Positions 1 through 64,000 of a stretch of 64,000 bases of DNA are shown piece after piece. Each line of letters starts with the position of its first letter. Positions within the stretch are counted from its first letter, which is position 1. A program made the translations under genes and the position numbers. Location: the NCBI GenBank assembly GCA_964369115.1, contig CAYJED010000001.1, positions 3,732-67,731 of the forward strand, given 5' to 3'. Below the pieces are notes generated by a model. The model searched no databases, had not been told where the DNA came from, and worked only from the letters and a program-made list of their open reading frames with translations. This stretch comes from an uncultured Candidatus Saccharibacteria bacterium (GTDB lineage Bacteria; Patescibacteriota; Minisyncoccia; Phycocordibacterales; UBA5272).

Positions 1-144
1 ATCATTGGCCGACGCAAGGTCAAGAACGTCTCCGTCACGGTGAAGACCAGTGACTGGGTGCTCTACGACAAGGCGGGTGAGAAGGTGATTGGAAGCAAGG
101 GTGCGCGAACGGAGATGAGTATCTACATCTCGTTTGTCGTCTAA
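1..144 (+). CDS. 3' end of an unidentified CDS, partial (window edge). GC-rich relative to the surrounding sequence.
   Basis: Open frame from the window edge to TAA at 142-144. Followed by a hairpin and T-run around 160-200. Confidence 0.35.
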   Translation: MIGRRKVKNVSVTVKTSDWVLYDKAGEKVIGSKGARTEMSIYISFVV

Positions 145-363
145 CCCACAACCATCCTGACAAAGGAAGCCACCTTGGCACCTGTTAGGGTGGTTTTCTT
201 TTTCTATACTTTTACAATTTCCTCAAGACTTTTTATACACTCTTTAACATAAGGCGAGTACTTATAAAGTTCTGAAAGCCATGCTTGTGACGCACATGAA
301 CATAAAATACCCAACGTATGTAAAGAAAAACAAAAGCGCACCGTGGTGCGCTTCTTGAGTTGT

Positions 364-672
364 TTATACGTGCATGGGATGTTCTGGCGACAACGTTTTT
401 CGGAAAAGATCAGGTTGGTTTTCTTGGAGAAAGGTCACATGGGCAAGGCCGCGAGCAGTGAGGGTGTACTTCTCACCGTTCTTAGAAACGAGACCCATGT
501 GCTTCAGATCGTGAATGCAGGCAAGGACAACCGAAGAGGTGGCTGTTTTGTTGAACTGCTGAAGGAGGAGAGGAGGGACCTCTTCAAGCTTCATGCCGCC
601 ATCGTTCTGACCTTCTTTCAGAATGGCCAAGATACGCAACCTGGACTTCTTCAGCGGAGGAATTACATTCAT
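364..672 (-). CDS. Putative winged-helix DNA-binding protein
   Basis: 102-aa ORF. The LKHMGLVSKNGEKYTLTARGL segment resembles a wHTH recognition helix plus wing. The opposite-strand ORF 343..780 has a junk-like composition. Confidence 0.4.
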   Translation of the reverse strand: MNVIPPLKKSRLRILAILKEGQNDGGMKLEEVPPLLLQQFNKTATSSVVLACIHDLKHMGLVSKNGEKYTLTARGLAHVTFLQENQPDLFRKTLSPEHPMHV

Positions 673-794
673 GTTCTGGCTCCAATCTGGTACGACAACA
701 TTGTCGAGCTTTTACACTATCATGAGAGTGGTTTTATTTCAAATACAGTAACAGCACATTGCAAAAACAATGCGCTGTAATTTCGACATCAGAT

Positions 795-1103
795 CTACGC
801 TCTTAGTCGTTGATCTGGTCGTGTACTTTTGTTGAACCAGTGTGGAAATACTTCTTTTGTTTCTTTTAAAATATGAGTCCCAGCCTCAGTTACTTTCCAA
901 GCAGGAACACTTACCACTTCAAAGCTTTCAACGAATTTCTTTTCGCTAAGTCTTGTTAGTAATTCTACAGCAACATGTTCATCAACTCCTTTATTTAAAA
1001 GAACTCTAAGCTGTAAAGGGATATTTTTTATTGTGATACCTCCCGAAACACTGCTCACCGCAAGAAGAATCTTTGCTTCAGGTTCTGTTATTTGTATTTC
1101 CAT
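795..1103 (-). CDS. Hypothetical protein
   Basis: ORF starting at the internal ATG (MEIQITEPE...), which is preceded by a GGAGG RBS. Confidence 0.45.
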   Translation of the reverse strand: MEIQITEPEAKILLAVSSVSGGITIKNIPLQLRVLLNKGVDEHVAVELLTRLSEKKFVESFEVVSVPAWKVTEAGTHILKETKEVFPHWFNKSTRPDQRLRA

Positions 1104-1243
1104 GAAAGAACCTCCGTTTTCTAAAAGAGTAAAGACGCTTAAGAAGAAGTACATAGTACACAAATTTTCCTCCGTTGTAAACTTTTTTCCTTAGTCACAG
1201 GGTATGTTTTTGAGCGTGGTATACTTTTTAAATAATTACAGAT

Positions 1244-2395
1244 ATGGGACAAATAGATTCATCAATTTTTTGGATAGAGATAGATAAAATAGTGCCAAAC
1301 CCTTATCAGCCACGACGTGAGTTTGATGAGGATAGGCTTAATGAGCTTGCTGCAAGTATTCGTCAGTACGGTGTACTTCAGCCACTTGTGGTTTCAAGAA
1401 AAGAAACACATCTTGAAGACGGGGGAGTGCTCGTAGAGTACGAACTTATCGCAGGAGAAAGACGTTTGCGTGCTTCAAAGCTTGCTGGTATTCAGCAGGT
1501 ACCAGTAGTGGTGCGTACAGGAGATGATAGTAGAGCAAAGCTTGAACTTGCGATCATTGAAAACCTTCAACGTGAAGACCTTAATGCTGTTGAGCGTGCA
1601 CAATCATTTCAGAGACTTGCTGATGAGTTTAAGCTCACATGGGCGGAGGTGGGGCGTAAGATGGGGAAGAGTAGAGAGTATGTTTCAAACACAGTGCGTA
1701 TTCTCATGCTCCCTCAAGATATTCTTGATGCTCTTTCAAAAGGGAAGATAAGTGAAGGGCACACAAGACCTCTTCTTATGCTTATTGATCGTCCGGCAGA
1801 ACAGATGACACTCTTTAAAGAAATGATGGTGCGTAAAATGACAGTGCGTGAAGCAGAACAAATTGCGCGTCGTATTGCCTATGAAAAGGTTCGCAAAAAG
1901 GATCTCTTTATGACACCAGAAGTGGTGGATATGGAAGAGCGTCTCGCGGAGACACTTGGTACCCGTGTACAGATCGAGCCACGTGAGCGAGGTGGACGTA
2001 TTTCTATTGATTATTTCTCTCATGAAGAACTTCTTGCGCTTTCGCTTGCAATTCGTAAAGCTGGAGAAGAGAAAACTCATAAAGGAATGTTTGATAAGCT
2101 TCGTGAAGAAGACATGGAAACACTTCAGTCAGTTTCTCCTACACCACGGCATATTGAGCCAATTACTGAGATTACTCATCTTAATCAGGTGGAAACGGTA
2201 CACCTAGCTGACCTCTCTATTGTAGAAGCTGTACATGATGCTCCTATTGTGACAACAAGTGAAGCGATCGAACTAGATCAGATAGAAGAAGTGGCTGTGC
2301 ACGTTGCTGCTGCAGAAGATGATCGATCATTAGATGAAGTGAAACAAGATGAGCAAAATGACGATCTCTACAATGTAAGAAATTTTGCACTCTAA
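1244..2395 (+). CDS. parB: Chromosome partitioning protein ParB/Spo0J, with an acidic C-terminal extension
   Basis: ParB N-terminal box (YELIAGERRLRASKLAG) and HTH region (TWAEVGRKMGKSREYVSN). Confidence 0.9.
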   Translation: MGQIDSSIFWIEIDKIVPNPYQPRREFDEDRLNELAASIRQYGVLQPLVVSRKETHLEDGGVLVEYELIAGERRLRASKLAGIQQVPVVVRTGDDSRAKLELAIIENLQREDLNAVERAQSFQRLADEFKLTWAEVGRKMGKSREYVSNTVRILMLPQDILDALSKGKISEGHTRPLLMLIDRPAEQMTLFKEMMVRKMTVREAEQIARRIAYEKVRKKDLFMTPEVVDMEERLAETLGTRVQIEPRERGGRISIDYFSHEELLALSLAIRKAGEEKTHKGMFDKLREEDMETLQSVSPTPRHIEPITEITHLNQVETVHLADLSIVEAVHDAPIVTTSEAIELDQIEEVAVHVAAAEDDRSLDEVKQDEQNDDLYNVRNFAL

Positions 2396-2440
2396 AACTG
2401 AAGAGAAATATAAAAACAAGACCATGTCGGTCTTGTTTTT

Positions 2441-3919
2441 TTATCGAGTAAGGAGCTTATCAAGTGCGCTACCGTGTTCTTTGATATAAGCTTTTATTTT
2501 ACGTTTTGCAAGCGTTGTTTTTGCCATGTCTATCCATTTACGTTTTGGAGAAGATGATTCTTTTACTTCAATCTCTACTACATCACGACTGTTAAGCTTG
2601 GTGTCAAGTGGCACCATCTTTCCATTCACTTTCGCGCTTGCAACATGGTCACCAATATCTGAGTGAACAGCATAAGCAAAGTCGATGGTTGTGGACCCTT
2701 CTGGAAGATCAATAACATCACCTTTTGGTGTCATCACAAACACACGGTGTTCAAAAAAATCTTCCCGCAAATGTTTCATAAAATCTTTGTGCTGGTTTAT
2801 TTCTTTTTGCCATTCGAGAAGTTCTTTTGTCCAGCCAGTTTTTTTGATAATTTCCTCCTTACTTTTCCCTTTTCCAAGTTCTTTGTATGAAAGATGGCTT
2901 GCGATACCGTATTCAGCCTCTTCGTGCATATCTTTAGTTTTTATTTGAATCTCAAGCGTATTTCCGTCTCCAGAAAAAATGGTGGTGTGAAGTGATCTGT
3001 AGCCGTTTGGCTTTGGAACAGCAACATAATCCTTGAAACGCCCTGGAACAGGTCTGTAGAGGCCGTGGATGACCCCTAGAGCTTGGTAACAGTCATTTAC
3101 AGCAGGAACGATGATACGAAGGGCAACAACATCGTGCACCTTAGATTCATCCATTTTGTAACGGTTGAGCTTTTGGTAAAGAGAGTAGAGGTGTTTGATA
3201 CGATGATCAATGCGTTCAATCTCCACATCAAAAATAGAAAGCTCTTCTTTTAAGGTTTCAACCACTTTTGTAAGCTGCTCATCAGAAATAGGTCGCATAC
3301 TATCGAAGATGTGAAGCGTCTTTTTATATTGCTCTGGGTAAACATATGGAAATGCAGCATCTTCAAGCTGGGCTTTTAGGCGCCCCATTCCAAGACGGTC
3401 AGCGAGACGAGCATGAATCTCAAGTGTTTCAAGAGCGATACGTTTTTGTTTTTCGGGAGAAACATGTTCAAGTGTCTCAATATTATGAAGACGGTCACAC
3501 AATTTAATCACTACAACACGAATATCATCCGCCATCGCGATAAAAAATTTACGAAGTGATTCTACGTGACGCTCTGCTCCTGAATAGCGAAGCTTTCCAA
3601 GCTTAGTAACACCTTCTACAAGTTTGGTAATGTGTTCACCAAATGCTTCTGTCATTTCTTTTTCTGTAACAGGGGTGTCTTCGAGCACATCGTGCATAAT
3701 CCCTGCTGCGATTGTGTCTGCATCCATTTTTAATTTCGCTAAGTTTACACCTGTTGAAAAAACATGGTTGTAGTACGGTTCTCCTGATTTACGAAGCTGA
3801 CCTTCATGAGCTTTTTCTGCAAAGAGACATGCACGCTTAATGAGCTCTTTATCTTGGTCTGTGATGTCAGGAAGGAGAGCGAAAATTCTTGCTGGATTGG
3901 TGTCTGTAATAACAGTCAT
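2441..3919 (-). CDS. rel: Bifunctional (p)ppGpp synthetase/hydrolase Rel/SpoT, short form without the C-terminal ACT domain
   Basis: HD domain (HEGQLRKSGEPYYNH...HDVLEDT), synthetase domain (RFKDYVAVPKPNGYRSLHTTI) and TGS domain are all present. Confidence 0.88.
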   Translation of the reverse strand: MTVITDTNPARIFALLPDITDQDKELIKRACLFAEKAHEGQLRKSGEPYYNHVFSTGVNLAKLKMDADTIAAGIMHDVLEDTPVTEKEMTEAFGEHITKLVEGVTKLGKLRYSGAERHVESLRKFFIAMADDIRVVVIKLCDRLHNIETLEHVSPEKQKRIALETLEIHARLADRLGMGRLKAQLEDAAFPYVYPEQYKKTLHIFDSMRPISDEQLTKVVETLKEELSIFDVEIERIDHRIKHLYSLYQKLNRYKMDESKVHDVVALRIIVPAVNDCYQALGVIHGLYRPVPGRFKDYVAVPKPNGYRSLHTTIFSGDGNTLEIQIKTKDMHEEAEYGIASHLSYKELGKGKSKEEIIKKTGWTKELLEWQKEINQHKDFMKHLREDFFEHRVFVMTPKGDVIDLPEGSTTIDFAYAVHSDIGDHVASAKVNGKMVPLDTKLNSRDVVEIEVKESSSPKRKWIDMAKTTLAKRKIKAYIKEHGSALDKLLTR

Positions 3920-4010
3920 ACGCTTTACTATACAGCGAGCTTATGTTTCTTTCAAGTGGTAAAACAAACATCCCCCTTTAAAAATATAAAGAGGGAGAAG
4001 GGGGGGTGGT

Positions 4011-4418
4011 TTATTTTTGTAAAACCATGAAGAGAAAAATGGAGGAAGTAATACTTCCAAGCATATACCAGTCTTCTGTGTTGGAAATAAGTATAATGAC
4101 AGAACCTATAATAAATGGTGAGAGTGCAATGATGGTTTGCATAATAGTTTCGATTCTGTGTACATTATTATTTTTTGATGGTTTCTTACACGCAATCAAA
4201 AGTAGACTTGCAATAATGAAGAGGTAAAAACTTAGATCTATGTACATAACATAGAAAGTATTAAACTCATCACTATTTTGTGGTTTTCCAAGCAATTGAA
4301 ATGCAAGTATTCCAGCAACAAGCTGAATAAAAATAAAAAAGAAAAGTCCCGCAACTATTGAGGTCATTACTTTCAGAACGTTTTTTGTAAAGAAGGTTTC
4401 TTTGTGAGAGCTGTTCAC
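4011..4418 (-). CDS. Small multi-pass membrane protein, hypothetical
   Basis: 135-aa hydrophobic ORF with a GTG start and an AAGGAG RBS 6 nt upstream. Confidence 0.4.
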   Translation of the reverse strand: MNSSHKETFFTKNVLKVMTSIVAGLFFFIFIQLVAGILAFQLLGKPQNSDEFNTFYVMYIDLSFYLFIIASLLLIACKKPSKNNNVHRIETIMQTIIALSPFIIGSVIILISNTEDWYMLGSITSSIFLFMVLQK

Positions 4419-4508
4419 TCTGGTCTCCTTTTTTAAAGAACAAGAAATATACTCTAATGTTTTTATATGAAGTCGTCAAGAAATGAATTCTTAGTAAATT
4501 AGTATTAA

Positions 4509-6722
4509 TTATTTTTTATCTTGATTAAGTTTGTGAGGGTTGTGGTTGGGACATAGTTTATCCGAACAACGTTCTGGGATGGTTTTTGTTCCCTCTACCA
4601 TAAGTTCATCACATTTTGTACCGTCAGCTTTTACATACAGACAACGATTTCCTGTTGGACGTGTTTTAACAATATGTTTACAATCTGGGTAGTTTGAACA
4701 TGAATAGAAAATACCAAAGCGCCCCTTACGTTCCTCCATGTATCCATCTTTACACTTGTTACAATGAACTCCAGTAGAGTTTGCTTTACGAAGCTCTTCA
4801 TCCTGTTCAATGTATTTACACTTAGGATAGTTATCACATGCAATAAATTTACCGTACTTTCCTTCACGTTCCATGAGTTCACCTTTTTCACACTTTGGAC
4901 ATTTTTTATTCAGCTTCTTTGGTCCTTCCATAACACTTCCGTCAATTTTACGTGCACCAACACACTCTGGATAGCGAGAACATGAATAGAATTTACCGTT
5001 CTTTGCAAGCTTTACCACCATAGATGCCTTACAAAGTGGACAGAGAAGATCGCTCGGAGCATCGCCCATACTTGTTGCTTTTTCAAGATCGTCCTTTGCT
5101 TTTACATCTTTAATAAATGGACCGTAAAAATCACTAAGTGTTTTAAGATACGTTGCTTCACCTTCTGAGATGAGGTCAAGCTTATCTTCCATGTCTGCAG
5201 TAAAGGTGTCACTAATGTATTGACCAAAGTGATCTTCAAGGAAAGATATTACTACTTCGCCAGTATCGGTTGGGTGAAGTGCTTTATTTATTTTTTCTAC
5301 ATAGCCACGAGCTTCAATGGTGGAAAGAATTGAGGCATAGGTTGAAGGTCTTCCAATGCCTCGTTTTTCAAGCTCTTTAATGAGTCCAGCTTCTGTGTAG
5401 CGATGAGGTGGTTCTGTTTCTTTTTGTATAGCGTTCAATGCAACAAGAGAAAGTGCGTCACCTTCTTTTAAGTTAGGTAGAATTACGTCATCTCCACGAG
5501 CATCTTCATCTACTAGAAGCCATCCAGGAGAAATAAGAATAGACCCATTCACAGAAAAATCTGGAATAGATGATCCTATAATATTTGCAGTTACTTTTGT
5601 GCGCTTAATTTTTGCATCCCGCATTTGGCTTGCGACCGTTCTTTTCCAGATAAGTGAGTAGAGTTTCTTCTCATCATCTGTTGTTCCTCCATAACGAGAT
5701 GTAGCATGGGTCGGACGAATTGCTTCGTGAGCCTCTTGAGCATTTTTTGATTTTGTTTTGTACTGGCGAACAGACACCATCGCTTCACCAAACTCTTTTT
5801 TGATTACCTCTGTAATTTCTCCAATTGCCTGACCTGAAAGAGTGGTGCTATCAGTACGCATATAGGTGATAAGACCTTTTTCGTAGAGCTTTTGAGCAAT
5901 ACCCATGGTGCGAGACGGTGCAAAACCGAGCCGCGAAGATGCTGCTTGCTGAAGAGTAGAAGTAGTAAATGGTGCTTTTGGGGAACGGCTCGCTTCTGTG
6001 CTTTCAATGTTGATAACATTCCAAGAACCTTTAATACCTTCACGAACAATTCTATCTGCTTCATCTTTTACTTTTGGTTGTTCAACACATTCAAGGATGA
6101 GTGAGTATGTTTTTGATTCACTGAGTTTTCCTTCTGTTTTAAATTCTCCCGCAATAACAAAGTAGGTAACAGGAATAAATGCTCGAATTTCTCTTTCACG
6201 TTCCATAATAATGCGAAGTGCAGGGGACTGTACACGTCCAGCAGAAAGACCATAACGAACCTTTTTCCAAATTACTCCTGAAAGGTCGTACCCCACAAGA
6301 CGGTCGAGTACTCGACGAGCCTCTTGAGCCTCTTTCATTTTCATATCGATATCACGTGGGTGTTTGAGGGCTTCTTTGATAGCGCTTTCTGTAATTTCGT
6401 GAAAGGTAACACGCTTGGCATGATCAAGCTTGCAGGCTTCTTTTACGTGCCATGCAATAGCTTCTCCTTCACGGTCGGGGTCCGTTGCAAGAATCACTTC
6501 ATTAGCTTTCTTTGCGAGTGCTTTAATGTCACTTACTACCTTTTCTTTACCAGGACTCATTTCGTAATGAGGAATAAAGCCGCCTTCAATATCTACAGCC
6601 TTTTTATTACTTTTCGGAAGGTCTCTAATATGACCAACAGAGGCGCGTACTTCGTACTCGCCGTTTAGATATTTTGCTATTGTTTTTGCTTTTGAAGGGC
6701 TTTCTACAATGAGGAGTTTCAT
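4509..6722 (-). CDS. topA: DNA topoisomerase I
   Basis: TOPRIM N-terminus (LLIVESPSKAKTIAKYL), topoisomerase IA core, and C-terminal C4 zinc-ribbon repeats. Confidence 0.93.
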   Translation of the reverse strand: MKLLIVESPSKAKTIAKYLNGEYEVRASVGHIRDLPKSNKKAVDIEGGFIPHYEMSPGKEKVVSDIKALAKKANEVILATDPDREGEAIAWHVKEACKLDHAKRVTFHEITESAIKEALKHPRDIDMKMKEAQEARRVLDRLVGYDLSGVIWKKVRYGLSAGRVQSPALRIIMEREREIRAFIPVTYFVIAGEFKTEGKLSESKTYSLILECVEQPKVKDEADRIVREGIKGSWNVINIESTEASRSPKAPFTTSTLQQAASSRLGFAPSRTMGIAQKLYEKGLITYMRTDSTTLSGQAIGEITEVIKKEFGEAMVSVRQYKTKSKNAQEAHEAIRPTHATSRYGGTTDDEKKLYSLIWKRTVASQMRDAKIKRTKVTANIIGSSIPDFSVNGSILISPGWLLVDEDARGDDVILPNLKEGDALSLVALNAIQKETEPPHRYTEAGLIKELEKRGIGRPSTYASILSTIEARGYVEKINKALHPTDTGEVVISFLEDHFGQYISDTFTADMEDKLDLISEGEATYLKTLSDFYGPFIKDVKAKDDLEKATSMGDAPSDLLCPLCKASMVVKLAKNGKFYSCSRYPECVGARKIDGSVMEGPKKLNKKCPKCEKGELMEREGKYGKFIACDNYPKCKYIEQDEELRKANSTGVHCNKCKDGYMEERKGRFGIFYSCSNYPDCKHIVKTRPTGNRCLYVKADGTKCDELMVEGTKTIPERCSDKLCPNHNPHKLNQDKK

Positions 6723-6740
6723 AAATATGTTCTACCTACT

Positions 6741-7634
6741 TTACACTAAACGTCTCACTTCGCCAAGTGAATCAAAAATATACCCATCAATTTCAAGTGA
6801 AGAAAACGCAACCATAAAGTCTCCAAAAGAAAGTTTTGAAAGAGTGAAGAGTTGTTCTTTTTGTTGAGGCTCTCTTAATAAGGTGTATATAGTTTCCTCA
6901 TGTACTGTGAGGGTTCGTATTACCTTCACTTCTCCTTTATATGGAAGCCGCAGAAGATCAAAAAGATCTTCTTTTGTGGTGATGGGGGAAGCTCCATTTT
7001 TAATAAGATCATGAGTGCCGTACGTGGTTTCAGAAAAAATATCACCAGGCACCGCACCAATATTTTTACCAAGTTCAAGAGCCTGACGTGCTGTTACAAG
7101 TGTTCCTGATTTTTCTCCTGCTTCTATAACAAGGACAGCATCAGAGAGTGCTGCCATAATGCGATTTCTCTTTGGGAATGTCCAAGGTAGAGGGGAAGTG
7201 AGAGGTGTGTATTCACTTAAGAAAACCCCGTTTCGTTTAAGAATGTCTTCTCGTAAGTTGTAGTTGGTGCGAGGGTAAAGAACTTTTATATCAAGTCCGC
7301 TCCCTGGAACGACAAATGTTTTTATGCCGTGTTTAAGCGCAGCTTTATGTGCGAGGGTGTCTGTACCATAAGCAAAACCAGAAAGAATGACAACGTCTTC
7401 TCCTTTAAGAGAACTTATGAGATGTTCAATGACTCGTTTACCATACTCTGTTCCTTTGCGGGACCCAACTACCGTCAGGATACGAGGTGTTGCAAAACCA
7501 AATTCATCACAAGAAAATGAAGGAAGTTCTCCTTCAATATAGATTTCTTTAGGAATATCATGAAGAGTAAGAAGGCGCTGTAAAAGCGGGTGTGATGCAA
7601 AATCTTTTTGCTTATAGAGAGTGTAAGGTTCCAC
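6741..7634 (-). CDS. dprA: DNA processing protein DprA (Smf)
   Basis: DprA Rossmann-like core (VVGSRKGTEYG...ILSGFAYGTDTLAHKAAL...NRIMAALSDAVLVIEAGEKSG). Positioned upstream of topA, as is typical. Confidence 0.88.
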   Translation of the reverse strand: MEPYTLYKQKDFASHPLLQRLLTLHDIPKEIYIEGELPSFSCDEFGFATPRILTVVGSRKGTEYGKRVIEHLISSLKGEDVVILSGFAYGTDTLAHKAALKHGIKTFVVPGSGLDIKVLYPRTNYNLREDILKRNGVFLSEYTPLTSPLPWTFPKRNRIMAALSDAVLVIEAGEKSGTLVTARQALELGKNIGAVPGDIFSETTYGTHDLIKNGASPITTKEDLFDLLRLPYKGEVKVIRTLTVHEETIYTLLREPQQKEQLFTLSKLSFGDFMVAFSSLEIDGYIFDSLGEVRRLV

Positions 7635-7709
7635 GTATATAAGTATACCTTTTTTATTTTTTCAAAAAGAAAATGCTTCACAGTTTTTAGATGTGAAGCA
7701 TTAAGGGTT

Positions 7710-8888
7710 TCAAAAGCAAATGAGTCCGCCGGGAGAGGTTTTTTCAAAGATATCCTCGTTTCTTCCTCCTTCGGCGTAGATTGTCTGACTTCTATCAACA
7801 GACCCCCAGTTGTCATACAGGTTTTCCCAGGAAGCTGTCTTTCGGAGTACTTTCCTTTCATATATTTCTCTGGAAAGAAGAGCTTTTGCTAGAAGCTTGT
7901 TTGGTGTGTAGTACCAGGCCACTGCATCTTCACGAATTTTGTAGGTGACGAGCGGGTGGACATCAGATACGTGCACAGGGGGTGTTGTCGGAAAAAAGAA
8001 GATAGGTTGACCTCTTGGTAAAAGATAACAATCACCTTGTTGTGGTGCAACTGCCGGGACCGACTGATGGATTTTTGCATATTTTAGGTATCTGACCCCA
8101 TCTATTTCATTGAAGTAAAAGGTCCTGCCTTCTCCCACTCTGAAATCTTCAGGGAAAGGAAGCCATATTTTTGCCTCATTTTGTTTTTTGTCGAGATATA
8201 CCCAAAGTGTTGCACCGTCACGTCTTGACGGTTGAATGCCGAGAGCTTCAGTAATAGGCTCAGTGACAGACGTGACTGCACCCACTACTGCACTGCTCAC
8301 GTTTTCGGCTGTAAGCCACGGCTCTTTGGGTGCGACAGCTCGCCCGAAAAGTCCTGCAACAATGAGAATACACATCAACATTCTTTCAACACGGAAGTAC
8401 TCAAAGTAACCATTCTCATCTCTGAAAGTAAATAGCCATCTGAATATTCCTCCAAGCAACTTGTCTGCATTCATTGCAAGGAAGGATCCAGTGTTAAGGC
8501 GTACCTCTCTACGTACCTCTCTGTCATCATAGTGGAAACGATTTTCTTGACGTTCGCGTCTTCCTTCACGTGAACGTTCAGGAATCTCAAGTGACCAACC
8601 AAGGTTGAGTTCATACTCCCGAAGAAACGGTAAAATATTTGGAAGAAGATAGAGACCTGATCCGTAGGTTCTTCCAGTTTTTGTCTCAAAAAAAGCAAGG
8701 TGTGCTTCTTCATGAGATCCGACTTTCCACAAGAACATCATGAGTGTGCTTATAACGGCGCCAGTCATGAGATAGTTTTCCCATGTCGTATGGATAGCAA
8801 ACCAGTGTTTATACGTTTTTAGGTAGATGAACAGGAGGGGTGTCGTCAGTAAAAATGAGGTCAAGCGACCAATCGCAAAGACTGACAT
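7710..8888 (-). CDS. Membrane-anchored hypothetical protein with an HExxH motif; possible zinc metalloprotease
   Basis: N-terminal TM helices, with HEEAH located right after a helix. No wider family recognised. Confidence 0.5.
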   Translation of the reverse strand: MSVFAIGRLTSFLLTTPLLFIYLKTYKHWFAIHTTWENYLMTGAVISTLMMFLWKVGSHEEAHLAFFETKTGRTYGSGLYLLPNILPFLREYELNLGWSLEIPERSREGRRERQENRFHYDDREVRREVRLNTGSFLAMNADKLLGGIFRWLFTFRDENGYFEYFRVERMLMCILIVAGLFGRAVAPKEPWLTAENVSSAVVGAVTSVTEPITEALGIQPSRRDGATLWVYLDKKQNEAKIWLPFPEDFRVGEGRTFYFNEIDGVRYLKYAKIHQSVPAVAPQQGDCYLLPRGQPIFFFPTTPPVHVSDVHPLVTYKIREDAVAWYYTPNKLLAKALLSREIYERKVLRKTASWENLYDNWGSVDRSQTIYAEGGRNEDIFEKTSPGGLICF

Positions 8889-8991
8889 AATGAAGTCCTT
8901 TCAAATGTGTAAGAACAATTGAGAAAAATACTGACACGTAAAGAAATAAAAAGCAACATGGACATGTTAATTATAGTGTTTTATTATAAAA

Positions 8992-9870
8992 ATGCTTATT
9001 TCTTTTCTTGATATATACTTTTTACATATGACACTACATATACTATATAAGAATAGTAAAAATCATAAGAAAAAATATCTCTTTGTTTCCTTTCTTTTTA
9101 TTATCACAGTCGTATACTTTTCTATTTCTCCAAGTAATAATGAGAACTGGACTTTGGACCAAAAAATTCTCCCAAAAGCGATAATCGTAGATAATTTGGT
9201 GACTGTAGAAAATATCAGAAACTTTACATACAGAAGTACGGCTGATTATACTCCTGCATATTACACAAAAACATTTAATGTTGACGCAATTACAAGCGTT
9301 GACTACATAGTAGAGCCATTTGGAGACTTTAGCGGAGCCGCACATACGTTTCTTTCCTTTGGCTTTGTTGATGGCTCTTATGTGAGCGTGTCAGTAGAGA
9401 TACGAAAGAAAGTCGGGCAGTCATTTTCTCCGTGGAAAGGTCTTATGCATCAGTATACTCTTATGTATGTTGTTGCAGATGAAAGGGGTGTGGTGAAGCT
9501 TCGCAGTAATTATAGAAAAGACGATGTATATATATATCCAACGCGCATTGACGGTCTTCACGCAAAAAAACTTTTTCTTAGTATGATGCAAAGAGTAAAT
9601 ACATTATATGAAGAACCTGAGTTTTATAATACTCTCTTTAATACTTGCACCACTAACATTGTTCGTCATGTGCAAGAGATATCAGATATTAATATACCAA
9701 TTAGCTATAAAGTGCTTATGCCTGGATATTCGGACAAGCTCGCATATGATTTATATCTTATAGATACGGATCTTCCATATGAAAAAATTCGTGAAACTTA
9801 CAAAATAAATGACAAGGCAGCTACATATGTCGACCATCAAGACTTTTCAAAAAAGATTCGAGAGAGATAG
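8992..9870 (+). CDS. DUF4105 (Lnb N-terminal domain)-like exported or membrane-anchored protein
   Basis: N-terminal signal-anchor. The motif string (NIRNFTY, VDYIVEPFG, AHTFLSF) matches my recollection of DUF4105, which I could not verify here. Confidence 0.5.
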   Translation: MLISFLDIYFLHMTLHILYKNSKNHKKKYLFVSFLFIITVVYFSISPSNNENWTLDQKILPKAIIVDNLVTVENIRNFTYRSTADYTPAYYTKTFNVDAITSVDYIVEPFGDFSGAAHTFLSFGFVDGSYVSVSVEIRKKVGQSFSPWKGLMHQYTLMYVVADERGVVKLRSNYRKDDVYIYPTRIDGLHAKKLFLSMMQRVNTLYEEPEFYNTLFNTCTTNIVRHVQEISDINIPISYKVLMPGYSDKLAYDLYLIDTDLPYEKIRETYKINDKAATYVDHQDFSKKIRER

Positions 9871-10115
9871 ATGTGCGGTGATGTGCACGAAACTGGAGTG
9901 GATTATTTTGTGATCACAAGTTACTAATTGCGCTAATCATAGCGTATGCGAGTTGCTCATAAGTACTCGCGACCTCGCCTTGCACATTTTAGAAAAGTTA
10001 GAAATATACACTTTTCTAAAACATTGCTGTAGTTGGCATAAAAGCACGAAACTGAAGCAGTTCAGTTTCTAAAATTAAAACTAAGCTTTCAGAACTTAGT
10101 TTTTATTTTATTTTG

Positions 10116-10188
10116 TGCCCCCAGTAGGGCTCGAACCTACGACCTGCGGATTAAGAGTCCGATGCTCTACCAGCTGAGCTATAGGGGC
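10116..10188 (-). tRNA. tRNA-Lys (anticodon CTT)
   Basis: Manual cloverleaf: acceptor GCCCCTA/TGGGGGC, anticodon loop CTCTTAA, T-arm GTAGG-TTCGAGC-CCTAC, 73 nt. CCA is not encoded. Confidence 0.85.
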
Positions 10189-10309
10189 ATATATAAATTT
10201 GACAGATAGTATTATACCATACTTACTAAAATATTTCTAGTCTCTTTATCATTTTTATGCTAGAATAGAAAAACTTTTAATTCTAAAGATTTTGAGAATT
10301 AAAACGAAT

Positions 10310-10386
10310 GACGCAGTGGCGAAGTGGCCTAACGCTGCGGTTTGCAAAACCGCCATTCGTGGGTTCGAATCCCACCTGCGTCTCCA
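10310..10386 (+). tRNA. tRNA-Cys (anticodon GCA)
   Basis: Acceptor GACGCAG/CTGCGTC, anticodon stem GCGGT/ACCGC with loop TTGCAAA, T-arm GTGGG-TTCGAAT-CCCAC. CCA is encoded. Confidence 0.85.
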
Positions 10387-10405
10387 GATATTGCAAAGCA
10401 ATATT

Positions 10406-10509
10406 GCGGGAGTATATGAACTACTTCATATACGTCGGGATTCGAATACGGGTCGGAAAATCATCTGCGACAAAGGAGCTGATTTTGTGACCGAATCCCG
10501 CCCAGGACG
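10406..10509 (+). ncRNA. Structured RNA element, copy 1. An 8-bp hairpin is followed by a 9-bp outer stem (CGGGATTCG/CGAATCCCG) that encloses a 7-bp inner hairpin (AAAATCA/TGATTTT).
   Basis: Nested perfect stems seen by eye. Homologous to the element at 10662..10752, with compensatory base changes in both stems. Confidence 0.4.
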
Positions 10510-10517
10510 TTTTTGAA

Positions 10518-10603
10518 GCCTGGGTGATGGAATGGTAGACATAAGACACTTAAAATGTCTGGCGCCAACGCGCGTGCGGGTTCGAGTCCCGCCCTGGGCA
10601 CCA
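10518..10603 (+). tRNA. tRNA-Leu (anticodon TAA)
   Basis: Acceptor GCCTGGG/CCTGGGC, anticodon loop CTTAAAA, long variable arm, T-arm GCGGG-TTCGAGT-CCCGC. CCA is encoded. Confidence 0.88.
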
Positions 10604-10606
10604 AAA

Positions 10607-10651
10607 TAATAAATACCTTTTCTGTAATCAGAATGGGTATTTATTATTTTG
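10607..10651 (+). terminator. Intrinsic terminator after tRNA-Leu
   Basis: 10-bp stem AATAAATACC/GGTATTTATT followed by ATTTTG. Confidence 0.6.
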
Positions 10652-10661
10652 CGAGCATTTA

Positions 10662-10752
10662 GCGCAAGTAAACTGCTTTACTTGCGCTGGGACTCGAATA
10701 GGGTTCGTGAAACTACTTCGAGCAAAGCGGGGTAGTTTTGTGAACGAGTCCC
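10662..10752 (+). ncRNA. Structured RNA element, copy 2, in the 5' leader of the yjdF-family gene. Candidate yjdF-class riboswitch.
   Basis: 11-bp hairpin, then outer stem GGGACTCG/CGAGTCCC enclosing inner hairpin AAACTAC/GTAGTTT. The unpaired segments (AATAGGGTTCGTG, GTGAA, loop GAGCAAAGCGG) are conserved with copy 1. Confidence 0.45.
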
Positions 10753-10813
10753 GCTCTAGACAAGCATTTGTAGTAAATAAACTACTTTACTTTGGTTATG
10801 ATAGACTTTTTAT

Positions 10814-11422
10814 ATGAATTTCTTAAAAACATATTTTCCACATTATTTACTAGCTATATATGCGATTTGGTGTATCTTTTTTAGCGTCAACCCTTACTCT
10901 CGAGATGTGTGGTACGCAGAAATGATACCTATCTTGAGTATTCTTGCTGTGCTAGTTGTTCTATATATAAAAGGTATCCGCTTTTCAAATACAGCTTACG
11001 CACTTATGAGTATTCTTTTGTTTTGGCATACATATGGAGCGTACTACACCTTCGAACGAGCACCTTTTGAGTGGTTTAATACTATGTTTGGTTTCGAAAG
11101 AAATATGTTTGATAGAGTTGGCCATTTTACCGTAGGATTTTATGCATATCCAATTTTTGAATATGTTATAAAAACAAAAAAAGTTTCTTCAAAAATGATG
11201 GCGTTTTTATTTTCAGTATTTTGTATTGCTACAGTTGCGATGGTATATGAGCTTATTGAGTGGGGGTATGCTGTTAAAGAAGGGGGAGATGCTGGATTGG
11301 CATTTCTTGGATCACAAGGAGATATTTGGGATGCTCAGAAAGATATGCTGATGGATACTCTTGGTGGTATTTTTGCTACATTGTTGGCGTGGATGACAAT
11401 TAAGAAGACAGATAAAAAATAA
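10814..11422 (+). CDS. yjdF: YjdF/DUF2238 family inner membrane protein
   Basis: Motif string AEMIP...GIRFS...RVGHF...YELIEW...FLGSQGDIWDAQKDM matches my recollection of E. coli YjdF. Multi-pass membrane protein, 202 aa. Confidence 0.72.
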   Translation: MNFLKTYFPHYLLAIYAIWCIFFSVNPYSRDVWYAEMIPILSILAVLVVLYIKGIRFSNTAYALMSILLFWHTYGAYYTFERAPFEWFNTMFGFERNMFDRVGHFTVGFYAYPIFEYVIKTKKVSSKMMAFLFSVFCIATVAMVYELIEWGYAVKEGGDAGLAFLGSQGDIWDAQKDMLMDTLGGIFATLLAWMTIKKTDKK

Positions 11423-11465
11423 ATACTATTATTGTAGTATGTAGTTCACTTTCCTTTTCTATTTC

Positions 11466-11804
11466 ATGCTACAACCTCACTTTCAATTACGAGGAACTCA
11501 TACAACAATTATTGAGCCAGCATACCTTATTATAGATGTTTTAAAAAAGGCACGAGAGCTTGGTCCAGTTAAACTTGCTCCAGGGAAAATAGAGGCTCGT
11601 GTCGGAGCAAAATCTTCTTCGGTAAAACTTAAACATATAAACAATGAATTGTATGAACTAGTTATAACTCATAATAGTGCGCGCCAAGAGTTTAAACTTT
11701 TCAGCACAGCCTCATTTAATGATTTTGAAAAATGTATTAAGAGTTCAAAAAAGCTACGCGATTGGAATATTAACTATCTCGACATGAGAGATACACATAG
11801 TTAA
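11466..11804 (+). CDS. Hypothetical protein
   Basis: 112-aa ORF with no recognisable domain. Confidence 0.4.
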   Translation: MLQPHFQLRGTHTTIIEPAYLIIDVLKKARELGPVKLAPGKIEARVGAKSSSVKLKHINNELYELVITHNSARQEFKLFSTASFNDFEKCIKSSKKLRDWNINYLDMRDTHS

Positions 11805-12481
11805 CTACCGTAGAATGCTTCAGGTGCCCTCGCTTCAAAAGAGTAACTTTTTCCATTTAGTGAAAAAGAAATTTGGGAAGCATGTAACATAATTCTCCCA
11901 TCTTTTTTTGTTGCACCATATGCAACGTCACCTACTATTGGGTGGTTAATATGAGCCATATGAGCTCGAAGCTGATGGGTGCGTCCTGTGTGTGGCGAAA
12001 GAGTAACAAGAGTTATATCTTTATATCTTTGTGTTACCACAAGTTCAGTAAGAGCAGGGAGAAGTTCTCCGCGAGGATTCTTCGGGCATGCAACATTTTT
12101 ATACTCTTTTTTGTTTCTTCCAAGTGGAGCATCGATTATTATTTTTTCTTCTTGAATAACACCTTCCACAAGAGCTACATATGTTTTTTTTATTTTGTGT
12201 GACGTAAAAAGTGAAGCAAGTTCATCGTAGGTGGTTTTATTTTTTGTGACAACAAGTACCCCTGAAGTATCTCGGTCAAGTTTATGAACAAGGCCACCTA
12301 GGTTAACCACTCTTCCGTCTTGAAGTGTTTTTTTATTTTCAAATGAAAAACACTCTGGGAAGTTTTTTTCTATTTCATCGATAAGTGTTATTTCATCTGA
12401 ATGATCAAAAGGATGCACAACGATACCGGAAGGCTTATTTATAATAATAAGATTTTTATCTGAGTGGAGAACGGTAAACAT
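11801..12481 (-). CDS. RluA-family pseudouridine synthase
   Basis: Catalytic motif HKLDRDTSGVLVV and C-terminal HTGRTHQLRAHMAHINHPIVGD. Confidence 0.85.
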   Translation of the reverse strand: MFTVLHSDKNLIIINKPSGIVVHPFDHSDEITLIDEIEKNFPECFSFENKKTLQDGRVVNLGGLVHKLDRDTSGVLVVTKNKTTYDELASLFTSHKIKKTYVALVEGVIQEEKIIIDAPLGRNKKEYKNVACPKNPRGELLPALTELVVTQRYKDITLVTLSPHTGRTHQLRAHMAHINHPIVGDVAYGATKKDGRIMLHASQISFSLNGKSYSFEARAPEAFYGS

Positions 12482-12596
12482 ATTACATGTATGCTACGGC
12501 ATAAGGTGCGCTTGTGCAACTGTACACATAAATAGATTGTTTGTTTTACGGTAAGGTCTACACTTACTGTAGAAGCTTCACTTAAAAGGGGTTGCC

Positions 12597-12962
12597 ATGA
12601 AAAAGCTCTTTTTACTCGCCGTTCTCTTTCTTTCGGGTGTCTTAAACGCTTTTGAAATCAATGAAGAGACTGTAAAGAAGATCCCTCCGAAAGCTAAGTA
12701 CCCGTGTCCGTCTTCGAGGTACGTCCTCTCATACTGTGAAGTAAAAGTGGATCCGGGTCTTGGAGAAGGGGAGCCTGTTCGTCGTAGAGATCAGATCGCT
12801 ATCGCTCGCAAACTTTGCCTCTCCTTCCCTTCTTTAGGTGAAAAGGAGTTTAGTTCTCGAGAAGCAGACGGAGACGGAATAGTTTTTGTTTGCAGGTTTA
12901 ATCGAGAAGATTTTCTGAGGTGGTGGACCAAAGAAACATATCTACTTACTCAGGGTGAGTAA
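12597..12962 (+). CDS. Small secreted hypothetical protein
   Basis: Signal peptide MKKLFLLAVLFLSGVLNAFE. Followed by a hairpin terminator at 12969-13000. Confidence 0.5.
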   Translation: MKKLFLLAVLFLSGVLNAFEINEETVKKIPPKAKYPCPSSRYVLSYCEVKVDPGLGEGEPVRRRDQIAIARKLCLSFPSLGEKEFSSREADGDGIVFVCRFNREDFLRWWTKETYLLTQGE

Positions 12963-13052
12963 AAATTTTCAACCGCTTGCATCAAGCGGTTGCTGTTTTC
13001 TTTGTGCTGTGATAGTTTGAAAGTGGATTTTTCCTTAAACAAGGAGAAGAAA

Positions 13053-13373
13053 ATGTCATCACGAAGTGAAGTGCGAACACAAATTGCTCACTTAGAAAAA
13101 GCTGGAACTACTGAATTTGATGGTCGAGAGTTTTGTTGGCTGCTCACTTCTTTTGTGGAAGCCGGACTTATTCCTTCTGATTTTGGTTACACAGAAGATT
13201 ATTTAGAGTCGCTCCACTTGCGTTTCGTCGACTCACTTTCTGATGAGGCTTTGCGAATGCATATTTTTAACATGAGTACGTTGCTCGCAAAGAAGAGTGG
13301 CACACCACCACAAGACCCTCTTTTGTGGATGATGTGGCTTCTTGATCCAGAAAGAACATTTCCACTTGAGTAA
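13053..13373 (+). CDS. Hypothetical protein
   Basis: Internal ATG with an AAGGAGA RBS 6 nt upstream. Followed by a bidirectional hairpin terminator at 13384..13414. Confidence 0.45.
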   Translation: MSSRSEVRTQIAHLEKAGTTEFDGREFCWLLTSFVEAGLIPSDFGYTEDYLESLHLRFVDSLSDEALRMHIFNMSTLLAKKSGTPPQDPLLWMMWLLDPERTFPLE

Positions 13374-13412
13374 AGTTGATGCACAACCACCCGACACAAG
13401 GGTGGTTTTGTT

Positions 13413-14036
13413 TTAAATAAAAAGTTTAGCTTGTTTATATTTTCTTTCTAAAAAAATTGTACTATTTTCGTAAGATTTTTTTAGTAAAATTATACTATCT
13501 TTTTTGCCGTAAGTGAGAACATGCCAACTCTTTTCTTTTTGTGAGTATATCCAGCCACCTTGTATCGTCGACTCTTTTTTTATTTCCGAATGTATCCATT
13601 CTAAGAACGCTTTACTTGCTGAAGCTAATCTTATACGTAGCTGAGGGTGGTTGCTTTCTCTGTGGTAAAAAATATCAATATTACCATCGCCATCAATGCA
13701 CCCTCTAAGAAAGTGAAAAAAATATTTTTTTGGAATTTTAACTTTTTGTATTGTTTTAGATTTAGCTGGAGAAATTCCAAGTTCTAATAAAAATGTATAA
13801 AAGTTTTTATCTCCTATTTGTAAAACATAATACATTTTTCCTGTATTAGAATTTCTTTCTCCAATCATACAAGTAAGAAATAGGGATGTCTTTATTTTCA
13901 GGAGCAGCTCTTCATCCTTTGATGTGATCACTATATGTCTTCCGTCTATAGAAAGATTTCCATCGGTGGCAATAATCCCAATAATATAGGCAAGTTCAGA
14001 GGACCAGACTGTTGAAACTTTTTTCTTTTGTTTCAT
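13413..14036 (-). CDS. LAGLIDADG-family homing endonuclease, free-standing
   Basis: Two LAGLIDADG-type motifs (YIIGIIATDGNL and FLRGCIDGDGNI). Not embedded in an intron or intein within this window. Confidence 0.75.
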   Translation of the reverse strand: MKQKKKVSTVWSSELAYIIGIIATDGNLSIDGRHIVITSKDEELLLKIKTSLFLTCMIGERNSNTGKMYYVLQIGDKNFYTFLLELGISPAKSKTIQKVKIPKKYFFHFLRGCIDGDGNIDIFYHRESNHPQLRIRLASASKAFLEWIHSEIKKESTIQGGWIYSQKEKSWHVLTYGKKDSIILLKKSYENSTIFLERKYKQAKLFI

Positions 14037-14121
14037 TTATTCTAGTGTAGCATACTAAGGCATATAGCATATACCAAATTAAAATATCAAAAATAGCTCA
14101 ATTAAGAGTTATTTTATAATG

Positions 14122-14203
14122 TGCCCAGGACTGGACTTGAACCAGCACGCTCGAAAGCATTAGTTCCTAAGACTAACGTGTCTACCAATTTCACCACCTG
14201 GGC
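14122..14203 (-). tRNA. tRNA-Leu (anticodon TAG)
   Basis: Acceptor GCCCAGG/CCTGGGC, anticodon loop CTTAGGA, long variable arm, T-arm GCTGG-TTCAAGT-CCAGT. Confidence 0.85.
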
Positions 14204-14353
14204 GTATATAGTTGTGTACAATTTTGAAAACTGTTTGCGAATTATAGCGTACTTTTTGCTTTTTTGCGAGCAGTGCTACAGTTTTTGGGCAAAAGAAAAA
14301 CCCCCGAAACGATTAAACGTTTGACAGGGGTTGTGCTTCATCTTGCGTGAAGC

Positions 14354-15553
14354 TTAGGCGGTTGCGGCCTTGTTGGCCGAAGCCTTGTAGGCCACCACCA
14401 GTTCGGCGAGCTCGGCACCATCGATGCCTGCGCTCTTGAGCGAGGCGATGTATTGCGGCAAGCCGGAGGTCGGTGCCTTGGGCTCGGCCGGTGCTTGCGC
14501 AGCCGGCACTTCGGTCCTGGGAGCCGTAGCAACGGTTTTCGGAGTCGGCCGATTGCCGCCACGGCCGAGGAAGCCGACATGCTGATGTTCGTGGATGCTG
14601 TGCACTTTGCGGGCGTCATGCAGACGTTTGCAGGCTGCCATCATCGCGTTCATCAGTTGCTGGCGCTCGAGTTCTTCGAGTCCGCCGCCGTTCAAGTACT
14701 TGAGAAGTTCACCGGCGGAAGCGATCATCTCACCCTGGCTCATCTTCTCTTCGTCGAAGAACTCGGGGAACTGACCTCGGCTGCACTTGAGGTAGGTGCC
14801 GTTCAGCGTCTTGGCGGCAAGCGGATGCTTGTTGCCGATGTGGCCGATGCCGACGACGATAGTCGAGTGACGGGTGTCATCGAACATGAACCCGAGCACG
14901 ATACCGTCCTCCATCGTTTTGCCGAAGCGAACCTCGACACGATTCTTGTCGCTCAGTTGCTCGAGCAACGAAACGTTGGCCGATGCGCGGCTCCAGGCGG
15001 TGGCCTCTTCACCGATGAACTTGAACTTCTCGCGTTCGCTGGAAACGAATGCCGAGAGGTTTCCGAGGTCTTCCTCGCTGAGCTGTTCCCGGATGTAGCT
15101 GATCATCAGCTGTTGCTTCTGACCAGCCTTGCCCGGGATGGTGCTCACGAAGTTGTTCTTCGCGACCTGCCAGAACATCACGAAGATGTTCTCGTTGGTG
15201 CGCACGTGAGGTGCGAACACCACCGCCGTCGAGCTGACCAAAATCAGCCGATCAGGCGCCAGGTACTCAAACTGGCTTTCGCCAGCAAAGTCCACGCGGA
15301 CACCCGTTCGGAGGGTGCCCTCGATGATCGCCTCGACCATTTCGGTCCAAGAAATCACCGGAACAGGGATGGCGAGGTTGTCGAGCTGATCGGAGATCGA
15401 TCCGCGGCTGCCGCGCCTTTCGCGACGATCCTTGGATTCTTCGGATTGACGTTGTCGTACTGCGATGAGCTTGGAAGTGCCGGGGCCGTTGGAGCCACTG
15501 TTCTTGCCAGCTTTCTTGTTGGCGCCGTTGGAAGCATTCTTGTTGGAGGCCAT
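14354..15553 (-). CDS. Hypothetical protein encoded in a high-GC island; likely of foreign origin
   Basis: About 400-aa ORF (MASNKNASNGANKK...) with protein-like composition and strong GC3 bias. The 398-aa ORF on the opposite strand looks like a GC-shadow ORF. Sharp GC transitions at about 14335 and 15610. Confidence 0.55.
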   Translation of the reverse strand: MASNKNASNGANKKAGKNSGSNGPGTSKLIAVRQRQSEESKDRRERRGSRGSISDQLDNLAIPVPVISWTEMVEAIIEGTLRTGVRVDFAGESQFEYLAPDRLILVSSTAVVFAPHVRTNENIFVMFWQVAKNNFVSTIPGKAGQKQQLMISYIREQLSEEDLGNLSAFVSSEREKFKFIGEEATAWSRASANVSLLEQLSDKNRVEVRFGKTMEDGIVLGFMFDDTRHSTIVVGIGHIGNKHPLAAKTLNGTYLKCSRGQFPEFFDEEKMSQGEMIASAGELLKYLNGGGLEELERQQLMNAMMAACKRLHDARKVHSIHEHQHVGFLGRGGNRPTPKTVATAPRTEVPAAQAPAEPKAPTSGLPQYIASLKSAGIDGAELAELVVAYKASANKAATA

Positions 15554-15781
15554 GATGTGGACCTTTCTGCGCAATGCGCTTTTTGGAAACAGAAACAGAA
15601 TGAACAAGCTTGTGTACCGGAGGTTATTTCCTCACAATCACATGTATAAGTATACACAATTTTACAGATTTGTCAAGTATTTTCTTGTAAGAAATATACA
15701 TTTTACCTTTATTTATAAGCTTTATTTGTCTATTTTTACCTTTTTACGTAGGATGGAAAGTGTTGTTCTTTATGAAATAAG

Positions 15782-16621
15782 GTGCCTACGATGAGTATGC
15801 CTGTTAATCTCTTTGTGGTACTTCACGGTGAATCGCTTGGTAATCTTGTGAATCGACAAGGTTCACAAGGTAATCCTGTCTTTCTTGAAACTCTTAAACA
15901 AACACATACTGCACATTGGCCACTTTCGAATAAAGGCCGAGAGCAAGCAGGGCTTACGGGTGTTTTTTTGAATGATTTATTTAACAGCGAGAATATCATT
16001 TTTGATCAAGCGTATGTTTCAGCTTATGCTCGAGCACTTGAAACTGCTGCTAGGCTTGAAATTGCGCGATGTGCTTGGCGTGTCGATTCGCGGATTGTTG
16101 AACGAAATTGGGGAGACTTAGACGGTCTTTCAGAAGAAGAAAGACAAGGTCGTTATAAGGATGTAATGAAGATGCGTCATACGGAGCCGTATTTTTGGAA
16201 TATTCCAAACGGTGAACCTTTTGATCGTTTTGTTGTGCGTATTCGTGACTTCGTTGATTCGTTGTACCGGGCAGGTGTGCAAAATGTGCTTGTTGTATGT
16301 CATGGTGAAGTGATGAAAGCACTTCGGGTGATACTTACTGGTATGACACCAGAAGAGTATTCTCTGATGGAGTTTTCGGATGACCCGCTTGTACGCATTC
16401 ATAACTGCCAAGTTGATCACTATACGCGTAATAATCCAAATCAAAGAGAAAAGGTAAAAACACTTTCCTGGCTTCGTGTGTATCGCCCGTCTGAAGAGCT
16501 GTACGATCACACTTCTTCGGTTGCTGTTGATTGGACACCTATCAAGCGTCGCACCTACGACAGTCACGAACTTTTCGTTATGTCAGGAGAGATGTCAAAA
16601 GATTTGAGAGATTACGTGTAA
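15782..16621 (+). CDS. Histidine phosphatase superfamily protein (phosphoglycerate mutase-like)
   Basis: N-terminal VVLHGES motif and VVCHGEVMKAL. Followed by hairpin terminator 16632..16670. Confidence 0.6.
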   Translation: MPTMSMPVNLFVVLHGESLGNLVNRQGSQGNPVFLETLKQTHTAHWPLSNKGREQAGLTGVFLNDLFNSENIIFDQAYVSAYARALETAARLEIARCAWRVDSRIVERNWGDLDGLSEEERQGRYKDVMKMRHTEPYFWNIPNGEPFDRFVVRIRDFVDSLYRAGVQNVLVVCHGEVMKALRVILTGMTPEEYSLMEFSDDPLVRIHNCQVDHYTRNNPNQREKVKTLSWLRVYRPSEELYDHTSSVAVDWTPIKRRTYDSHELFVMSGEMSKDLRDYV

Positions 16622-16675
16622 AAGAAAAACAAAAGCCGTCCCGGTAGGGACGGCTTTCTTCTTTTTTGTTTTTCT

Positions 16676-17101
16676 CTAGTTATCCTCGAGTTCACTTTCA
16701 AGCTGTTCGTTGATAGTTTCGCATACTTGCTCTTGGTTTACAGTGAGCGTTGTTTTCTTTTTATCTTCACGAAGCAGTTTTTCAACATGAAGGCGATTTT
16801 TTTCTCCGTAATCAATTTCCACTTCAAAAAATGGAATCACTTTTACCGGAAGACGCTTCATTACGTAGTGACGCATTTCACTTCGCATACGCTTTGCAAA
16901 GTTGATTGCAGCCTCCTCTTTGTTTTCTGGAAAGACACTAATAAAAATAGTGCCGTGCTTCATGTCACGAGAAATATCAGTTCGAGTAACGGTGATCATA
17001 GAAAGGCCAGAGCTTTCACGTTGAAAGAAGTCCTGCACAATACCAAGTACCTGCTGTTCTACTTTAAGTTGGCGTTCTGTTTTTGGAATATTAGCGTCCA
17101 T
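16676..17101 (-). CDS. rbfA: Ribosome-binding factor A
   Basis: RbfA KH-like core (RTERQLKVEQQVLGIV...ITVTRTDISRDMKHGTIFIS). Immediately downstream of infB. Confidence 0.85.
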   Translation of the reverse strand: MDANIPKTERQLKVEQQVLGIVQDFFQRESSGLSMITVTRTDISRDMKHGTIFISVFPENKEEAAINFAKRMRSEMRHYVMKRLPVKVIPFFEVEIDYGEKNRLHVEKLLREDKKKTTLTVNQEQVCETINEQLESELEDN

Positions 17102-17115
17102 AGTTTTTCTATTTT

Positions 17116-18645
17116 TTAGATGCGAAGTTTTTCAACAGTAATTGCTTCTACGAGATCACCTCCAACCATTTCAACTTTACCTTCAATCATGAGACCACAT
17201 TCATTACCTTCGATAACAGTCTGTGTCTTAATTTTTTGTGATTGAAGTTCTACGATGCGCCCTTTACCAAGCTCTACACCACGACGACTGATACGAACGA
17301 GAGCACCATTCTCAATACGACCAGTTTCTACACGTCCACCGATAACATGTTTATCTTTTTGTGAACTAAAGGTGCGGAGAATTTTAAGTGTCCCTAAGAT
17401 TGTTTCTTTTTCTTCAAAAGGAAGACGGTCCTCAACAACAGTATCAAACCATTCAGAAAGTTTATAGATAATATCAAATGTCTCTGGTTTGAGATTAAAG
17501 CGCTCTGCTTGATCACGAGCTTTTCCGTCCATCTTTACTGTAAAGCCGATAATCACTGTCTTTTCATCGGATGAAGCAAGCATGATATCACCTTCTGTGA
17601 TGTTTCCAACACCTTCTGCGATAATTTTAATTTTTACATCATCGGTCTCACGCTTCTTAAGCTCTTTTTTTACTGCATCAAGTGTCCCAAGTGAATCAGA
17701 TTTAATAACAACAGGAATAACAACACGAGCATTACGGTAGATACGTGGATCAAGTACTTGCTTTACTGTATTTGCTTTTGTTTCACTCTGAAGTTCCTCC
17801 ATAAGCTTTTTATCAGATGAAGAAACAAAGATTGCTCCAGATGCTGGGATACTATCAAATCCTGTTACTTTTACAGGCTGTCCTGCGTGAGCATTTTTAA
17901 TAGGGCGTCCTGCAAAGTCTTCCACGATACGGATAGGGGAAAGTGCTACACCTACCACAACAGCGCCTGCTGCCGGAAGTGTTCCATCTTTAAGGACAAG
18001 CGTTGCAGAGATGCCACGCTTAGGATCAACAAAACTTTCAAGCACAATACCAGTAGCGTCCGTGTGAAGATTTGCAGTAAGTTCGTGCATATCTACAAGA
18101 AGAAGAAGTGTTTCAAGAAGGAAATCAATTCCTGTGCCTTGCTTTGCAGAAATTTCTACACATGGAATGTCTCCACCGTACCCTTCAATGTAAATACCGT
18201 TTTCTACAAGAGAGTTTTTAGTCTTCTGAATGTCTGCGCCTGGTTTATCAATTTTGTTGATAGCAACAACGTAAGGGAGTTTACGAGCGTCGATTGTTTT
18301 CCATGCTTCTAATGTCTGGGCTTTTACTCCATCTTCTGCAGAGACTATTAAGATAGCAATATCTGCAATTTCTACACCACGTTCACGCATACTTTGGAAT
18401 GCAGCGTGCCCTGGGGTGTCGAGGAAAGTAATAGGGCGAGTAGTCCCGTCTCCGAGTTTATGAAGTACTTCGTACGCTGAAATACGCTGAGTGATACCAC
18501 CAGCTTCTCCGTCGACGACATTTGATTTTCTAATATAGTCAAGGAGTGATGACTTTCCGTGATCAACGTGGCCAAGTACTGCGATGACTGGCTGACGTGG
18601 TGATGAGGAAGTAGTACCTCCTTGTGTTGTAGGCTTTTTTGACAT
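17116..18645 (-). CDS. infB: Translation initiation factor IF-2, short form of 509 aa
   Basis: G domain (GHVDHGKSSLLD, DTPGHAAF, NKID) plus IF-2 beta-barrel domains. Confidence 0.92.
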   Translation of the reverse strand: MSKKPTTQGGTTSSSPRQPVIAVLGHVDHGKSSLLDYIRKSNVVDGEAGGITQRISAYEVLHKLGDGTTRPITFLDTPGHAAFQSMRERGVEIADIAILIVSAEDGVKAQTLEAWKTIDARKLPYVVAINKIDKPGADIQKTKNSLVENGIYIEGYGGDIPCVEISAKQGTGIDFLLETLLLLVDMHELTANLHTDATGIVLESFVDPKRGISATLVLKDGTLPAAGAVVVGVALSPIRIVEDFAGRPIKNAHAGQPVKVTGFDSIPASGAIFVSSSDKKLMEELQSETKANTVKQVLDPRIYRNARVVIPVVIKSDSLGTLDAVKKELKKRETDDVKIKIIAEGVGNITEGDIMLASSDEKTVIIGFTVKMDGKARDQAERFNLKPETFDIIYKLSEWFDTVVEDRLPFEEKETILGTLKILRTFSSQKDKHVIGGRVETGRIENGALVRISRRGVELGKGRIVELQSQKIKTQTVIEGNECGLMIEGKVEMVGGDLVEAITVEKLRI

Positions 18646-18743
18646 ATGATACCAGCAATTATACCACAGATTGTCAATAAAATAAAGACAGTAAAATAAA
18701 AAGCAAAGCTTGTACAGGGAAGTATCTCTTTGTGTCTAGCTCT

Positions 18744-19238
18744 TTATTTTTTGGCCTCTTTGTGAGCATCTTTTGCTTCTTTAAGTACTTGCTCTTCTTC
18801 TTCAGTTAATTCGTAGGTGCTTGTGTAGTTCTGTACAGGTTTTGCAAATGTATTATTTCTTTCATGGGCGTGAAGAGAAGAAATAACAGCCCCGTTTCCT
18901 TCTTCGTTAACAAGAGCTATTGAAAAACTCTGATTTGAGCCATTTTGGTCAAATGCTTTATAACGAACGGTGGAAACATTTCTAATAGCGTGAGACATTT
19001 TCTCCTGGAGAGTAAGAGCATGAGCTGAGATGAGTTCGTTACGCTCTTCGATTTTTTTAACACTTTCAATACATTTTTCTATGGTGTCTTCCAGAGATGC
19101 GCCGTTTTTCCCACGGGTAAGATGTGTTACTTTTCTATCCAAGTACACGATGTATGCAAATAAAATAACGATAACAAAAGAAAGAATAGCGATTGGGTCA
19201 GTTACTAAAGATAAGAGGGGAATTGGGCCAAATGACAT
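18744..19238 (-). CDS. DUF4446-like membrane-anchored protein
   Basis: Start set at the internal ATG (MSFGPIPL...). N-terminal TM helix followed by a coiled region. The family assignment is from memory. Confidence 0.45.
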   Translation of the reverse strand: MSFGPIPLLSLVTDPIAILSFVIVILFAYIVYLDRKVTHLTRGKNGASLEDTIEKCIESVKKIEERNELISAHALTLQEKMSHAIRNVSTVRYKAFDQNGSNQSFSIALVNEEGNGAVISSLHAHERNNTFAKPVQNYTSTYELTEEEEQVLKEAKDAHKEAKK

Positions 19239-19534
19239 GGAAGAAAGAGCGGTTATGGATATGAAAAATAAATCTTTTATATCTCCGAGTGTAGCATGTG
19301 AATGGTTACATGCTGTGAATAAAAAAGTATGTAAAATAATGCTGCAGTGCTGATCTGTGGAAGTACTTGACAAAAAATATGTATATGCTTACTAGTTATT
19401 ACCATCGTCGAAAAGTGACCAGTAACCCTGGAAGCTTTGGTCAGAAGTTTGACCACTTTGATGGCCTGTGTGGTGTGCAGCCTGCGAGGCTGCCCCATAA
19501 GTTCTTTTCATCAACCACGATCTAGGAGATCTGC

Positions 19535-19654
19535 ATGAAGCATCCGCCGAACGCCAAGAGCGCCAATCTGTACAGCCTGATCGCCATCGCTTCCGCCACG
19601 ACCTGCGCCGGCCTGGGCGCCGACAACTCGACGTCGGCCACCGCCAGCCCCTGA
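19535..19654 (+). CDS. Small GC-rich ORF with a signal-peptide-like N-terminus; possibly the 5' remnant of a foreign pseudogene
   Basis: AGGAG lies 6 nt upstream of the ATG. GC3 is near 95%. The same frame continues open past two TGA codons to 19933. Confidence 0.2.
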   Translation: MKHPPNAKSANLYSLIAIASATTCAGLGADNSTSATASP

Positions 19655-20162
19655 ACCGGCGGCCAGCCAAGGTTGATCGCGTACTGAAGATCTGATTCTT
19701 CGGTGCCCGCCGCCTGCACGCGAAAGATGTGCGCGCACGCGCGTTCGATCAGCCTCGGCAACCGCCGCAACCGCCTGCGTTTACGCTTGCAGTTTAAGCG
19801 TGACCGCAGGCGAACGCTCTTCCAGGCTCGCCTTGGCATCATCTCGATGGTGCCGTCGCCCGGAATTCCTGTGGACCTTAGAGCATCCACTCGTCTATGC
19901 CAAGAAGGAGAACCCTTCATGACCTGGTACTAGCGAAGATCTGGCCGCGCCACAGACGTTCACAACGCCTCTGGAGGGCGTCCCTCAAGGACCAGCCCTG
20001 AAGCACTGCCGGAACTCCCTCGCGGGAAGAAAGGAATACCAACGTGGCACCTTGTTAAAGCCCTTTGTGTCTGGAAAGACCAATGAGCTACAAGGCTCGT
20101 CGATAAGCACTACTAAAGCGGCTCGGTCTCTTGAGACCAGTTACTGAAGACTCGTGCCAACC

Positions 20163-20200
20163 GCCCCCAACGTCGCAAGATGTTGGGGGCTTTCATTTTT
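20163..20200 (+). terminator. Intrinsic terminator at the end of the high-GC island
   Basis: 9-bp stem GCCCCCAAC/GTTGGGGGC followed by TTTCATTTTT. Confidence 0.6.
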
Positions 20201-20268
20201 CATAGTTGCAAGAAATATAATTGTAAAAAATTCTTTTTAAGAGTAGTATTCCAGTCAGTTCTTTATAT

Positions 20269-21336
20269 ATGGAGGCTAACATGCTTGAAAATAGTTTTTT
20301 CTCGCTTGATACTGCTAAAGCTCATCAACTCATTGATGTGCTCTATCATGCGTATGTTGGTGAGAGAGGGTTTTATGCTCATCATCATCAAGCTCATGCA
20401 CCGCAGAATGTGCACGCTCCGCTTGCACCTATTCCCACCCAAGACGATCTCTTCGGTGGGCAGTTTGAGCAGGCGATGCTCCGTGCCAAGAAATCATCTG
20501 GAAGAAAGGTTTCCGTAAAAGCTCTTACAGCTGGTTCCCTTGATCACACCAGGTGGCTTTTCTTTGCAACACTTTGTGACAGGAGGCAGGTAAGCAACTG
20601 GGTGTACGCTGCACATGAACGTTTGCACTTTGAGCATCCAGAGCTCTATTCTCATCGTGTGACGCGAATGGATCCTCATGATTTTGGTGAGATGCTTGCA
20701 CGTTACAGGGTGGGATGTCCTCGTCAGTCGGCAGGGTATTGGATACGTTCCGCAACAACTCTGTTTGAAGATTTTGAAGGAGATCCAGTGCTTCCTTTTC
20801 GGGAAAGCGGACTTACGGTTGAAGGATTTATTTCATTCAAAAAGGGGTATAGGCGTGACGGAAAATTAACCGACCCGTTCCCTGGGTATGGTTCAAAAAT
20901 TGCATCGTTGTACCTCCTTTTCCTTGCGGAAATTGGGGTGATAGCGATGCCACGCGATGCTTTCCCTGTAGATGTTCATGTACAGCGGCTTTTCTTTCAA
21001 ATGGGTGCACTCACCTTACATGAAGGAAGTGTTGTCACTAATGAACAGTGTGAGAGAGAGATTCGACCACTGATCTGCTCGTATGCGAACGAGAAAGGGT
21101 ACTGCAAGGTCGCGCTCTCACATGCCTTCTGGCTTCTTGGTCGCACACTTTGCACGAACTGTGACAAGAGAAAAGGGAAAGGTGTTAATCATCTCTGTCC
21201 AGTCTTTGAAGATTGCAAAGGAACAGCCGAAACTTCTTCGTATTTCAGAAAAGGAACATGGGGACCGATTATGTTTTTGGGGAAAAACGGAATCAAGTAT
21301 GAAAGAGATGAAGACAAACAACGTGTTGGTCGTTAA
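20269..21336 (+). CDS. HhH-GPD superfamily DNA glycosylase-like protein with a C-terminal Cys cluster
   Basis: HhH (FPGYGSKIASLYLLF) followed by FPVDVHVQRLFFQMG, which resembles the endonuclease III/AlkA catalytic region. C-terminal CTNCDKRKGKGVNHLCPVFEDC. The gene is about 48% GC, above the background. Confidence 0.5.
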   Translation: MEANMLENSFFSLDTAKAHQLIDVLYHAYVGERGFYAHHHQAHAPQNVHAPLAPIPTQDDLFGGQFEQAMLRAKKSSGRKVSVKALTAGSLDHTRWLFFATLCDRRQVSNWVYAAHERLHFEHPELYSHRVTRMDPHDFGEMLARYRVGCPRQSAGYWIRSATTLFEDFEGDPVLPFRESGLTVEGFISFKKGYRRDGKLTDPFPGYGSKIASLYLLFLAEIGVIAMPRDAFPVDVHVQRLFFQMGALTLHEGSVVTNEQCEREIRPLICSYANEKGYCKVALSHAFWLLGRTLCTNCDKRKGKGVNHLCPVFEDCKGTAETSSYFRKGTWGPIMFLGKNGIKYERDEDKQRVGR

Positions 21337-21341
21337 GAAAA

Positions 21342-21379
21342 ACCTGCACGAATAGTCCGTGCAGGTTTCTTTTTTTTTG
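21342..21379 (+). terminator. Intrinsic terminator
   Basis: Stem ACCTGCACG/CGTGCAGGT followed by T9. Confidence 0.65.
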
Positions 21380-21445
21380 CAAAAAGAAACCTCGCTTATG
21401 AAGCGAGGTGTGTGGGCTTATGTGCCCACATGCTGTAACTGTGTT

Positions 21446-22519
21446 TTATTTGGTATTTTTTTGTTGAGTGCCAAGAATGATCTGAGGTGCAAGCTCTTCT
21501 ACAACCGCTTGAGCTTCCTGCACCGCTCTTGCTGCACTTCCGCTTGTTACTTTGCCTATAGCCTCGTGCCTGTGGAAGCGAACAACTCTTCGTACATGAT
21601 CTGCACCAGCAAGCACTGTTTGTTCAACGGTGTTTCCTGTTTTTCTCTTCATCCCTTCGACCACCTCTTGTATTTCAAGACTAAAGAGAGGTTGAGCACC
21701 TGATCGTGCCGCTGCAAGCGACCTGATGCGCTCAGATATAACCTTCGCTACCTCTTTTGGAGACTTGTGCTGTGCGATGAGTACGTACGCCCACTTGATA
21801 AGCTCAAGTGTTGAAAGTGGCGCACCATACTCTTCTTGCGCTTCCTGAAGGCGAGCAAGTTCGGTAAGGGTTGTGTAGGGGACTCCTCTCTTAAATTCCT
21901 TACTTGGCATCACAAGCTCTTGCACTTCAGTTGGAAGCGACATAAAGCGCACTGCTCTACGAATCGCTTCTGGAGTCTTCCCCATCTTTCGAGCAAAGGA
22001 AGCGAGACTCATTGAAGGGTCTATTTTCTTTGTTGATCTCCAGATGAGAGCAAAGCTTGCCGCTGACTCTTCTGGAGCAAGTTGCTCATGAAGGTTTTCT
22101 TGTGCTTGAAATTCAATCGCTTGAATAAACGAAAGATCAAAGCGCAGGTATGAGAGATAGCTATCGAGTCTTACTCTCTTACAAGCACGAAGCCTGCGTT
22201 CGCCTGCCACAAGGAAAAGGTAGTAAGCTTCTCCTTTTTCTGTGATCCTTACTGGGGTGAAGCTTCTTAGGAGATGCTTCGTTCCCCAGGTTTCGTTGAT
22301 GCATTCGAGGTACTGTAGAGCTTCCTCTTTGGAGAGAGCAACTACAACACCAGGGTTCATCTGTCCTTTGCTTTTGATGCTTTCCGCAAGTTCGTCCAAA
22401 CTCTCCTCTCTGAACTTTGTACGCATTTGCCTGAGAACAGTGATCGTTCTCACCGGAAGGTGAACCAGATGTGTTCCTTTCGGAGGTGCAGCCTTCTGCC
22501 TCTTAAGAGAGATTTCCAT
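21446..22519 (-). CDS. Second ParB/Srx-fold (ParB-like nuclease domain) protein
   Basis: LVAGERRLRACKRV ParB box and an HTH-like segment (SFARKMGKTPEAIRRAV). Distinct from the canonical parB at 1244. Confidence 0.65.
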   Translation of the reverse strand: MEISLKRQKAAPPKGTHLVHLPVRTITVLRQMRTKFREESLDELAESIKSKGQMNPGVVVALSKEEALQYLECINETWGTKHLLRSFTPVRITEKGEAYYLFLVAGERRLRACKRVRLDSYLSYLRFDLSFIQAIEFQAQENLHEQLAPEESAASFALIWRSTKKIDPSMSLASFARKMGKTPEAIRRAVRFMSLPTEVQELVMPSKEFKRGVPYTTLTELARLQEAQEEYGAPLSTLELIKWAYVLIAQHKSPKEVAKVISERIRSLAAARSGAQPLFSLEIQEVVEGMKRKTGNTVEQTVLAGADHVRRVVRFHRHEAIGKVTSGSAARAVQEAQAVVEELAPQIILGTQQKNTK

Positions 22520-22621
22520 GAGTATCTCCTCGTAGATTAAAGAACTGGTGATAATAGTACTCTTAAAAAAAATTTCGTCAAAATCTATCTTTTTTATGAT
22601 AGAGTATACTTACTTATAATT

Positions 22622-23914
22622 ATGTTTTCTTTTCTTCGTTTCAAAAAAAATGATCATAGAAATGGTCGTGTGTATCTTGACCATGCAGGAGCAACAGAGA
22701 TAGGAGTGCGACCGAAGGTTGCGCTCCTTAACGCGCTCTCTACCTACGGTAATCCGTCCGGTATTCACACAGAAGGTCGCTTAGCTGGGGTTCTTTTAGA
22801 TAAAGCGCGTAGCACATGTGCAACAGCCTTAAATGCACACTCATACGAAATATACTTTATGTCGTCTGGGACAGAAAGTTGTAATACCGCTATTTATGGG
22901 GTGTATGAAGGGTATATAAAAAGAAATAAAGGGAAGATTCCTCACATGATTGTGAGTGTCATTGAGCATCCTTCGATACTTGAGCCTGTGCGAGATTTAG
23001 AGAGAAGGGGAAACATTACAGTAACATATCTTCCTGTGTATGATAATGGCATCATTAAGGTGCGTGATATGGAGGAGGCTCTTACAGAAGAAACTATTTT
23101 GGTAAGCGTGATGTACGTAAACAATGAAATTGGCACTGTACAGCCGGTTAAAGAAGTTGGTCGTGTGCTTGAGTCATGGAAAAAAGATAAAGAAAGATCT
23201 CATACAGAGTACCCATACTTTCATACTGACGCTTGTCAGGCGGCTAATTACTATAATCTCGACGTAGTGCGACTTCGTGCCCACTTGATGACTGTAAATG
23301 GAGGAAAGGTGTATGGAGGAAAAGGTTCAGCACTTTTATACAAACGAGAGGGAATTATTGTAGAGCATATAGTAGAAGGTGGCGGTCAAGAAAGAACTCT
23401 TCGAAGCGGAACTGAAAATGTTCCAGCATACTACGCGTTTTCTGTTGCGCTTAATGAAGCAGTAGTGATGCGTGACAAAGAAGCAAAACGTTTACGCACC
23501 TTAAGAGACGTAACGGTAGAAGCTATACAAAAAGCAATTCCGGAAGCTGTTTTTTATGGAGCATTTGATGAGTACTGGGTACGCACTGCAGATAATAAAG
23601 ATATTTCTCATGAAAAGAAAATTCGTTTTGAGCGAAGGTCTCCAAATAATATTAATTGCCGTATCCCGGGAATAAGTAGCGAGGAGATGATTCTTAGACT
23701 TGATGCAAAAGGCTTTGCTGTCTCACATAAGTCAGCTTGCGCTTCCATGGAAACAGACGGAAGTTATGTGCTTACAGCACTCGGTGCAACAGAAATTGAG
23801 GCACGGGAAAATATTCGTATCACTATGGGAAGGTCTACCACAGAAGAGGATATGAAAAAGTTTGTTGAAGCGCTTAAGGATATTTCCGCTAAGTACACAA
23901 AGGTTAATGGTTAA
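22622..23914 (+). CDS. Cysteine desulfurase / class V aminotransferase
   Basis: Class V aminotransferase fold (VYLDHAGATE, SGTESCNTAIYG) with a PLP-lysine region. Long NifS/IscS-like protein. Confidence 0.8.
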   Translation: MFSFLRFKKNDHRNGRVYLDHAGATEIGVRPKVALLNALSTYGNPSGIHTEGRLAGVLLDKARSTCATALNAHSYEIYFMSSGTESCNTAIYGVYEGYIKRNKGKIPHMIVSVIEHPSILEPVRDLERRGNITVTYLPVYDNGIIKVRDMEEALTEETILVSVMYVNNEIGTVQPVKEVGRVLESWKKDKERSHTEYPYFHTDACQAANYYNLDVVRLRAHLMTVNGGKVYGGKGSALLYKREGIIVEHIVEGGGQERTLRSGTENVPAYYAFSVALNEAVVMRDKEAKRLRTLRDVTVEAIQKAIPEAVFYGAFDEYWVRTADNKDISHEKKIRFERRSPNNINCRIPGISSEEMILRLDAKGFAVSHKSACASMETDGSYVLTALGATEIEARENIRITMGRSTTEEDMKKFVEALKDISAKYTKVNG

Positions 23915-23935
23915 TGGTAGCTAGTTAATAGTTGA
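23903..23935. promoter_or_regulatory. ATTAAC-heptad repeat cluster, inverted orientation, overlapping the cysteine desulfurase stop codon
   Basis: GGTTAATGGTTAATGGTAGCTAGTTAATAGTTG, which is the reverse complement of the recurring YATTAAC direct repeat. Confidence 0.4.
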
Positions 23936-23967
23936 TACAATACTGAGACGCGATATACTGAATCTTA

Positions 23968-24321
23968 ATGAAGACGTTCAGAGATCTTGTTGTTTGGCAA
24001 CGTGCAATTGATTTTGCTACGTCAATCTATGAGGTTACTTCTCGTTTTCCGAGTTCTGAAATGTATGGATTAACAAATCAACTAAGAAGAGCAAGTGTTT
24101 CTGTGTCTTCAAATATTGCAGAGGGAAGTAAGCGTGGTTCTAAAAAAGAGTTCACACATTTTTTAAGAATAGCGCAAGGGTCTCTTGCTGAAATTGAAAC
24201 ACAACTTACGATAGCTAAAAATCTTAGTTTTGTCACTAGCGATAGATCTACAGAATTACTTAATGAACTAGAATCTATTACAAAGATGCTCACAAAGTTA
24301 ATTAATACGACGAAAGAATAA
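23968..24321 (+). CDS. Four-helix-bundle protein (TIGR02436 / 23S rRNA intervening-sequence protein family)
   Basis: Characteristic sequence (DLVVWQRAIDF...NIAEG...LRIAQGSLAEIETQL). Confidence 0.8.
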   Translation: MKTFRDLVVWQRAIDFATSIYEVTSRFPSSEMYGLTNQLRRASVSVSSNIAEGSKRGSKKEFTHFLRIAQGSLAEIETQLTIAKNLSFVTSDRSTELLNELESITKMLTKLINTTKE

Positions 24322-24356
24322 CTAACTATTAACCATTAACTAGCTACTATTAACTA
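24322..24356. promoter_or_regulatory. YATTAAC heptad direct-repeat cluster abutting the SOD-like gene start
   Basis: CTAACTATTAACCATTAACTAGCTACTATTAACTAC. Inverted relative to the cluster at 23903. Confidence 0.4.
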
Positions 24357-24357
24357 C

Positions 24358-24918
24358 ATGTATTCTCAAAAAGATTTTTCGCATTTACTTGGTATCGAAG
24401 GGTTAAGTGACACTCTCCTTAGTAATCATTTTACGTTGTACGCAGGATACGTCACCAACACTAATAAGCTTATTGATCTTATGAAGGAAAAGGAGGTTGG
24501 CACTCCAGAGTATGCTGAACTTCATCGAAGATTTGGTTGGGAGTGGAATGGTATGCGTCTTCATGAGCTTTATTTTAGTAATTTAGCAAAGCATGGAGTG
24601 GCGCTTAGTAATCGCGCACTTCGTCAAAAAATTGAAAGCACATGGGGCTCATATGAAAATTGGGAAAAAGAATTTAAAGGAATGGCGACCATGCGCGGTA
24701 TTGGTTGGGTGGTGCTTGGGTATGACAAGAATGACGGTAAACTCTTTAATATGTGGGTAGGGGAGCATGACGAAGGATATCTAGCTGGCACGACGCCACT
24801 TCTTGTGGTGGATGTATTTGAACATGCGTTTATGGTGGACTACGGACTTAAGCGTGCAGACTACATTGCTACTGTAATGAGTCATGTTGACTGGCATACC
24901 GTAGAAGAAAGAGTGTAA
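24358..24918 (+). CDS. Fe/Mn superoxide dismutase-family protein with a divergent N-terminal metal site
   Basis: C-terminal SOD signature region (GWVVLGYD...PLLVVDVFEHAFMVDYGLKRADYI) and the N-terminal helical hairpin. Confidence 0.65.
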   Translation: MYSQKDFSHLLGIEGLSDTLLSNHFTLYAGYVTNTNKLIDLMKEKEVGTPEYAELHRRFGWEWNGMRLHELYFSNLAKHGVALSNRALRQKIESTWGSYENWEKEFKGMATMRGIGWVVLGYDKNDGKLFNMWVGEHDEGYLAGTTPLLVVDVFEHAFMVDYGLKRADYIATVMSHVDWHTVEERV

Positions 24919-24933
24919 AAGATATACCTTTAT

Positions 24934-25299
24934 ATGTCTTATAAAGATTTTTCTTGGCTTGATTCAGTTCCGTATTCTTTTGATTTTAAAGAAGTCGGTA
25001 CATTGCGAGTAGTTATAAAAGATAGAGATGAATCTTGTAAAGAATATACTGTTCAAGATAATGTTGATTTGATTAAAGAAAGTATTGCGTCTTTGCCTGT
25101 TCATGGCGATGAGTATCTAAAGATGAATCCTGTTCAGATAACATTTGTTATTGGTTTGAAAGAAAATAATCCTATCGCTAAGATTGTCTTCTACGATAAC
25201 TTTCTTCAAGGAGAAAATACAGCCTTTTTTTCTTCAGAAGAGGTTACACATAAAGTTTTGGAATTAAAAAAGCTACTAACAGAAAGTATTAGGGAATAG
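24934..25299 (+). CDS. Hypothetical protein
   Basis: 121-aa ORF followed by a strong terminator. Confidence 0.5.
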   Translation: MSYKDFSWLDSVPYSFDFKEVGTLRVVIKDRDESCKEYTVQDNVDLIKESIASLPVHGDEYLKMNPVQITFVIGLKENNPIAKIVFYDNFLQGENTAFFSSEEVTHKVLELKKLLTESIRE

Positions 25300-25308
25300 T
25301 TAAGCATA

Positions 25309-25345
25309 AGAGCGGCGCCTACGGCGCCGCTCTTAATTTATTTTT
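25309..25345 (+). terminator. Intrinsic terminator
   Basis: GC-rich stem AGAGCGGCGCC/GGCGCCGCTCT followed by a T-run. Confidence 0.7.
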
Positions 25346-25392
25346 ACTATAAAAACAAAACCCCTTCGAAAAGGGGTTTGCGCGTTGTCACC

Positions 25393-25569
25393 TCAGAGGG
25401 TGACGAGGCTGTGTACCAATGGGTGATCCTTCACCGTTTGGAGTACGTACATGACGATCTCTTCGACCTTGAGGGTTGGATGCGTGATGTTCAGGTAGAA
25501 CACCGTGAACCCGAAAAAGACGAAGGTGATGCCGGCACTGCCAGCAATCACAGACAGAACCTTGCGCAT
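25393..25569 (-). CDS. Small membrane protein of 58 aa, hypothetical
   Basis: Internal ATG (MRKVLSVIAGSAGITFVFF...) with an AAAGGAG RBS. One TM helix. Confidence 0.4.
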   Translation of the reverse strand: MRKVLSVIAGSAGITFVFFGFTVFYLNITHPTLKVEEIVMYVLQTVKDHPLVHSLVTL

Positions 25570-25789
25570 GGAGACACTCCTTTCGCGGAAGAAAAAAGAA
25601 ATAACTACTGTATATAATATAGCATATTTAGTACACTTTGTCAAGTTGACGAAGGGGGTATTTTTTGCGAAGGTAAGTATATCCAGCTACGATTGTACAC
25701 CTGCTTATCCACCACGACTGAAACCCTGTATTCTGTTACACTGTATATGTATTTGAATTGTAGGTTGTATGGTTTTTGTTTGTATTTTG

Positions 25790-25812
25790 TAACTATTAAC
25801 CATTAACTATTG
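25790..25812. promoter_or_regulatory. YATTAAC heptad repeat 12 nt upstream of the clpB start
   Basis: TAACTATTAACCATTAACTATTG. Confidence 0.4.
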
Positions 25813-25823
25813 AACATATTTAT

Positions 25824-28532
25824 ATGCCCCCATCATTTAACAATTTCACCACAAAAGCAAAAGAGGTGATTCGTCGTGCGCATGAACTTGCGATTGAACG
25901 AGGGCAAAATCAAGTAAGTCCAGTTCATCTCATGGGAGCACTCCTTACACAAGAGGAGTCTCTTGTTCATGCTATTTTAGAAAAACTCGAAATCGACATC
26001 ATTCATCTTACTGACAGTATTATTGATGCAATTGAAGTGCCGGGCGCGTCTCAGACCATGAGTCCGTCGTATCAGATGTATCTTACTCCTGAACTTGCAA
26101 CGACACTTGAAGTGTCACTTAAAGTTGCACAGTCATTTAACGATGAGTTTGTTTCTACGGAACATCTCTTTTTGGCGCTTCTTGAATCTACTGGTCAGGT
26201 GCGTGAAATCCTTGCGCGTTTTCGTATCGATAAAGACGCGGCGTACCACACACTTGAAGAGCTTCGTGTACAGAATATTAGCGAAGCACAAGGTCCAAAG
26301 AAAAATAAAGCACTTCAAAAGTACACCCGTAACTTCACTGATCTTGCTCGTGCAGATAAGCTTGATCCAGTTATTGGGCGCGACACAGAGATTATGCGTC
26401 TTATGCAAATTCTTTCACGTCGAACAAAGAACAATCCAATTTTGATTGGAGAAGCTGGAACAGGAAAGACTGCGGTAGTAGAAGGTCTTGCTATTCGTAT
26501 GGCAAAAGGAGATGTTCCTGAGAGTTTAAAAGGAAAAGAACTTGTTTCACTTGATCTTGGAATGCTTATTGCAGGAACAAAGTTTAGAGGAGAGTTTGAG
26601 GAGCGTCTTAAAGCCATCATGAAAGAAATTGAACGCTCAGAAGGAGGTATTATTCTTTTTATTGATGAGATTCATACTATTGTTGGAGCCGGAGCAACAG
26701 AAGGGTCAGCGGACGCCGCAAACCTCCTTAAGCCCGCGCTTTCTCGTGGAGAGCTTCGTGCAATTGGTGCAACAACACTTAAAGAGTATCAGAAGCATAT
26801 AGAAAAAGATCCAGCACTCGCTCGACGTTTCCAACCGGTTTTTGTAGAAGAGCCATCTGAGGCTGACGCGCTTGCAATTTTGCGTGGACTTAAAGAAAAA
26901 TATGAACTGTTCCACGGGGTGCGTATTACCGATGATGCTCTTGTGTCTGCGGTACAACTCTCTACTCGCTATATTACTTCCCGATTCCTTCCGGATAAGG
27001 CAATTGACCTTATCGATGAAGCAGCGTCATCGCTTCGTATTGCGCTTGAAAATAAGCCGCCGGTACTTGAAGATGCGCATCGTAAAATCATGCGTCTTGA
27101 AATTGAAAAAGAGGCCCTTACTAAAGAGCTTGTTACCGAAGACGATAAAGATGATATTTCTACCACAAAGAAACGTATTGCGGTAATTGATGAAGAGATT
27201 GCGAATGTTAAAGAAAAAACTCGTGAGCTTGAACTTAAGTGGAAGAATGAAAAGAAAACTCTTTCTGAGATTGGAGAAATTAAGAAGTCACTTGAGTCGC
27301 TACGTACTGAAGCAGAAAACGCAGAGCTGCGTGCTGATTTAACTCGTGTTGCGGAAATTCGTTATGGACAAATTCCAGAACTTACACGCGAACTTAATGA
27401 GCGTATTGAGAAGCTTAAGAAGCTACAGAAGAATCGCCGTATCTTAAAGGAAGAAGTAACAGAAGAAGAGGTGGCATCTGTTGTTGCGCGATGGACAGGT
27501 ATCCCTGTTGTTCGCATGCTTGAAGAAGAAGAGCAGAAGCTTTCTCGTATGGAGGAAGAGCTTTCTAAACGAGTGATTAGTCAGCGCGATGCAATTACAA
27601 AGATTAGTGGTGCGGTGAGACGGTCTCGAGCTGGGGTAAATGATCCAGGGCGACCAATTGGGTCATTTATGTTCCTTGGTCCGACAGGTGTCGGAAAGAC
27701 AGAACTTACAAAAGCACTTGCAGAGTTTATGTTTAATGACGAGAAGGCGCTCATTAAAGTAGACATGAGTGAGTACATGGAAAAACATTCAACGTCTAAG
27801 CTTATTGGTTCACCTCCAGGATATGTCGGATACGATGAATCAGGTCAACTTACTGAAGCGGTGCGACATCGTCCATACTCAGTAATTCTCTTTGACGAAG
27901 TAGAAAAGGCTCACCCAGAAGTGTTCAACCTCCTCCTTCAGGTGCTTGATGAAGGTAGACTCACTGACAGTAAGGGGCGCATTGTAAACTTCAAAAACAC
28001 TATCATCATCATGACTTCTAATATTGGAAGTCAGTATATTCAGAAGATGGAGCAGATAGGTTTTGTGAATGTTTCTAAGGAAGGGGAGTATGTGCAGGTA
28101 AAAGATCGTGTTATGGATGCGGTAAAAGAATTCTTCAAACCAGAATTTTTGAATCGTCTTGATGAAACAATTATCTTTGATGTGCTTTCAAAAGATGAAG
28201 TAACACAGATTGTAAAACTTCAAGTAGATCTGATTGCTAAGCGTCTTATGGAAAAAGAAATTATGCTTGAAGTAAGTGATGAAGCTATTCGTCATATTGG
28301 TGAGAAGTCATATGATCCTCACTATGGAGCTCGTCCAGTAAAGCGATATCTTCAGACACATGTTTTAAATCAAATTGCTTCACTTCTTCTTTCAAAGAAG
28401 TTTGTGAAAGGTGGTATTGCTTCAGTTGGTCTTGATAAAAAAGGAGAGATAATTGTAGAAGCAAAGAAGCCTCGTAAAATTCCAAGTCCGCTTACTCGAG
28501 ATGAAATTGTGAGTGAGAAGAAGGATAAATAA
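25824..28532 (+). CDS. clpB: ATP-dependent chaperone ClpB
   Basis: Clp N-domain, two AAA+ modules (Walker A GEAGTGKT and GPTGVGKT) and the middle coiled-coil domain. 902 aa. Confidence 0.95.
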
Positions 28533-28564
28533 AATAACCAAAAGAGTAAAAACATAAAAGAAAA

Positions 28565-28593
28565 ATGACACCAACGGTGTCATTTTTCTTTTG
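28565..28593 (+). terminator. Intrinsic terminator after clpB
   Basis: Stem ATGACACC/GGTGTCAT followed by T-rich sequence. Confidence 0.7.
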
Positions 28594-28677
28594 TAAAAAG
28601 TATTTACCATAAAACAAGAAATGCCCTTTTTGTCTTGTGGACTAAAGAGCACTTTTCTGAATGTTTGCATGTTGTTC

Positions 28678-29001
28678 TTAAAAAAGAAGGTCAGCAATGT
28701 AGGGTATCACCTGCACACTCTTCTCATAGCACCACAGCACTGCTTGTGCGAAGCTGTAGAGATAGAGAAGAAGGAGGGTGAGTTTGGTGGTTGTCCTAAC
28801 TTCACGTCCTTTTAGCCTTTTGGTAGTTCTCTTCCAGGCTTGTACGGGTGTGCTTAGGGCGAATTCTGAGTAAATTCCGCGAGTGACCCTGTCTCCGAAG
28901 CTAAGGTAAAGGATCTGTCTGAGCATAAGATTTCCTCCTTGAAATGTTTCGCCAGAGAATATGTCCATATATAATTCTGCGCTTCCTACAGAAAAAGTCA
29001 A
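28678..29001 (-). CDS. Hypothetical protein (weak call)
   Basis: 107-aa ORF with no recognisable domains and overlapping ORFs on the other strand. Confidence 0.25.
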   Translation of the reverse strand: MTFSVGSAELYMDIFSGETFQGGNLMLRQILYLSFGDRVTRGIYSEFALSTPVQAWKRTTKRLKGREVRTTTKLTLLLLYLYSFAQAVLWCYEKSVQVIPYIADLLF

Positions 29002-29032
29002 TTCTTTAAAAGAGGATAACCTTTTTTGGATT

Positions 29033-29073
29033 ACCTTTAAGTATAACAGAGTACTAATCTGTTATACTTAAAG
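29033..29073. repeat. Perfect 16-bp inverted repeat (CCTTTAAGTATAACAG / CTGTTATACTTAAAGG) with a 9-nt AGTACTAAT spacer, 12 nt upstream of the nuclease-like gene
   Basis: Seen directly in the sequence. Operator-like palindrome or strong hairpin. Confidence 0.6.
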
Positions 29074-29084
29074 GTAGATAAGTT

Positions 29085-29459
29085 ATGAATACAAAAGAGA
29101 AAGGTGATATTGCTGTAGGCAGGGCTATTGGTTTCTTTATAACAAAAGGTTATGAAGTGTGTTTGCCAGTTGGTGACAAAAGAGACTATGATATGGTTGT
29201 AGAAAAAGATGGTGTACTACAAAAAGTTCAAGTGAAATTCGCCGGACTTTATTCAAAGGGAGGTGTCTGTAAAGTTGGACTAAGAATAACCGGAGGTAAT
29301 CAATCCTTTTCTTATACTAAGAAATATACTAATAATGCTTTCGATCTTTTGTTTGTTTATACAGAAAAAGGCGAGCAGTATCTTATTCCGTGGAAAGAAG
29401 TAACATCTAGGAACGAGTTGTCAATTGAGACAAAAAAGTATATACTGTATAGGCAATAA
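29085..29459 (+). CDS. PD-(D/E)XK-type nuclease-fold protein (Hjc/Vsr-like small endonuclease), putative
   Basis: GDIAVGRAIGFF...DYDMVVEKDGVLQKVQVK matches the D...(E/Q)xK arrangement of small restriction-endonuclease-like proteins. Confidence 0.45.
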   Translation: MNTKEKGDIAVGRAIGFFITKGYEVCLPVGDKRDYDMVVEKDGVLQKVQVKFAGLYSKGGVCKVGLRITGGNQSFSYTKKYTNNAFDLLFVYTEKGEQYLIPWKEVTSRNELSIETKKYILYRQ

Positions 29460-29471
29460 TTTGCTAAATAA

Positions 29472-29555
29472 GCGTAGATGGTGGAGTGGCCAATCACAAT
29501 TGACTGTAAATCAATCGCCCTTCGGGCTTCGCTGGTTCGAATCCAGCTCTACGCA
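29472..29555 (+). tRNA. tRNA-Tyr (anticodon GTA)
   Basis: Acceptor GCGTAGA/TCTACGC, anticodon loop CTGTAAA, long variable arm, T-arm GCTGG-TTCGAAT-CCAGC. CCA is not encoded. Confidence 0.88.
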
Positions 29556-29694
29556 CAACCCAGTACGAAAGGAGGCGAAAGCCTCCTTTCGTCGTTCTCC
29601 TGTAAGCTTTTTGTTTAGTTCCAACGCTCGATCTTTTTAAAAAGAGCGATCAAGATAAGGAATTTGGTGTTTCTTGGAAAAATCAAGTAATTAA

Positions 29695-29976
29695 TTATTT
29701 AACAAGTGGAAAATCAGCCATTTTTTTATTGAGTATGCTCGTTTCCTTAAAGTTGGCGAAGAAGATAAGTATCTTCAGGATAATGAACTGACAGCTCTTC
29801 GTAAAGCGATTAAAGAAAATTTAACATTTACAACCGGTGAGATTGATTCATGGGACAAAGAAGGAGAATGGACAGCGGAAGTAAAAGCATTGCTTGACTA
29901 TGTAGGTAAACACTATATTCAGGTTAAAGAAAGTGATCTTGCGAAATTTGAAGAGGAAGATTTTGATGATGAGTAA
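29695..29976 (+). pseudogene. Start-less ORF remnant, about 93 codons; probable 3' fragment of a disrupted gene
   Basis: Open frame ending at TAA 29974-29976 with no in-frame ATG, GTG or TTG start after the upstream stop at 29692. Confidence 0.35.
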
Positions 29977-30018
29977 TTGTTCTTAAATAGTTTTAACTGT
30001 GGTAATATTACAAGTACT

Positions 30019-31482
30019 ATGGCATCACTTGAAGAACTACGCGATGAGCGTTTACAAAAATTACAACAATTAGAGGAACTGGGTGAAGAGGGGTATCCGG
30101 CCCGTATCACTTTTTCAGAAAAACGCCTTGCTTCAGAAGAAGTAAAAGCGCTTCTTGATACTGAGGGCGAAAAAGAAGTGTGTGTTGTTGCTGGGCGCGT
30201 AGTAAGTAAGCGAGGGCAGGGAAAAATCTTCTTTATTGATCTTGCTGACGAGAAGGGAAAACTTCAAGCTGTGCTTAAGATAGATTCACTTGGTGAAGAA
30301 AAACTTAATGCATTTGCAAACTCAGCTGACGTAGCAGATTTTATTGCAGTACGCGGCACGCCATTTATTACTCAGCGTGGTGAAAAAAGTATTGATGTTC
30401 TTGATTGGCAGATGCTCACTAAAGCACTTCTTCCTATGCCGTCACTGTGGTATGGGCTTGAGAATCAAGAAGAAGCAATGCGAAAGCGCTATCTTGATTT
30501 TGTGCTTCACCCAGAAAAAAGAGAACTCTTTTATAAGAAGATGAAGTTCTGGCATGTGGTGCGAACTTTTTTTGTGGAACGAGGATTTCTTGAAGTTGAA
30601 ACTCCAACTATTGAAGCGACAACAGGAGGTGCTGAAGCTCGACCATTTATTACACATCACAATGACTATGAGATGGAGGTGTATATGCGTATTTGTGTAG
30701 GAGAGTTGTGGCAAAAGCGTCTCATGGCAGCAGGGTTTGAAAAGACATTTGAAATAGGTCGTGCATATCGTAATGAAGGATCAAGTCCTCACCACATTCA
30801 AGAGTTTACAAATCTTGAGTTCTACATGGCGTATGCTTCGTACAAAGAAGGTATGGATATGGTGCGTGAGTTGTATCAGAAAATCGCTAAAGAAGTTTTT
30901 TCTACAACAGTATTTACTATTAATGGCTTCACCTTTGATCTAGCAGATGAATGGAAAGTTATTGATTATACAGAAGAGATTAAACGAGTAACTGGTATTG
31001 ATATTGGAAACACTACAGAAGAAGAAGTAAAAGCTAAGCTTATAGAGCTTGGTGTAAAGTATGAAGGTGAGACTCTTGAGAGAATGTTTGACTCACTATG
31101 GAAGTATTGCCGTAAACAAATTGCTGGCCCAGCTTTTCTTGTTGGACATCCAGTGCTTGTATCTCCTCTTTCAAAGAAAGTGCACGGCACACAAGTAACT
31201 GAGCGTTTCCAGCCTATTTTTGCAGGTACAGAAGTAGGAAATGGTTTCTCTGAACTTAATGATCCCCGTGATCAGCGTGCGCGATTTCTACTTCAAGCGG
31301 AACTTATTGCAAAAGGAGATGAAGAGGCGATGATGCCAGACATGGAGTTCGTAGAAATGCTTGAGCATGGTATGCCGCCAACATGTGGATTTGGTTTTGG
31401 TGAAAGACTTTTCGCGATTCTCTCAGGTCTTCCAATTCGTGAGACGCAGCTGTTTCCGCTTGTAAAAAGAAAAGAAAATTAA
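30019..31482 (+). CDS. lysS: Lysyl-tRNA synthetase, class II
   Basis: OB anticodon-binding domain and class II motifs (FLEVETP, RAYRNEG...). Start set at MASLEELRDERL. Confidence 0.92.
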   Translation: MASLEELRDERLQKLQQLEELGEEGYPARITFSEKRLASEEVKALLDTEGEKEVCVVAGRVVSKRGQGKIFFIDLADEKGKLQAVLKIDSLGEEKLNAFANSADVADFIAVRGTPFITQRGEKSIDVLDWQMLTKALLPMPSLWYGLENQEEAMRKRYLDFVLHPEKRELFYKKMKFWHVVRTFFVERGFLEVETPTIEATTGGAEARPFITHHNDYEMEVYMRICVGELWQKRLMAAGFEKTFEIGRAYRNEGSSPHHIQEFTNLEFYMAYASYKEGMDMVRELYQKIAKEVFSTTVFTINGFTFDLADEWKVIDYTEEIKRVTGIDIGNTTEEEVKAKLIELGVKYEGETLERMFDSLWKYCRKQIAGPAFLVGHPVLVSPLSKKVHGTQVTERFQPIFAGTEVGNGFSELNDPRDQRARFLLQAELIAKGDEEAMMPDMEFVEMLEHGMPPTCGFGFGERLFAILSGLPIRETQLFPLVKRKEN

Positions 31483-31492
31483 ATACAAGAAA

Positions 31493-32779
31493 TTATCTTT
31501 CTTTAGAAAGATGTAGAAAAGGGCGACTGAAAGGGAGTCCTTTTTCGCTTAGACGTAGAAGTTCATTATATTTAGAAAGTCTGTCTGTGCGTGAAAGTGA
31601 ACCAATTTTTACTTGGCCTGCACCTGAAGCAACGGCAAAATGCACGATACTTACATCTTCAGTTTCTCCTGATCTGTGAGATATAATTGTGCGCATGTCG
31701 TGCTTGTGAGCATACTCGATTGCGTCTACCGTCTCTGAGACTGTTCCTATTTGATTTGGTTTTATGAGCACAGTGTTTGCTGCACCTTCCGTCACTCCGC
31801 GTGTAATGTGTTGCACATTTGTAGTAAAGAGATCATCCCCAACTATCTGCAATTGTTGGCCGTGTTGTTGTGTAAATGATTTCCATGAAGACCAGTCATT
31901 TTCATCAAAACCATCTTCAATCGAAAGTATCGGAAAATGTTCAATTAAATTGCTAAGAAAATTTTGCATATCTTCACTAGAAAAATGCTTCCGGTCAGCT
32001 GCAAGGTGATATTCTTCATCTTTATAGAGTTCACTTGCTGCAACGTCAATAGCAAATGCTATATCTTTTCCTGGGATAAGTTCTACTTTACGAATCGCAT
32101 CAATCAAGATAAGGAGCGCTTCTTTATTTTGTTTTGCATTTGTTATAGGAAACCCTCCTTCGTCTCCAACTCCGCTTACCCCTCGAGCATTCATTATTTC
32201 TTTTAATGTATAAAAAACACGAGCACTCATCTCAAGACTGTCTTTAAAGGATGTTTTAGAAAGAGGGACAATCATCCATTCTTGTATATCTGTTGAGTGT
32301 GGTGCATGCTTACCGCCGTTAAGCACATTAATAAGTGGGGTAGGGATAGAGGCCGGGTAAGTAAAAGAAAACTCTTCACGTAAATGTTCGTAGAGAAGTA
32401 TATTTTTCATTAAAGCACTTGCTTTTGCGAAGGCAAGTGATAGAGGAAGAAGAGCGTTTGCTCCAAAACGCGCCTTAGTATCTGTCCCATCAAGAGACAG
32501 AAGGTGATTATCAAAATCTCTCTGTGAAGAAAAATGTTTATTAAGTAATTGGTTTTTTAATGTTGTATCGATAGACTCAAGTACACACTCAACACCTTTT
32601 CCATTAAAATAAGCATCACCGTCCCTTTTTTCAAGAGCTTCTCGTGACCCTGTTGAAGCCCCAGACGGAGCGCTCGCTCTTCCTGTGTATACTTTATCAA
32701 TTGTAAGATCAACTTCGACGGTAGGTATGCCGCGAGAGTCTAGTATCATTCGAGAAACAATGCTAGTAATTATTGTCAT
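31493..32779 (-). CDS. eno: Enolase
   Basis: N-terminus ILDSRGIPTVEVDL and full enolase barrel. 428 aa. Confidence 0.95.
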   Translation of the reverse strand: MTIITSIVSRMILDSRGIPTVEVDLTIDKVYTGRASAPSGASTGSREALEKRDGDAYFNGKGVECVLESIDTTLKNQLLNKHFSSQRDFDNHLLSLDGTDTKARFGANALLPLSLAFAKASALMKNILLYEHLREEFSFTYPASIPTPLINVLNGGKHAPHSTDIQEWMIVPLSKTSFKDSLEMSARVFYTLKEIMNARGVSGVGDEGGFPITNAKQNKEALLILIDAIRKVELIPGKDIAFAIDVAASELYKDEEYHLAADRKHFSSEDMQNFLSNLIEHFPILSIEDGFDENDWSSWKSFTQQHGQQLQIVGDDLFTTNVQHITRGVTEGAANTVLIKPNQIGTVSETVDAIEYAHKHDMRTIISHRSGETEDVSIVHFAVASGAGQVKIGSLSRTDRLSKYNELLRLSEKGLPFSRPFLHLSKER

Positions 32780-32851
32780 ATGTGTGGTTGTGTTTTAAGT
32801 ATACACGACAACGAAGTTATTTTACGTGATATACTTATTCATGATTGCTAT

Positions 32852-34504
32852 ATGAAATGTTATTGCTACGAAACTCAAGATATCGAAAAAAATTTTTTTG
32901 AACAACATAAAAATGACGTCGATTTCATATATAAAGAACATCCACTTAATGAAGATTCTGTTACAGAAGATGCTGAGATAGTAACTGTTTTTGTTAATAG
33001 TAAAGTTACTAAAGAGGTTTTGGATAAAATGCCAAAGCTTACTTTTATAGCTACACGCTCGACAGGATTTAATCATATAGATATTGAAGAAGCAGAAAGA
33101 CGAGATATTACAGTCGTCTCTGTCCCCGCGTATGGAGAGCACACCGTCGCTGAGTATGCCTTCGGGTCACTTCTTTCGCTAACAAGAAAAATTCCTGAGG
33201 CTGTAAAAATGACAAGGGAAAATATATGTATTCCTCCAGAGCTTGTAAGAGGGGTTGATCTTTGTGGTAAGACAATAGGTATTATCGGTGCCGGAAGAAT
33301 AGGAAAAAAAATGATTGCCATGGCAAAAGGTTTTTCTATGAATGTTGTTGTGTATGATGAATATAAAGATCAAGATTCTGCGGCGGCTCTTGGCTATGTG
33401 TATACATCTTTTGATGATCTTTTGATTCAGTCCGATGTTATTTCTATTCACATGCCACTTACGGACCTAACTCATCATATGTTAAATAAAGAGGCCTTCT
33501 TAAAGATGAAAAAAGATGTGTATATTATTAATACTGCACGGGGTGAGCTTATCGATACTGCTGCGCTTATTGATGCTTTGGTTCAAAATAAAATTAAAGG
33601 CTGCGCACTTGATGTTTGTGAAGGGGAAGAGCTTCTTATTAAAAAATGCAGCCCTGAGTTTTTGGCGTCACTACAGAGCAGGACACTTCTTAAGGAGTCG
33701 GCTCATTTGCAGATTTTAAAATCAATGCCAAATGTACTCTTAAGCCCCCATATTGCTTACGACACAGAAGAGGCTCTTATAAGAATATGTTCAACAACTA
33801 TAGAGTCAGTGTGTGCATATATTAACCACGAAGAAATTAAGAACAAAGTGTCTTCACAACCTTCTAAGTTTGGAAAACTTGTTATCGTTCGTCACACAGA
33901 ATCTGAATGGAATAAAGAGGGTAAATGGACAGGTTCACGAAATGTCCACCTTTCTATGAAAGGCTTTGAAGACGCAAGATTGCTCGGGCTTGCTTTAGAG
34001 GGTATACATATTGATCATGCGTTTGCCTCAGAGCAAGTGCGCACCATGGAGACATTATCGTCAATGTTGGGCACTATGCGGCAACCGACGGTTCCAATAA
34101 CGCGAGATAGCGCACTAAATGAACGAGACTACGGTGAATATACTGGTAAAAATAAGCATGACATGAAAGTTATTCTTGGTGACGAACAGTTTGAGAAAGT
34201 TAGACGTGGGTACGATGTTGCGATTCCTCACGGAGAAACACTAAAAATGGTGTATGAACGGGTTTCCTCTTACTTTGTTTCTAATATTTTGCCACGACTA
34301 GAAAAAGGACAGACTGTGCTTATTGTTTCTCATGGTAACGCCCTTCGTGCTCTTATGAAATATATTGAAAAACTTTCCGATGAACAAATTGAACACACTG
34401 AAATGATGTTTGGTGGAGCTCTGGTGTATACCTTGTCAAAAGATGGAGGGGTTGTTCATAAAGAATTACGAGAAACACCTTCTCGCTCGTACGATTATGT
34501 TTAA
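32852..34504 (+). CDS. Fusion protein: N-terminal D-isomer-specific 2-hydroxyacid dehydrogenase, C-terminal 2,3-BPG-dependent phosphoglycerate mutase
   Basis: NAD-binding GIIGAGRIGKKMI with a 2-HADH catalytic domain, then LVIVRHTESEWNKEGKWTGSRNV (GpmA RHGE signature) and SHGNALRAL. Start set at the internal ATG, because the ORF at 32780 would abut the eno start. Confidence 0.8.
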   Translation: MKCYCYETQDIEKNFFEQHKNDVDFIYKEHPLNEDSVTEDAEIVTVFVNSKVTKEVLDKMPKLTFIATRSTGFNHIDIEEAERRDITVVSVPAYGEHTVAEYAFGSLLSLTRKIPEAVKMTRENICIPPELVRGVDLCGKTIGIIGAGRIGKKMIAMAKGFSMNVVVYDEYKDQDSAAALGYVYTSFDDLLIQSDVISIHMPLTDLTHHMLNKEAFLKMKKDVYIINTARGELIDTAALIDALVQNKIKGCALDVCEGEELLIKKCSPEFLASLQSRTLLKESAHLQILKSMPNVLLSPHIAYDTEEALIRICSTTIESVCAYINHEEIKNKVSSQPSKFGKLVIVRHTESEWNKEGKWTGSRNVHLSMKGFEDARLLGLALEGIHIDHAFASEQVRTMETLSSMLGTMRQPTVPITRDSALNERDYGEYTGKNKHDMKVILGDEQFEKVRRGYDVAIPHGETLKMVYERVSSYFVSNILPRLEKGQTVLIVSHGNALRALMKYIEKLSDEQIEHTEMMFGGALVYTLSKDGGVVHKELRETPSRSYDYV

Positions 34505-35570
34505 TGTTTATTATGGTTCACCAAAAATTATCGCAACACTTGGTCCTTCAAGCGACACAGTGCCTGTACTAGATGAAATGCTTAAAGCGGGGATGTTTTT
34601 AGCAAGGTGCAACTTTAGTCATGGTTCATATGCTGAGCACGCGAAGCGTTTAAATAACCTTACCTCAGTTCAAAAAAATAATGGCCACAAAATATTTAGT
34701 TTTGCTGATCTCTGTGGACCAAAAGTGAGAACGGTTGTAAAAGAAGGTGAGCTCATTTTAGAAGAAGGAGAAGTGGTTGTGATAACAGGCTCACAGGTTC
34801 CTATGGAAAATTCTATTTTATATAAAACATTTTCAGTGACCTATGCACACGTACATGAAGAGGTTAAGAATGGTGCAACTATTCTTTTAGATGATGGGAA
34901 GCTTATGCTTACGGTAATAAAAATAGAAGGTGAATATATTTACACGGAGGTAAATCGTTCTGGAGTATTACGTGACGAAAAAGGGGTTAGTATTCCTGGA
35001 GCATTTAAAAAACTCTCTGTCTTAACAGAAAAAGATAAAAAAGATATTGAGTATATTATTGCACACGCTTATGATGCGGTAGCTCTTTCTTTTGTTAAAT
35101 CAGAAGAAGATATTGCTTATTTCAAAAAATATACAGAAGAAAAATATAAGAGAAATCTCCCTGTTATTGCGAAAATTGAAACAATTGAAGCGCTTAAAAA
35201 TATTGAAGCTATTGCAAAAATTAGTGATGCTATTATGGTTGCGCGAGGAGATTTAGGTGTTGAGATAGGGGTATCACACGTTCCGTTGTGGCAGAAAAAA
35301 ATATGTGATATTGCAAAAAAATATAATAAGCCAGTCATTGTTGCAACGCAGATGCTTCAATCGATGGTACATGAAGAAACTCCAACACGAGCAGAGGTAA
35401 GTGATGTTGTTAATGCAATTTTAGATGGAGCGTCATACCTTATGCTTTCTGATGAAACAACAATAGGGGATAACCCCGTGCGCACTGTGGCGCAACTGTC
35501 AGAACTTATTCAAACATATAAAGAAAATCCAATGCAAGAAAAATTTGATGCATACATGATACATGAATAG
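34497..35570 (+). CDS. pyk: Pyruvate kinase, short form lacking the C-terminal regulatory domain
   Basis: PK barrel motifs (IIATLGPSS, MVARGDLGVEI). 8-nt overlap with the upstream gene. Confidence 0.85.
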   Translation: MFNVYYGSPKIIATLGPSSDTVPVLDEMLKAGMFLARCNFSHGSYAEHAKRLNNLTSVQKNNGHKIFSFADLCGPKVRTVVKEGELILEEGEVVVITGSQVPMENSILYKTFSVTYAHVHEEVKNGATILLDDGKLMLTVIKIEGEYIYTEVNRSGVLRDEKGVSIPGAFKKLSVLTEKDKKDIEYIIAHAYDAVALSFVKSEEDIAYFKKYTEEKYKRNLPVIAKIETIEALKNIEAIAKISDAIMVARGDLGVEIGVSHVPLWQKKICDIAKKYNKPVIVATQMLQSMVHEETPTRAEVSDVVNAILDGASYLMLSDETTIGDNPVRTVAQLSELIQTYKENPMQEKFDAYMIHE

Positions 35571-35617
35571 TTAATTAAGGTGTCGCACTACATATTAGTA
35601 TATGCTAATATGTATAT

Positions 35618-35878
35618 ATGGCACACAGTTCACAAGAAATACTATTTAAGGTGTTTGGAAATGAAGAGCGAGTGAAAATGATTTGTTGTTTAGAAAAAAA
35701 ACAATCAGTAACTAAGCTTTTGGAAAAATGTAGACTTTCACAATCAGCAGTTTCTCAGCATTTGTCAGTTTTAAAAGAGGCAAAGATTATTGATTGTGAA
35801 CGTTTAGGTAAGCAGCAGTTCTATTTTGTTGTTAATAAAAAAGCACTCAAAATAGCAAAAGACTTATTAAGGTGCTAA
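35618..35878 (+). CDS. ArsR/SmtB-family transcriptional regulator
   Basis: HTH segment (VTKLLEKCRLSQSAVSQHLSVLKEAKII). Confidence 0.75.
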   Translation: MAHSSQEILFKVFGNEERVKMICCLEKKQSVTKLLEKCRLSQSAVSQHLSVLKEAKIIDCERLGKQQFYFVVNKKALKIAKDLLRC

Positions 35879-35885
35879 ATTTTTT

Positions 35886-36305
35886 ATGAAACATATTGAT
35901 GTCCACTCATTTAAACAAGTTCTTGAAACAGAAAAAAATAATTCAACAGTTGATTTTATTAATGTTTGTACTCTTGTAGAGTATAAAGAAAAACATATTA
36001 ACGGAGTTCGAAGTGTTCCTCTTGATGAGCTTATTTCACATGTTTCTGAATTTAAAAATAAGCAAACCGTCTACATTCATTGCCGTTCTGGTAATAGAGG
36101 TAAAAAAGCAATTGAACTCCTTAATTCTTTAGGGGTAAAGGCAGAACTTGTTAATGTTGAGGGTGGTATTTTAGCTTGGGATGAAGCTGGTTTTGTAACA
36201 AAATCTATTACCACGGCGAAGTTGTCTTTGATGCGTCAAGTTATGTTAGGTGTTGGAACTATTATTATTCTTGTGTATGTGTTTGCATATTTTTTAAATC
36301 CATAG
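35886..36305 (+). CDS. Rhodanese-domain sulfurtransferase with a C-terminal TM anchor
   Basis: Active-site loop CRSGNRG and a rhodanese fold. Confidence 0.75.
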   Translation: MKHIDVHSFKQVLETEKNNSTVDFINVCTLVEYKEKHINGVRSVPLDELISHVSEFKNKQTVYIHCRSGNRGKKAIELLNSLGVKAELVNVEGGILAWDEAGFVTKSITTAKLSLMRQVMLGVGTIIILVYVFAYFLNP

Positions 36306-36433
36306 TTTATCCTTATTCCTATGCTTGTTAGTGTAGGGCTTACTATATCTACTCTTACAGGGTGATGTGGCATGACTATCTTCTTGCAAAGATAGCTTGA
36401 AATAAATAGTCCTAGAAGTAAAATAAAAAATAT

Positions 36434-36994
36434 ATGAAAAAATAACACCACTTGTAAAAGAGTTTTTTGATGGTGCAACAAATACAATTAGTTACGTTGT
36501 AACAGACCAAGAAACAAAAATGTCTGTCATTATTGACTCTGTTTTTGATTATGAGCAACATGGTGCAATATTAACAACAAAAAGCGACGACACTATTTTA
36601 TTTTACATTAAGAAAAATGAGTACATCTTACTCTATGTTCTGGAAACTCATGTTCATGCAGATCATCTTACAGCAGCTTCTTACATAAGAGAAAAAACAG
36701 GTGCGAAAATTGGAATCAGTGAAGTGGTTACTGATGTTCAAAAAATTTTTGGTGATGTATTTAGTGTGGTTGATAATTTTTAAAAAAGACGGGAGCCAGC
36801 TTGACGTCCTTCTGAAAGACAGCAACATTCTTTCTCTTTGGTTTTTTTCTATTACTATTATGCCTGTTCCAGGTCACACTCCGGCAGATCTTGCATATCA
36901 TATTAGTGATGTGCTTTTCATCGGTGACACTATCTTTATGCCGGATTATGGTTCAGCACGTTGTTATTTTTTACTGGTCTTCCATTTACTGTAG
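36434..36994 (+). pseudogene. MBL-fold metallo-hydrolase (persulfide dioxygenase-like), frameshifted and truncated
   Basis: HxHxDH motif (ETHVHADHL) and PGHTP occur in different frames. The ATG at 36434 runs into a stop after 3 codons, within an A7 tract. The 3' third of the fold is missing. Confidence 0.6.
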
Positions 36995-37234
36995 CTAAAA
37001 ATATCTCTATTGTGATGATATTCTTTAATGCAGTTATTGGAATTTTTCTTCTAATATTATTCCAATTGTTAATGGAAAAGAAAAATAATACTTTTGTTGG
37101 TTCTAAGTTCTATAATTGGTGCGGGTGTAGGGTTATTCTTAGAGAAGAAAATAAAGCTATTCTATTTAGAAAAAATTTTTGCGGTAATGATTTTGATTCT
37201 CGCTATTTTTATCTTGTGTAAAGAATTGTTGTAG
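36961..37234 (+). pseudogene. TauE/SafE-family sulfite-exporter remnant; C-terminal fragments in two frames
   Basis: Hydrophobic TM segments, with a C-terminus (...SSIIGAGVGLFLEKKIK...AVMILILAIFIL) typical of TauE/SafE. Frame switch at an A-rich tract near 37075. Confidence 0.4.
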
Positions 37235-37301
37235 GTGTGCATAAAGATACTAAAATAAATTACTTGTGGTTTGGTTATTTGGTATACTTTGAGTTATATA
37301 C

Positions 37302-38786
37302 ATGAAGATACTTAAAAATTGTATAGAAAAAATTTTCCCTTATACGCTTCAAAAAAAGTTTTTCTTTTTGTGGTATTTACTTTTTATTTTTCTTGCACTT
37401 CTTCTCATTACTTCTTTCGTTAAGGAGTACAATGAAAACAAAGCATTTTATGATAAGCATCATAATCTTTTTTCTAAAGTAAAAAATGTAGATCCTCTTA
37501 ATACTCGTGGCTTCGAAGAGCGTGTTACATTACTTAAAAAACGTCTTGAAAGTTCTGATAAAAATAATGTTCCAATCAACATAAGCTACGAAGAGTTTTT
37601 TTCTTTACCTAACGACCATTCGGTAGATTATTTTAATAAGGAAACACTTTCTCTTTCAGAGATTGTAGATTTTGATATTGAAAATAAATCACTTACAGTA
37701 AGTGGTGCAACACAAATAGCAAGCATTAACCAGTTTCTTAAAGAGTATGGTCTTGTGCTTCCGCTCGCTGTGCCGTCAAAGTATTCAACTGTGAGTGATA
37801 TTGTTAATTTTAACTTACCAAGTGATTCGCTTGATGATTCTCTTGCAATTGAAACTATTCGTTCATTTAGACTACTCACTCCTTCAGGTGAAGTGGTAAA
37901 CGTTAACCGTGCAGAAAATCCAGAACTCTTTAGTCTTGTGATAGGGGGGTATGGACTTTTTGGTATCATCATTGATGCAGAATTTGAGCTTGCATCTGAT
38001 GGTACTTTTGAAAAAAGAACATACATTTCAAAAAGAGATGATTTCCTCAACCTCTTCTTTTCTAAGATCTTTTTAAAAAACGACACTGTTTCAATGGTTG
38101 CTACACTTTATTTACATCACCCAAGAATCTCTCCTGATGTTATTTCTGTCACTTCTTGGTTTGAGCAGTCTAAAGAAGCTTTGCAAAAAAGAAATGATAA
38201 TGAGTTTTCGCTTTTATTAAAAAATCTTCGTAATGAAATCTCTTTCTTTAAAACAACTGTTCATTTTGATGAGGATATCTTCAAACAGCTTTTTTCAAGG
38301 AATGAGGTTCAGTCAGCTCTTAAGGATATTCTTTTCGAAGAAAAAAATATGTATAAAGATAGAAGGACTAATACATATACCTATTATGTGCCAGTGAGAA
38401 ACCTTAACCCATTTCTTGATTTTATTATAGAAAAAAATAATAATGGTGAGCTCTATACTCCTAAAATTACCCTCTATTTTATTAAAAGTAACAGAGAAGG
38501 GTACTTAAGTCCTTCGTCTAAAGAAGATATGTTTATGGTTACATATACTGATGAATATACGCATACTGACAGGAGAACAAAAGAGGATCGTCAAAAAGTT
38601 CAGCTTGAAGTTACTAAAAAGGTAACAGCATTCACTGGTCGCGACGCCCTTACAAATTCTTACCACGGAAGTAGAGAGGATATGTTGAAACAGTATCAAA
38701 ATATACCTGCTTTTATAAAACAGAAAAATGCACGAGATAGCTTGAGTCTTTTTACCACTGAGTGGTATACGCTATTTAATCAGTAA
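37302..38786 (+). CDS. Membrane-anchored hypothetical protein of 494 aa
   Basis: N-terminal TM. No confident domain call. Confidence 0.55.
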   Translation: MKILKNCIEKIFPYTLQKKFFFLWYLLFIFLALLLITSFVKEYNENKAFYDKHHNLFSKVKNVDPLNTRGFEERVTLLKKRLESSDKNNVPINISYEEFFSLPNDHSVDYFNKETLSLSEIVDFDIENKSLTVSGATQIASINQFLKEYGLVLPLAVPSKYSTVSDIVNFNLPSDSLDDSLAIETIRSFRLLTPSGEVVNVNRAENPELFSLVIGGYGLFGIIIDAEFELASDGTFEKRTYISKRDDFLNLFFSKIFLKNDTVSMVATLYLHHPRISPDVISVTSWFEQSKEALQKRNDNEFSLLLKNLRNEISFFKTTVHFDEDIFKQLFSRNEVQSALKDILFEEKNMYKDRRTNTYTYYVPVRNLNPFLDFIIEKNNNGELYTPKITLYFIKSNREGYLSPSSKEDMFMVTYTDEYTHTDRRTKEDRQKVQLEVTKKVTAFTGRDALTNSYHGSREDMLKQYQNIPAFIKQKNARDSLSLFTTEWYTLFNQ

Positions 38787-39016
38787 ACTGTGTACATGAA
38801 ACAGTTGATCTATTGTTTAACTTGCTAAACTTACATATAGAAATACTTTAAGGAGAGCTTCTTGTGTATGCGGTTCTGTTTGTAAAACCATTTCTCATTT
38901 ATTGGGCAATCATGTCTGTTTTTATTTCCCCATATACATTTCCTGAGAAAAATAAAAAAGAAGAATAAAGTCTACACATTTTGTGTAGGCTCTCTTTTTG
39001 CTACTATAGAGAAGTT

Positions 39017-39610
39017 ATGTATCAAATCGGTATTGATGAGGTTGGGAGGGGGCCGCTTGCTGGTCCTGTTGTTGTGTGTGCTGTTGCGCTCAAGAAAGGT
39101 AGTAACCTTCTTCATATTTTTCCTAAAGGAGTGCTTAGAGATAGTAAAAAGTTATCTTCTCTTCAGCGTAAAAAAATTATTAATGAAATAAAGCAGTATG
39201 AGATAGCTGAAGAAATAGTTGTAGGCATAGGAGAGTCATCTGCTTCATATGTTGATGAATTTGGTATTGTTCCTGCAATTACAAAAGCTATGAATGAAGC
39301 TTTTCAAAAAATACTTGAGCAGGGTGCGACTGAAATAGCGAAAGTATATCTTGATGGAGGTTTGCGTTTACCATATGACTGCCCACAAGAGACCGTTATT
39401 AGGGGTGATGAGAAAATAATCGAGATTAGCCTTGCTTCAATTATTGCAAAAGAGTATAGAGATGAGCTTATGAAGTTATACGATGTTACTTGTAATGGAT
39501 ATGGTTTTATAAACAATTCTGGTTATGGAACAAAGGCCCACATCGAAGCAATAAAGAGTAAAGGTGTATCTATGTTTCATAGACGTTCTTTTTTAAAAAA
39601 ATATATATAG
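39017..39610 (+). CDS. rnhB: Ribonuclease HII
   Basis: IGIDEVGRGPLAGPVV catalytic N-terminus. Confidence 0.88.
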   Translation: MYQIGIDEVGRGPLAGPVVVCAVALKKGSNLLHIFPKGVLRDSKKLSSLQRKKIINEIKQYEIAEEIVVGIGESSASYVDEFGIVPAITKAMNEAFQKILEQGATEIAKVYLDGGLRLPYDCPQETVIRGDEKIIEISLASIIAKEYRDELMKLYDVTCNGYGFINNSGYGTKAHIEAIKSKGVSMFHRRSFLKKYI

Positions 39611-39657
39611 AAAATGATTACTTTTTCTTTTACATAAAAGAGATATACTTTACTAAT

Positions 39658-40041
39658 ATGAGTACAATTTTTTCTAAAATCATAAATGGAGAGCTTCCTT
39701 CCTATAAAGTGTACGAAGATGAATATGTGTGTGCGTTTCTAGATATCAACCCTCTTCAAAAAGGGCATACTCTTGTAGTTCCAAAAGTAGAAGTAGATCA
39801 GCTCTTTGATCTTGATGAGGTGATGTTTGATAAGGTCATGCATAGAGTGCGATACATGGCACAAGTTTTAAAAGCAAAGCTAGGTTGTGCTCGTGTGTGT
39901 ATTTTGGTGGAAGGGTACGCTATTCCTCATGCACATGTTCACCTTGTTCCAACAAATTCACCAGATGATTTTGATAAAAAACATCTCTACAAAGCAACAG
40001 AGGAAGAGTTGATGGAAACGCATAAGCTCCTCCTTAGTTAA
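39658..40041 (+). CDS. HIT-family (histidine triad) protein
   Basis: HIT motif HAHVHLVP. Confidence 0.85.
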   Translation: MSTIFSKIINGELPSYKVYEDEYVCAFLDINPLQKGHTLVVPKVEVDQLFDLDEVMFDKVMHRVRYMAQVLKAKLGCARVCILVEGYAIPHAHVHLVPTNSPDDFDKKHLYKATEEELMETHKLLLS

Positions 40042-40047
40042 TACTTT

Positions 40048-40386
40048 ATGACTTATCTTGCCTTTAGAACTATTGCTGTACTGATTGCTAGCTATATCAC
40101 AAGCGTTGGTGTTCCTCTTGTGTTTGCACCAATCACACTTTGGACGGCATTTCTTGTTGCTTTTACTTTGGCTATTATTAATCACACTATTAAACCACTC
40201 TTTGTACTTGTTTCTATTCCAGTAACATTTGCCACGTTAGGACTGTTCTCATTTGTGATTAATGGGGTCATGATACTCCTTGCGGCAAAAGTTGTTCCTT
40301 CGTTTGGAATACCAAATCTTCTTATGGCGATTTACTTTTCGGTAGTGCTAGCGATTGTAAACTGGTTACTTCACATTTTTGAGTAA
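40048..40386 (+). CDS. DUF360/holin-like four-TM membrane protein
   Basis: Four hydrophobic helices. Pattern typical of the YvlD/DUF360 family. Confidence 0.55.
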   Translation: MTYLAFRTIAVLIASYITSVGVPLVFAPITLWTAFLVAFTLAIINHTIKPLFVLVSIPVTFATLGLFSFVINGVMILLAAKVVPSFGIPNLLMAIYFSVVLAIVNWLLHIFE

Positions 40387-40561
40387 GTTATATGAAGGTA
40401 GTAGAAACTGTTAACTTTCAATTTATTCATTATAACCAGGAAGAAAAAATTCTTTTAGATAAAAGTAAAATATATGTTGAAGATTCTTTTTAACTACATA
40501 TAAGAAGAAGGTATTTCTAATGACATAAAAGATCTCAACCTTATGGTGTATGAACTTACTC

Positions 40562-40597
40562 GCGAAGATCATTTAAGGTTGACACCTTAAATGATCT
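40562..40597. repeat. Perfect 16-bp inverted repeat GAAGATCATTTAAGGT-TGAC-ACCTTAAATGATCTTC
   Basis: Seen directly in the sequence, in the 250-nt intergenic region downstream of the DUF360 gene. Confidence 0.6.
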
Positions 40598-40636
40598 TCA
40601 AAAGAAATATTTTACTGGTAACGTCTTTAAACTTTT

Positions 40637-40873
40637 TTGGTTAACGAGATACTACAAAGTGCTGAAAATGTTTCAAAACTCTTTGGGCTTCTTGATAAAC
40701 ATAAGACCATCTTTATGCTTGTGTATAGTAGTTCTTTAGAACAAGTTATTCATGTTGCTCTCTTTTTTCATCAGAAAGAAAAATATGTAATTGTTGTTCG
40801 TGATATGTACATAGATGATTTTCTTGAAAGAAATCAGGAAGTAGAAGAGTTTAGATATATATGTCTAGCTTAA
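40637..40873 (+). CDS. Hypothetical small protein (weak call)
   Basis: 78-aa ORF. Confidence 0.3.
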   Translation: MVNEILQSAENVSKLFGLLDKHKTIFMLVYSSSLEQVIHVALFFHQKEKYVIVVRDMYIDDFLERNQEVEEFRYICLA

Positions 40874-40879
40874 TTCTTG

Positions 40880-41368
40880 TTAGCTGATTTTTTCTTTTGA
40901 TTCGTCACCATGGATTTCTTCAACATCCTCTTGAATTTCATCAAGGTCTTCTTGGATTTCTTCTACATCCTCCTGGATCTCGTCAACATCATGAGAAATT
41001 TCTTCAACATCCTCTTGAATTTCATCAATGTCTTCCTGGATTTCATGAACATCTTCTTGCATCTCTTCAACGTCATGAGAAATACCTTCCACATCTTCAG
41101 CGATTTCGTCAATTTCTTTTTCTACACTCGCGATAGCTCGAGCTTGATGGTTTACGCTCATTTGAATAAAAATAGAGAGGTAAATTGCTTCTAGGGATAC
41201 AATAGTAGTAAGTACAAGGAGTACTCTGTCGGTATTTACACCAAGTGCAATAAGCGAAAAAGCTCCTCCAAATAAAAGGGTGTGAATAAGTACTGACCAT
41301 ATAGAGCCAATTCCTCGAGTGAGAGAAAGAGCAATGGATTCTAGTTTGTTTATAGGAGAAGATACCAT
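40880..41368 (-). CDS. Membrane protein (DUF1003-like N-terminus) with a C-terminal acidic tandem-repeat tail
   Basis: Two TM helices, then repeated EIQEDVEE / ISHDVEEMQEDV units. Confidence 0.6.
   Translation of the reverse strand: MVSSPINKLESIALSLTRGIGSIWSVLIHTLLFGGAFSLIALGVNTDRVLLVLTTIVSLEAIYLSIFIQMSVNHQARAIASVEKEIDEIAEDVEGISHDVEEMQEDVHEIQEDIDEIQEDVEEISHDVDEIQEDVEEIQEDLDEIQEDVEEIHGDESKEKIS
40913..41100. repeat. In-frame tandem repeats (24-nt unit nested in a 90-nt unit) encoding the acidic tail
   Basis: ATTTCTTCAACATCCTCTTGAATTTCATCAA[G/T]GTCTTC... recurs at 40913 and 41003. Confidence 0.7.
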
Positions 41369-41390
41369 ATTTTTCTACTATACCATAAAA

Positions 41391-42539
41391 ATGCTAGACT
41401 ATTCACATATGACAGTAACCATACTTTCAGCCGTAGCTCTTTTGTTTGTCTTTATTATTGTTTTAGGAATTTGGGGAGTTTATTCATTTGTTTCATTAAA
41501 ACACTCTATGTACGATTCAACTTCAAAAACAAAAGCTATTGATATTTTTCTTTATGCTGGTATTGCGATCTCACTTGTTGCGAGCGTTACAAATGTGCTC
41601 AATGTGCTTTTCGAGGCTATAAACCGTAAGTTTATTGACGTACTTAACTACTCATACTTTATGGATACAACGGCTTCGGATGTGCGTTTTGCTATTGCGT
41701 CACTTCTTGTTATGTTTCCAGTCTACGCACTTCTCTCATGGTATGTAGGTAAAGAAATTGTAAAGTTTCCATACAAAGGAGACCTGCTTGTGCGTAAGAT
41801 CATGATTTATATTACATTGTTTATTAGTCTCTTTACACTTGCAGGAACCCTTGTCTCTGTGATTTATACCTTCTTAGGAGGGGAGCTTTCTCCACGTTTT
41901 TGGTATAAAGCGCTCGCAGTTATTCTCGTTGCAATTTCTCTTTTTGGGTATTACTTCTATTCACTTAAGCGTGATTATGCAAAAAAGAGTTTTGTTCCGC
42001 TCATTATTGCGCTTACTGCGTCACTCTTTGTTGTGGGGTCTGTTACGTGGAGTATTTCAGTTATAGGAACTCCAAAAGAAATGCGAGCAAAGCGATTTGA
42101 CAGTACTCGACTTTCTGATCTTTCACGTCTTCAGCAAGAAATTGTGAATCGTTTTCAGATGACTGATAAACTTCCAACAGAAGTTATTGAGCTTAACAAT
42201 GCTTTCCAGGGGTACACTGTTCCGTTTGACCCTATTACAAAAGTTGCTTATGAATATACGGTGATTCAGCAGCCTGTGATTAAACTTAATTACACAACCA
42301 ATAAGAAAGAAATGACTGGACAAGGAATCTTCGAGCTCTGTGCTACTTTTGAAACCGTTCGTGAGTTTAATGAACGCGGTGTTGAAATTGGCGAAGTAAA
42401 AGGTGGAGGTATGACAGATAGCCTCTATTCAGTGCAGAATTACTATTATGAAGGAGACCGTTCACCGTTTTGGAATCATGGCGCAGAGAGAACTTGTTTT
42501 AAGCGTATTATTACTCCGGATATGTACTACGGACGCTAA
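41391..42539 (+). CDS. Multi-pass membrane protein with a C-terminal soluble domain, hypothetical
   Basis: Start chosen downstream of the divergent gene. Six or more TM helices. Confidence 0.55.
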   Translation: MLDYSHMTVTILSAVALLFVFIIVLGIWGVYSFVSLKHSMYDSTSKTKAIDIFLYAGIAISLVASVTNVLNVLFEAINRKFIDVLNYSYFMDTTASDVRFAIASLLVMFPVYALLSWYVGKEIVKFPYKGDLLVRKIMIYITLFISLFTLAGTLVSVIYTFLGGELSPRFWYKALAVILVAISLFGYYFYSLKRDYAKKSFVPLIIALTASLFVVGSVTWSISVIGTPKEMRAKRFDSTRLSDLSRLQQEIVNRFQMTDKLPTEVIELNNAFQGYTVPFDPITKVAYEYTVIQQPVIKLNYTTNKKEMTGQGIFELCATFETVREFNERGVEIGEVKGGGMTDSLYSVQNYYYEGDRSPFWNHGAERTCFKRIITPDMYYGR

Positions 42540-42696
42540 TTTTAGCTTAAAATCAATTTCATCTACTTCGTTCTAAGTTATTTTTACTCCATGCGTCGTA
42601 CATCTAGGTACGCCTTAGTCGTAAAAATAACTTACGCCTCGTATCTAAAATAATTTTAAACTAAAATACGTGCTCCTGGTTTCCGTTAAAAAGAAA

Positions 42697-42735
42697 AACA
42701 GAAAAGTGTTACTTTTCTGTTTTTCTTTTTGATCT
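42697..42735 (+). promoter_or_regulatory. Terminator-like hairpin within the leuS 5' leader; possible attenuator
   Basis: Stem AAACAGAAAAG/CTTTTCTGTTT followed by TTCTTTTTG, ending 16 nt before the leuS ATG. Confidence 0.45.
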
Positions 42736-42750
42736 GGTAGTATAGAGGCT

Positions 42751-45270
42751 ATGAGAGAACCATATAATCATCGTAATATTGAAGCTAAGTGGCAAAAGTA
42801 CTGGGAAGAAAATAAGACCAATCTAACCAAAGAAGGTGGTGATAAAAAGTTCTATATTCTAGACATGTTTCCATACCCTTCAGGAGAAGGGCTTCATATT
42901 GGTCATCCAAAAGGATATATCGCAACAGATGTATATAGTCGCATGAAGAGAATGGAGGGGTATGACGTGCTTCATCCGATGGGGTTTGATGCTTTTGGCC
43001 TTCCTGCAGAGCAATACGCTCTTAAGAATAAAGTTAATCCTAATGTCTCTACTGCAAAGAATGTTGCTCGATATAAAGAACAGCTTCAAATGCTCGGCCT
43101 TAACTATGACTGGGAAAGAGAAATAAATACCACCGATCCAAAGTTTTATAAGTGGACTCAGTGGATGTGGAAGCAGATGTATAAAAAAGGTCTTGCGTAT
43201 GAAAGTTATGACCCAATTAACTGGTGTCCATCATGTAAAACAGGTCTTGCGAATGAAGATCTCGAAAATGGACTTTGCGAACGTTGCGGTAGTGTCGTAG
43301 AAAAGAAACCTCTTCGTCAGTGGACTATTCGCATCACAGATTATGCTGATCGTTTACTTCTAGATATAGATAAGCTTAACTGGGAATCTCACATTAAGGA
43401 GCTTCAACGTAATTGGATAGGTAAAAGTGAAGGATCAGAAATTGATTTTCCTCTTGTAGATTTCCCTTACGAAGATAAGCTTAAAGTGTTTACCACCCGA
43501 GCAGATACCATGTATGGAGCAACCTTTATGGCTATCTCATATGAGCTCGCAGAAGCTTGGATAGAAAAAGGCTGGACTCCACAGCAAGAAGTTTTAAAAA
43601 TGATCGAGGAGATTAGAGAAGATGCAAAAAAGCAGGACTTCTCTTTTAAAGATGTTGTTGAGAAAAAAGGTATCGCAACAGGGGTGACGGCGCGTAATCC
43701 AATAAACAATGAACTGATACCTGTATATATTGCTAACTATATCTTGGCTGGATATGGAACTGGTGCCATTATGGCAGTTCCTGCTCATGATGAGCGAGAC
43801 TATGACTTTGCTAAGAAATATAATCTCTCAATTCTTTGTGTAGTTGATCCAACTAAAGTTTTTGAAAGCACTCTTAAAGAAAAATTTCCATCATCAAATT
43901 TAGATGAAAAAATGCTCTTAGCTTTAGATGATCTTAAAAATGGAAAAGGTATTTATACTGGTGACGGTATTTTGATTGGCTCTGATATATTTAATGGTCT
44001 TACAAGCAAAGAAGTAAAAGTAAAGATTACAGAAAAAGTTGGAGGAAAACTTACAAGTACATACAAGCTTAAGGATTGGGTGTTTGCGCGTCAGCGTTAT
44101 TGGGGTGAGCCGTTCCCAATTGTCTTTGATGAAAACCACGTGTCATACGCGGTTGCTGATAGTGAGCTTCCTGTTGCACTTCCAATGGTAGAAGAGTATG
44201 AGCCGACAGGGACAGGGGAGTCTCCACTTGCAAATATTAAAGACTGGGTGGAAGTATATGGTCACATTAACGGAGAGGGAGAATTTGAGTCACTTCCAAA
44301 AGATGACCCTCGTGCAAAAGTATTTAAACGAGAAACCAACACCATGCCACAGTGGGCTGGTTCTTCATGGTATTATCTCCGTTATATTGATCCACGCAAT
44401 GACATTACTTTTGCAGACGCTCTTAAAGAAAAAAAATGGTCGCCGGTAGACTTTTATGTTGGAGGAGCAGAACATGCAACGAGACATCTTATCTATGCTC
44501 GTTTTTGGCATAAAGTTCTCTTTGATCTTGGTCTTGTGAGTTATGATGAGCCGTTCACAAAACTACAGACAGTGGGACTCATCATGGCAGAAGATGGTCG
44601 CAAGATGAGTAAGCGATGGGGGAATATCGTTAACCCAGATGACGTTGTTGCTGAGTATGGTGCGGATACGCTTCGTCTCTACGAAATGTTTATGGGGCCA
44701 TTTGATCAGTCTGTTGCTTGGAGTACAAGTAGTATGTCTGGAGTGAGGCGTTTTGTGGAGCGTTTTTACAAACTGTACGACAAGGTGACGGATGTTTACG
44801 AAGATGATGAAGAAACTGTTCGTGAACTTCATAAAACAATCAAGAAAACAACTGAAGATATTCTTGAATTTAAGTTTAATACTGCGATCGCGCAGATGAT
44901 GATACTTCTTAATCTTCTTGAGAAAAAAGAAAAGGTTAGCAAGGAGACGTATTCACTTTTTGTCGCTCTTCTTGCCCCATTTGCTCCACATCTAGGGGAA
45001 GAGTTACACGCTCTTTTGGGTGCTACATCTTCTGTATGTGATGCTTCGTGGCCACAGTATGACGAGAAAAAGCTTATCACCACAACAGTGACTGTTGCGG
45101 TTCAGATTGGAGGCAAAATGCGAGGAACCATTGAAATACAAAGAGATTTGGAAGATTCTGAGGTGATTACTTTAGTTAAGGCTGCTGAAATGTATACAAA
45201 ATATGTCGGAGCACAAGAGCCTAAAAAGGTTATTGTAGTTAAAAATAAAATCATAAATATCGTTATTTGA
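42751..45270 (+). CDS. leuS: Leucyl-tRNA synthetase
   Basis: HIGH motif (PYPSGEGLHIGH), KMSKR motif, editing domain. 839 aa. Confidence 0.95.
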   Translation: MREPYNHRNIEAKWQKYWEENKTNLTKEGGDKKFYILDMFPYPSGEGLHIGHPKGYIATDVYSRMKRMEGYDVLHPMGFDAFGLPAEQYALKNKVNPNVSTAKNVARYKEQLQMLGLNYDWEREINTTDPKFYKWTQWMWKQMYKKGLAYESYDPINWCPSCKTGLANEDLENGLCERCGSVVEKKPLRQWTIRITDYADRLLLDIDKLNWESHIKELQRNWIGKSEGSEIDFPLVDFPYEDKLKVFTTRADTMYGATFMAISYELAEAWIEKGWTPQQEVLKMIEEIREDAKKQDFSFKDVVEKKGIATGVTARNPINNELIPVYIANYILAGYGTGAIMAVPAHDERDYDFAKKYNLSILCVVDPTKVFESTLKEKFPSSNLDEKMLLALDDLKNGKGIYTGDGILIGSDIFNGLTSKEVKVKITEKVGGKLTSTYKLKDWVFARQRYWGEPFPIVFDENHVSYAVADSELPVALPMVEEYEPTGTGESPLANIKDWVEVYGHINGEGEFESLPKDDPRAKVFKRETNTMPQWAGSSWYYLRYIDPRNDITFADALKEKKWSPVDFYVGGAEHATRHLIYARFWHKVLFDLGLVSYDEPFTKLQTVGLIMAEDGRKMSKRWGNIVNPDDVVAEYGADTLRLYEMFMGPFDQSVAWSTSSMSGVRRFVERFYKLYDKVTDVYEDDEETVRELHKTIKKTTEDILEFKFNTAIAQMMILLNLLEKKEKVSKETYSLFVALLAPFAPHLGEELHALLGATSSVCDASWPQYDEKKLITTTVTVAVQIGGKMRGTIEIQRDLEDSEVITLVKAAEMYTKYVGAQEPKKVIVVKNKIINIVI

Positions 45271-45334
45271 CGTTTTTGGCAAGTTCTGGTAGAATGAGTA
45301 AAATTTATTAACACATCAATTCCTTTAGTCATGT

Positions 45335-46363
45335 ATGTCTGGTATTACTTTTAAACCTAAAGCTGTGTCAAAAAAGCTTTTGACGACGCTCAATCCGCGA
45401 ACACGAGAGATCGTGGTAAATCGCTATGGTCTTGAAAAAGAGGCGCGTATGACCCTTGAGGCAATCGGGAAGACATATGACATCACTCGTGAACGTGTAC
45501 GACAGATTGAGAACTTTGCTCTTGCTACAATCAAGAAGTCAAAAGAGTACAAAGAGCATCTTTTTGTATTTGAAGAACTTAAGAAGATTGTTCATGAGCT
45601 TGGTGCTGTTGTAGGTGAAGATCACCTCATGCGTCATATTTCAAAGGATCCAATTGTTCAGAATCATATCAACCTTTACCTAGCTCTTGGTGAAGATTTC
45701 AAGAAGCATAAAGAAGATGATCATTTTCATCCTCATTTCACTATCGATGATAAGAAAGCAGAACATGTTCGTGATGCGCTTGTAAAGCTCTATTCATCAA
45801 TTGATGAAGAAGACCTTGTGAAGGAAGAAGAAATCTTTAATCGTTTTATGGGTCATTTAACTGATGTTGTAGGTGAATATAAGGAGAATAAAGAAATTAT
45901 TTACCGCTACCTCTCACTCTCTAAAGTAATCGGTAAGAATCAGTTAAGTGAATGGGGGCGTACATCATCTCCTCATGTTAAGGCTCGTGGTATTAAAGAT
46001 TATGCATACCTCATTATGCGTCGTGCAAATCGCCCAATGCACTTTAAAGAAGTTGCAGAAGAGATTAATAAAACTTTTGGTAAGCGTGCTCATGTGGCCA
46101 CATGTCACAATGAGCTCATCAAAGATTCTCGCTTTGTACTCGTTGGTCGTGGTATGTACGGTCTTAAAGACTGGGGACATACTGGTGGAGTAGTTCGTGA
46201 TGTGATTGTTGAAGTACTTAAAGAAGCGGGTCGACCTCTTCCAAAAGATGAAATCATTAAGCGTGTACTTGATAAGCGCATGGTAAAACCAAACACTGTT
46301 TTAGTAAATCTTCAAAACAGTAAACATTTTAAGAAGTCAGGCGGAGATTACGCTCTTGCGTAA
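45335..46363 (+). CDS. DNA-binding protein with an N-terminal sigma-70 region-4-like HTH and a C-terminal HARE-HTH (RpoE/delta-like) domain
   Basis: The N-terminal segment (REIVVNRYGL...TLEAIGKTYDITRERVRQIE) is region 4-like. The C-terminal segment (IKDYAYLIMRRANRPMHFKEVAEEI...RFVLVGRGMYGLKDW) is HARE-HTH-like. Confidence 0.55.
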   Translation: MSGITFKPKAVSKKLLTTLNPRTREIVVNRYGLEKEARMTLEAIGKTYDITRERVRQIENFALATIKKSKEYKEHLFVFEELKKIVHELGAVVGEDHLMRHISKDPIVQNHINLYLALGEDFKKHKEDDHFHPHFTIDDKKAEHVRDALVKLYSSIDEEDLVKEEEIFNRFMGHLTDVVGEYKENKEIIYRYLSLSKVIGKNQLSEWGRTSSPHVKARGIKDYAYLIMRRANRPMHFKEVAEEINKTFGKRAHVATCHNELIKDSRFVLVGRGMYGLKDWGHTGGVVRDVIVEVLKEAGRPLPKDEIIKRVLDKRMVKPNTVLVNLQNSKHFKKSGGDYALA

Positions 46364-46418
46364 ATTCTAAAAGAAAAGCAGTCCACAGAGACTGCTTTTC
46401 TTTTACCTTTCCACCGAA

Positions 46419-47996
46419 GTGGTGTATGTTTACGTGATATACTTTTTCTATATGCAATTTCTTATCGACATTGCCCTCTCACTTCTTTACTTTGTCTTCT
46501 TCCTTCTTTTTTGTTCATGGACATGGAGGTTTTGGATGATGTATGTGCAGCAAAAAGGGTTAAATAGTATTAATTGGATAATGCTTGAGATTAAACTTCC
46601 TCGTGAGATCAACAAGTCTCCGCTAGCAACCGAAATGATGCTTTCAACCCTACTTCAAGGAGGGGGTGTAGGTGATAAGATGTCAAAGTTTTTTAAGGGT
46701 AACCTCCCTATCTATTCTTCGCTTGAAATTGCGTCTCTTGAAGGGTCTGTGCATTTTTATATTCGCATTCAAAAAAAGTTTCGAAGTCTTGTGGAAGCAA
46801 ACCTTTATGCTCAGTATCCGGGTATAGAAATTGTTGAAGCGGATGATTATACATCTCAGATTCATTATCACCACCTTTCAAAAGATGTTTCTATTTGGGG
46901 TATTGGCTATAGAACATCAGCTTCCTGGAAACCAACTGATCCTTCTACAGGTAAACCTTATCCTACCAGTGATCCAAAAAAAGATTACGAGATGAAAGCT
47001 GACTATCTTCCTATTAAAACGTATGTTGACTATGAGCTTGATAAGAACCCAAAAGAAGAATTTAAGATAGATCCACTTGCTCCACTTCTTGAAATAATGG
47101 GTGCTATGAAAAAAGGAGAGTACCTTTGGTATCAAATTCTTGTACAAGATGAAAGTGTTTATAATGGTAAAAAGATGCCAAAGTTTTATGTAAATACTAA
47201 AACCCATGACCATATCAGTCTTAAAGATATGGCTGATGCTCGTAAAAAACAAATCAGAACATCTGGGTATATTAAGCATGGTGATCAAGTGTTTGATGAC
47301 TGGGGGTATGAAAAGAAACGAAAAGTTCAAACAGGTGTTGATGCGGATGGAAAGCCTGTATTTGAAGAGATTGACTTAACGTATAATATTGCCGCTGACA
47401 AGGATGGTGAGCGTTTAGTAAAGGCTACTCCTAAAAAAGAAACGGAGCTTATCCCAGAAGAAAAGGCAGAACTTGAAGCTATTAATAAAAAGCTTTCAAA
47501 GCCAATTGCTCTTTGTGTTATGCGAGCTATATATGTAAGTAAAAAAGAAAACTTTAACCCTAATCGTATTCAGGAGACGCTTGCGCTCACCAAGCCTTTT
47601 ACTGGATTTAACTCCTTTGCTCCATCGCCTACAAACCCATATTCTTTCCCATGGGAAAACCTCGGGGAAAAAAGATCTTCTTGGCGTGGTGAAGAAATGT
47701 TTGAAGCATATGTTGAACGTGAAGGATTCTTCCCACATATCCCTCCTCGTGAGAGTCATGATAGTTGGGAACATATGTTTTTCTGGACAAGTACCATGAA
47801 GCAGCGAAAGCTTTTCCGTATGATATATGAGGCGATTTTTCATCCGTTTGATCACCCTTTAGCAGAAGAAGCTTTTGCGCTAAACCTTGAAGAGTTGGCG
47901 ACACTCTGGCATCTTCCTGGGGCAACCGTGACCACTCCTACGCTTCAACGTATTGATAGTGCAAAAGGTGTTGCACCATCAAATCTTCCAATTTAA
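46419..47996 (+). CDS. Hypothetical protein of 525 aa with an N-terminal TM
   Basis: Long ORF with no recognised domain. Confidence 0.55.
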   Translation: MVYVYVIYFFYMQFLIDIALSLLYFVFFLLFCSWTWRFWMMYVQQKGLNSINWIMLEIKLPREINKSPLATEMMLSTLLQGGGVGDKMSKFFKGNLPIYSSLEIASLEGSVHFYIRIQKKFRSLVEANLYAQYPGIEIVEADDYTSQIHYHHLSKDVSIWGIGYRTSASWKPTDPSTGKPYPTSDPKKDYEMKADYLPIKTYVDYELDKNPKEEFKIDPLAPLLEIMGAMKKGEYLWYQILVQDESVYNGKKMPKFYVNTKTHDHISLKDMADARKKQIRTSGYIKHGDQVFDDWGYEKKRKVQTGVDADGKPVFEEIDLTYNIAADKDGERLVKATPKKETELIPEEKAELEAINKKLSKPIALCVMRAIYVSKKENFNPNRIQETLALTKPFTGFNSFAPSPTNPYSFPWENLGEKRSSWRGEEMFEAYVEREGFFPHIPPRESHDSWEHMFFWTSTMKQRKLFRMIYEAIFHPFDHPLAEEAFALNLEELATLWHLPGATVTTPTLQRIDSAKGVAPSNLPI

Positions 47997-48043
47997 TCAA
48001 GTCCACTTTGTAGAATTAAAAATGATATACTGGGAACGTTATT

Positions 48044-48937
48044 ATGCAGAAAAATCTTGGAATAGTTGCCATCATATTTACCCTCTGTATCTCTGGATAT
48101 TCTCTTCTTAAAGGAACTGAAGCCCCTAAAGACTTTCCAAAGGGAAAAACTTTTTTTGTTAACGAAGGGGAGAGTTTACTTAGTATTAGTAAAAGATTAG
48201 AAGAAGAAGGTTTTATTCATTCGCCGCTTCTTTTTAGAATGTGGATCTCTTTTTTGGAAAAAGATAAACATATTAAGCTTGGTGGATATATTTTTAATGA
48301 ACCACAAACACTTTTTGGTGTAGCGCACTCATTTGTAGAAGGACGTCCTGCACGACCTCTTCTTTCTGTCACTGTTCCAGAAGGAAGTACAACGCTTGAA
48401 ATCTTATCTGGTATTACAAAAATTCTACCGAATATTGATAGAGAGCGTTTTATGGAGCAAGTACTTGCAAACTCTCTTGAAGGTAAGTTATTCCCTTCCA
48501 CATATTTTGTGCTCCCATCATACAAAGAAGAAGATGTTATTAGTTTGATGGCAAAAACATTTACAAAAAAAGTTGAGCCTATTGTAGAAGAAAGTAATTT
48601 ACCTAAACCCCTTACAACACTTGATGAGGTTGTTGTTCTTGCTTCAATTCTCGAAGGGGAAGCAAATACCGAAAAGGATATGAAAATTGTCGCAGGGATA
48701 CTTCTCTTTCGTATGAATATTGGTATGCCTTTACAGGTGGATGTTGCAATGGAAACCTATAAAACAAAAGGACTTCCTAAGGAGCCTATTAATAACCCAG
48801 GGCTCACTGCAATTAAAGCTGTTCTTAATCCAATACAAACAGACTACCTCTACTACATTACAGGTAATGACGGTAGCATGTACTACTCAAAGACATATAC
48901 TGAACATAAAAGAAATATTCAAAAGTATCTTAAATAG
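48044..48937 (+). CDS. mltG: Endolytic murein transglycosylase MltG (YceG-like)
   Basis: N-terminal TM and YceG-like domain. Confidence 0.75.
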   Translation: MQKNLGIVAIIFTLCISGYSLLKGTEAPKDFPKGKTFFVNEGESLLSISKRLEEEGFIHSPLLFRMWISFLEKDKHIKLGGYIFNEPQTLFGVAHSFVEGRPARPLLSVTVPEGSTTLEILSGITKILPNIDRERFMEQVLANSLEGKLFPSTYFVLPSYKEEDVISLMAKTFTKKVEPIVEESNLPKPLTTLDEVVVLASILEGEANTEKDMKIVAGILLFRMNIGMPLQVDVAMETYKTKGLPKEPINNPGLTAIKAVLNPIQTDYLYYITGNDGSMYYSKTYTEHKRNIQKYLK

Positions 48938-49042
48938 CAAGTAATTAGTTATTAATAATGTGTAATTAGTAAGAATGCAGATGTCGTGATATTCTACAAT
49001 CCTATACCTAATTACTAATAACCAATTACTAATTACTCTCAC

Positions 49043-49594
49043 ATGAAAGTCCATAATCTTGCCTTTATCGATACCGAAACAACAGGAACAGATCCAAAGC
49101 TTCATGAAATTATTGAGCTTGCGGTTATTATTGCACGACAAGTAGAACGACCAGGAAGGGGGCCAAAAATTGAGATTGTTGAAGAGTGTGAGTGGAAAAT
49201 AAAAATGGTGCACCCAGAACTTGCGGAAGAGCAAGCGCTTCGTGTTAACGGCTACAATGAAGTAGATTGGATGTTTGCAGTAGATCGTAAAAAAGCGATG
49301 GAAGAATTTGCAAAGAAGACACAAAGTTGTACGTTTGTTTCGCATAACCTTACATTTGATTACCAATTCATCATGAAGGCTTTTGAAGAAACAGGGGTAG
49401 AAAATCGTATGCACTATGCAAAGATAGATACTATCTCCCTTGCCTTTGCTCGTCTGTATGATGCTCCACAAGCAGATAAGTTTTCTCTTCGTGCGCTCTG
49501 TGAACTACTTAAGATAGAAAACAGTAAAGCTCACACTGCGCTTGCAGATACAAGAGCGCTTGTGGAGGTGTACAAAAAACTAATGGGGGCATAA
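49043..49594 (+). CDS. DEDDh 3'-5' exonuclease (DnaQ/epsilon-like)
   Basis: Exo I motif FIDTETTGTDP and Exo III H...D motif (HTALADTRAL). Confidence 0.8.
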   Translation: MKVHNLAFIDTETTGTDPKLHEIIELAVIIARQVERPGRGPKIEIVEECEWKIKMVHPELAEEQALRVNGYNEVDWMFAVDRKKAMEEFAKKTQSCTFVSHNLTFDYQFIMKAFEETGVENRMHYAKIDTISLAFARLYDAPQADKFSLRALCELLKIENSKAHTALADTRALVEVYKKLMGA

Positions 49595-49858
49595 TCACCA
49601 TTACACAACATATCGAAAAAGACGAAAAACTTGCCTGCTGGCAAGTTTTCTCATTCTTGCGCCGTCGCACTGCGAAGAGCTTTTTCTTGTATGTTATGTA
49701 ATAATGATGTAAAAGAAGGAAGAAGGAATACATAGGCAAGGCCTATGTATTTTGAAAGTGTGAAATATGTTGTAAAAAGGATTTTTAATCTATTTTTTTG
49801 ACATATTTATTTATGTGTGGTAGTTTTTTTATGTTCCTGTTCTTTGTAGGAGAATTTC

Positions 49859-50434
49859 ATGTCGAACATTATTACAGCCGATGGTCCTTATTTAGGTGAA
49901 GATCATTTTGGTTACTTTGAAATCATGCTCACACAGTTGCGTGAAAACTATCCAACGCATGTGCTCTCTGTAGTGCTTGCACCTTTTTTGCTTAACCACG
50001 AAGTTGGTTCAGAAGAGGCAGGTCAACAAATGTCGCAACTAATACAGTTTTATTCCAATCGATTTGACTGCGGTGTGGATGATGTCACAAGGCATCTTAT
50101 CCCCATTATTCGCCAGGCATGTGAAGATGTAGAAACTATCAAAAGGCTTGTTGATGAGCTTAACCAGATGAATCCAGGTCATTCGCTTCTTGCCTCTCTT
50201 TTGCCTTTCATTAACGAAAATGAAAATGATGGTAAGCAAAACGAAGAAAAGAGACTGCTCTCCTTTGCGGTCATGCAAGAAGGCCTTGTTGAACGTTACC
50301 TGTGGAATAGTTCAAATCTTGATCCGGAAGAAGGACAGACAAAAATTTCGGCAGGATTGATCGATGATTTAGAAAAAGCGGTGAATGCCTGTGAGGCTAA
50401 AGAAAGACTTGCTGTGCCGGCCTCATTTGCTTAA
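49859..50434 (+). CDS. Hypothetical protein
   Basis: 191-aa ORF. Confidence 0.5.
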   Translation: MSNIITADGPYLGEDHFGYFEIMLTQLRENYPTHVLSVVLAPFLLNHEVGSEEAGQQMSQLIQFYSNRFDCGVDDVTRHLIPIIRQACEDVETIKRLVDELNQMNPGHSLLASLLPFINENENDGKQNEEKRLLSFAVMQEGLVERYLWNSSNLDPEEGQTKISAGLIDDLEKAVNACEAKERLAVPASFA

Positions 50435-50550
50435 TAAGAATAATAAAAGTTACACACCTGTGCAAAGTTTATGCACAGGTGTTTTCTCTTTTTCAAAATA
50501 AATATATTTTGAAATAAAAAAGATGGTACGATTGTAATAAGAATAAAGTC

Positions 50551-51147
50551 ATGACATCTGCTGCTGCACAAAACGAACCTATTTCTGATGAAACTCTCGC
50601 AGAGCGTGTTATCAAAGGAGATAAAGATGCTTTTGGGGGGCTCATTGATCGTTATGAAGAAAAACTCACGCGATACGTGAAGAGATTTACACAAGAAAAG
50701 GATGATATCGATGATCTTGTTCAGGTTATTTTTATAAAAGCATATACACATTTAAATGCATTTGACACAACTCGCTCTTTTAATAGCTGGGTGTACCGTA
50801 TAGCACATAACGAAAGTGTGAACCATTTAAAGCGTAAAGGAAATCAGAAAATCTCTTTTATTGATTTTGATACCATGCTTCCACATCCTTTTGCAAAAGA
50901 AACATCCGATGATATTGCTTTTAAAAAAGAGATACAGGCAATGCTTGAGCCTCACTTGGCTAAACTGTCACCTAAGTATCGAGAAGTGCTTATTCTCTAC
51001 TACTATGATGATCTTTCGTATCAAGAAATTGGAGACGTACTCTCTATACCCACTTCCACAGTTGGTATACGCATACGAAGGGGGAAAGAGTTTCTTAAAA
51101 AGAATTTAGGAGAAAACATAACACTACAGGACTATAGTACACAGTAA
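50551..51147 (+). CDS. ECF-type RNA polymerase sigma factor
   Basis: Region 2 (YRIAHNESVNHLKR) and region 4 (EVLILYYYDDLSYQEIGDVLSIPTSTVGIRIRRG). Confidence 0.85.
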   Translation: MTSAAAQNEPISDETLAERVIKGDKDAFGGLIDRYEEKLTRYVKRFTQEKDDIDDLVQVIFIKAYTHLNAFDTTRSFNSWVYRIAHNESVNHLKRKGNQKISFIDFDTMLPHPFAKETSDDIAFKKEIQAMLEPHLAKLSPKYREVLILYYYDDLSYQEIGDVLSIPTSTVGIRIRRGKEFLKKNLGENITLQDYSTQ

Positions 51148-51152
51148 TTATC

Positions 51153-51917
51153 ATGACATCATTAAAAAATACAATTCTTGAATCAGTAAAGAAAAATGAA
51201 ATTGGCATGATTCCAAAATGGAAAATCATTCTCTACTCATCACTTGGAATCGTTTCTGTGGTGTTTGTGTTTTTGTTGTCAGTATTTTTGGGTAGCCTCT
51301 TTCTTTTTATTCTTTCTCGGCACGGTTTTATGGATCTTCCATTTTTTGTCTTTCTCTCTACCGTTCATACTCTTTCTGTTCTCCCTATTCTTCTCCTCCT
51401 CCTTACTCTTTTACTTATTATTTTGATTGAACTTATCGCAAAACGGTATGAGTTTGCTCGTAAGCGTCCACTGGTCATTTCTCTTATGGTGATAGCAAGT
51501 TTGTCGCTTCTTGTGAGCTATGCTGTTATGGCTACACCGCTTCATGAACGTATTCGTGAGCATCTTCATAAAAGTGGAAATAAAAAACTGATGCATATGT
51601 ACGATAGGCCTGCTCCATTTAAGAAGATGAAAGATGGAAGAGATGCACTTCGTGGAAAAGTGGTGGCAGTATCTTCAACTTCAACAACTCTTAAAACGTT
51701 TGACGGAAGTATTATTACGGCATATTTTGCTAACGGAGTAGGAACAAGTAGTTTGCTTGTAATTGATAATGATATTGTTATTTTTGGTAATCGCAATGAA
51801 GAAGGTTTTATGATGTACGATGTGCGTACACCTAAGCGTCCACCTTTCGGGGAAACAAGAGAGTTTCTTTTTGATAAGAAAGATGGAATGAGGGAGTTTG
51901 AAAGTATTGAAAGATAA
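51153..51917 (+). CDS. Membrane protein immediately downstream of the ECF sigma; putative anti-sigma factor
   Basis: Called on gene context. Three to four TM helices. No conserved anti-sigma domain recognised. Confidence 0.4.
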   Translation: MTSLKNTILESVKKNEIGMIPKWKIILYSSLGIVSVVFVFLLSVFLGSLFLFILSRHGFMDLPFFVFLSTVHTLSVLPILLLLLTLLLIILIELIAKRYEFARKRPLVISLMVIASLSLLVSYAVMATPLHERIREHLHKSGNKKLMHMYDRPAPFKKMKDGRDALRGKVVAVSSTSTTLKTFDGSIITAYFANGVGTSSLLVIDNDIVIFGNRNEEGFMMYDVRTPKRPPFGETREFLFDKKDGMREFESIER

Positions 51918-52039
51918 AAAGGGTTCGTGAAGTGAAATAAAATGTGTAATCAAGATGTAGTAATAAGTGAAGGAGGAGATGAAAGACGCGCGAACATTCT
52001 CCTCCTTCTTTGATTAAACTTTGAACATTTGAAACACAC

Positions 52040-52474
52040 ATGAAAAAAACACTCACAAAACTAGGCGCTGTAAGCGCTCTCACTCTAGGAGCTCTCGGTA
52101 TTGTCTCAGCTTCGGCAATGGGATTTCCAGGAATGAATAATCTTTCAACAGACGAACTTGCATCTCGACAGACAGAACTATTTACAAAACAGGCAACTCT
52201 CATCGGAGTAAGCACTGAAGAAGTAAAGAACGCTTGGGCGGAAGGGAAGGATTTCCTTACTCTTGCTAAAGAAAAAGGTCTCACCGAAACACAGCTCAAA
52301 GAAAAAATGAAAGCAGAGCGTACTGCACAGATGAAAGCACAGATGTCGGCGCTTGTAAGTAAGGGTGTTATCACTCAAGCTCAAGCTGACAAAAGAATTG
52401 CTACTATGGAAGCAAAAGCTTCAGCTAAAAAAGAAGGGCGTGGCGGCAAAGGGATGAAAGGATTTTCATTCTAA
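52040..52474 (+). CDS. Secreted helical protein, hypothetical
   Basis: Signal peptide MKKTLTKLGAVSALTLGALGIVSASA. Confidence 0.5.
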   Translation: MKKTLTKLGAVSALTLGALGIVSASAMGFPGMNNLSTDELASRQTELFTKQATLIGVSTEEVKNAWAEGKDFLTLAKEKGLTETQLKEKMKAERTAQMKAQMSALVSKGVITQAQADKRIATMEAKASAKKEGRGGKGMKGFSF

Positions 52475-52600
52475 CTTCACAAAGAGCTTACAATGCTCAT
52501 CTCCTAAAGACGGATACAAACATACTATATTTCTGCAGCAAAAAAGAATGCCACAAGCATTCTTTTTTGTTTTTACAGATTTCTTATGTATAATCAAAAA

Positions 52601-54499
52601 ATGTCACAAATACTTACTGTAAATCAAATTCGTACAAAATTCTTGCGCTACATGGAGGGGAAAGGTCACGTTGTCGTTCCTTCGGCTTCGCTTGTACCAG
52701 AAAATGACCCAACAACACTTTTTACCGGAAGTGGTATGCAGCCAATGCTTCCGTATCTTCTTGGACAGTCTCATCCACTTGGTCGCCGTATTGCAGACTC
52801 TCAGAAGTCGTTCCGTTCAGGGGACATTGAAGAGGTGGGCGATAATCGTCATACTACTTTTTTTGAAATGCTCGGTAATTGGTCTTTTGGTGATTACTTT
52901 AAGGAAGAAGAAATTACATGGATGTGGACATTTTTGATTGATGACCTTGGACTTGATCCACAACATTTTTATGTAACGTGTTTTTCCGGTAACGATGCAC
53001 TTAATGTTCCTCGTGATACATTCTCAGCAGAGCTTTGGCAGAAGCTGTTTAAAGAGAAAGGCGTTGATGCGCTTATCTCAAATACCCCAGAAGCAGGCAT
53101 GAAAGCTGGCGAGAGAATCTTTTATTATAATGAAAAGAAAAACTGGTGGTCACGCTCTGGGGTGCCACAGAATATGCCAGAAGGAGAGCCGGGAGGACCA
53201 GACTCTGAAATGTTTTATGACTTTGATCCGGCTGGTGAAAAGAAAATGCATGAAGGAAGTGCATGGGCACATGAACCTTGTCACGTAAACTGCGATTGCG
53301 GTCGTTTCCTTGAAATTGGAAATAATGTGTTTATGCAGTACAAGAAGGTGAACGGAGGATTTGAGGAACTTCCTCAAATGAACGTAGACCATGGGTCTGG
53401 GCTTGAGCGTTACGCTGCCGCTCTTCGTAATGATCCTGATGTATTTAATATTGATGTATTTGATACGCCAAAGAAAACTATTGAAGGTCTTTGTGGTGTC
53501 TCATATAAAGATGCCGACGAGAAAGGGGTGTACGGCTATCGTGTAGTGCTTGACCACATTCGCTCAACAACATTTCTTATAGGAGATGGAGTCCTTCCAG
53601 GAAACAAAGATCAAATGTACTTTGTGCGCCGTCTTGTGCGTCGTGCGGTACGCTTTGCACGTAACTTAGGAGTAACTTCTAACTTTACTGCAACGGTTGC
53701 AGGGTCATTTATTGATACGTACGGAGAAGAGTATAAAAATCTTATCGAGAAAAAGGAGATGATTATGTTTGAACTTGATAAAGAAGAGTCAAAATTCAGA
53801 AAAACGCTTGAGAACGGTATTAAGCAATTTGATAAAGTTGCAAAAGGGTCTATTTCAGGATCTGATGCATTTGATCTTCTTCAGACATATGGATTTCCTG
53901 TTGAACTTACACAAGAGCTTGCAAAAGAGCGTGGTATTGAAGTTGATATAGAAGAATTTGAAAAGCTTAAGAAAGAGCATGCTGACCAGTCTCGCACAGC
54001 TTCCGCCGGTAAGTTTAAGGGAGGGCTTGGAGGAGATGGAGAAATGGAAGTGAGGTTCCACACGGCTACACACATGCTTCATCAAGCGCTTCGTGAAGTC
54101 CTTGGCGAAACTGTTGAACAGAAGGGGTCAAATATTACACCGGAGCGTCTTCGCTTTGACTTTGCATTTGATCGTAAGATGACAGATGAAGAAAAGGGTC
54201 AGGTAGAAAATATTATTAACGCACGCATTAAAGAAGCTCTTCCTGTTATTCGTGAAGAAGTGTCTATGGATGAGGCACATACCCGTGGAGCAATTGGACT
54301 TTTTGGTGATAAATACGGTGATATGGTAAGTATTTATCGTATCGGTGAAGGGAAGAGTCGTGGAGATCAAAATCTTTTTTCAATGGAATTTTGTGGTGGG
54401 CCTCATGTAGAAAATACAAGTGTGCTTGGAACATTCTCCATTCAAAAAGAAGAGGCAGTATCTGCTGGTGTGCGTCGCATTAAAGCAGTATTACATTAA
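52601..54499 (+). CDS. alaS: Alanyl-tRNA synthetase, short form lacking the C-Ala domain
   Basis: Catalytic core (FFEMLGNWSFGDYFK) and editing-domain HxxxH (HTATHMLHQAL). Confidence 0.9.
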   Translation: MSQILTVNQIRTKFLRYMEGKGHVVVPSASLVPENDPTTLFTGSGMQPMLPYLLGQSHPLGRRIADSQKSFRSGDIEEVGDNRHTTFFEMLGNWSFGDYFKEEEITWMWTFLIDDLGLDPQHFYVTCFSGNDALNVPRDTFSAELWQKLFKEKGVDALISNTPEAGMKAGERIFYYNEKKNWWSRSGVPQNMPEGEPGGPDSEMFYDFDPAGEKKMHEGSAWAHEPCHVNCDCGRFLEIGNNVFMQYKKVNGGFEELPQMNVDHGSGLERYAAALRNDPDVFNIDVFDTPKKTIEGLCGVSYKDADEKGVYGYRVVLDHIRSTTFLIGDGVLPGNKDQMYFVRRLVRRAVRFARNLGVTSNFTATVAGSFIDTYGEEYKNLIEKKEMIMFELDKEESKFRKTLENGIKQFDKVAKGSISGSDAFDLLQTYGFPVELTQELAKERGIEVDIEEFEKLKKEHADQSRTASAGKFKGGLGGDGEMEVRFHTATHMLHQALREVLGETVEQKGSNITPERLRFDFAFDRKMTDEEKGQVENIINARIKEALPVIREEVSMDEAHTRGAIGLFGDKYGDMVSIYRIGEGKSRGDQNLFSMEFCGGPHVENTSVLGTFSIQKEEAVSAGVRRIKAVLH

Positions 54500-54523
54500 G
54501 CTTGTATAAAAGGTTGTAGCAAA

Positions 54524-54556
54524 AAAAGAGACCCCAACTAAGGGTCTCTTTTTGTT
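54524..54556 (+). terminator. Intrinsic terminator after alaS
   Basis: Stem AAAGAGACCC/GGGTCTCTTT followed by TTTG. Confidence 0.7.
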
Positions 54557-54562
54557 GTGTCC

Positions 54563-54588
54563 ACTATTAACTATTAACCATTAACTAT
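54563..54588. promoter_or_regulatory. YATTAAC heptad triple repeat upstream of the hypothetical gene at 54603
   Basis: CACTATTAACTATTAACCATTAACTAT. Confidence 0.4.
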
Positions 54589-54602
54589 ATACTGTGTACA
54601 TA

Positions 54603-54995
54603 ATGGAACAGCCAAAAAATTTTCTCTCAATTGCTGTCGGTGACACCTCTACGCTCATCAACTATCTTGTTGATGGACATATTCTTGTTTCTCATCTTCA
54701 TCCAATCGGATACAAACACATCGAAGCAGAAGGAATGAATGTTATTGCTCGCTCTAAACTTATTGATGGTGTGATGTATACACTTGAATTTGTGTCACTT
54801 CACGACAGAATACCAACTGACTTCAGACTTATTGCACCAAGGTATGCAACATGGATAGGTGAGACACTTGAAAGCGCCTCTTATTCACAGTTCTTTACAG
54901 ATGGCGTACCTATCAGTGTTACACTAGAGGGTGTTAAGGACGTTCCTCTCTCATATGCAAGACATTCGCAAACCATACACTCGTTCAAGGTCTAA
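54603..54995 (+). CDS. Hypothetical protein
   Basis: 131-aa ORF directly downstream of the heptad-repeat motif. Confidence 0.5.
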   Translation: MEQPKNFLSIAVGDTSTLINYLVDGHILVSHLHPIGYKHIEAEGMNVIARSKLIDGVMYTLEFVSLHDRIPTDFRLIAPRYATWIGETLESASYSQFFTDGVPISVTLEGVKDVPLSYARHSQTIHSFKV

Positions 54996-55119
54996 TGGCG
55001 ATCTCCAATCGCGCGTGGAGGATTTTGAGTCGCGTCACTATAAAGGTGACGACTACTACAAGGATAACCAGGAACCTGTTCAAATTCCTCTTCGTAAACC
55101 TCGCCGAGATTTGCGTGAC

Positions 55120-56355
55120 ATGGATATGTATCCTCGTCGCAGAAAAACAGATGATGAGCAAGATGATGAGTTGGAAGAATTTTATGATGAAGGTCCAAGA
55201 ACTCCTCCTCGATCAAAACCTCGCAAAAAGATCTCTCTTAAAAACGCTATCTCAATAGCTGTTGTAGTTTTTCTTTCTGTAGGAGCTTTTACCTATACAT
55301 ACGTTTTTAATAGTGCAAAAATAATTATTACACCAAAATATAAAGATGTTTCTGGGGTAAGTAAGACGTACTCTTTTTCTCCTTCATCTGATGCTTCTGC
55401 TATCCCGTACGAACTTCATACACTTTCTGTTGCAAAAGAAAAAACACTAACTAAATCAGAAACTAAAAAAGTAGAAGCAAAAGCAAGTGGTAAAATCACT
55501 GTATATAACAATTTTGATAGCAACCCTCAGCGCCTCATCAGAAACACTCGTTTTGAGTCTCCGGCTGGTAAGATTTATCGTATTAATCAATCAATTGAGG
55601 TTCCAGGCAAAAAAGGTGACACTCCTGGAAGTATCGAGGTGACGGTGTATGCTGATAATGTTGGTGCGGACTATAATCTTGATTCAGGTAATTTTAGTAT
55701 TCCAGGATTTAAGGGTACGGAACGTGAAAAAGCTTTTTATGGAACGGTAAAAACAAAAATAGAAGGAGGTGCTTCTGGAACAGTTAACTCGGTTTCTGTT
55801 GTCGATATCAATGCAGCAAAAGACTCTCTCGCGCTTTTACTTGCTAAAGAAATTAAAGAAGAAGCAACAAAGGTGGAAAAAGAAGGCAGAACACCACTTC
55901 TCGGGGCACTCCAAATTATCTATGAAGACAATGAAGAAGAGCTTCTTCGTGGAGAAGGCGATGTTTACAAGGTGACAGCAAAAGGATATCTTCCACTCGC
56001 TTCTACGCCAGCTCTTGCCGAAGCTCTTGCTCGCGATATTTCTGACTATGATGGTCATTCTGTGTATATTGGTGTTAAGGATGCTCTTAGGTATACAAAA
56101 AAGGATACCGATACTGTTACAGGCACCGGAACAGTCGCACTTCTCGTTGAAGGGGATGTAAGAATTGTATGGAAAAGTAATGTGGAAAATTTAAAAGATC
56201 TAGTGCTTGGTAAAGACAGAGATGATTTTAAACCTCTTATGAAAACAGTAGACTCTGTAGATAGTGCTGAGGTTCGTTTTTCACCGTTGTGGCTCTCTTC
56301 TTTCCCTAAAGAGTCATCAAAAATTACTGTAGAAGAAAAAAACCTTAAAGAATAA
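55120..56355 (+). CDS. Membrane-anchored hypothetical protein. Start uncertain; an upstream in-frame extension overlaps the previous gene.
   Basis: Basic, disordered N-terminus, then one TM (ISIAVVVFLSVGAFTYTYVF) and a large extracytoplasmic domain. Confidence 0.5.
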   Translation: MDMYPRRRKTDDEQDDELEEFYDEGPRTPPRSKPRKKISLKNAISIAVVVFLSVGAFTYTYVFNSAKIIITPKYKDVSGVSKTYSFSPSSDASAIPYELHTLSVAKEKTLTKSETKKVEAKASGKITVYNNFDSNPQRLIRNTRFESPAGKIYRINQSIEVPGKKGDTPGSIEVTVYADNVGADYNLDSGNFSIPGFKGTEREKAFYGTVKTKIEGGASGTVNSVSVVDINAAKDSLALLLAKEIKEEATKVEKEGRTPLLGALQIIYEDNEEELLRGEGDVYKVTAKGYLPLASTPALAEALARDISDYDGHSVYIGVKDALRYTKKDTDTVTGTGTVALLVEGDVRIVWKSNVENLKDLVLGKDRDDFKPLMKTVDSVDSAEVRFSPLWLSSFPKESSKITVEEKNLKE

Positions 56356-56413
56356 TCTTTGAGTATTGTAAATACTAGAATACTCTGCTACACTGTAGAC
56401 TCTTACGTAAACT

Positions 56414-56632
56414 ATGGATGAAAACGAAATAGATATTGAAACAGTAGAAGGGCGCGTCATTGAGGCGCTTCCAAGTACACTCTTTCGCGTAGAAACAAGT
56501 GATAAGAAGGTTCTTATTTCGTATCTCGGAGGTCGTATGCGAGTGCACAAAATTAAAGTGCTCGTTGGCGACAAAGTAATGGTTCAAGTGGATCCTTACG
56601 GAGGAAAAGGAAGAATCATCAAGCGTCTCTAA
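56414..56632 (+). CDS. infA: Translation initiation factor IF-1
   Basis: S1-like fold (GRVIEALPSTLFRVETSDKKVLISYLGGRMR). Confidence 0.9.
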   Translation: MDENEIDIETVEGRVIEALPSTLFRVETSDKKVLISYLGGRMRVHKIKVLVGDKVMVQVDPYGGKGRIIKRL

Positions 56633-56704
56633 AACAAAAGTGACCAAAAAGTAACTACATCATTCTTTTTAGCTTAGTTTTCCTAAGTTAAAAGAATGCT
56701 GAAG

Positions 56705-56733
56705 TTGCAATTTTTATTAACATATAGTATAAT
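56705..56733 (+). promoter_or_regulatory. Sigma-70-like promoter (TTGCAA-17-TATAAT) for the rpmJ / r-protein operon
   Basis: Hexamers seen in the sequence with 17-nt spacing, 17 nt upstream of the rpmJ ATG. Confidence 0.5.
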
Positions 56734-56749
56734 GTAACCCACATTTCTC

Positions 56750-56863
56750 ATGAAAGTTCGATCATCAGTAAAAACAATTTGTTCAAAATGCCAAATGCTT
56801 AAACGAGGTGGTGTTCTTCGTGTTATTTGTGAGAACCCTAAACATAAGCAAGCTCAAGGATAA
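56750..56863 (+). CDS. rpmJ: 50S ribosomal protein L36
   Basis: 37-aa [40 protein letters not shown]. This ORF is absent from the supplied track because it is short. Confidence 0.9.
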
Positions 56864-56908
56864 TCTCCTTGTCTTACTAATTTAAAGTAACTATTCATTT
56901 TTTATCGT

Positions 56909-57289
56909 ATGCGTATCTCAGGTATTACACTCCCAGAAAACAAACGACTTGAAATTGCACTCACTGCAGTATACGGTGTTGGTCGTCCTCGCGCTAAAAT
57001 GATCATTGAAAAACTTGGTCTAGAGATGGGGATGCGTACCACCGAACTTACTCCTGATCAGGAAAATCTCATTCGTCGTGAAATTGAGCTTTTTAAAACA
57101 GAAGGAGATTTGAAGCGTGAAGTTCAGCAAAACATCAAGCGTCTTAAGGATATCAAAGCGTACAGAGGTGTTCGTCACATCAAGCGCCTTCCTGCTCGTG
57201 GACAGAGAACAAAAACTAACAGCCGTACCGTACGTGGAAACGTTCGTCGTACTATGGGAAGCGGACGCCGCAAGACTGAAAAGACATAA
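56909..57289 (+). CDS. rpsM: 30S ribosomal protein S13
   Basis: MRISGITLPENKRLEIALTAVYGVG... Confidence 0.93.
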   Translation: MRISGITLPENKRLEIALTAVYGVGRPRAKMIIEKLGLEMGMRTTELTPDQENLIRREIELFKTEGDLKREVQQNIKRLKDIKAYRGVRHIKRLPARGQRTKTNSRTVRGNVRRTMGSGRRKTEKT

Positions 57290-57326
57290 AAATAAAGTCT
57301 AAAGTAATAATTTATATACAAACATT

Positions 57327-57761
57327 ATGGGAAAGAAACGAATCGTAAAAAAGAATAGTTCAGGAGTTGATAGCGCACTTAAGGCGCGATCACTTGCTCG
57401 AGCAATCAAGAAGAAACTTGTTGATGGAACACTCTTTGTTGAGTCTTCTTACAACAACACTCGTCTTTCGCTTGCTGATAAAAGCGGTAACGTTATTGCT
57501 TGGTCATCATCCGGAGCTCTTGGATTTAAGGGTGCAAAGAAAGGAACTCCTTTTGCTGCTTCTAAAATCGGTGAACTTATCGGTGAAAAAGCTGAGCAGT
57601 TCGGTATCAAGGAAGTTAACGTTGTTGTTAAGGGTGTAGGGTCTGGTCGTGAGTCAGCGATCCGTGGCTTTTCAACTTTTGGGGTAGAAATTTCTTCAAT
57701 TATTGACAAGACTCCTGTTCCTCACAATGGTCCGAAGCCTCCAAAGCCTCGCCATATTTAA
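57327..57761 (+). CDS. rpsK: 30S ribosomal protein S11
   Basis: Core region NNTRLSLADKSGNVIAWSSSG. Confidence 0.93.
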   Translation: MGKKRIVKKNSSGVDSALKARSLARAIKKKLVDGTLFVESSYNNTRLSLADKSGNVIAWSSSGALGFKGAKKGTPFAASKIGELIGEKAEQFGIKEVNVVVKGVGSGRESAIRGFSTFGVEISSIIDKTPVPHNGPKPPKPRHI

Positions 57762-57784
57762 TTATTTAATCTTTAGTATAGTTT

Positions 57785-58405
57785 ATGAGTAGAATTACAT
57801 GTAAAACCTGCCGCCGACTTGGAGAGTCACTCTGTGGACGCGAAAAATGTGCGTTCAAGAAGCGACCTTACGCTCCAGGAAAGCTCGACAGTGAACGTAA
57901 GCACCGTTCAAGTGTTTCTGAATACGGTGAACAGCTTCGTGCAAAGCAGAAGATGCGTCATACTTACGGACTTATGGAGAAGCAATTCGCTATGTACGTA
58001 AAGCGTGCAACAGCTGCACACGAAACAGGTGAAGGATCTATTGCTCCATCTCTTAAGCTTGCTCGTCAGCTTGAATCACGTCTCGATAACATTGTGTATC
58101 GTGCAGGTTTTGCAACTACTCGTGCGCTTGCTCGCCAGATGGTGTCTCATGGACACATTGTGGTAAACAATCGTCGTATTAACATTGCTTCACATCAGGT
58201 AAAGATTGGTGACGTTATTGCTATCCGTGAGGGTAGTAAGTCAACAAAGCTCTTTACTAATCTTGAAGAAAAGTTAACAGCGCTTGCACCAAGTTATGTG
58301 CTTACTCTTGATCCTAAGCATTTTTCTGCAACAGTAAAAGCTGAGGTTCGTGAAGTTGAGCCAATGTTCGATACCCAAAAAGTTCTCGAATACTACTCAC
58401 GTTAG
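57785..58405 (+). CDS. rpsD: 30S ribosomal protein S4
   Basis: N-terminal Cys-rich region and S4 domain. Confidence 0.93.
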   Translation: MSRITCKTCRRLGESLCGREKCAFKKRPYAPGKLDSERKHRSSVSEYGEQLRAKQKMRHTYGLMEKQFAMYVKRATAAHETGEGSIAPSLKLARQLESRLDNIVYRAGFATTRALARQMVSHGHIVVNNRRINIASHQVKIGDVIAIREGSKSTKLFTNLEEKLTALAPSYVLTLDPKHFSATVKAEVREVEPMFDTQKVLEYYSR

Positions 58406-58569
58406 TAACTTCTTTGAACCTGTTATATCTACAACAGGTTTATTGTAGTACCACATACTTGCGTACTTTGCAATTTTAGGTTAGAATATAATAACTTTAA
58501 TTAGTACAGTGCGAGGTGCGTCTTTAGTTAACTTTCTATTAAATTTAAGGATTACTATTTATTTGTCTT

Positions 58570-59535
58570 ATGTCTTCACATTCTATCATTTTGCCATCAA
58601 AGCCAAGAATTGTTAAAGAAGATGCTGTATCAGGTGTGTATGAAATTGACGGACTCTATCCAGGGTACGGCCACACGCTTGGTAACTCACTTCGTCGTAT
58701 TATTCTTTCATCTATTCCTGGAGCTTCAATTACAGCGCTTTCTATTGATGGTGTTAAGCATGAATTTTCAGCGATTGACGGAATTAAGGAAGATGTAATT
58801 GCAATTATTCTTAACCTTAAAAAAACTCGTTTCAAGCTCCACGGTGATGATGCTCAGAAGGCAACACTTCACATTAAAGGGGCAAAGACTGTTACTGCAA
58901 AAGACATTACACTTCCAACTCAGCTTGAAGTAATGAACGCTGACCAATATATCTGCGAATCTACAGCAAAAGATGTTGATATCGCAATTGAGATCACTGT
59001 TGAAAAAGGTCTTGGATATGTTCCTCGTGAAGTTCTTCAGAAGGAGAAGGCTGATATTGGTACTATTTTCCTCGATGCGTCATTTACACCAATTCGTCGC
59101 GCAAGTTACGAAGTGGAAAACATGCGTGTTGGCGATCGTACAGATCATAACCGACTAAGAGTTACTATCGAAACTGATGGTACTATCACTCCACATGAAG
59201 CTCTTGAAAGTTCAATTCACACTATGATTACTCAACTCCAATCAATTGTTGGATTCCGTGAGCAGGTGATTGATTTTCCAAAAGATCATGCATCTATGCC
59301 AGTTGAAGCAATTTCAGTTGAGGAAGACATAAGTGATGCAAGTAAAGTTCGTGTAGAAGACCTCGGTCTTTCTACTCGCACAGAAAATGCTCTTGTTTCT
59401 GCATCTGTTCGCACTGCAGGAGGTCTTACTCGTAAGACTGAAGAGGACCTTCTTTCTCTCGATGGTCTTGGAGAAAAGGGGGTAACAGAAATTAAAAAAG
59501 CATTAGGAGATTTAGGGCTCACCCTTAAAGCGTAA
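58570..59535 (+). CDS. rpoA: DNA-directed RNA polymerase subunit alpha
   Basis: N-terminal dimerisation domain and alpha-CTD (LGLSTRTENAL). Confidence 0.93.
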   Translation: MSSHSIILPSKPRIVKEDAVSGVYEIDGLYPGYGHTLGNSLRRIILSSIPGASITALSIDGVKHEFSAIDGIKEDVIAIILNLKKTRFKLHGDDAQKATLHIKGAKTVTAKDITLPTQLEVMNADQYICESTAKDVDIAIEITVEKGLGYVPREVLQKEKADIGTIFLDASFTPIRRASYEVENMRVGDRTDHNRLRVTIETDGTITPHEALESSIHTMITQLQSIVGFREQVIDFPKDHASMPVEAISVEEDISDASKVRVEDLGLSTRTENALVSASVRTAGGLTRKTEEDLLSLDGLGEKGVTEIKKALGDLGLTLKA

Positions 59536-59587
59536 TACGCCAAAAGAGAGTACCTTTCGTTCTAGATTTAGTTAATAATTACGACGT

Positions 59588-59941
59588 ATGAAACATCATA
59601 AAGCATTCAGAAAATTCGGTAGAGAAAAGAATCAGCGCAAGGCATTTGTGCGTGGTCTTATAATCAACCTTATCCGCCATGGAAAAATTGAAACAACACT
59701 TGCTCGAGCAAAGGAAATTCGTCCTTTTGTAGAGAAGCTTGTTACTCTTTCTAAGGAAGATACAGTAGCTCGTCGTCGTCTTGTGATGTCTCGTCTTCTT
59801 AATCAGGAATATGAGGTAAAGAAACTCTTTGCTGAGTACGCTCCTAAGTTTAAGGATGTTAACGGTGGATACACTCGTATTCTTAAGCTTCCTACACGTC
59901 TTTCTGACGGCGCTCTAAAAGCTGTTATCGAATTTGTTTAA
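59588..59941 (+). CDS. rplQ: 50S ribosomal protein L17
   Basis: RKFGREKNQRKAF... Confidence 0.9.
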   Translation: MKHHKAFRKFGREKNQRKAFVRGLIINLIRHGKIETTLARAKEIRPFVEKLVTLSKEDTVARRRLVMSRLLNQEYEVKKLFAEYAPKFKDVNGGYTRILKLPTRLSDGALKAVIEFV

Positions 59942-59954
59942 TATTTTTACTACT

Positions 59955-60299
59955 ATGAATCACACAATTGACGCAACAGGAAAGGCATTAGGACGTTTAG
60001 CAAGTGAAGTTGCTGCTCTCCTTAATGCAAAAAATAGTGTTAACTTCGTTAAGAATCGCGTAGCAGATGTAACTGTTACTGTGGTTAACGCAAGTAAACT
60101 TAAAGTTACAGGAAACAAGATGAACGAAAGTGTTCATAAGTCATACTCTGGATATCCAGGAGGTCTTAAAGAAATGCCTCTTAAGTATGTTGTTGCCAAG
60201 AAAGGGTACGCTGAGCTCATCACTCACGCAGTAAACGGAATGCTCCCAAAGAATCGTCTTCAGGATATTCGTATTAAGAATCTCATCATCAAAGATTAA
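59955..60299 (+). CDS. rplM: 50S ribosomal protein L13
   Basis: Start set at MNHTIDATGKALGRLAS. Confidence 0.9.
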   Translation: MNHTIDATGKALGRLASEVAALLNAKNSVNFVKNRVADVTVTVVNASKLKVTGNKMNESVHKSYSGYPGGLKEMPLKYVVAKKGYAELITHAVNGMLPKNRLQDIRIKNLIIKD

Positions 60300-60304
60300 T
60301 TATT

Positions 60305-60712
60305 ATGTCAGTAGAAACTAAGAATCGCTATATAGAAGCCGTTGGTCGCCGCAAGACTGCTGTTGCTCGTGTACGTATTACACCAGGAACAAAGTCATCT
60401 TTTGTTATTAATGATAAAGATGTTAAAGAATACTTTACAACATCTGATCTTCAGTCTATTGCACAGGAAGCACTTTCAAAGTCAGAGATTAGTGAGAAGT
60501 TTACTGTTACTGTTAAGGTAATGGGAGGTGGTATCCACGCTCAGGCTGAAGCTGTTCGTCACGGACTTTCTCGTACTCTTGTGGAGCGCGATGAACAGGT
60601 GAAGAACACTCTTAAGAAGCTTGGCTTCCTTAAGCGTGACTCACGTCAAGTTGAACGTAAGAAGTTCGGACTTAAGAAGGCTCGTAAAGCTCCTACTTGG
60701 TCAAAGCGCTAG
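60305..60712 (+). CDS. rpsI: 30S ribosomal protein S9
   Basis: C-terminus KKARKAPTWSKR. Confidence 0.93.
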   Translation: MSVETKNRYIEAVGRRKTAVARVRITPGTKSSFVINDKDVKEYFTTSDLQSIAQEALSKSEISEKFTVTVKVMGGGIHAQAEAVRHGLSRTLVERDEQVKNTLKKLGFLKRDSRQVERKKFGLKKARKAPTWSKR

Positions 60713-60737
60713 CAAAATTGTTTCATCTACTTTATCG

Positions 60738-60800
60738 AAACCCCGTTTTTGTTAGTCGTCGTACGTCTATGTACGACTTCTTCCAAAAACGGGGTTTCTT
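60738..60800 (+). terminator. Long hairpin after rpsI; a second hairpin with T-run lies at 60857-60886
   Basis: GAAACCCCGTTTTT...AAAAACGGGGTTTC extended stem. Confidence 0.5.
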
Positions 60801-60946
60801 CGTGTATCTAAAGCAATTTTATAGCGCTCTAAAGCATTAACCTGTATGCAATAAACAAAACCGCACAACTATGCGGTTTTGTTGTGTCTAACAAGTAAGT
60901 TGTTGTGTGAGTAGTAAGTGATATACTTTGCATATTATATATAGAT

Positions 60947-62452
60947 ATGTTTTCTAAAAAAGCTATTATAGGATTTTTTGTTCTTCTCACTTCTTTTTCG
61001 TTAGCAAGCGCAAACTCCACATCGACATGTGTGACCTTTACTCAGAATCTTGGTTTTGGATCAAAACATAGTGAAATTGCTTTACTTCAAAAATTCCTTG
61101 TAGATAGCGGCTATAGTTCTGTACGACTTAATGGTGCTTTTGACTGGAGAACAGAATCTGCGGTAAAGAAATTCCAGAAAAATAATAATGTGTTTCCGTC
61201 TGGTTTTTTTGGGCCTATGACGAGAGCGAAGATGAAGGAGGTGGGTTGTAAAGATATAAATAAAACTTTGAGTTCAATAACAGGGGTGGCAAGTTCTTCG
61301 CCGTCAGATAAGACAAAAATAACTGAAGGCGATGTTACGAAAAAGTCTGCACCAAAACCAACGTTGTCAGTTTATGCCAACCCTTCGATTATTGAACCGA
61401 AGACTCCAGAGATGAACATTTTTAATACTTCAACAATTAGATGGAAGTCATCAAATACAAAAGAATGCTCTGTGGCTGTTTTAGGGCAAGGTTTTTCTAG
61501 AGTTACCCCAACGCAAAAGTGGAAATCAAATGATGAACAAGGGGTGTATGTAGACGCTTCACTTTTGACAGCAAAAGTTACTTGTATTGGTCAAAATGAC
61601 GAGAAGATTTCAAAAGAAGTGTATGTACGAATTAAATCAAAGGAGGAGCCTTATTCAAGCGCTAAACAAAATGAACCAGGGGTTAAGCGTTTTGAGCTGT
61701 ACATGAGTAGGCATTTAGCAATTATTTCTTATCTTACAAGAGATGAGGCAATTGCACATTGCAAATTAACTCTTCAGAATAATCCAAAAAAATCAGTTGA
61801 GTGTATGTGGGGTGAAGAAAAAGTATTTGGGGTTTTTGGCGAAGAAGACCTTAAGTTTTTCAAAGATGGCGGAGTAGATCAAGAAACTATCAAAGGGTTT
61901 ATTTTATCTGGCACAAAGACAGATTCAGCTATTAGTATGGGTAAAAATGATAATGTAGTAAAAGAAACAACCCCTAGTGTATCGATAAAGGATGCTTCAT
62001 TGCAAGGTGTCAAAAAATACACATTAGATGACCTAAGAAAACACATAGCGAACTCTGCTTCTTATGGCCCTGACATTCCTTTCACTATTCAAGATAGCTC
62101 AGATTCCTCTTTTGCTAATAATTCAGAATATAAAATTTCTGATACAGATTATTTAGTAAAAGTTTATAAACCTGGTTCTTCTTATGAAGGTTATTCAATT
62201 TCTTTTTTTATTCTAAACTCTGAAAAAAAGCTGGAGATGGAATTGCTTAATGCTGCTTGTGATCCTGGTGTTAGTTTTATTGTTGATAATTATAATGCTG
62301 ACAGTTATAAATTTGATATGGGTAGAGTAGATATTTGTAAAAACAGTCCGAACTCTAATGTTAAAAATACATTTTCTAGCCATGCATCCAAAGAAGCGAT
62401 CAGAGCACTACTTTCTTCTAGAACACAGGTTGGCAGCGGTAAAATAACGTAA
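60947..62452 (+). CDS. Secreted protein with an N-terminal peptidoglycan-binding-like domain
   Basis: Signal peptide, followed by a PG_binding_1-like segment (IALLQKFLVDSGY...ESAVKKFQKNNNV). Confidence 0.55.
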   Translation: MFSKKAIIGFFVLLTSFSLASANSTSTCVTFTQNLGFGSKHSEIALLQKFLVDSGYSSVRLNGAFDWRTESAVKKFQKNNNVFPSGFFGPMTRAKMKEVGCKDINKTLSSITGVASSSPSDKTKITEGDVTKKSAPKPTLSVYANPSIIEPKTPEMNIFNTSTIRWKSSNTKECSVAVLGQGFSRVTPTQKWKSNDEQGVYVDASLLTAKVTCIGQNDEKISKEVYVRIKSKEEPYSSAKQNEPGVKRFELYMSRHLAIISYLTRDEAIAHCKLTLQNNPKKSVECMWGEEKVFGVFGEEDLKFFKDGGVDQETIKGFILSGTKTDSAISMGKNDNVVKETTPSVSIKDASLQGVKKYTLDDLRKHIANSASYGPDIPFTIQDSSDSSFANNSEYKISDTDYLVKVYKPGSSYEGYSISFFILNSEKKLEMELLNAACDPGVSFIVDNYNADSYKFDMGRVDICKNSPNSNVKNTFSSHASKEAIRALLSSRTQVGSGKIT

Positions 62453-62484
62453 TACTTGACGTTGCGATTAATGATGTAGATGTT

Positions 62485-62883
62485 GTGTCTAATAATAAAA
62501 GAATGGTTTTGCGAAAAAAGATCACTTTTAACGTTGATGAAAAAAGTGCTAAACGTAATCTTGAGCGTGGTGCCGGCATAGAAACTATTCTTCAGGCGTT
62601 AAAACAGTACGCTGTTGATCACAAAGGTGACCTTCCTGCAGGTATCTCGGCAGCACCTGTCGAGATCTGCTCATCTTCTGTTGCTAGAACTTCATGTAGA
62701 GGGCTTGCTGATCTTTCTGTAATTACTCGTGACGGTCAGTATATCGGAGCAATTCCTAGCGAGCCATTAAAAACTAAGGCTAATGGAGCAGGGTATTTGG
62801 TCTCACGTGACGACGTTACAAAACGCTTGACTGTAAGTGCGCAGTTCCCTGAAGAAGGTTTTACGATCTCTAAAACGCGTTAA
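62485..62883 (+). CDS. Hypothetical protein
   Basis: 132-aa ORF followed by a hairpin terminator at about 62892-62925. Confidence 0.45.
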   Translation: MSNNKRMVLRKKITFNVDEKSAKRNLERGAGIETILQALKQYAVDHKGDLPAGISAAPVEICSSSVARTSCRGLADLSVITRDGQYIGAIPSEPLKTKANGAGYLVSRDDVTKRLTVSAQFPEEGFTISKTR

Positions 62884-63018
62884 AGGTAAGAAACAAAACA
62901 TTGTAGTAGTGGGGTTTTGTTTACAACACTAAAGCACTTTTGTAAATAAGATAAAATAATATAAAATAAATGTTTCTATTGAAAAGGCGACTCTAAATAA
63001 ACTGCAAGTAAATTTTTC

Positions 63019-63047
63019 TTGACTTTTTTTGTGCGTACCTGTATAAA
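63019..63047 (+). promoter_or_regulatory. Sigma-70-like promoter (TTGACT-17-TATAAA) upstream of grpE
   Basis: Hexamers with 17-nt spacing seen in the sequence. Confidence 0.5.
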
Positions 63048-63139
63048 AATAAGGTACTGTAATGATTGATTTTCTGCTATGATTGTATGACCGTATTCCT
63101 GTGATTATTATTGATTATTGAAAACACCTAAGAATATTT

Positions 63140-63739
63140 ATGAACGATACTAATGAAGACCCTATTCTAGATGTTAATGAACCTATTAATGAAGAAAGAG
63201 ACGATATTTCTTTCGAAGAAGTAAATGAAGATGGTGAGGTGAATGCTCGTGATACCATCAAAAAATTACGAGAAAAAATTAAAACGCTTGAAGCTGAAAA
63301 GCAAGAATATCTTGATCTCTCTCAGCGTACTCGAGCAGATTATGTTAACTACAAAAAAGAAGTAGAAGCAAATCGCGTAGCAGATAGAAAATTTGCTACA
63401 AAACGCTTTATTGAATCACTTCTCCCAGTACTTGATGCATATGATATGGCACAAGCAAATAAAGAAGCTTGGGAAAAAGTTGATGCAAATTGGCGTATGG
63501 GTATTGAGTATATCTTTACTCAATTTAAAACTATTTTAGAAGGAGAAGGGGTAACACAATTTGGAAAAATTGGTGATACATTTGATCCACTTCTTTACGA
63601 GAGTATGGAGCATGTGAAAGTAGAAAATGAATCTGAAAACGACAAGATAGTTCGTGTACTCCAAAACGGCTACAAGATTCACGACACTATACTTCGTCCA
63701 GCTCGAGTGTATACAGGGCATTTTGAAAACAATAAGTAA
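63140..63739 (+). CDS. grpE: Nucleotide exchange factor GrpE
   Basis: Coiled-coil region followed by the GrpE C-terminal domain (RADYVNYKKEVE...LPVLDAYDMA...FDP). Confidence 0.88.
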   Translation: MNDTNEDPILDVNEPINEERDDISFEEVNEDGEVNARDTIKKLREKIKTLEAEKQEYLDLSQRTRADYVNYKKEVEANRVADRKFATKRFIESLLPVLDAYDMAQANKEAWEKVDANWRMGIEYIFTQFKTILEGEGVTQFGKIGDTFDPLLYESMEHVKVENESENDKIVRVLQNGYKIHDTILRPARVYTGHFENNK

Positions 63740-63758
63740 ACGTTTTGTATTTACTAGC

Positions 63759-63784
63759 AACTATTAACCATTAACTATTAACTG
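63759..63784. promoter_or_regulatory. YATTAAC heptad triple repeat between grpE and dnaK
   Basis: AACTATTAACCATTAACTATTAACTG, ending 10 nt before the dnaK ATG. Confidence 0.4.
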
Positions 63785-63785
63785 A

Positions 63786-64000
<215 letters not shown>

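Follow-up and report, generated by a model that had tools for sequence, protein, structure and literature searches.

The window analysed here, a stretch of 64,000 nucleotides, comes from a Saccharibacteria-like genome of the CPR. It contains a class-V aminotransferase gene (22622-23914), whose stop codon lies at 23912-23914, followed by a four-helix-bundle gene (23968-24321, + strand) and a SOD-like gene encoding a Sod_Fe_C domain (24358-24918, + strand). By profile comparison of its predicted product, the four-helix-bundle gene is a member of the 23S_rRNA_IVP family (PF05635, 1e-40; TIGR02436, 4e-40), and the nearest solved structures are 2GSC and 2RLD, with five chains per entry. This IVP gene sits in the loop between two heptad arrays. 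The left arm (23903-23937, - strand) is an inverted YATTAAC array, G/T-rich on the + strand and overlapping the aminotransferase stop codon. The right arm (24323-24356, + strand) is G-poor and by itself spans the interval from the IVP stop codon to the SOD-like ATG; the SOD-like gene is the host gene directly 3' of the cassette. Analysis of the two arms revealed that the inverted copy pairs with positions 24327-24354, the complementarity extending over 28 nt (89%), and the duplex formed by the flanks reached a z-score of -4.1. A putative sigma-70-like promoter of the IVP gene (TTGATA-16-TATACT, 23932-23959, + strand), proposed from a 10/12 match to the consensus, is positioned between the left arm and the ATG. 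Since this promoter is located 3' of the left arm, the stem would be possible only in read-through transcripts.

The aminotransferase-(IVP)-SOD-clpB synteny is conserved in relatives. Four of them (L086, L121, L123 and L125) displayed the same cassette layout with co-varying arms, those flanking the IVP gene of L086 being YATTAAC arrays, while the orthologous site of L120, which has no IVP gene, contained no heptads. This comparison demonstrates that the arms are complementary and co-vary between elements, and that arms and IVP gene were acquired together. The inverted and SOD-proximal copies constitute the arms that terminate an IVS-type cassette inserted between the aminotransferase and SOD-like genes. 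As in IVS elements, the ORF belongs to PF05635/TIGR02436 and is enclosed by terminal inverted repeats forming a stem of ~25-30 bp; the rRNA location of such elements was not found, since the window contains no rRNA and the cassette lies between protein genes. The 23S rRNA IVS of Coxiella burnetii (Warrier 2016, PMC4990558), which is considered selfish, likewise carries an ORF of the same protein family (S23p) in a stem loop of ~28 bp, the 28-bp inverted-repeat stem being cut by RNase III, and its ORF-adjoining arm also contains tandem heptamers (GACAGAT) whose copy number varies. However, the Coxiella element occupies helix 45 of the 23S rRNA, from which RNase III removes it, as shown for other rRNA IVSs too, whereas the cassette described here lies between protein-coding genes.

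The same organization was found around IVP genes of other organisms. Among 41 PF05635 genes chosen by protein similarity only, 33 had complementary flanks (z >= 4), compared with only ~5 of 436 non-IVP control genes. These flanks are mostly period-7 repeats with unrelated sequences: period-7 arrays were present in 23 upstream and 25 downstream flanks of the 41 genes, against three at most for periods 5, 6, 8 and 9. For IVP genes from Saccharibacteria, Bacteroidota and viral contigs, the z-score of arm complementarity ranged from -3.2 to -6.7 in 13 cases out of 14. Cultured examples include Nostoc punctiforme pNPUN02, a Riemerella anatipestifer plasmid and Azospirillum lipoferum p2, and an identical heptad unit flanks IVP genes in both Bacteroidota and Saccharibacteria. 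The arm architecture is general to the IVP gene family.

Within the window, the exact 19-mer AACTATTAACCATTAACTA is present four times (24324, 25791, 54569 and 63759), for a chance expectation of ~0.08 per 64 kb even when up to three mismatches are allowed. At one mismatch or fewer, YATTAACYATTAAC gave eight matches versus 0.19 expected, and none of 100 shuffles gave eight. Lone YATTAAC heptads were barely above chance (35 versus 22.5 expected) and are only mildly enriched; therefore, the enrichment signal is that of tandem arrays, not of single heptads. TRF found period-7 arrays at every site. All four forward AACTATTAACCATTAACTA cores lie on the + strand and end 14-17 nt 5' of an ATG, namely those of the SOD-like gene (24358), clpB (25824), a hypothetical gene (54603) and dnaK (63795), while the fifth YATTAAC copy is the inverted left arm of the cassette. 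These results confirm all five sites located by the initial annotation and its view that the motif is non-random; a cis element common to the clpB, dnaK and SOD-like leaders was also borne out.

The arrays of the window take three forms: the inverted arms with an IVP gene, an arm pair without a gene, and three solo arms. The second inverted pair is built from heptads other than YATTAAC. Its G/T-rich arm, (AGTAATT)n, at 48940-48972 (+ strand), starts 3 nt 3' of a yceG-like stop codon, and its G-free partner, (CTAATTA)n, at 49008-49037 (+ strand), ends 5 nt 5' of ATG 49043, which opens a DEDD/RNase T-like exonuclease gene. The RNA fold of this hairpin (48940-49037), which has no gene in its loop, gave a z-score of -1.9.

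The solo arms, whose sense strand contains no G, are found directly 5' of the clpB, dnaK and hypothetical-gene ATGs. The clpB array (25790-25811, + strand) lies 12 nt 5' of its ATG within a predicted leader of ~75 nt, and a -10 box (TGnTACACT, 25737-25742) located 5' of clpB is conserved in relatives. In the grpE-dnaK spacer, the array (63748-63783, + strand) ends 11 nt 5' of the dnaK ATG. The third array (54563-54588, + strand) is located between a terminator-like hairpin and the ATG of the hypothetical gene (130 aa). This hairpin (~54527-54553, with a T run) was read by eye and was not listed by a consensus scan of 54400-54700; a TATACT hexamer at 54588-54593, 3' of the array, was also read by eye. 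Because the array has this hexamer on its 3' side and the terminator-like hairpin on its 5' side, it may be located in a promoter rather than in an mRNA.

Folding of these regions revealed no better structure in the clpB leader than in shuffles (z = -0.03), an essentially unstructured grpE-dnaK spacer (MFE -2.4 kcal/mol, z = +1.59) and no significant RNA structure for the 54563 array (z = -0.34), and the leaders of relatives gave z-scores from -1.5 to +0.65. An RNA thermometer was rejected, as leader structure did not exceed background for either clpB or grpE-dnaK. Regarding translation signals, a Shine-Dalgarno-like motif (GGAG, GAGG or AGGA) was found for only 5 of the 63 genes of the window, and all three variants were absent from every array-bearing leader. 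The ribosomal-protein genes of the window (56909-60712) carry no arrays, which indicates that high expression alone is not the rule.

The position of the forward arrays recalls the CtsR operator of Firmicutes, also a direct heptad repeat located 5' of clp and chaperone genes. It could be hypothesized that a repressor binds the tandem heptads as a double-stranded DNA operator of CtsR-like architecture and thereby governs a regulon of heat and oxidative stress. The 19-mer common to four sites, the presence of three stress genes among the genes downstream, and a position between promoter and start codon typical of CIRCE and CtsR, with a possible promoter overlap for the 54563 array, are consistent with such a repressor. 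No canonical box competes with it: in the window, CIRCE (TTAGCACTC-N9-GAGTGCTAA) gave no match at up to three mismatches, HAIR (CTTGAGT-N7-ACTCAAG) gave two weak matches versus 4.3 expected, neither near a chaperone gene, and CtsR (RGTCAAA-NAN-RGTCAAA) gave nine matches at up to three mismatches versus 12.7 expected, none at the arrays. The initial annotation, which had set the motif apart from CIRCE and HAIR and had described it as a CtsR-like heptad layout with a different sequence, was right on both counts. No CtsR match was detected among the ORFs scanned in the 64-kb window. The CtsR operator itself was rejected, given the absence of its consensus and the lack of sequence conservation upstream of orthologous clp and chaperone genes.

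The comparison was extended to 80 related CPR clpB loci and, for the analysis of periods, to 843 kb of related CPR DNA. The latter contained 81 arrays of period 7 versus 3 in shuffles, compared with 15 versus 2 for period 8 and 4 versus 1 for period 9. Of the 80 relatives, 17 (21%) had a period-7 array covering the 30 nt directly 5' of clpB, versus 17 of 548 other genes (3%); of the latter 17, 8 are the SOD-like gene. This enrichment at the clpB and SOD-like genes would fit a repressor, as would the retention of YATTAAC before clpB in L120 and L125 and before dnaK in the Saccharibacteria MAG L007, at the same place as in the window. The unit itself, however, is replaced. L086, whose ClpB is 92% identical, has (GCTAATG)n before clpB; the unit also differs there in L121, L123, L126 and many of L127-L199, and CTATCGA, CTAATTA, TAATTAT, ACCTAGA, AATTTAT and GATTTAA were found at orthologous sites. 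In the clpB, SOD-like and dnaK leaders (L007, L086, L120-L199), the position is kept while unit and copy number vary, which shows that orthologous sites conserve the period of the repeat but not the sequence of its unit. Yet in those genomes with 88-93% identical ClpB in which the unit is replaced, the 20-mer GCTTATCCACCACGACTGAA of the clpB promoter is perfectly conserved, and CtsR boxes keep their sequence across genera whereas these units vary even among close relatives.

Across many phyla, AACTATTAACCATTAACTA was found in tandem arrays at >119 loci, often a few nucleotides before unrelated genes such as rpsJ, rpsG, rplO, dxs and ruvX. YATTAAC arrays also lie ahead of unrelated genes in members of the Bacteroidota, cyanobacteria and Poribacteria, and many matches come from Nostocaceae, in which inverted pairs of the type (TGGTTCA)n...(YATTAAC)n are formed. 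Because units differ at orthologous clpB and SOD sites and the 19-mer precedes unrelated genes, the arrays do not behave as a conserved operator. Two of the copies are moreover arms of the IVP cassette, missing from the empty site of L120, a different heptad pair is present at the exonuclease gene, and no copy is linked to a regulator gene. A repressor of this type now seems quite improbable to us. Of the shared heat-shock and oxidative-stress site first proposed, the recurrence before clpB, dnaK and the SOD-like gene in relatives stands, but not the sequence-specific operator of a single stress-regulon transcription factor. YATTAAC is not a private operator of stress genes; it is a member of a widespread class of 7-base tandem repeats.

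Cyanobacterial STRR (Mazel 1990, also cited in PMC4692102) are reportedly tandem heptanucleotides scattered through intergenic DNA, as are the arrays of the window. STRR repeats have been used chiefly as fingerprinting markers and are not known from CPR bacteria. The TAACTGA heptamers found in Beggiatoaceae, cyanobacteria and Bacteroidetes (MacGregor 2015, PMC4679880) share with those of the window a tandem 7-nt unit (2 to 6+ copies), an intergenic, forward position a few nucleotides 5' of start codons, downstream genes without obvious common function, and a patchy distribution resembling horizontal transfer; they overlap the ribosome-binding region of genes lacking a Shine-Dalgarno site. The TAAC core is common to TAACTGA and to the TAACTAT/TAACCAT of the window, but the full units differ. 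The host studied here also differs, being a member of CPR/Saccharibacteria, as does the presence of an explicit IVP cassette with inverted arm pairs, IVP not being mentioned in PMC4679880. The GGGNATC heptamers of Xanthomonas and Nostoc (Rehm 2015, PMC4692102) obey the same strand rule, with the G-rich strand just 3' of stop codons and the C-rich strand just 5' of ORFs, no more than 50 bp from either and sometimes overlapping the stops. They are transcribed, vary between close relatives and, like those of the window, occupy the same gene pairs in relatives with strongly variable length and sequence. In contrast to the AT-rich YATTAAC, which is incapable of forming G4, they are G-rich and quadruplex-forming, and no connection to IVP was drawn there. 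In Nostoc, heptamer repeats affect the expression of recF and recO (bioRxiv 10.1101/2022.06.06.494920).

The arrays of the window display the traits of this class, namely a tandem 7-nt period above chance and above other periods, the G-poor strand 5' of ORF starts with the G-rich one at or after the preceding stop codon, a position kept in relatives with variable unit and copy number, and leaders without a Shine-Dalgarno site. The explanation that we favor, with moderate confidence, is that these are intergenic heptanucleotide arrays of the STRR, TAACTGA and GGGNATC class, found as hairpin arms of IVS-type elements and, as solo arms, in leaders lacking a Shine-Dalgarno site, rather than double-stranded DNA operators. 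By analogy with the Coxiella 23S rRNA cassette, the paired arms could form a long stem in read-through transcripts, leading to processing by RNase III. Solo arms would be transcribed within the leader or intercistronic spacer where, again by analogy, they could offer a G-free, unstructured stretch for SD-independent ribosome loading; they would not act as a double-stranded DNA operator. The leader model does not account for the exact 19-mer at four sites despite the fast turnover of units between species. Identity maintained under such turnover suggests that the sequence was copied recently or has a reader specific to this genome.

Alternatively, the arrays could do no more than mark where a mobile IVS-type IVP cassette ends, has left a scar or inserts; they would have grown by replication slippage and be devoid of host function, and in an SD-independent lineage they would persist at start codons as there is no ribosome-binding site to disrupt. 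Filled, empty and solo states at patchy orthologous sites, the rapid turnover of units and copy numbers, the similarity of units among different loci of one genome and the single unit flanking IVP genes of both Bacteroidota and Saccharibacteria all accord with this possibility, as does the occurrence of IVP genes between unrelated genes, for example within cas operons (PMC3936711). Heptamers would also be the most slippage-prone class of long simple-sequence repeats, according to Mrazek 2007 as cited in PMC4679880. However, among arrays with a start codon no more than 30 nt away, across phyla, 30 were forward and 9 reverse, and the clpB array recurs (21% versus ~3%) while its sequence changes, which suggests selection on position and not mere tolerance. 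Among the 80 loci, clpB never had an IVP gene as its neighbor, so the clpB arrays are not simple cassette scars. Nor did array length change, over the arrays covered, in six same-strain contigs from separate samples, which are 99.97-100% identical to the window and essentially clonal. A purely selfish or neutral origin is a possibility that we hold only tentatively. The constancy of these contigs would also weigh against phase-variable contingency loci, in which 7-nt changes in copy number would shift the spacing between promoter and start codon and switch expression. The differing copy number at the same site between species and the variable heptamer copy number of Coxiella strains (PMC4990558) would fit such a switch; stress chaperones are atypical contingency genes, and we regard it as highly improbable.

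The likeness of units across loci of one genome, together with the finding that IVP genes are nearly always within heptad arms, would also be expected if IVP, an Avd homologue, bound heptad RNA or DNA, regulating itself as well as clpB, dnaK and the hypothetical gene. The Avd protein of diversity-generating retroelements binds nucleic acid, in agreement with such a role. Heptamer-rich taxa (Nostoc, Xanthomonas, Bacteroidota, and Coxiella through its IVS) also have IVP genes, and a heptamer-binding partner has been postulated in Nostoc (bioRxiv 10.1101/2022.06.06.494920). However, L086 combines YATTAAC arms at its IVP gene with (GCTAATG)n before clpB, L120 has a clpB array while lacking the IVP gene at the SOD site (that site only), and S23p, in the view of the Coxiella authors, is unlikely to be expressed (PMC4990558), so that a trans-acting IVP is unlikely. 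In the explanation that we favor, the arrays are arms and leaders of a common heptanucleotide class. The general link between PF05635 genes and heptad repeats, and the extension of the heptad class to Saccharibacteria, appear to be novel.

The YATTAAC arrays that the initial annotation had described at several gene starts were confirmed, in sequence and position. A window scan with YATTAACYATTAAC at no more than one mismatch returned 8 matches against 0.19 expected, and the exact 19-mer AACTATTAACCATTAACTA was found at 24324, 25791, 54569 and 63759, although only about 0.08 matches are expected even at 3 mismatches. Lone heptads were barely enriched in the window (35 against 22.5 expected), so the signal resides in the tandem arrays, and TRF recovered period 7 at every array site. 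Each of the four forward cores stops 14-17 nt short of an ATG, the start codons being those of the SOD-like gene (ATG 24358), clpB (ATG 25824), a hypothetical gene of 130 aa (ATG 54603) and dnaK (ATG 63795). The array at 54563 is flanked by a terminator-like hairpin on one side and a TATACT box on the other, while a fifth, inverted copy (23903-23937) overlaps the stop codon of the class-V aminotransferase gene. The sense strand of the solo arrays, which have no partner arm, contains no G. Array lengths were unchanged in six contigs from different samples that are 99.97-100% identical to the window, and strain-level copy-number variation, sought in these contigs, was not seen; high-frequency phase variation is disfavoured on this ground and appears highly improbable. 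Samples with this strain include ERR4405439, ERR4405441, SRR10036065, SRR34217589 and SRR34217583.

CIRCE, HAIR and CtsR boxes were absent from the window. The palindrome GTCAAGTTGAC at 25640 was considered as the true heat-shock operator and rejected, since it is present a single time and falls on the −35 box of TTGACA-17-TATATT, a strong divergent promoter. The palindrome TTGTCAAGTTGAC (25616-25654) bears the −35 box of a strong promoter on the minus strand, a TG-extended TTGACA-17-TATATT, facing a small membrane-protein ORF with a Shine-Dalgarno (SD) motif (about 25393-25569, minus strand), which is located in a stretch of locally higher GC content between terminators at 25307-25335 and 25358-25379. 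Window searches for RNase III, CspA-like and S1-like signatures gave no useful result.

The arrays had been interpreted as the candidate operator of a stress regulon, CtsR-like in architecture, for which a comparison of upstream regions in relatives had been proposed as a check. Two Saccharibacteria MAG contigs, L086 and L007, are syntenic with the window (identities of 92% for ClpB, 74% for the SOD-like protein, 73% for the intervening-sequence protein described below and 68% for GrpE). An array of YATTAAC precedes dnaK in L007, and L086 harbors YATTAAC arms 5′ of the SOD-like gene, around a gene for the same intervening-sequence protein, yet (GCTAATG)n 5′ of clpB. Across 80 metagenomic loci with ClpB relatives at 64-93% identity, period-7 arrays end 1-8 nt 5′ of the clpB ATG, with units as varied as ACTAATT, CTATCGA, GCTAATC, TAATTAT, ACCTAGA, AATTTAT, GATTTAA and TTTTTAA. 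The 843 kb of clpB-locus DNA contained 81 arrays of period 7 versus 3 in composition-preserving shuffles, compared with 15 versus 2 for period 8 and 4 versus 1 for period 9. An array spanned most of the last 30 nt 5′ of the ATG in 17 of the 80 clpB genes versus 17 of 548 other genes, the SOD-like gene accounting for 8 of the latter 17. Position and periodicity thus recur at stress genes while the sequence does not; a conserved operator would be expected to show the reverse. What survives of the initial reading is a shared cis element recurring at stress genes; the CtsR-like operator does not, its unit being replaced in relatives that keep period 7 at clpB.

The 20-mer GCTTATCCACCACGACTGAA, unique in the window, is a stronger contender for the role of a promoter or operator specific to clpB. 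It lies in the clpB promoter region (25703-25742), where TGnTACACT follows 14 nt on. It is unchanged at the equivalent place in the four closest relatives (L120, L123, L125 and L126), in which the downstream heptads vary. The pair bears a loose likeness to a sigma-32-type −35/−10 pair. No motif common to the clpB and grpE promoters was found, the latter being a plain TTGACT-17-TATAAA (63021-63049). Downstream of it, the inferred grpE leader of about 85 nt holds a short period-7 repeat, (ATTATTG) x 2.1, at 63107-63121, 20 nt 5′ of the grpE ATG.

A scan for the 19-mer in one genome per species yielded at least 119 loci. Among the matches listed, carriers include Nostocaceae, many Bacteroidota, Poribacteria, Planctomycetota, Omnitrophota, Chlamydiota and Acidobacteriota and, within CPR, Saccharibacteria (L007, L038 and L086), Woesebacteria and Falkowbacteria. 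In all of these listed matches the 19-mer is embedded in a longer period-7 array, mostly as inverted pairs in Nostocaceae, e.g. (TGGTTCA)n...(YATTAAC)n. Many listed arrays stop a few nt short of unrelated genes, among them, as judged from the first codons, rpsJ (L035), rpsG (L059), rplO (L060), ruvX (L078) and dxs (L037 and L065). Where a start codon lay within 30 nt of a listed array, the array was forward, with its G-poor strand as sense strand, in 30 cases versus 9 reverse. This cross-phylum spread, together with the changing units in relatives and the link to the intervening-sequence protein, makes a sequence-specific stress operator unlikely. In the Saccharibacteria MAG L038, the 19-mer forms part of a direct repeat about 50 nt long (cattcctcattcaaaaAACTATTAACCATTAACTAgaYactattaacttgtta), whose two copies, at 4164-4245 and 5607-5735, stand 1.47 kb apart and bracket small ORFs of no known function; these may represent a different cargo between heptad-containing ends.

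In the window, the inverted copy and the one next to the SOD-like gene form complementary arms (28 nt, 89%; flank duplex z = -4.1) enclosing a gene (23968-24321, plus strand) of the PF05635/TIGR02436 23S rRNA intervening-sequence protein family (IVP, S23p). Proteins of PF05635 are abundant and their structures have been solved, but we know of no function assigned to them. The IVP of the window is a distant relative of Avd from diversity-generating retroelements, and among solved structures 2GSC and 2RLD, with five chains per entry, come closest to it. The aminotransferase-(IVP)-SOD-clpB synteny offered both filled and empty sites. In L120 (ClpB 88%), the spacer at the SOD site measures 39 nt and includes a TATACT box but not a single heptad; both arms thus came with the IVP gene, and the cassette is an insertion; L132 and L134 contain solo arrays and lack the IVP gene. 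That the arrays are purely selfish or neutral in origin is plausible, albeit well short of probable. A second inverted pair in the window, built on another heptad, comprises (AGTAATT)n at 48940-48972 and (CTAATTA)n at 49008-49037, separated by a 35-nt loop, and stops 5 nt short of the ATG at which a DEDD exonuclease gene begins.

Inverted heptad arms enclose every IVP gene among the comparison loci examined, namely the window, L086, L121, L123 (frameshifted) and L125, and the Bacteroidota loci L027, L055 and L074. The paired arms are complementary and their units co-vary: the window, L086 and L125 have YATTAAC, whereas L121 and L123 have CTAATTA. A further sample was drawn from IMG/VR by protein similarity alone (41 usable loci, including some near-duplicates). 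Complementary flanks (z ≥ 4) were present in 33 of these loci. Period-7 arrays were found in the upstream flank of 23 and in the downstream flank of 25, against at most 3 for each of periods 5, 6, 8 and 9; arm units include GTAACGT, CACTCTC, CTACAGA, CCTTCTG and GCCGAAC. In a random control, 19 of 450 genes had such flanks, 14 of which were themselves IVP genes, leaving a background of about 5/436. The same layout was found on three annotated plasmids of cultured organisms, with arms of (GTCAGGA)n in Nostoc punctiforme pNPUN02, (AACCTTG)n in Riemerella anatipestifer and (GGACAGA)n in Azospirillum lipoferum.

The converse, an IVP gene beside every YATTAAC array, was rejected, with 4 of 119 among the cross-phylum matches listed: arrays occur at nearly every IVP gene, while the IVP gene is missing at most arrays. 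A trans-acting role for the IVP seems rather doubtful. The right arm abuts the downstream gene in the CPR and Bacteroidota examples; as a general rule this was rejected, since a start on the same strand lies within 150 nt of only 14 of the 41 IVP genes on viral contigs. In GC-richer cassettes among L207-L251 (e.g. L207, L209, L224, L229 and L241), purines predominate in the upstream arm, which resembles an SD (GGAG, AGGA and GAGG runs), and the downstream arm is its anti-SD-like complement (CTCC, CCTC), an asymmetry, G-rich 5′ and C-rich 3′ of the gene, that is consistent throughout this sample. Arrays at equivalent positions have period 8 in the L185 clpB leader and the L266 Gemmatirosa plasmid (ACTTTATA, CTGCCCTC); the period-7 rule is therefore strong, not absolute.

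An SD-like motif precedes only 5 of 63 genes or ORFs of the window. At many window genes the ATG is preceded, at a distance of 7-20 nt, by a TATACT or TATAAT-like box (e.g. 22600-22621, 29060-29084, 37280-37301 and 60925-60946), a proximity that implies very short leaders and suggests that these, or leaderless mRNAs, are the norm in this genome. The arrays themselves do not act as the −10 box of leaderless mRNAs, as the hexamers 7-12 nt 5′ of the ATGs of the four array-bearing genes (GAACAT, ACTGTG, TGAATT and ACTATT) do not fit TAnnnT, and promoter scans found no such box within the arrays. Structure prediction leaves the solo arms unfolded, with z = -0.03 for the clpB leader and an MFE of -2.4 kcal/mol (z = +1.59) for the grpE-dnaK spacer; an RNA thermometer or leader hairpin was rejected because these folds are no better than those of shuffles.

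By analogy with rRNA intervening sequences (IVSs), paired arms in read-through transcripts would form an RNase III substrate. Solo arms are probably transcribed, as leader or intercistronic sequence, and may serve as, or at least suit, an unstructured landing region for SD-independent initiation. Such a role would explain the build-up of arrays in the Bacteroidota, cyanobacteria and CPR, which are SD-poor lineages.

Further features of the window were recorded. A LAGLIDADG_3 ORF (13413-14036, minus strand) adjoins a tRNA-Leu, and the neighboring 14.0-15.8 kb segment, at about 50% GC, contains two long overlapping opposite-strand ORFs (417 and 398 aa) and may be foreign or non-coding DNA; the 398-aa ORF (plus strand) had no Pfam match, and the 13413-15800 region no Rfam match above gathering score. 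A 21-nt (7-codon) tandem repeat of about 8 copies (40893-41123) lies within a DUF948/coiled-coil gene (40880-41368, minus strand). The 342-aa protein encoded at 45335-46363 combines Sigma70_r4 and HARE-HTH domains, an unusual transcription-related architecture.

Tandem heptanucleotides close to start codons have been on record from cyanobacteria since 1990, and were later noted in Xanthomonas, Beggiatoaceae and Bacteroidetes; to our knowledge, there is no consensus on what they do or where they came from. The GGGNATC heptamers studied in Xanthomonas and Nostoc place their G-rich strand within 50 bp past stop codons and their C-rich strand within 50 bp ahead of ORFs, are transcribed, and differ in length and sequence among close relatives (Rehm et al. 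2015, PMC4692102). A translation role was proposed for TAACTGA repeats, which lie directly 5′ of start codons in SD-less genes (MacGregor 2015, PMC4679880), and in Nostoc heptamer repeats affect recF and recO expression, a heptamer-binding partner whose identity is not known being postulated (Pradhan et al. 2022, bioRxiv). The Coxiella 23S rRNA IVS holds an S23p ORF within a 28-bp terminal inverted-repeat stem, cut by RNase III, with tandem GACAGAT heptamers 5′ of the ORF in strain-variable number (Warrier et al. 2016, PMC4990558). IVP genes are also interspersed in cas operons (Zhang and Ye 2014, PMC3936711). A generalised link between IVP genes and heptad arms was not found in the literature searched. 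The window element is a member of a known, functionally unexplained kind; what appears to be new is that it occurs in Saccharibacteria/CPR, that an IVS-type cassette lies outside rRNA, and that PF05635 genes are coupled with heptad-repeat arms throughout the family.

Very tentatively, PF05635 four-helix-bundle genes (IVP, S23p, Avd-like) and intergenic heptanucleotide repeats could be halves of one widespread system, an IVS-type hairpin cassette with heptad-array arms whose protein recognises heptad-repeat nucleic acid in trans. If so, the solo arrays at clpB, dnaK and the SOD-like gene would subject these genes to control by the IVP or be relics of sites once occupied by a cassette, and the origin of the STRR, TAACTGA and GGGNATC repeats, their shared phyletic distribution and their start-codon proximity would be explained. 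For regulon prediction, such arrays should not be read as transcription-factor operators. Heptad arrays and the PF05635 gene are physically coupled, the gene lying inside an array-armed hairpin, across many phyla and base compositions, and the heptad-array phenomenon now extends to CPR/Saccharibacteria.

Follow-up and report, generated by a model that had tools for sequence, protein, structure and literature searches.

A conserved fusion of an LdhA-like 2-hydroxyacid dehydrogenase and a short phosphoglycerate mutase in the lower-glycolysis cluster of Saccharibacteria

Among D-2-hydroxyacid dehydrogenases (2-HADHs), the closest described relatives of the first half of the protein reported here are LdhA (subfamily LDHD; E. 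coli LdhA, PDB 3wx0/5z1z) and subfamily X9 (A. aeolicus aq_727, PDB 3kb6), whose role, the formation of D-lactate from pyruvate as glycolysis ends, is also the one predicted here. A Phe at β3–α3 (E. coli Phe51), a Tyr at β5–αA and a Phe or Tyr at βG–α5 restrict the pocket to pyruvate and exclude larger substrates, and an Asp at βB–αD confers a preference for NADH (PMC6303947). LDHD-type enzymes also accept hydroxypyruvate, glyoxylate and 2-ketobutyrate, and X9 is described as having "a lack of biochemical evidence", its representative 3kb6 having been crystallised with lactate bound, with no kinetics (PMC6303947). SerA (subfamily SERA) is a member of the same superfamily and shares its two-domain fold and catalytic triad. 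In type I SerA enzymes, the β3–α3 loop carries a phosphate-binding Arg (Arg60 in E. coli) within a "VRS" motif. For the second half, the closest described systems are the short cofactor-dependent phosphoglycerate mutases (dPGMs), namely the S. pombe enzyme (PDB 1fzt, 211 residues) and the 206-residue bacterial dPGMs of the PRK01295 type. The mutase-specific binding residues that separate dPGMs from the phosphatases of their superfamily are Tyr92, Lys100 and Arg116-Arg117 (E. coli numbering). For Saccharibacteria, it has been predicted that pyruvate is converted to D-lactate by this D-lactate dehydrogenase (D-LDH), regenerating NAD+, and, for complete genomes, that amino acids are not synthesised de novo (PMC6031116).

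In the window, the whole 64,000-nucleotide stretch of Candidatus Saccharibacteria DNA analysed here, a single uninterrupted open reading frame on the plus strand (32852–34504) encodes a protein of 550 residues. The first-pass annotation had read it as one polypeptide combining a 2-HADH with a canonical GpmA-type domain (RHTESEWN), and the domain search bears this out. Pfam places 2-Hacid_dh_C at residues 105–302 (4.4e-53), 2-Hacid_dh at 9–333 (1e-28) and His_Phos_1 at 343–532 (1.3e-34), with no ACT or ASB regulatory domain in the protein. Pfam, PDB matches and individual residues define an N-terminal domain (residues 1–333; 32852–33850), predicted to be an NADH-dependent D-LDH of LdhA/X9 type. 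An alignment of homologues shows it to be followed by a linker of about seven residues (SSQPSKF; 33851–33871), which leads into the C-terminal short dPGM domain (33872–34504). The open frame in fact reaches further upstream (32780–34504, plus strand, 574 residues), and gene callers run the fusion through to the ATG at 32780, which abuts the start of eno at 32779 on the opposite strand. The internal ATG at 32852, which yields the 550-residue protein, matches the N-termini of homologues in the alignment. The likely start thus leaves a divergent intergenic region of 72 bp (32780–32851) between the two genes.

On the minus strand, eno (31493–32779) encodes an enolase of 428 residues (Pfam Enolase_N, 3.8e-42; Enolase_C, 6.8e-91). 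Downstream, pyk (34497–35570, plus strand) encodes a pyruvate kinase of 357 residues consisting of the barrel domain only: Pfam detects PK (2.5e-92) and no PK_C domain, and TIGR01064 scores 386.8 bits against a cut-off of 306.4 while covering profile positions 4–342 of 476. The start of pyk overlaps the end of the fusion gene by 8 nt (34497–34504), the fusion stop codon being 34502–34504. The lower-glycolysis cluster of eno, fusion and pyk proposed in the first-pass annotation is therefore present, together with the overlap, but eno is divergent and belongs to a different transcript; being on the minus strand, it is not co-transcribed with the fusion gene. A scan of 32600–35750 for promoters and terminators gave no excess over shuffled sequences, including no promoter-like excess in the divergent region, and no terminator between the fusion and pyk. 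Across 27 related fused loci, eno lies directly upstream of the fusion in 24, mostly in divergent orientation, and direct adjacency of pyk is confined to the closest relatives (L005, L006 and L008).

The C-terminal half has the features of a short dPGM. It scores 154.2 bits with TIGR01258 (pgm_1; NCBIfam cut-off 81.7), and the RHTESEWN motif is present; with the equivalog model PRK01295 it reaches 181.5 bits, below the cut-off of 316. Its best PDB match is 1fzt, which aligns end-to-end at 143 bits. More broadly, dPGM structures score 100–143 bits, compared with 62 for PhoE and 57 for PspA, both phosphatase relatives. Residues Arg347, His348, Ser351, Asn354, Arg397, Glu424, His494, Gly495 and Asn496, corresponding to Arg10, His11, Ser14, Asn17, Arg62, Glu89, His184, Gly185 and Asn186 of GpmA, are kept in all 120 fusion sequences compared, as are Tyr427, Lys435, Arg451 and Arg452. 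Further key dPGM residues are Thr360 and Gly361, and the sole variation among the key residues is at position 360 (Thr in 107 sequences, Ser in 13). In the alignment, two segments of E. coli GpmA, a loop of about 25 residues and the C-terminal tail, have no counterpart in the C-terminal half. The same two segments are missing from the active S. pombe enzyme, so that their absence marks the short subtype and is no bar to membership. By family assignment, the C-terminal half is thus a true short, S. pombe-type 2,3-bisphosphoglycerate (2,3-BPG)-dependent mutase, with the end-to-end match, the loop and tail deletion and all phospho-histidine and substrate-binding residues of 1fzt and the PRK01295-type enzymes. 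It most likely converts 3-phosphoglycerate (3PG) to 2-phosphoglycerate (2PG). Unlike the short dPGMs, which are free monomers, it forms the C-terminal part of a 550-residue protein, and the seven-residue linker takes the place of the initiator Met.

For the N-terminal half, NCBIfam scores are ambiguous. The top model by bits is PGDH TIGR01327 (209.5 bits against a cut-off of 454, aligned only over profile positions 21–311 of 525, the catalytic core), followed by the VanH D-LDH model (201.6 bits). The PGDH, VanH and glyoxylate reductase models all fall between 190 and 210 bits and below their cut-offs, and the domain reaches no curated NCBIfam D-LDH cut-off. For this reason we relied on the E. 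coli paralogues, residue tests and a fold search. A profile built from 23 fusion N-domains scores 281.5 bits with LdhA, 184.7 with GhrB, 162.0 with SerA, 89.4 with PdxB and 53.7 with GhrA, and is colinear with LdhA (positions 3–330 against 2–323). In a phmmer search of the PDB, the N-terminal half is matched foremost by D-LDHs, led by 3kb6 (211 bits) and 5z21 (197 bits), and Foldseek on the AlphaFold2 model returns only D-LDHs or pyruvate reductases at ranks 1–29. In agreement with this, a neighbour-joining tree, built quickly from distances and carrying no support values, groups E. coli LdhA with the clade of the fusion and its homologues from the Candidate Phyla Radiation (CPR), away from GhrB and SerA.

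The residues lining the predicted active site point in the same direction. The catalytic triad Arg230-Glu259-His300 is kept in all 120 sequences, as are pocket residue Phe47, which aligns with LdhA Phe51, Tyr94 (in a VPxYG motif) and Asp169, which aligns with the Asp of the LdhA "FDPY" motif. Position 303 is Phe in 71 sequences and Tyr in 49, and lies in the motif that follows the catalytic His, PHxA[YF]xT, which is LdhA-like and differs from the PHxGxST of SerA. With LdhA and X9 the N-terminal half therefore has in common the fold, the triad, the NADH-type Asp, the Phe/Tyr/Phe-Tyr pocket and an insertion in the stretch from the catalytic Glu to the catalytic His. In the fusion this insertion exceeds that of E. 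coli LdhA by about 10 residues, identity to LdhA-type structures is low (about 33–36%), and none of these reference enzymes was seen to carry a C-terminal dPGM domain. Judged by sequence and predicted fold, the N-terminal half is LdhA-like (LDHD or its sister X9) and not SerA-like, and it most likely reduces pyruvate to D-lactate.

Its substrate range could be wider than pyruvate. The N-terminal half may be a broader 2-ketoacid or hydroxypyruvate/glyoxylate reductase, in a cluster handling another 2-hydroxyacid, for example D-glycerate entering as 2PG or 3PG through a kinase. The promiscuity of LDHD members and the uncharacterised biochemistry of X9 would allow this, and in other CPR bacteria the slot directly upstream of dPGM-pyk-eno is filled by a GhrB-like 2-HADH. 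However, the invariant pocket (Phe47, Tyr94, Tyr/Phe303) is the arrangement associated with exclusion of substrates larger than pyruvate, Asp169 suits a fermentative role, and the X9 structure was obtained with lactate bound. A non-systematic look at the loci examined showed no glycerate kinase. We consider a broader reductase unlikely.

The first-pass annotation had assigned the N-terminal domain to the SerA/glycerate dehydrogenase family, to be placed between 3PG dehydrogenases (PHGDHs) and glycerate or hydroxypyruvate reductases, and had proposed that 3PG is common to both halves and channelled between glycolysis and serine or glycerate metabolism. Several observations speak for this proposal: PGDH is the top NCBIfam model, the archaeal "PHGDH" 1wwk scores 179 bits in the PDB sequence search, whole-domain scores with SerA are appreciable, 3PG is a common metabolite on paper, and the GhrB-like reductase in other CPR genomes would be compatible with some glycerate-related function of that slot. 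Yet TIGR01327 stays far under its cut-off, SerA falls 120 bits below LdhA with the N-domain profile, and the fold search places no PHGDH structure above rank 36. The position of SerA Arg60 is occupied by the invariant Phe47 in all 120 sequences, SerA Arg62 has no conserved counterpart, and the PHxGxST motif and the ACT and ASB domains are absent. A serine-directed role would also sit poorly with the reported lack of de novo amino-acid synthesis in these bacteria. The SerA-type assignment is thus largely refuted at the sequence level, and we regard it as very improbable. The channelling proposal is likewise unsupported: the predicted steps, from 3PG to 2PG and from pyruvate to D-lactate, are not consecutive, and direct substrate channelling is not expected because the two active sites share no metabolite, the enolase and pyruvate kinase steps lying between them.

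The fusion itself is a genuine single polypeptide, widely conserved in Saccharibacteria (TM7). An identical protein is encoded on seven contigs from at least four independent samples or assemblies, and at least 120 protein clusters (90% identity clustering), with 44–63% identity, have the same in-frame architecture. Nearly all of these belong to Saccharibacteria/Saccharimonadales, about 26 GTDB species representatives carry the fusion, and the catalytic residues of both halves are kept in all 120 sequences. The linker is variable in sequence and nearly constant in length, with a spacing of 41 residues between His300 and the GKL motif in 96 of 102 scorable homologues. A merger of two genes by an assembly frameshift or missed stop codon, for which one could cite a related metagenome-assembled genome (L052) in which both genes are separate with a 4-nt overlap, so that a 1-nt error could make or break the fusion, and two odd fusions (P0164 and P0127) that each rest on a single contig, is a negligible prospect given the identical frame in independent assemblies, the in-frame junction across clusters and species representatives, the conserved linker length and the conserved residues. 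The concern over a frameshift or missed stop raised in the first-pass annotation is answered in this way without recourse to reads. Its remark that the architecture was not known to be characterised holds: a full-text literature search found no paper describing an LdhA-like/dPGM fusion. Both halves are textbook enzymes, and no new chemistry is implied.

Other arrangements were encountered during the survey. The two odd fusions, found in a 50%-identity library, join pyruvate kinase to dPGM (P0164) and dPGM to two 2-HADH domains (P0127), each on one short contig. A candidate second, independent fusion group (L029, L031–L034 and L069; found by tblastn, N-domain identity 29–33%) was rejected, as a stop codon separates a GhrB-like reductase from the dPGM. 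One locus labelled as having adjacent genes (L012) is continuous in frame across the junction, and the label is unreliable.

Stand-alone homologues of the N-domain (40–46% identity) are immediate neighbours of eno and pyk in Paceibacterota, Parcubacteria and DPANN, which points to a fusion of cluster neighbours. Stand-alone dPGMs begin with M(T)GKL, a start that coincides precisely with the point of fusion. The LdhA-like and dPGM genes of other CPR (Paceibacterota/Parcubacteria), together with the Southlakia dPGM SEML1_0709, thus encode related enzymes (51–55% identity for the C-domain) in the same lower-glycolysis neighbourhood, but as separate polypeptides. In some lineages the slot holds a GhrB-like reductase, or an L-LDH is used instead (TM7x). 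The fused N-domains form one clade in the neighbour-joining tree. L052, in which the genes overlap by ATGA, is nested within this clade, so the separation of its genes could reflect a later split or a misassembly rather than a pre-fusion state. Two further loci (L045 and L038) appear to be domain-loss forms. Cultivated Southlakia has a stand-alone, non-essential dPGM according to the supplement of its Tn-seq study, the main text of which does not discuss glycolysis, and neither cultivated model (Southlakia or TM7x) obviously carries the fusion.

We propose, with a probability of about 80%, that the protein is a bifunctional enzyme made of an LdhA/X9-type D-LDH and a short dPGM, derived from merged cluster neighbours, whose halves fold and catalyse independently and without channelling. 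The N-terminal half would reduce pyruvate to D-lactate with NADH, regenerating NAD+ for fermentation, and the C-terminal half would interconvert 3PG and 2PG in a cofactor-dependent manner. With eno and the translationally overlapping pyk, the cluster of about 4 kb would then provide the whole route from 3PG through 2PG, phosphoenolpyruvate and pyruvate to D-lactate, presumably with flux in this direction, and the fusion would unite its first and last enzymes. Its most likely origin is the loss, in an ancestor of Saccharibacteria, of the stop codon that separated two closely packed neighbours. Selection may have kept the fusion because it ensures expression of both halves at a 1:1 ratio in a sparsely regulated genome, and a further possible benefit is that a mutase normally present as a monomer becomes tethered to an oligomeric partner. 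Rather than a new metabolic link, the fusion most likely represents the merging of neighbouring genes of one glycolysis/fermentation cluster in a genome of very small size.

The AlphaFold2 model of the fusion (pLDDT 85, pTM 0.48, output without PAE) indicates two well-folded domains whose mutual interface and orientation are not confidently predicted. The strictly conserved linker length could mean that domain geometry matters more than in a beads-on-a-string arrangement. Speculatively, and in our view doubtfully, the fixed-length tether may nucleate a four-enzyme complex for lower glycolysis and fermentation with Eno and the translationally coupled Pyk, which lacks a regulatory domain, or phosphoglycerate or 2,3-BPG bound to the mutase may tune the regeneration of NAD+ by the dehydrogenase half. 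If either were true, the fusion would stand in for the allosteric control that minimal genomes have lost. Kinetic coupling of the halves, if it existed, would make this a rare case in nature of non-consecutive pathway enzymes joined in one protein with a regulatory function.

For the annotation of these genomes, the fusion has a direct consequence. The JGI pipeline names the proteins D-lactate dehydrogenase and NCBI names them "dPGM"; with names taken from one half only, metabolic reconstructions of Saccharibacteria can wrongly score phosphoglycerate mutase or lactate dehydrogenase as missing. Together with its conserved linkage to eno and pyk, the fusion also provides Rosetta-stone-type evidence that the LdhA-like/X9 2-HADHs of CPR and DPANN act in lower glycolysis and fermentation. 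It offers a clean, lineage-wide case of gene fusion in genome reduction, with the apparent split and domain-loss forms available for comparison.

The fusion lies in a single open frame on the forward strand (32780–34504, 574 residues), in which an internal ATG at 32852 opens a protein of 550 residues. Gene callers give the 574-residue version. The true start is likely the ATG at 32852, because the N-termini of homologues from other genomes align with it and the ATG at 32780 abuts the start of eno at 32779 on the opposite strand. Pfam places 2-Hacid_dh at residues 9–333, 2-Hacid_dh_C at residues 105–302 (E 4.4e-53), and His_Phos_1 at residues 343–532 (E 1.3e-34). Together with the ORF list, these matches confirm the single polypeptide of a D-2-hydroxyacid dehydrogenase (2-HADH) and a phosphoglycerate mutase (dPGM) described in the first-pass annotation. 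The 8-nt overlap with pyk, which starts at 34497 on the same strand, was also correct. The ORF list and Pfam place eno (31493–32779) and pyk on either side of the fusion as proposed, although eno is on the minus strand and divergent from it.

With only 357 residues, the pyk product (34497–35570, + strand) reaches 386.8 bits against TIGR01064 and covers positions 4–342 of its 476, which amounts to the barrel domain; neither Pfam nor the TIGR01064 coverage shows a C-terminal PK_C allosteric domain. In Parcubacteria relatives, tblastn matches to Pyk also skip residues 80–170, suggesting even shorter forms of the enzyme; Pyk of Southlakia is full-length, with 475 residues.

The C-terminal half scores 154.2 bits against the dPGM model TIGR01258 (cut-off 81.7). 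Its top PDB match, aligned end to end with 143 bits, is the 211-residue mutase from S. pombe (1fzt), while the superfamily phosphatases PhoE, PspA, and CobC score 39–62 bits. All phospho-histidine and substrate-binding residues of E. coli GpmA are retained in the alignment, namely Arg10, His11, Ser14, Asn17, Thr23, Gly24, Arg62, Glu89, Tyr92, Lys100, Arg116, Arg117, His184, Gly185, and Asn186 (E. coli numbering). What it lacks relative to GpmA is a loop of 25 residues and the tail at the C-terminus, and by its sequence this half counts as a dPGM of the short subtype. The window encodes another His_Phos_1 protein at 15782–16621 (279 residues, 1.2e-24). It contains LHGES where RHGES is expected, and its TIGR01258 score of 29.8 bits (cut-off 81.7) rules it out as a dPGM.

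The N-terminal half had been read as a dehydrogenase of the SerA or glycerate type, probably on account of its ambiguous NCBIfam scores (PGDH 209.5, VanH D-LDH 201.6, and glyoxylate reductase 191.8 bits, all far under the cut-offs). More specific comparisons consistently favour LdhA. A phmmer search of the PDB places D-LDHs on top (3kb6, 211 bits; 5z21 and 4zgs, 197 bits each), and M. tuberculosis PHGDH scores 143 bits. Among the five 2-HADH paralogues of E. coli K-12, an HMM built from 23 fusion N-domains gives LdhA 281.5 bits, colinear across the whole domain, followed by GhrB (184.7), SerA (162.0), PdxB (89.4), and GhrA (53.7). SerA carries at the position of fusion Phe47 an arginine, Arg60, which we take to be its phosphate-binding residue; the alignment reveals no conserved basic residue in its place in the N-half. 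The curated cut-off, this arginine, and the relative profile score all argue against the SerA/glycerate assignment.

At the residue level, Phe47 aligns opposite LdhA Phe51, Tyr94 lies within a VPxYG motif, the catalytic histidine is followed by PHxA[YF]xT, Asp169 is located in the NADH loop, and the LdhA-type insertion between the catalytic glutamate and histidine is present. In the LdhA-type D-LDH subfamily (LDHD), these same residues form the pocket that keeps out any substrate bigger than pyruvate, with the aspartate of the NADH loop as the NADH determinant (PMC6303947). All testable LDHD features are found in the N-half; those tested for SERA, the 3-phosphoglycerate dehydrogenases, are absent. 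With the AlphaFold2 model of the fusion (mean pLDDT 85.1), Foldseek ranks D-LDHs or pyruvate reductases at positions 1–29 and PHGDHs from position 36. The structure nearest to it, 3kb6 of A. aeolicus, is a member of subfamily X9, a sister of LDHD without biochemistry (PMC6303947); therefore, sequence and model place the N-half in the LdhA/X9 group, short of a proven D-LDH.

The earlier concern that the fusion is a frameshift artefact is answered by its recurrence. Seven contigs, which derive from no fewer than four independent samples or assemblies, encode the identical 574-residue product beside the same neighbours. Among 5.8 billion proteins searched, at least 120 clusters (90% identity level) of ~550 residues were recovered, 44–63% identical to the query, all with PF00389, PF02826, and PF00300; the named sources are Candidatus Saccharimonadales or Saccharibacteria. 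With one genome per GTDB species, ~26 of the best 80 loci hold the in-frame fusion, nearly all labeled Saccharibacteria and including the oral TM7 HOT-350. Among the library's 50%-identity representatives, ~3 full-length clusters account for the fusion, which indicates one clade. Across 120 fusion proteins, all checked catalytic and specificity residues of both halves are kept, with only Phe/Tyr, Glu/Gln, and Thr/Ser exchanges, and 96 of 102 scorable sequences place the start of the mutase 41 residues after the catalytic histidine of the dehydrogenase. Purifying selection thus acts on both halves, and the comparison argues firmly that the fusion is genuine.

In 24 of 27 fused loci, eno lies directly upstream, usually divergent. 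pyk follows directly only in the closest relatives of the window (loci L005, L006, and L008); elsewhere it is 3–4 kb away or absent from the flank. The N-half also has stand-alone homologues (~325 residues, 40–46% identity), which come from Paceibacterota/Parcubacteria, DPANN archaea, and others, very often with eno and then pyk directly after. At locus L070 the dPGM is a gene of its own, 2 kb from such a homologue and with 55% identity to the C-half, and at L052 the halves are two genes with an ATGA overlap (L052:5851–7565). The N-termini of stand-alone dPGMs, M(T)GKL..RHxESEWN, coincide exactly with the fusion junction (..F-GKLVIVRHTESEWN). In other CPR genomes, a GhrB-like 2-HADH with a PHIASAS motif, 29–33% identical to the fusion N-half, is located directly upstream of a stand-alone 211-residue dPGM (L029:5908–7524, L031:1809–3455, L032:155–1774, L033, L034, and L069). 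In three of these genomes the two share a frame with a single stop codon between them, and in most the pair is followed by pyk and/or eno. The same cluster slot is thus filled there by a different reductase subfamily.

All fused N-domains group in one clade of a quick NJ tree; the stand-alone CPR/DPANN homologues form the sister clade, and E. coli LdhA falls outside the two. On the simplest view, neighbouring genes packed tightly in the cluster would have merged once, early in Saccharibacteria, through stop codon loss. The unfused or N-only loci L052, L045, and L038 branch within the clade of fused N-domains, and the N-half-only genes L045:6001–7008 and L038:6001–7017 still end in a linker-like stretch beyond the NKV motif, which points to secondary splitting or loss of a domain, or to assembly/MAG errors. 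The fusion would become dispensable once the fermentation enzyme is replaced. The cultivated oral Southlakia has a stand-alone dPGM, divergent from eno and non-essential by Tn-seq, and no annotated D-LDH; TM7x, a cultivated oral member of Saccharibacteria, has an L-LDH.

Odd architectures were also seen among the library proteins. P0164 (L091) joins a pyruvate kinase barrel to His_Phos_1 (482 residues) and P0127 (L092) joins His_Phos_1 to two tandem 2-HADH units (929 residues); both may be artefacts, since each is found on one short contig only. P0126, P0129, P0167, P0175, and P0258 include several tandem-duplicated 2-HADHs and one 2-HADH with a CHAD domain.

Three further features of the window were observed. 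In near-identical strains (flanks 99.7% identical in DNA), the 3' end of tRNA-Tyr is the exact site of a ~3.75-kb insertion (window site 29472–29558; L002:3014–6773 and L001:1447–5198), which encodes a SAM synthetase of archaeal type (PF01941), a peptidase S51, a small ORF, and the catalytic domain of a class-I aaRS (tRNA-synt_1c). The ORFs are fragmented in L001, the window and L003 are without the insertion, and a 100-bp stretch at 29629–29729 is repeated within it; the arrangement resembles a small island targeted to a tRNA, or else a deletion specific to some strains. Three overlapping ORFs of 87, 97, and 86 residues are the pieces of a metallo-beta-lactamase-fold gene (36520–37221, with 35618–35878 and 35886–36305) that follows genes for an ArsR-like HTH protein and a rhodanese; two of the ORFs match successive segments of Pfam Lactamase_B. 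The gene is probably a genuine pseudogene, of an enzyme like persulfide dioxygenase or glyoxalase II, because similar small unannotated ORFs (86–97 residues) are called at the same position in independent contigs. A 494-residue protein with an N-terminal hydrophobic segment (37302–38786), kept beside the cluster in four of four same-species contigs, is weakly similar to FAD-linked oxidases (FAD_binding_4 22.7 bits, below the cut-off; DprE1 or sugar-lactone oxidase models 26–33 bits).

We propose that the C-half would convert 3PG to 2PG, Eno and Pyk would carry 2PG to pyruvate with a gain of ATP, and the N-half would reduce pyruvate with NADH to D-lactate, regenerating NAD+. This route agrees with published reconstructions of Saccharibacteria, in which pyruvate is converted to D-lactate via a predicted D-LDH and pyruvate dehydrogenase, PFOR, and de novo amino-acid synthesis are missing (PMC6031116), and with the widespread, mutually exclusive D- or L-LDH genes of Patescibacteria (PMC8672522). 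On the way from 3PG to D-lactate the fusion covers steps one and four, which have no metabolite in common, so direct channelling between the halves is not expected; the proposed channelling of 3PG to serine or glycerate metabolism finds no support with an LdhA-like N-half. That the fusion serves as a metabolon scaffold, or couples its halves through metabolite sensing, is kept as an unlikely reading because the linker length is nearly fixed, the one feature hinting at a defined geometry; AlphaFold2 gives well-folded domains without a confident interface between them (pTM 0.48). What the fusion offers is probably co-expression at fixed stoichiometry in a minimal genome with little regulation, where Pyk, too, is missing its allosteric C-terminal domain.

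Taken singly, both halves are ordinary enzymes of well-known families, and the fusion family is abundant in public databases under the names of its halves. Our literature searches found no description of the fusion, consistent with the first-pass view of an uncharacterised architecture. It is a lineage-wide variant, apparently neither described nor assayed before. The finding matters mainly for the correct annotation of Saccharibacteria metabolism, for linking the X9-like reductases of CPR and DPANN, themselves untested, to fermentation, and as a case of genes fusing and splitting while genomes shrink.
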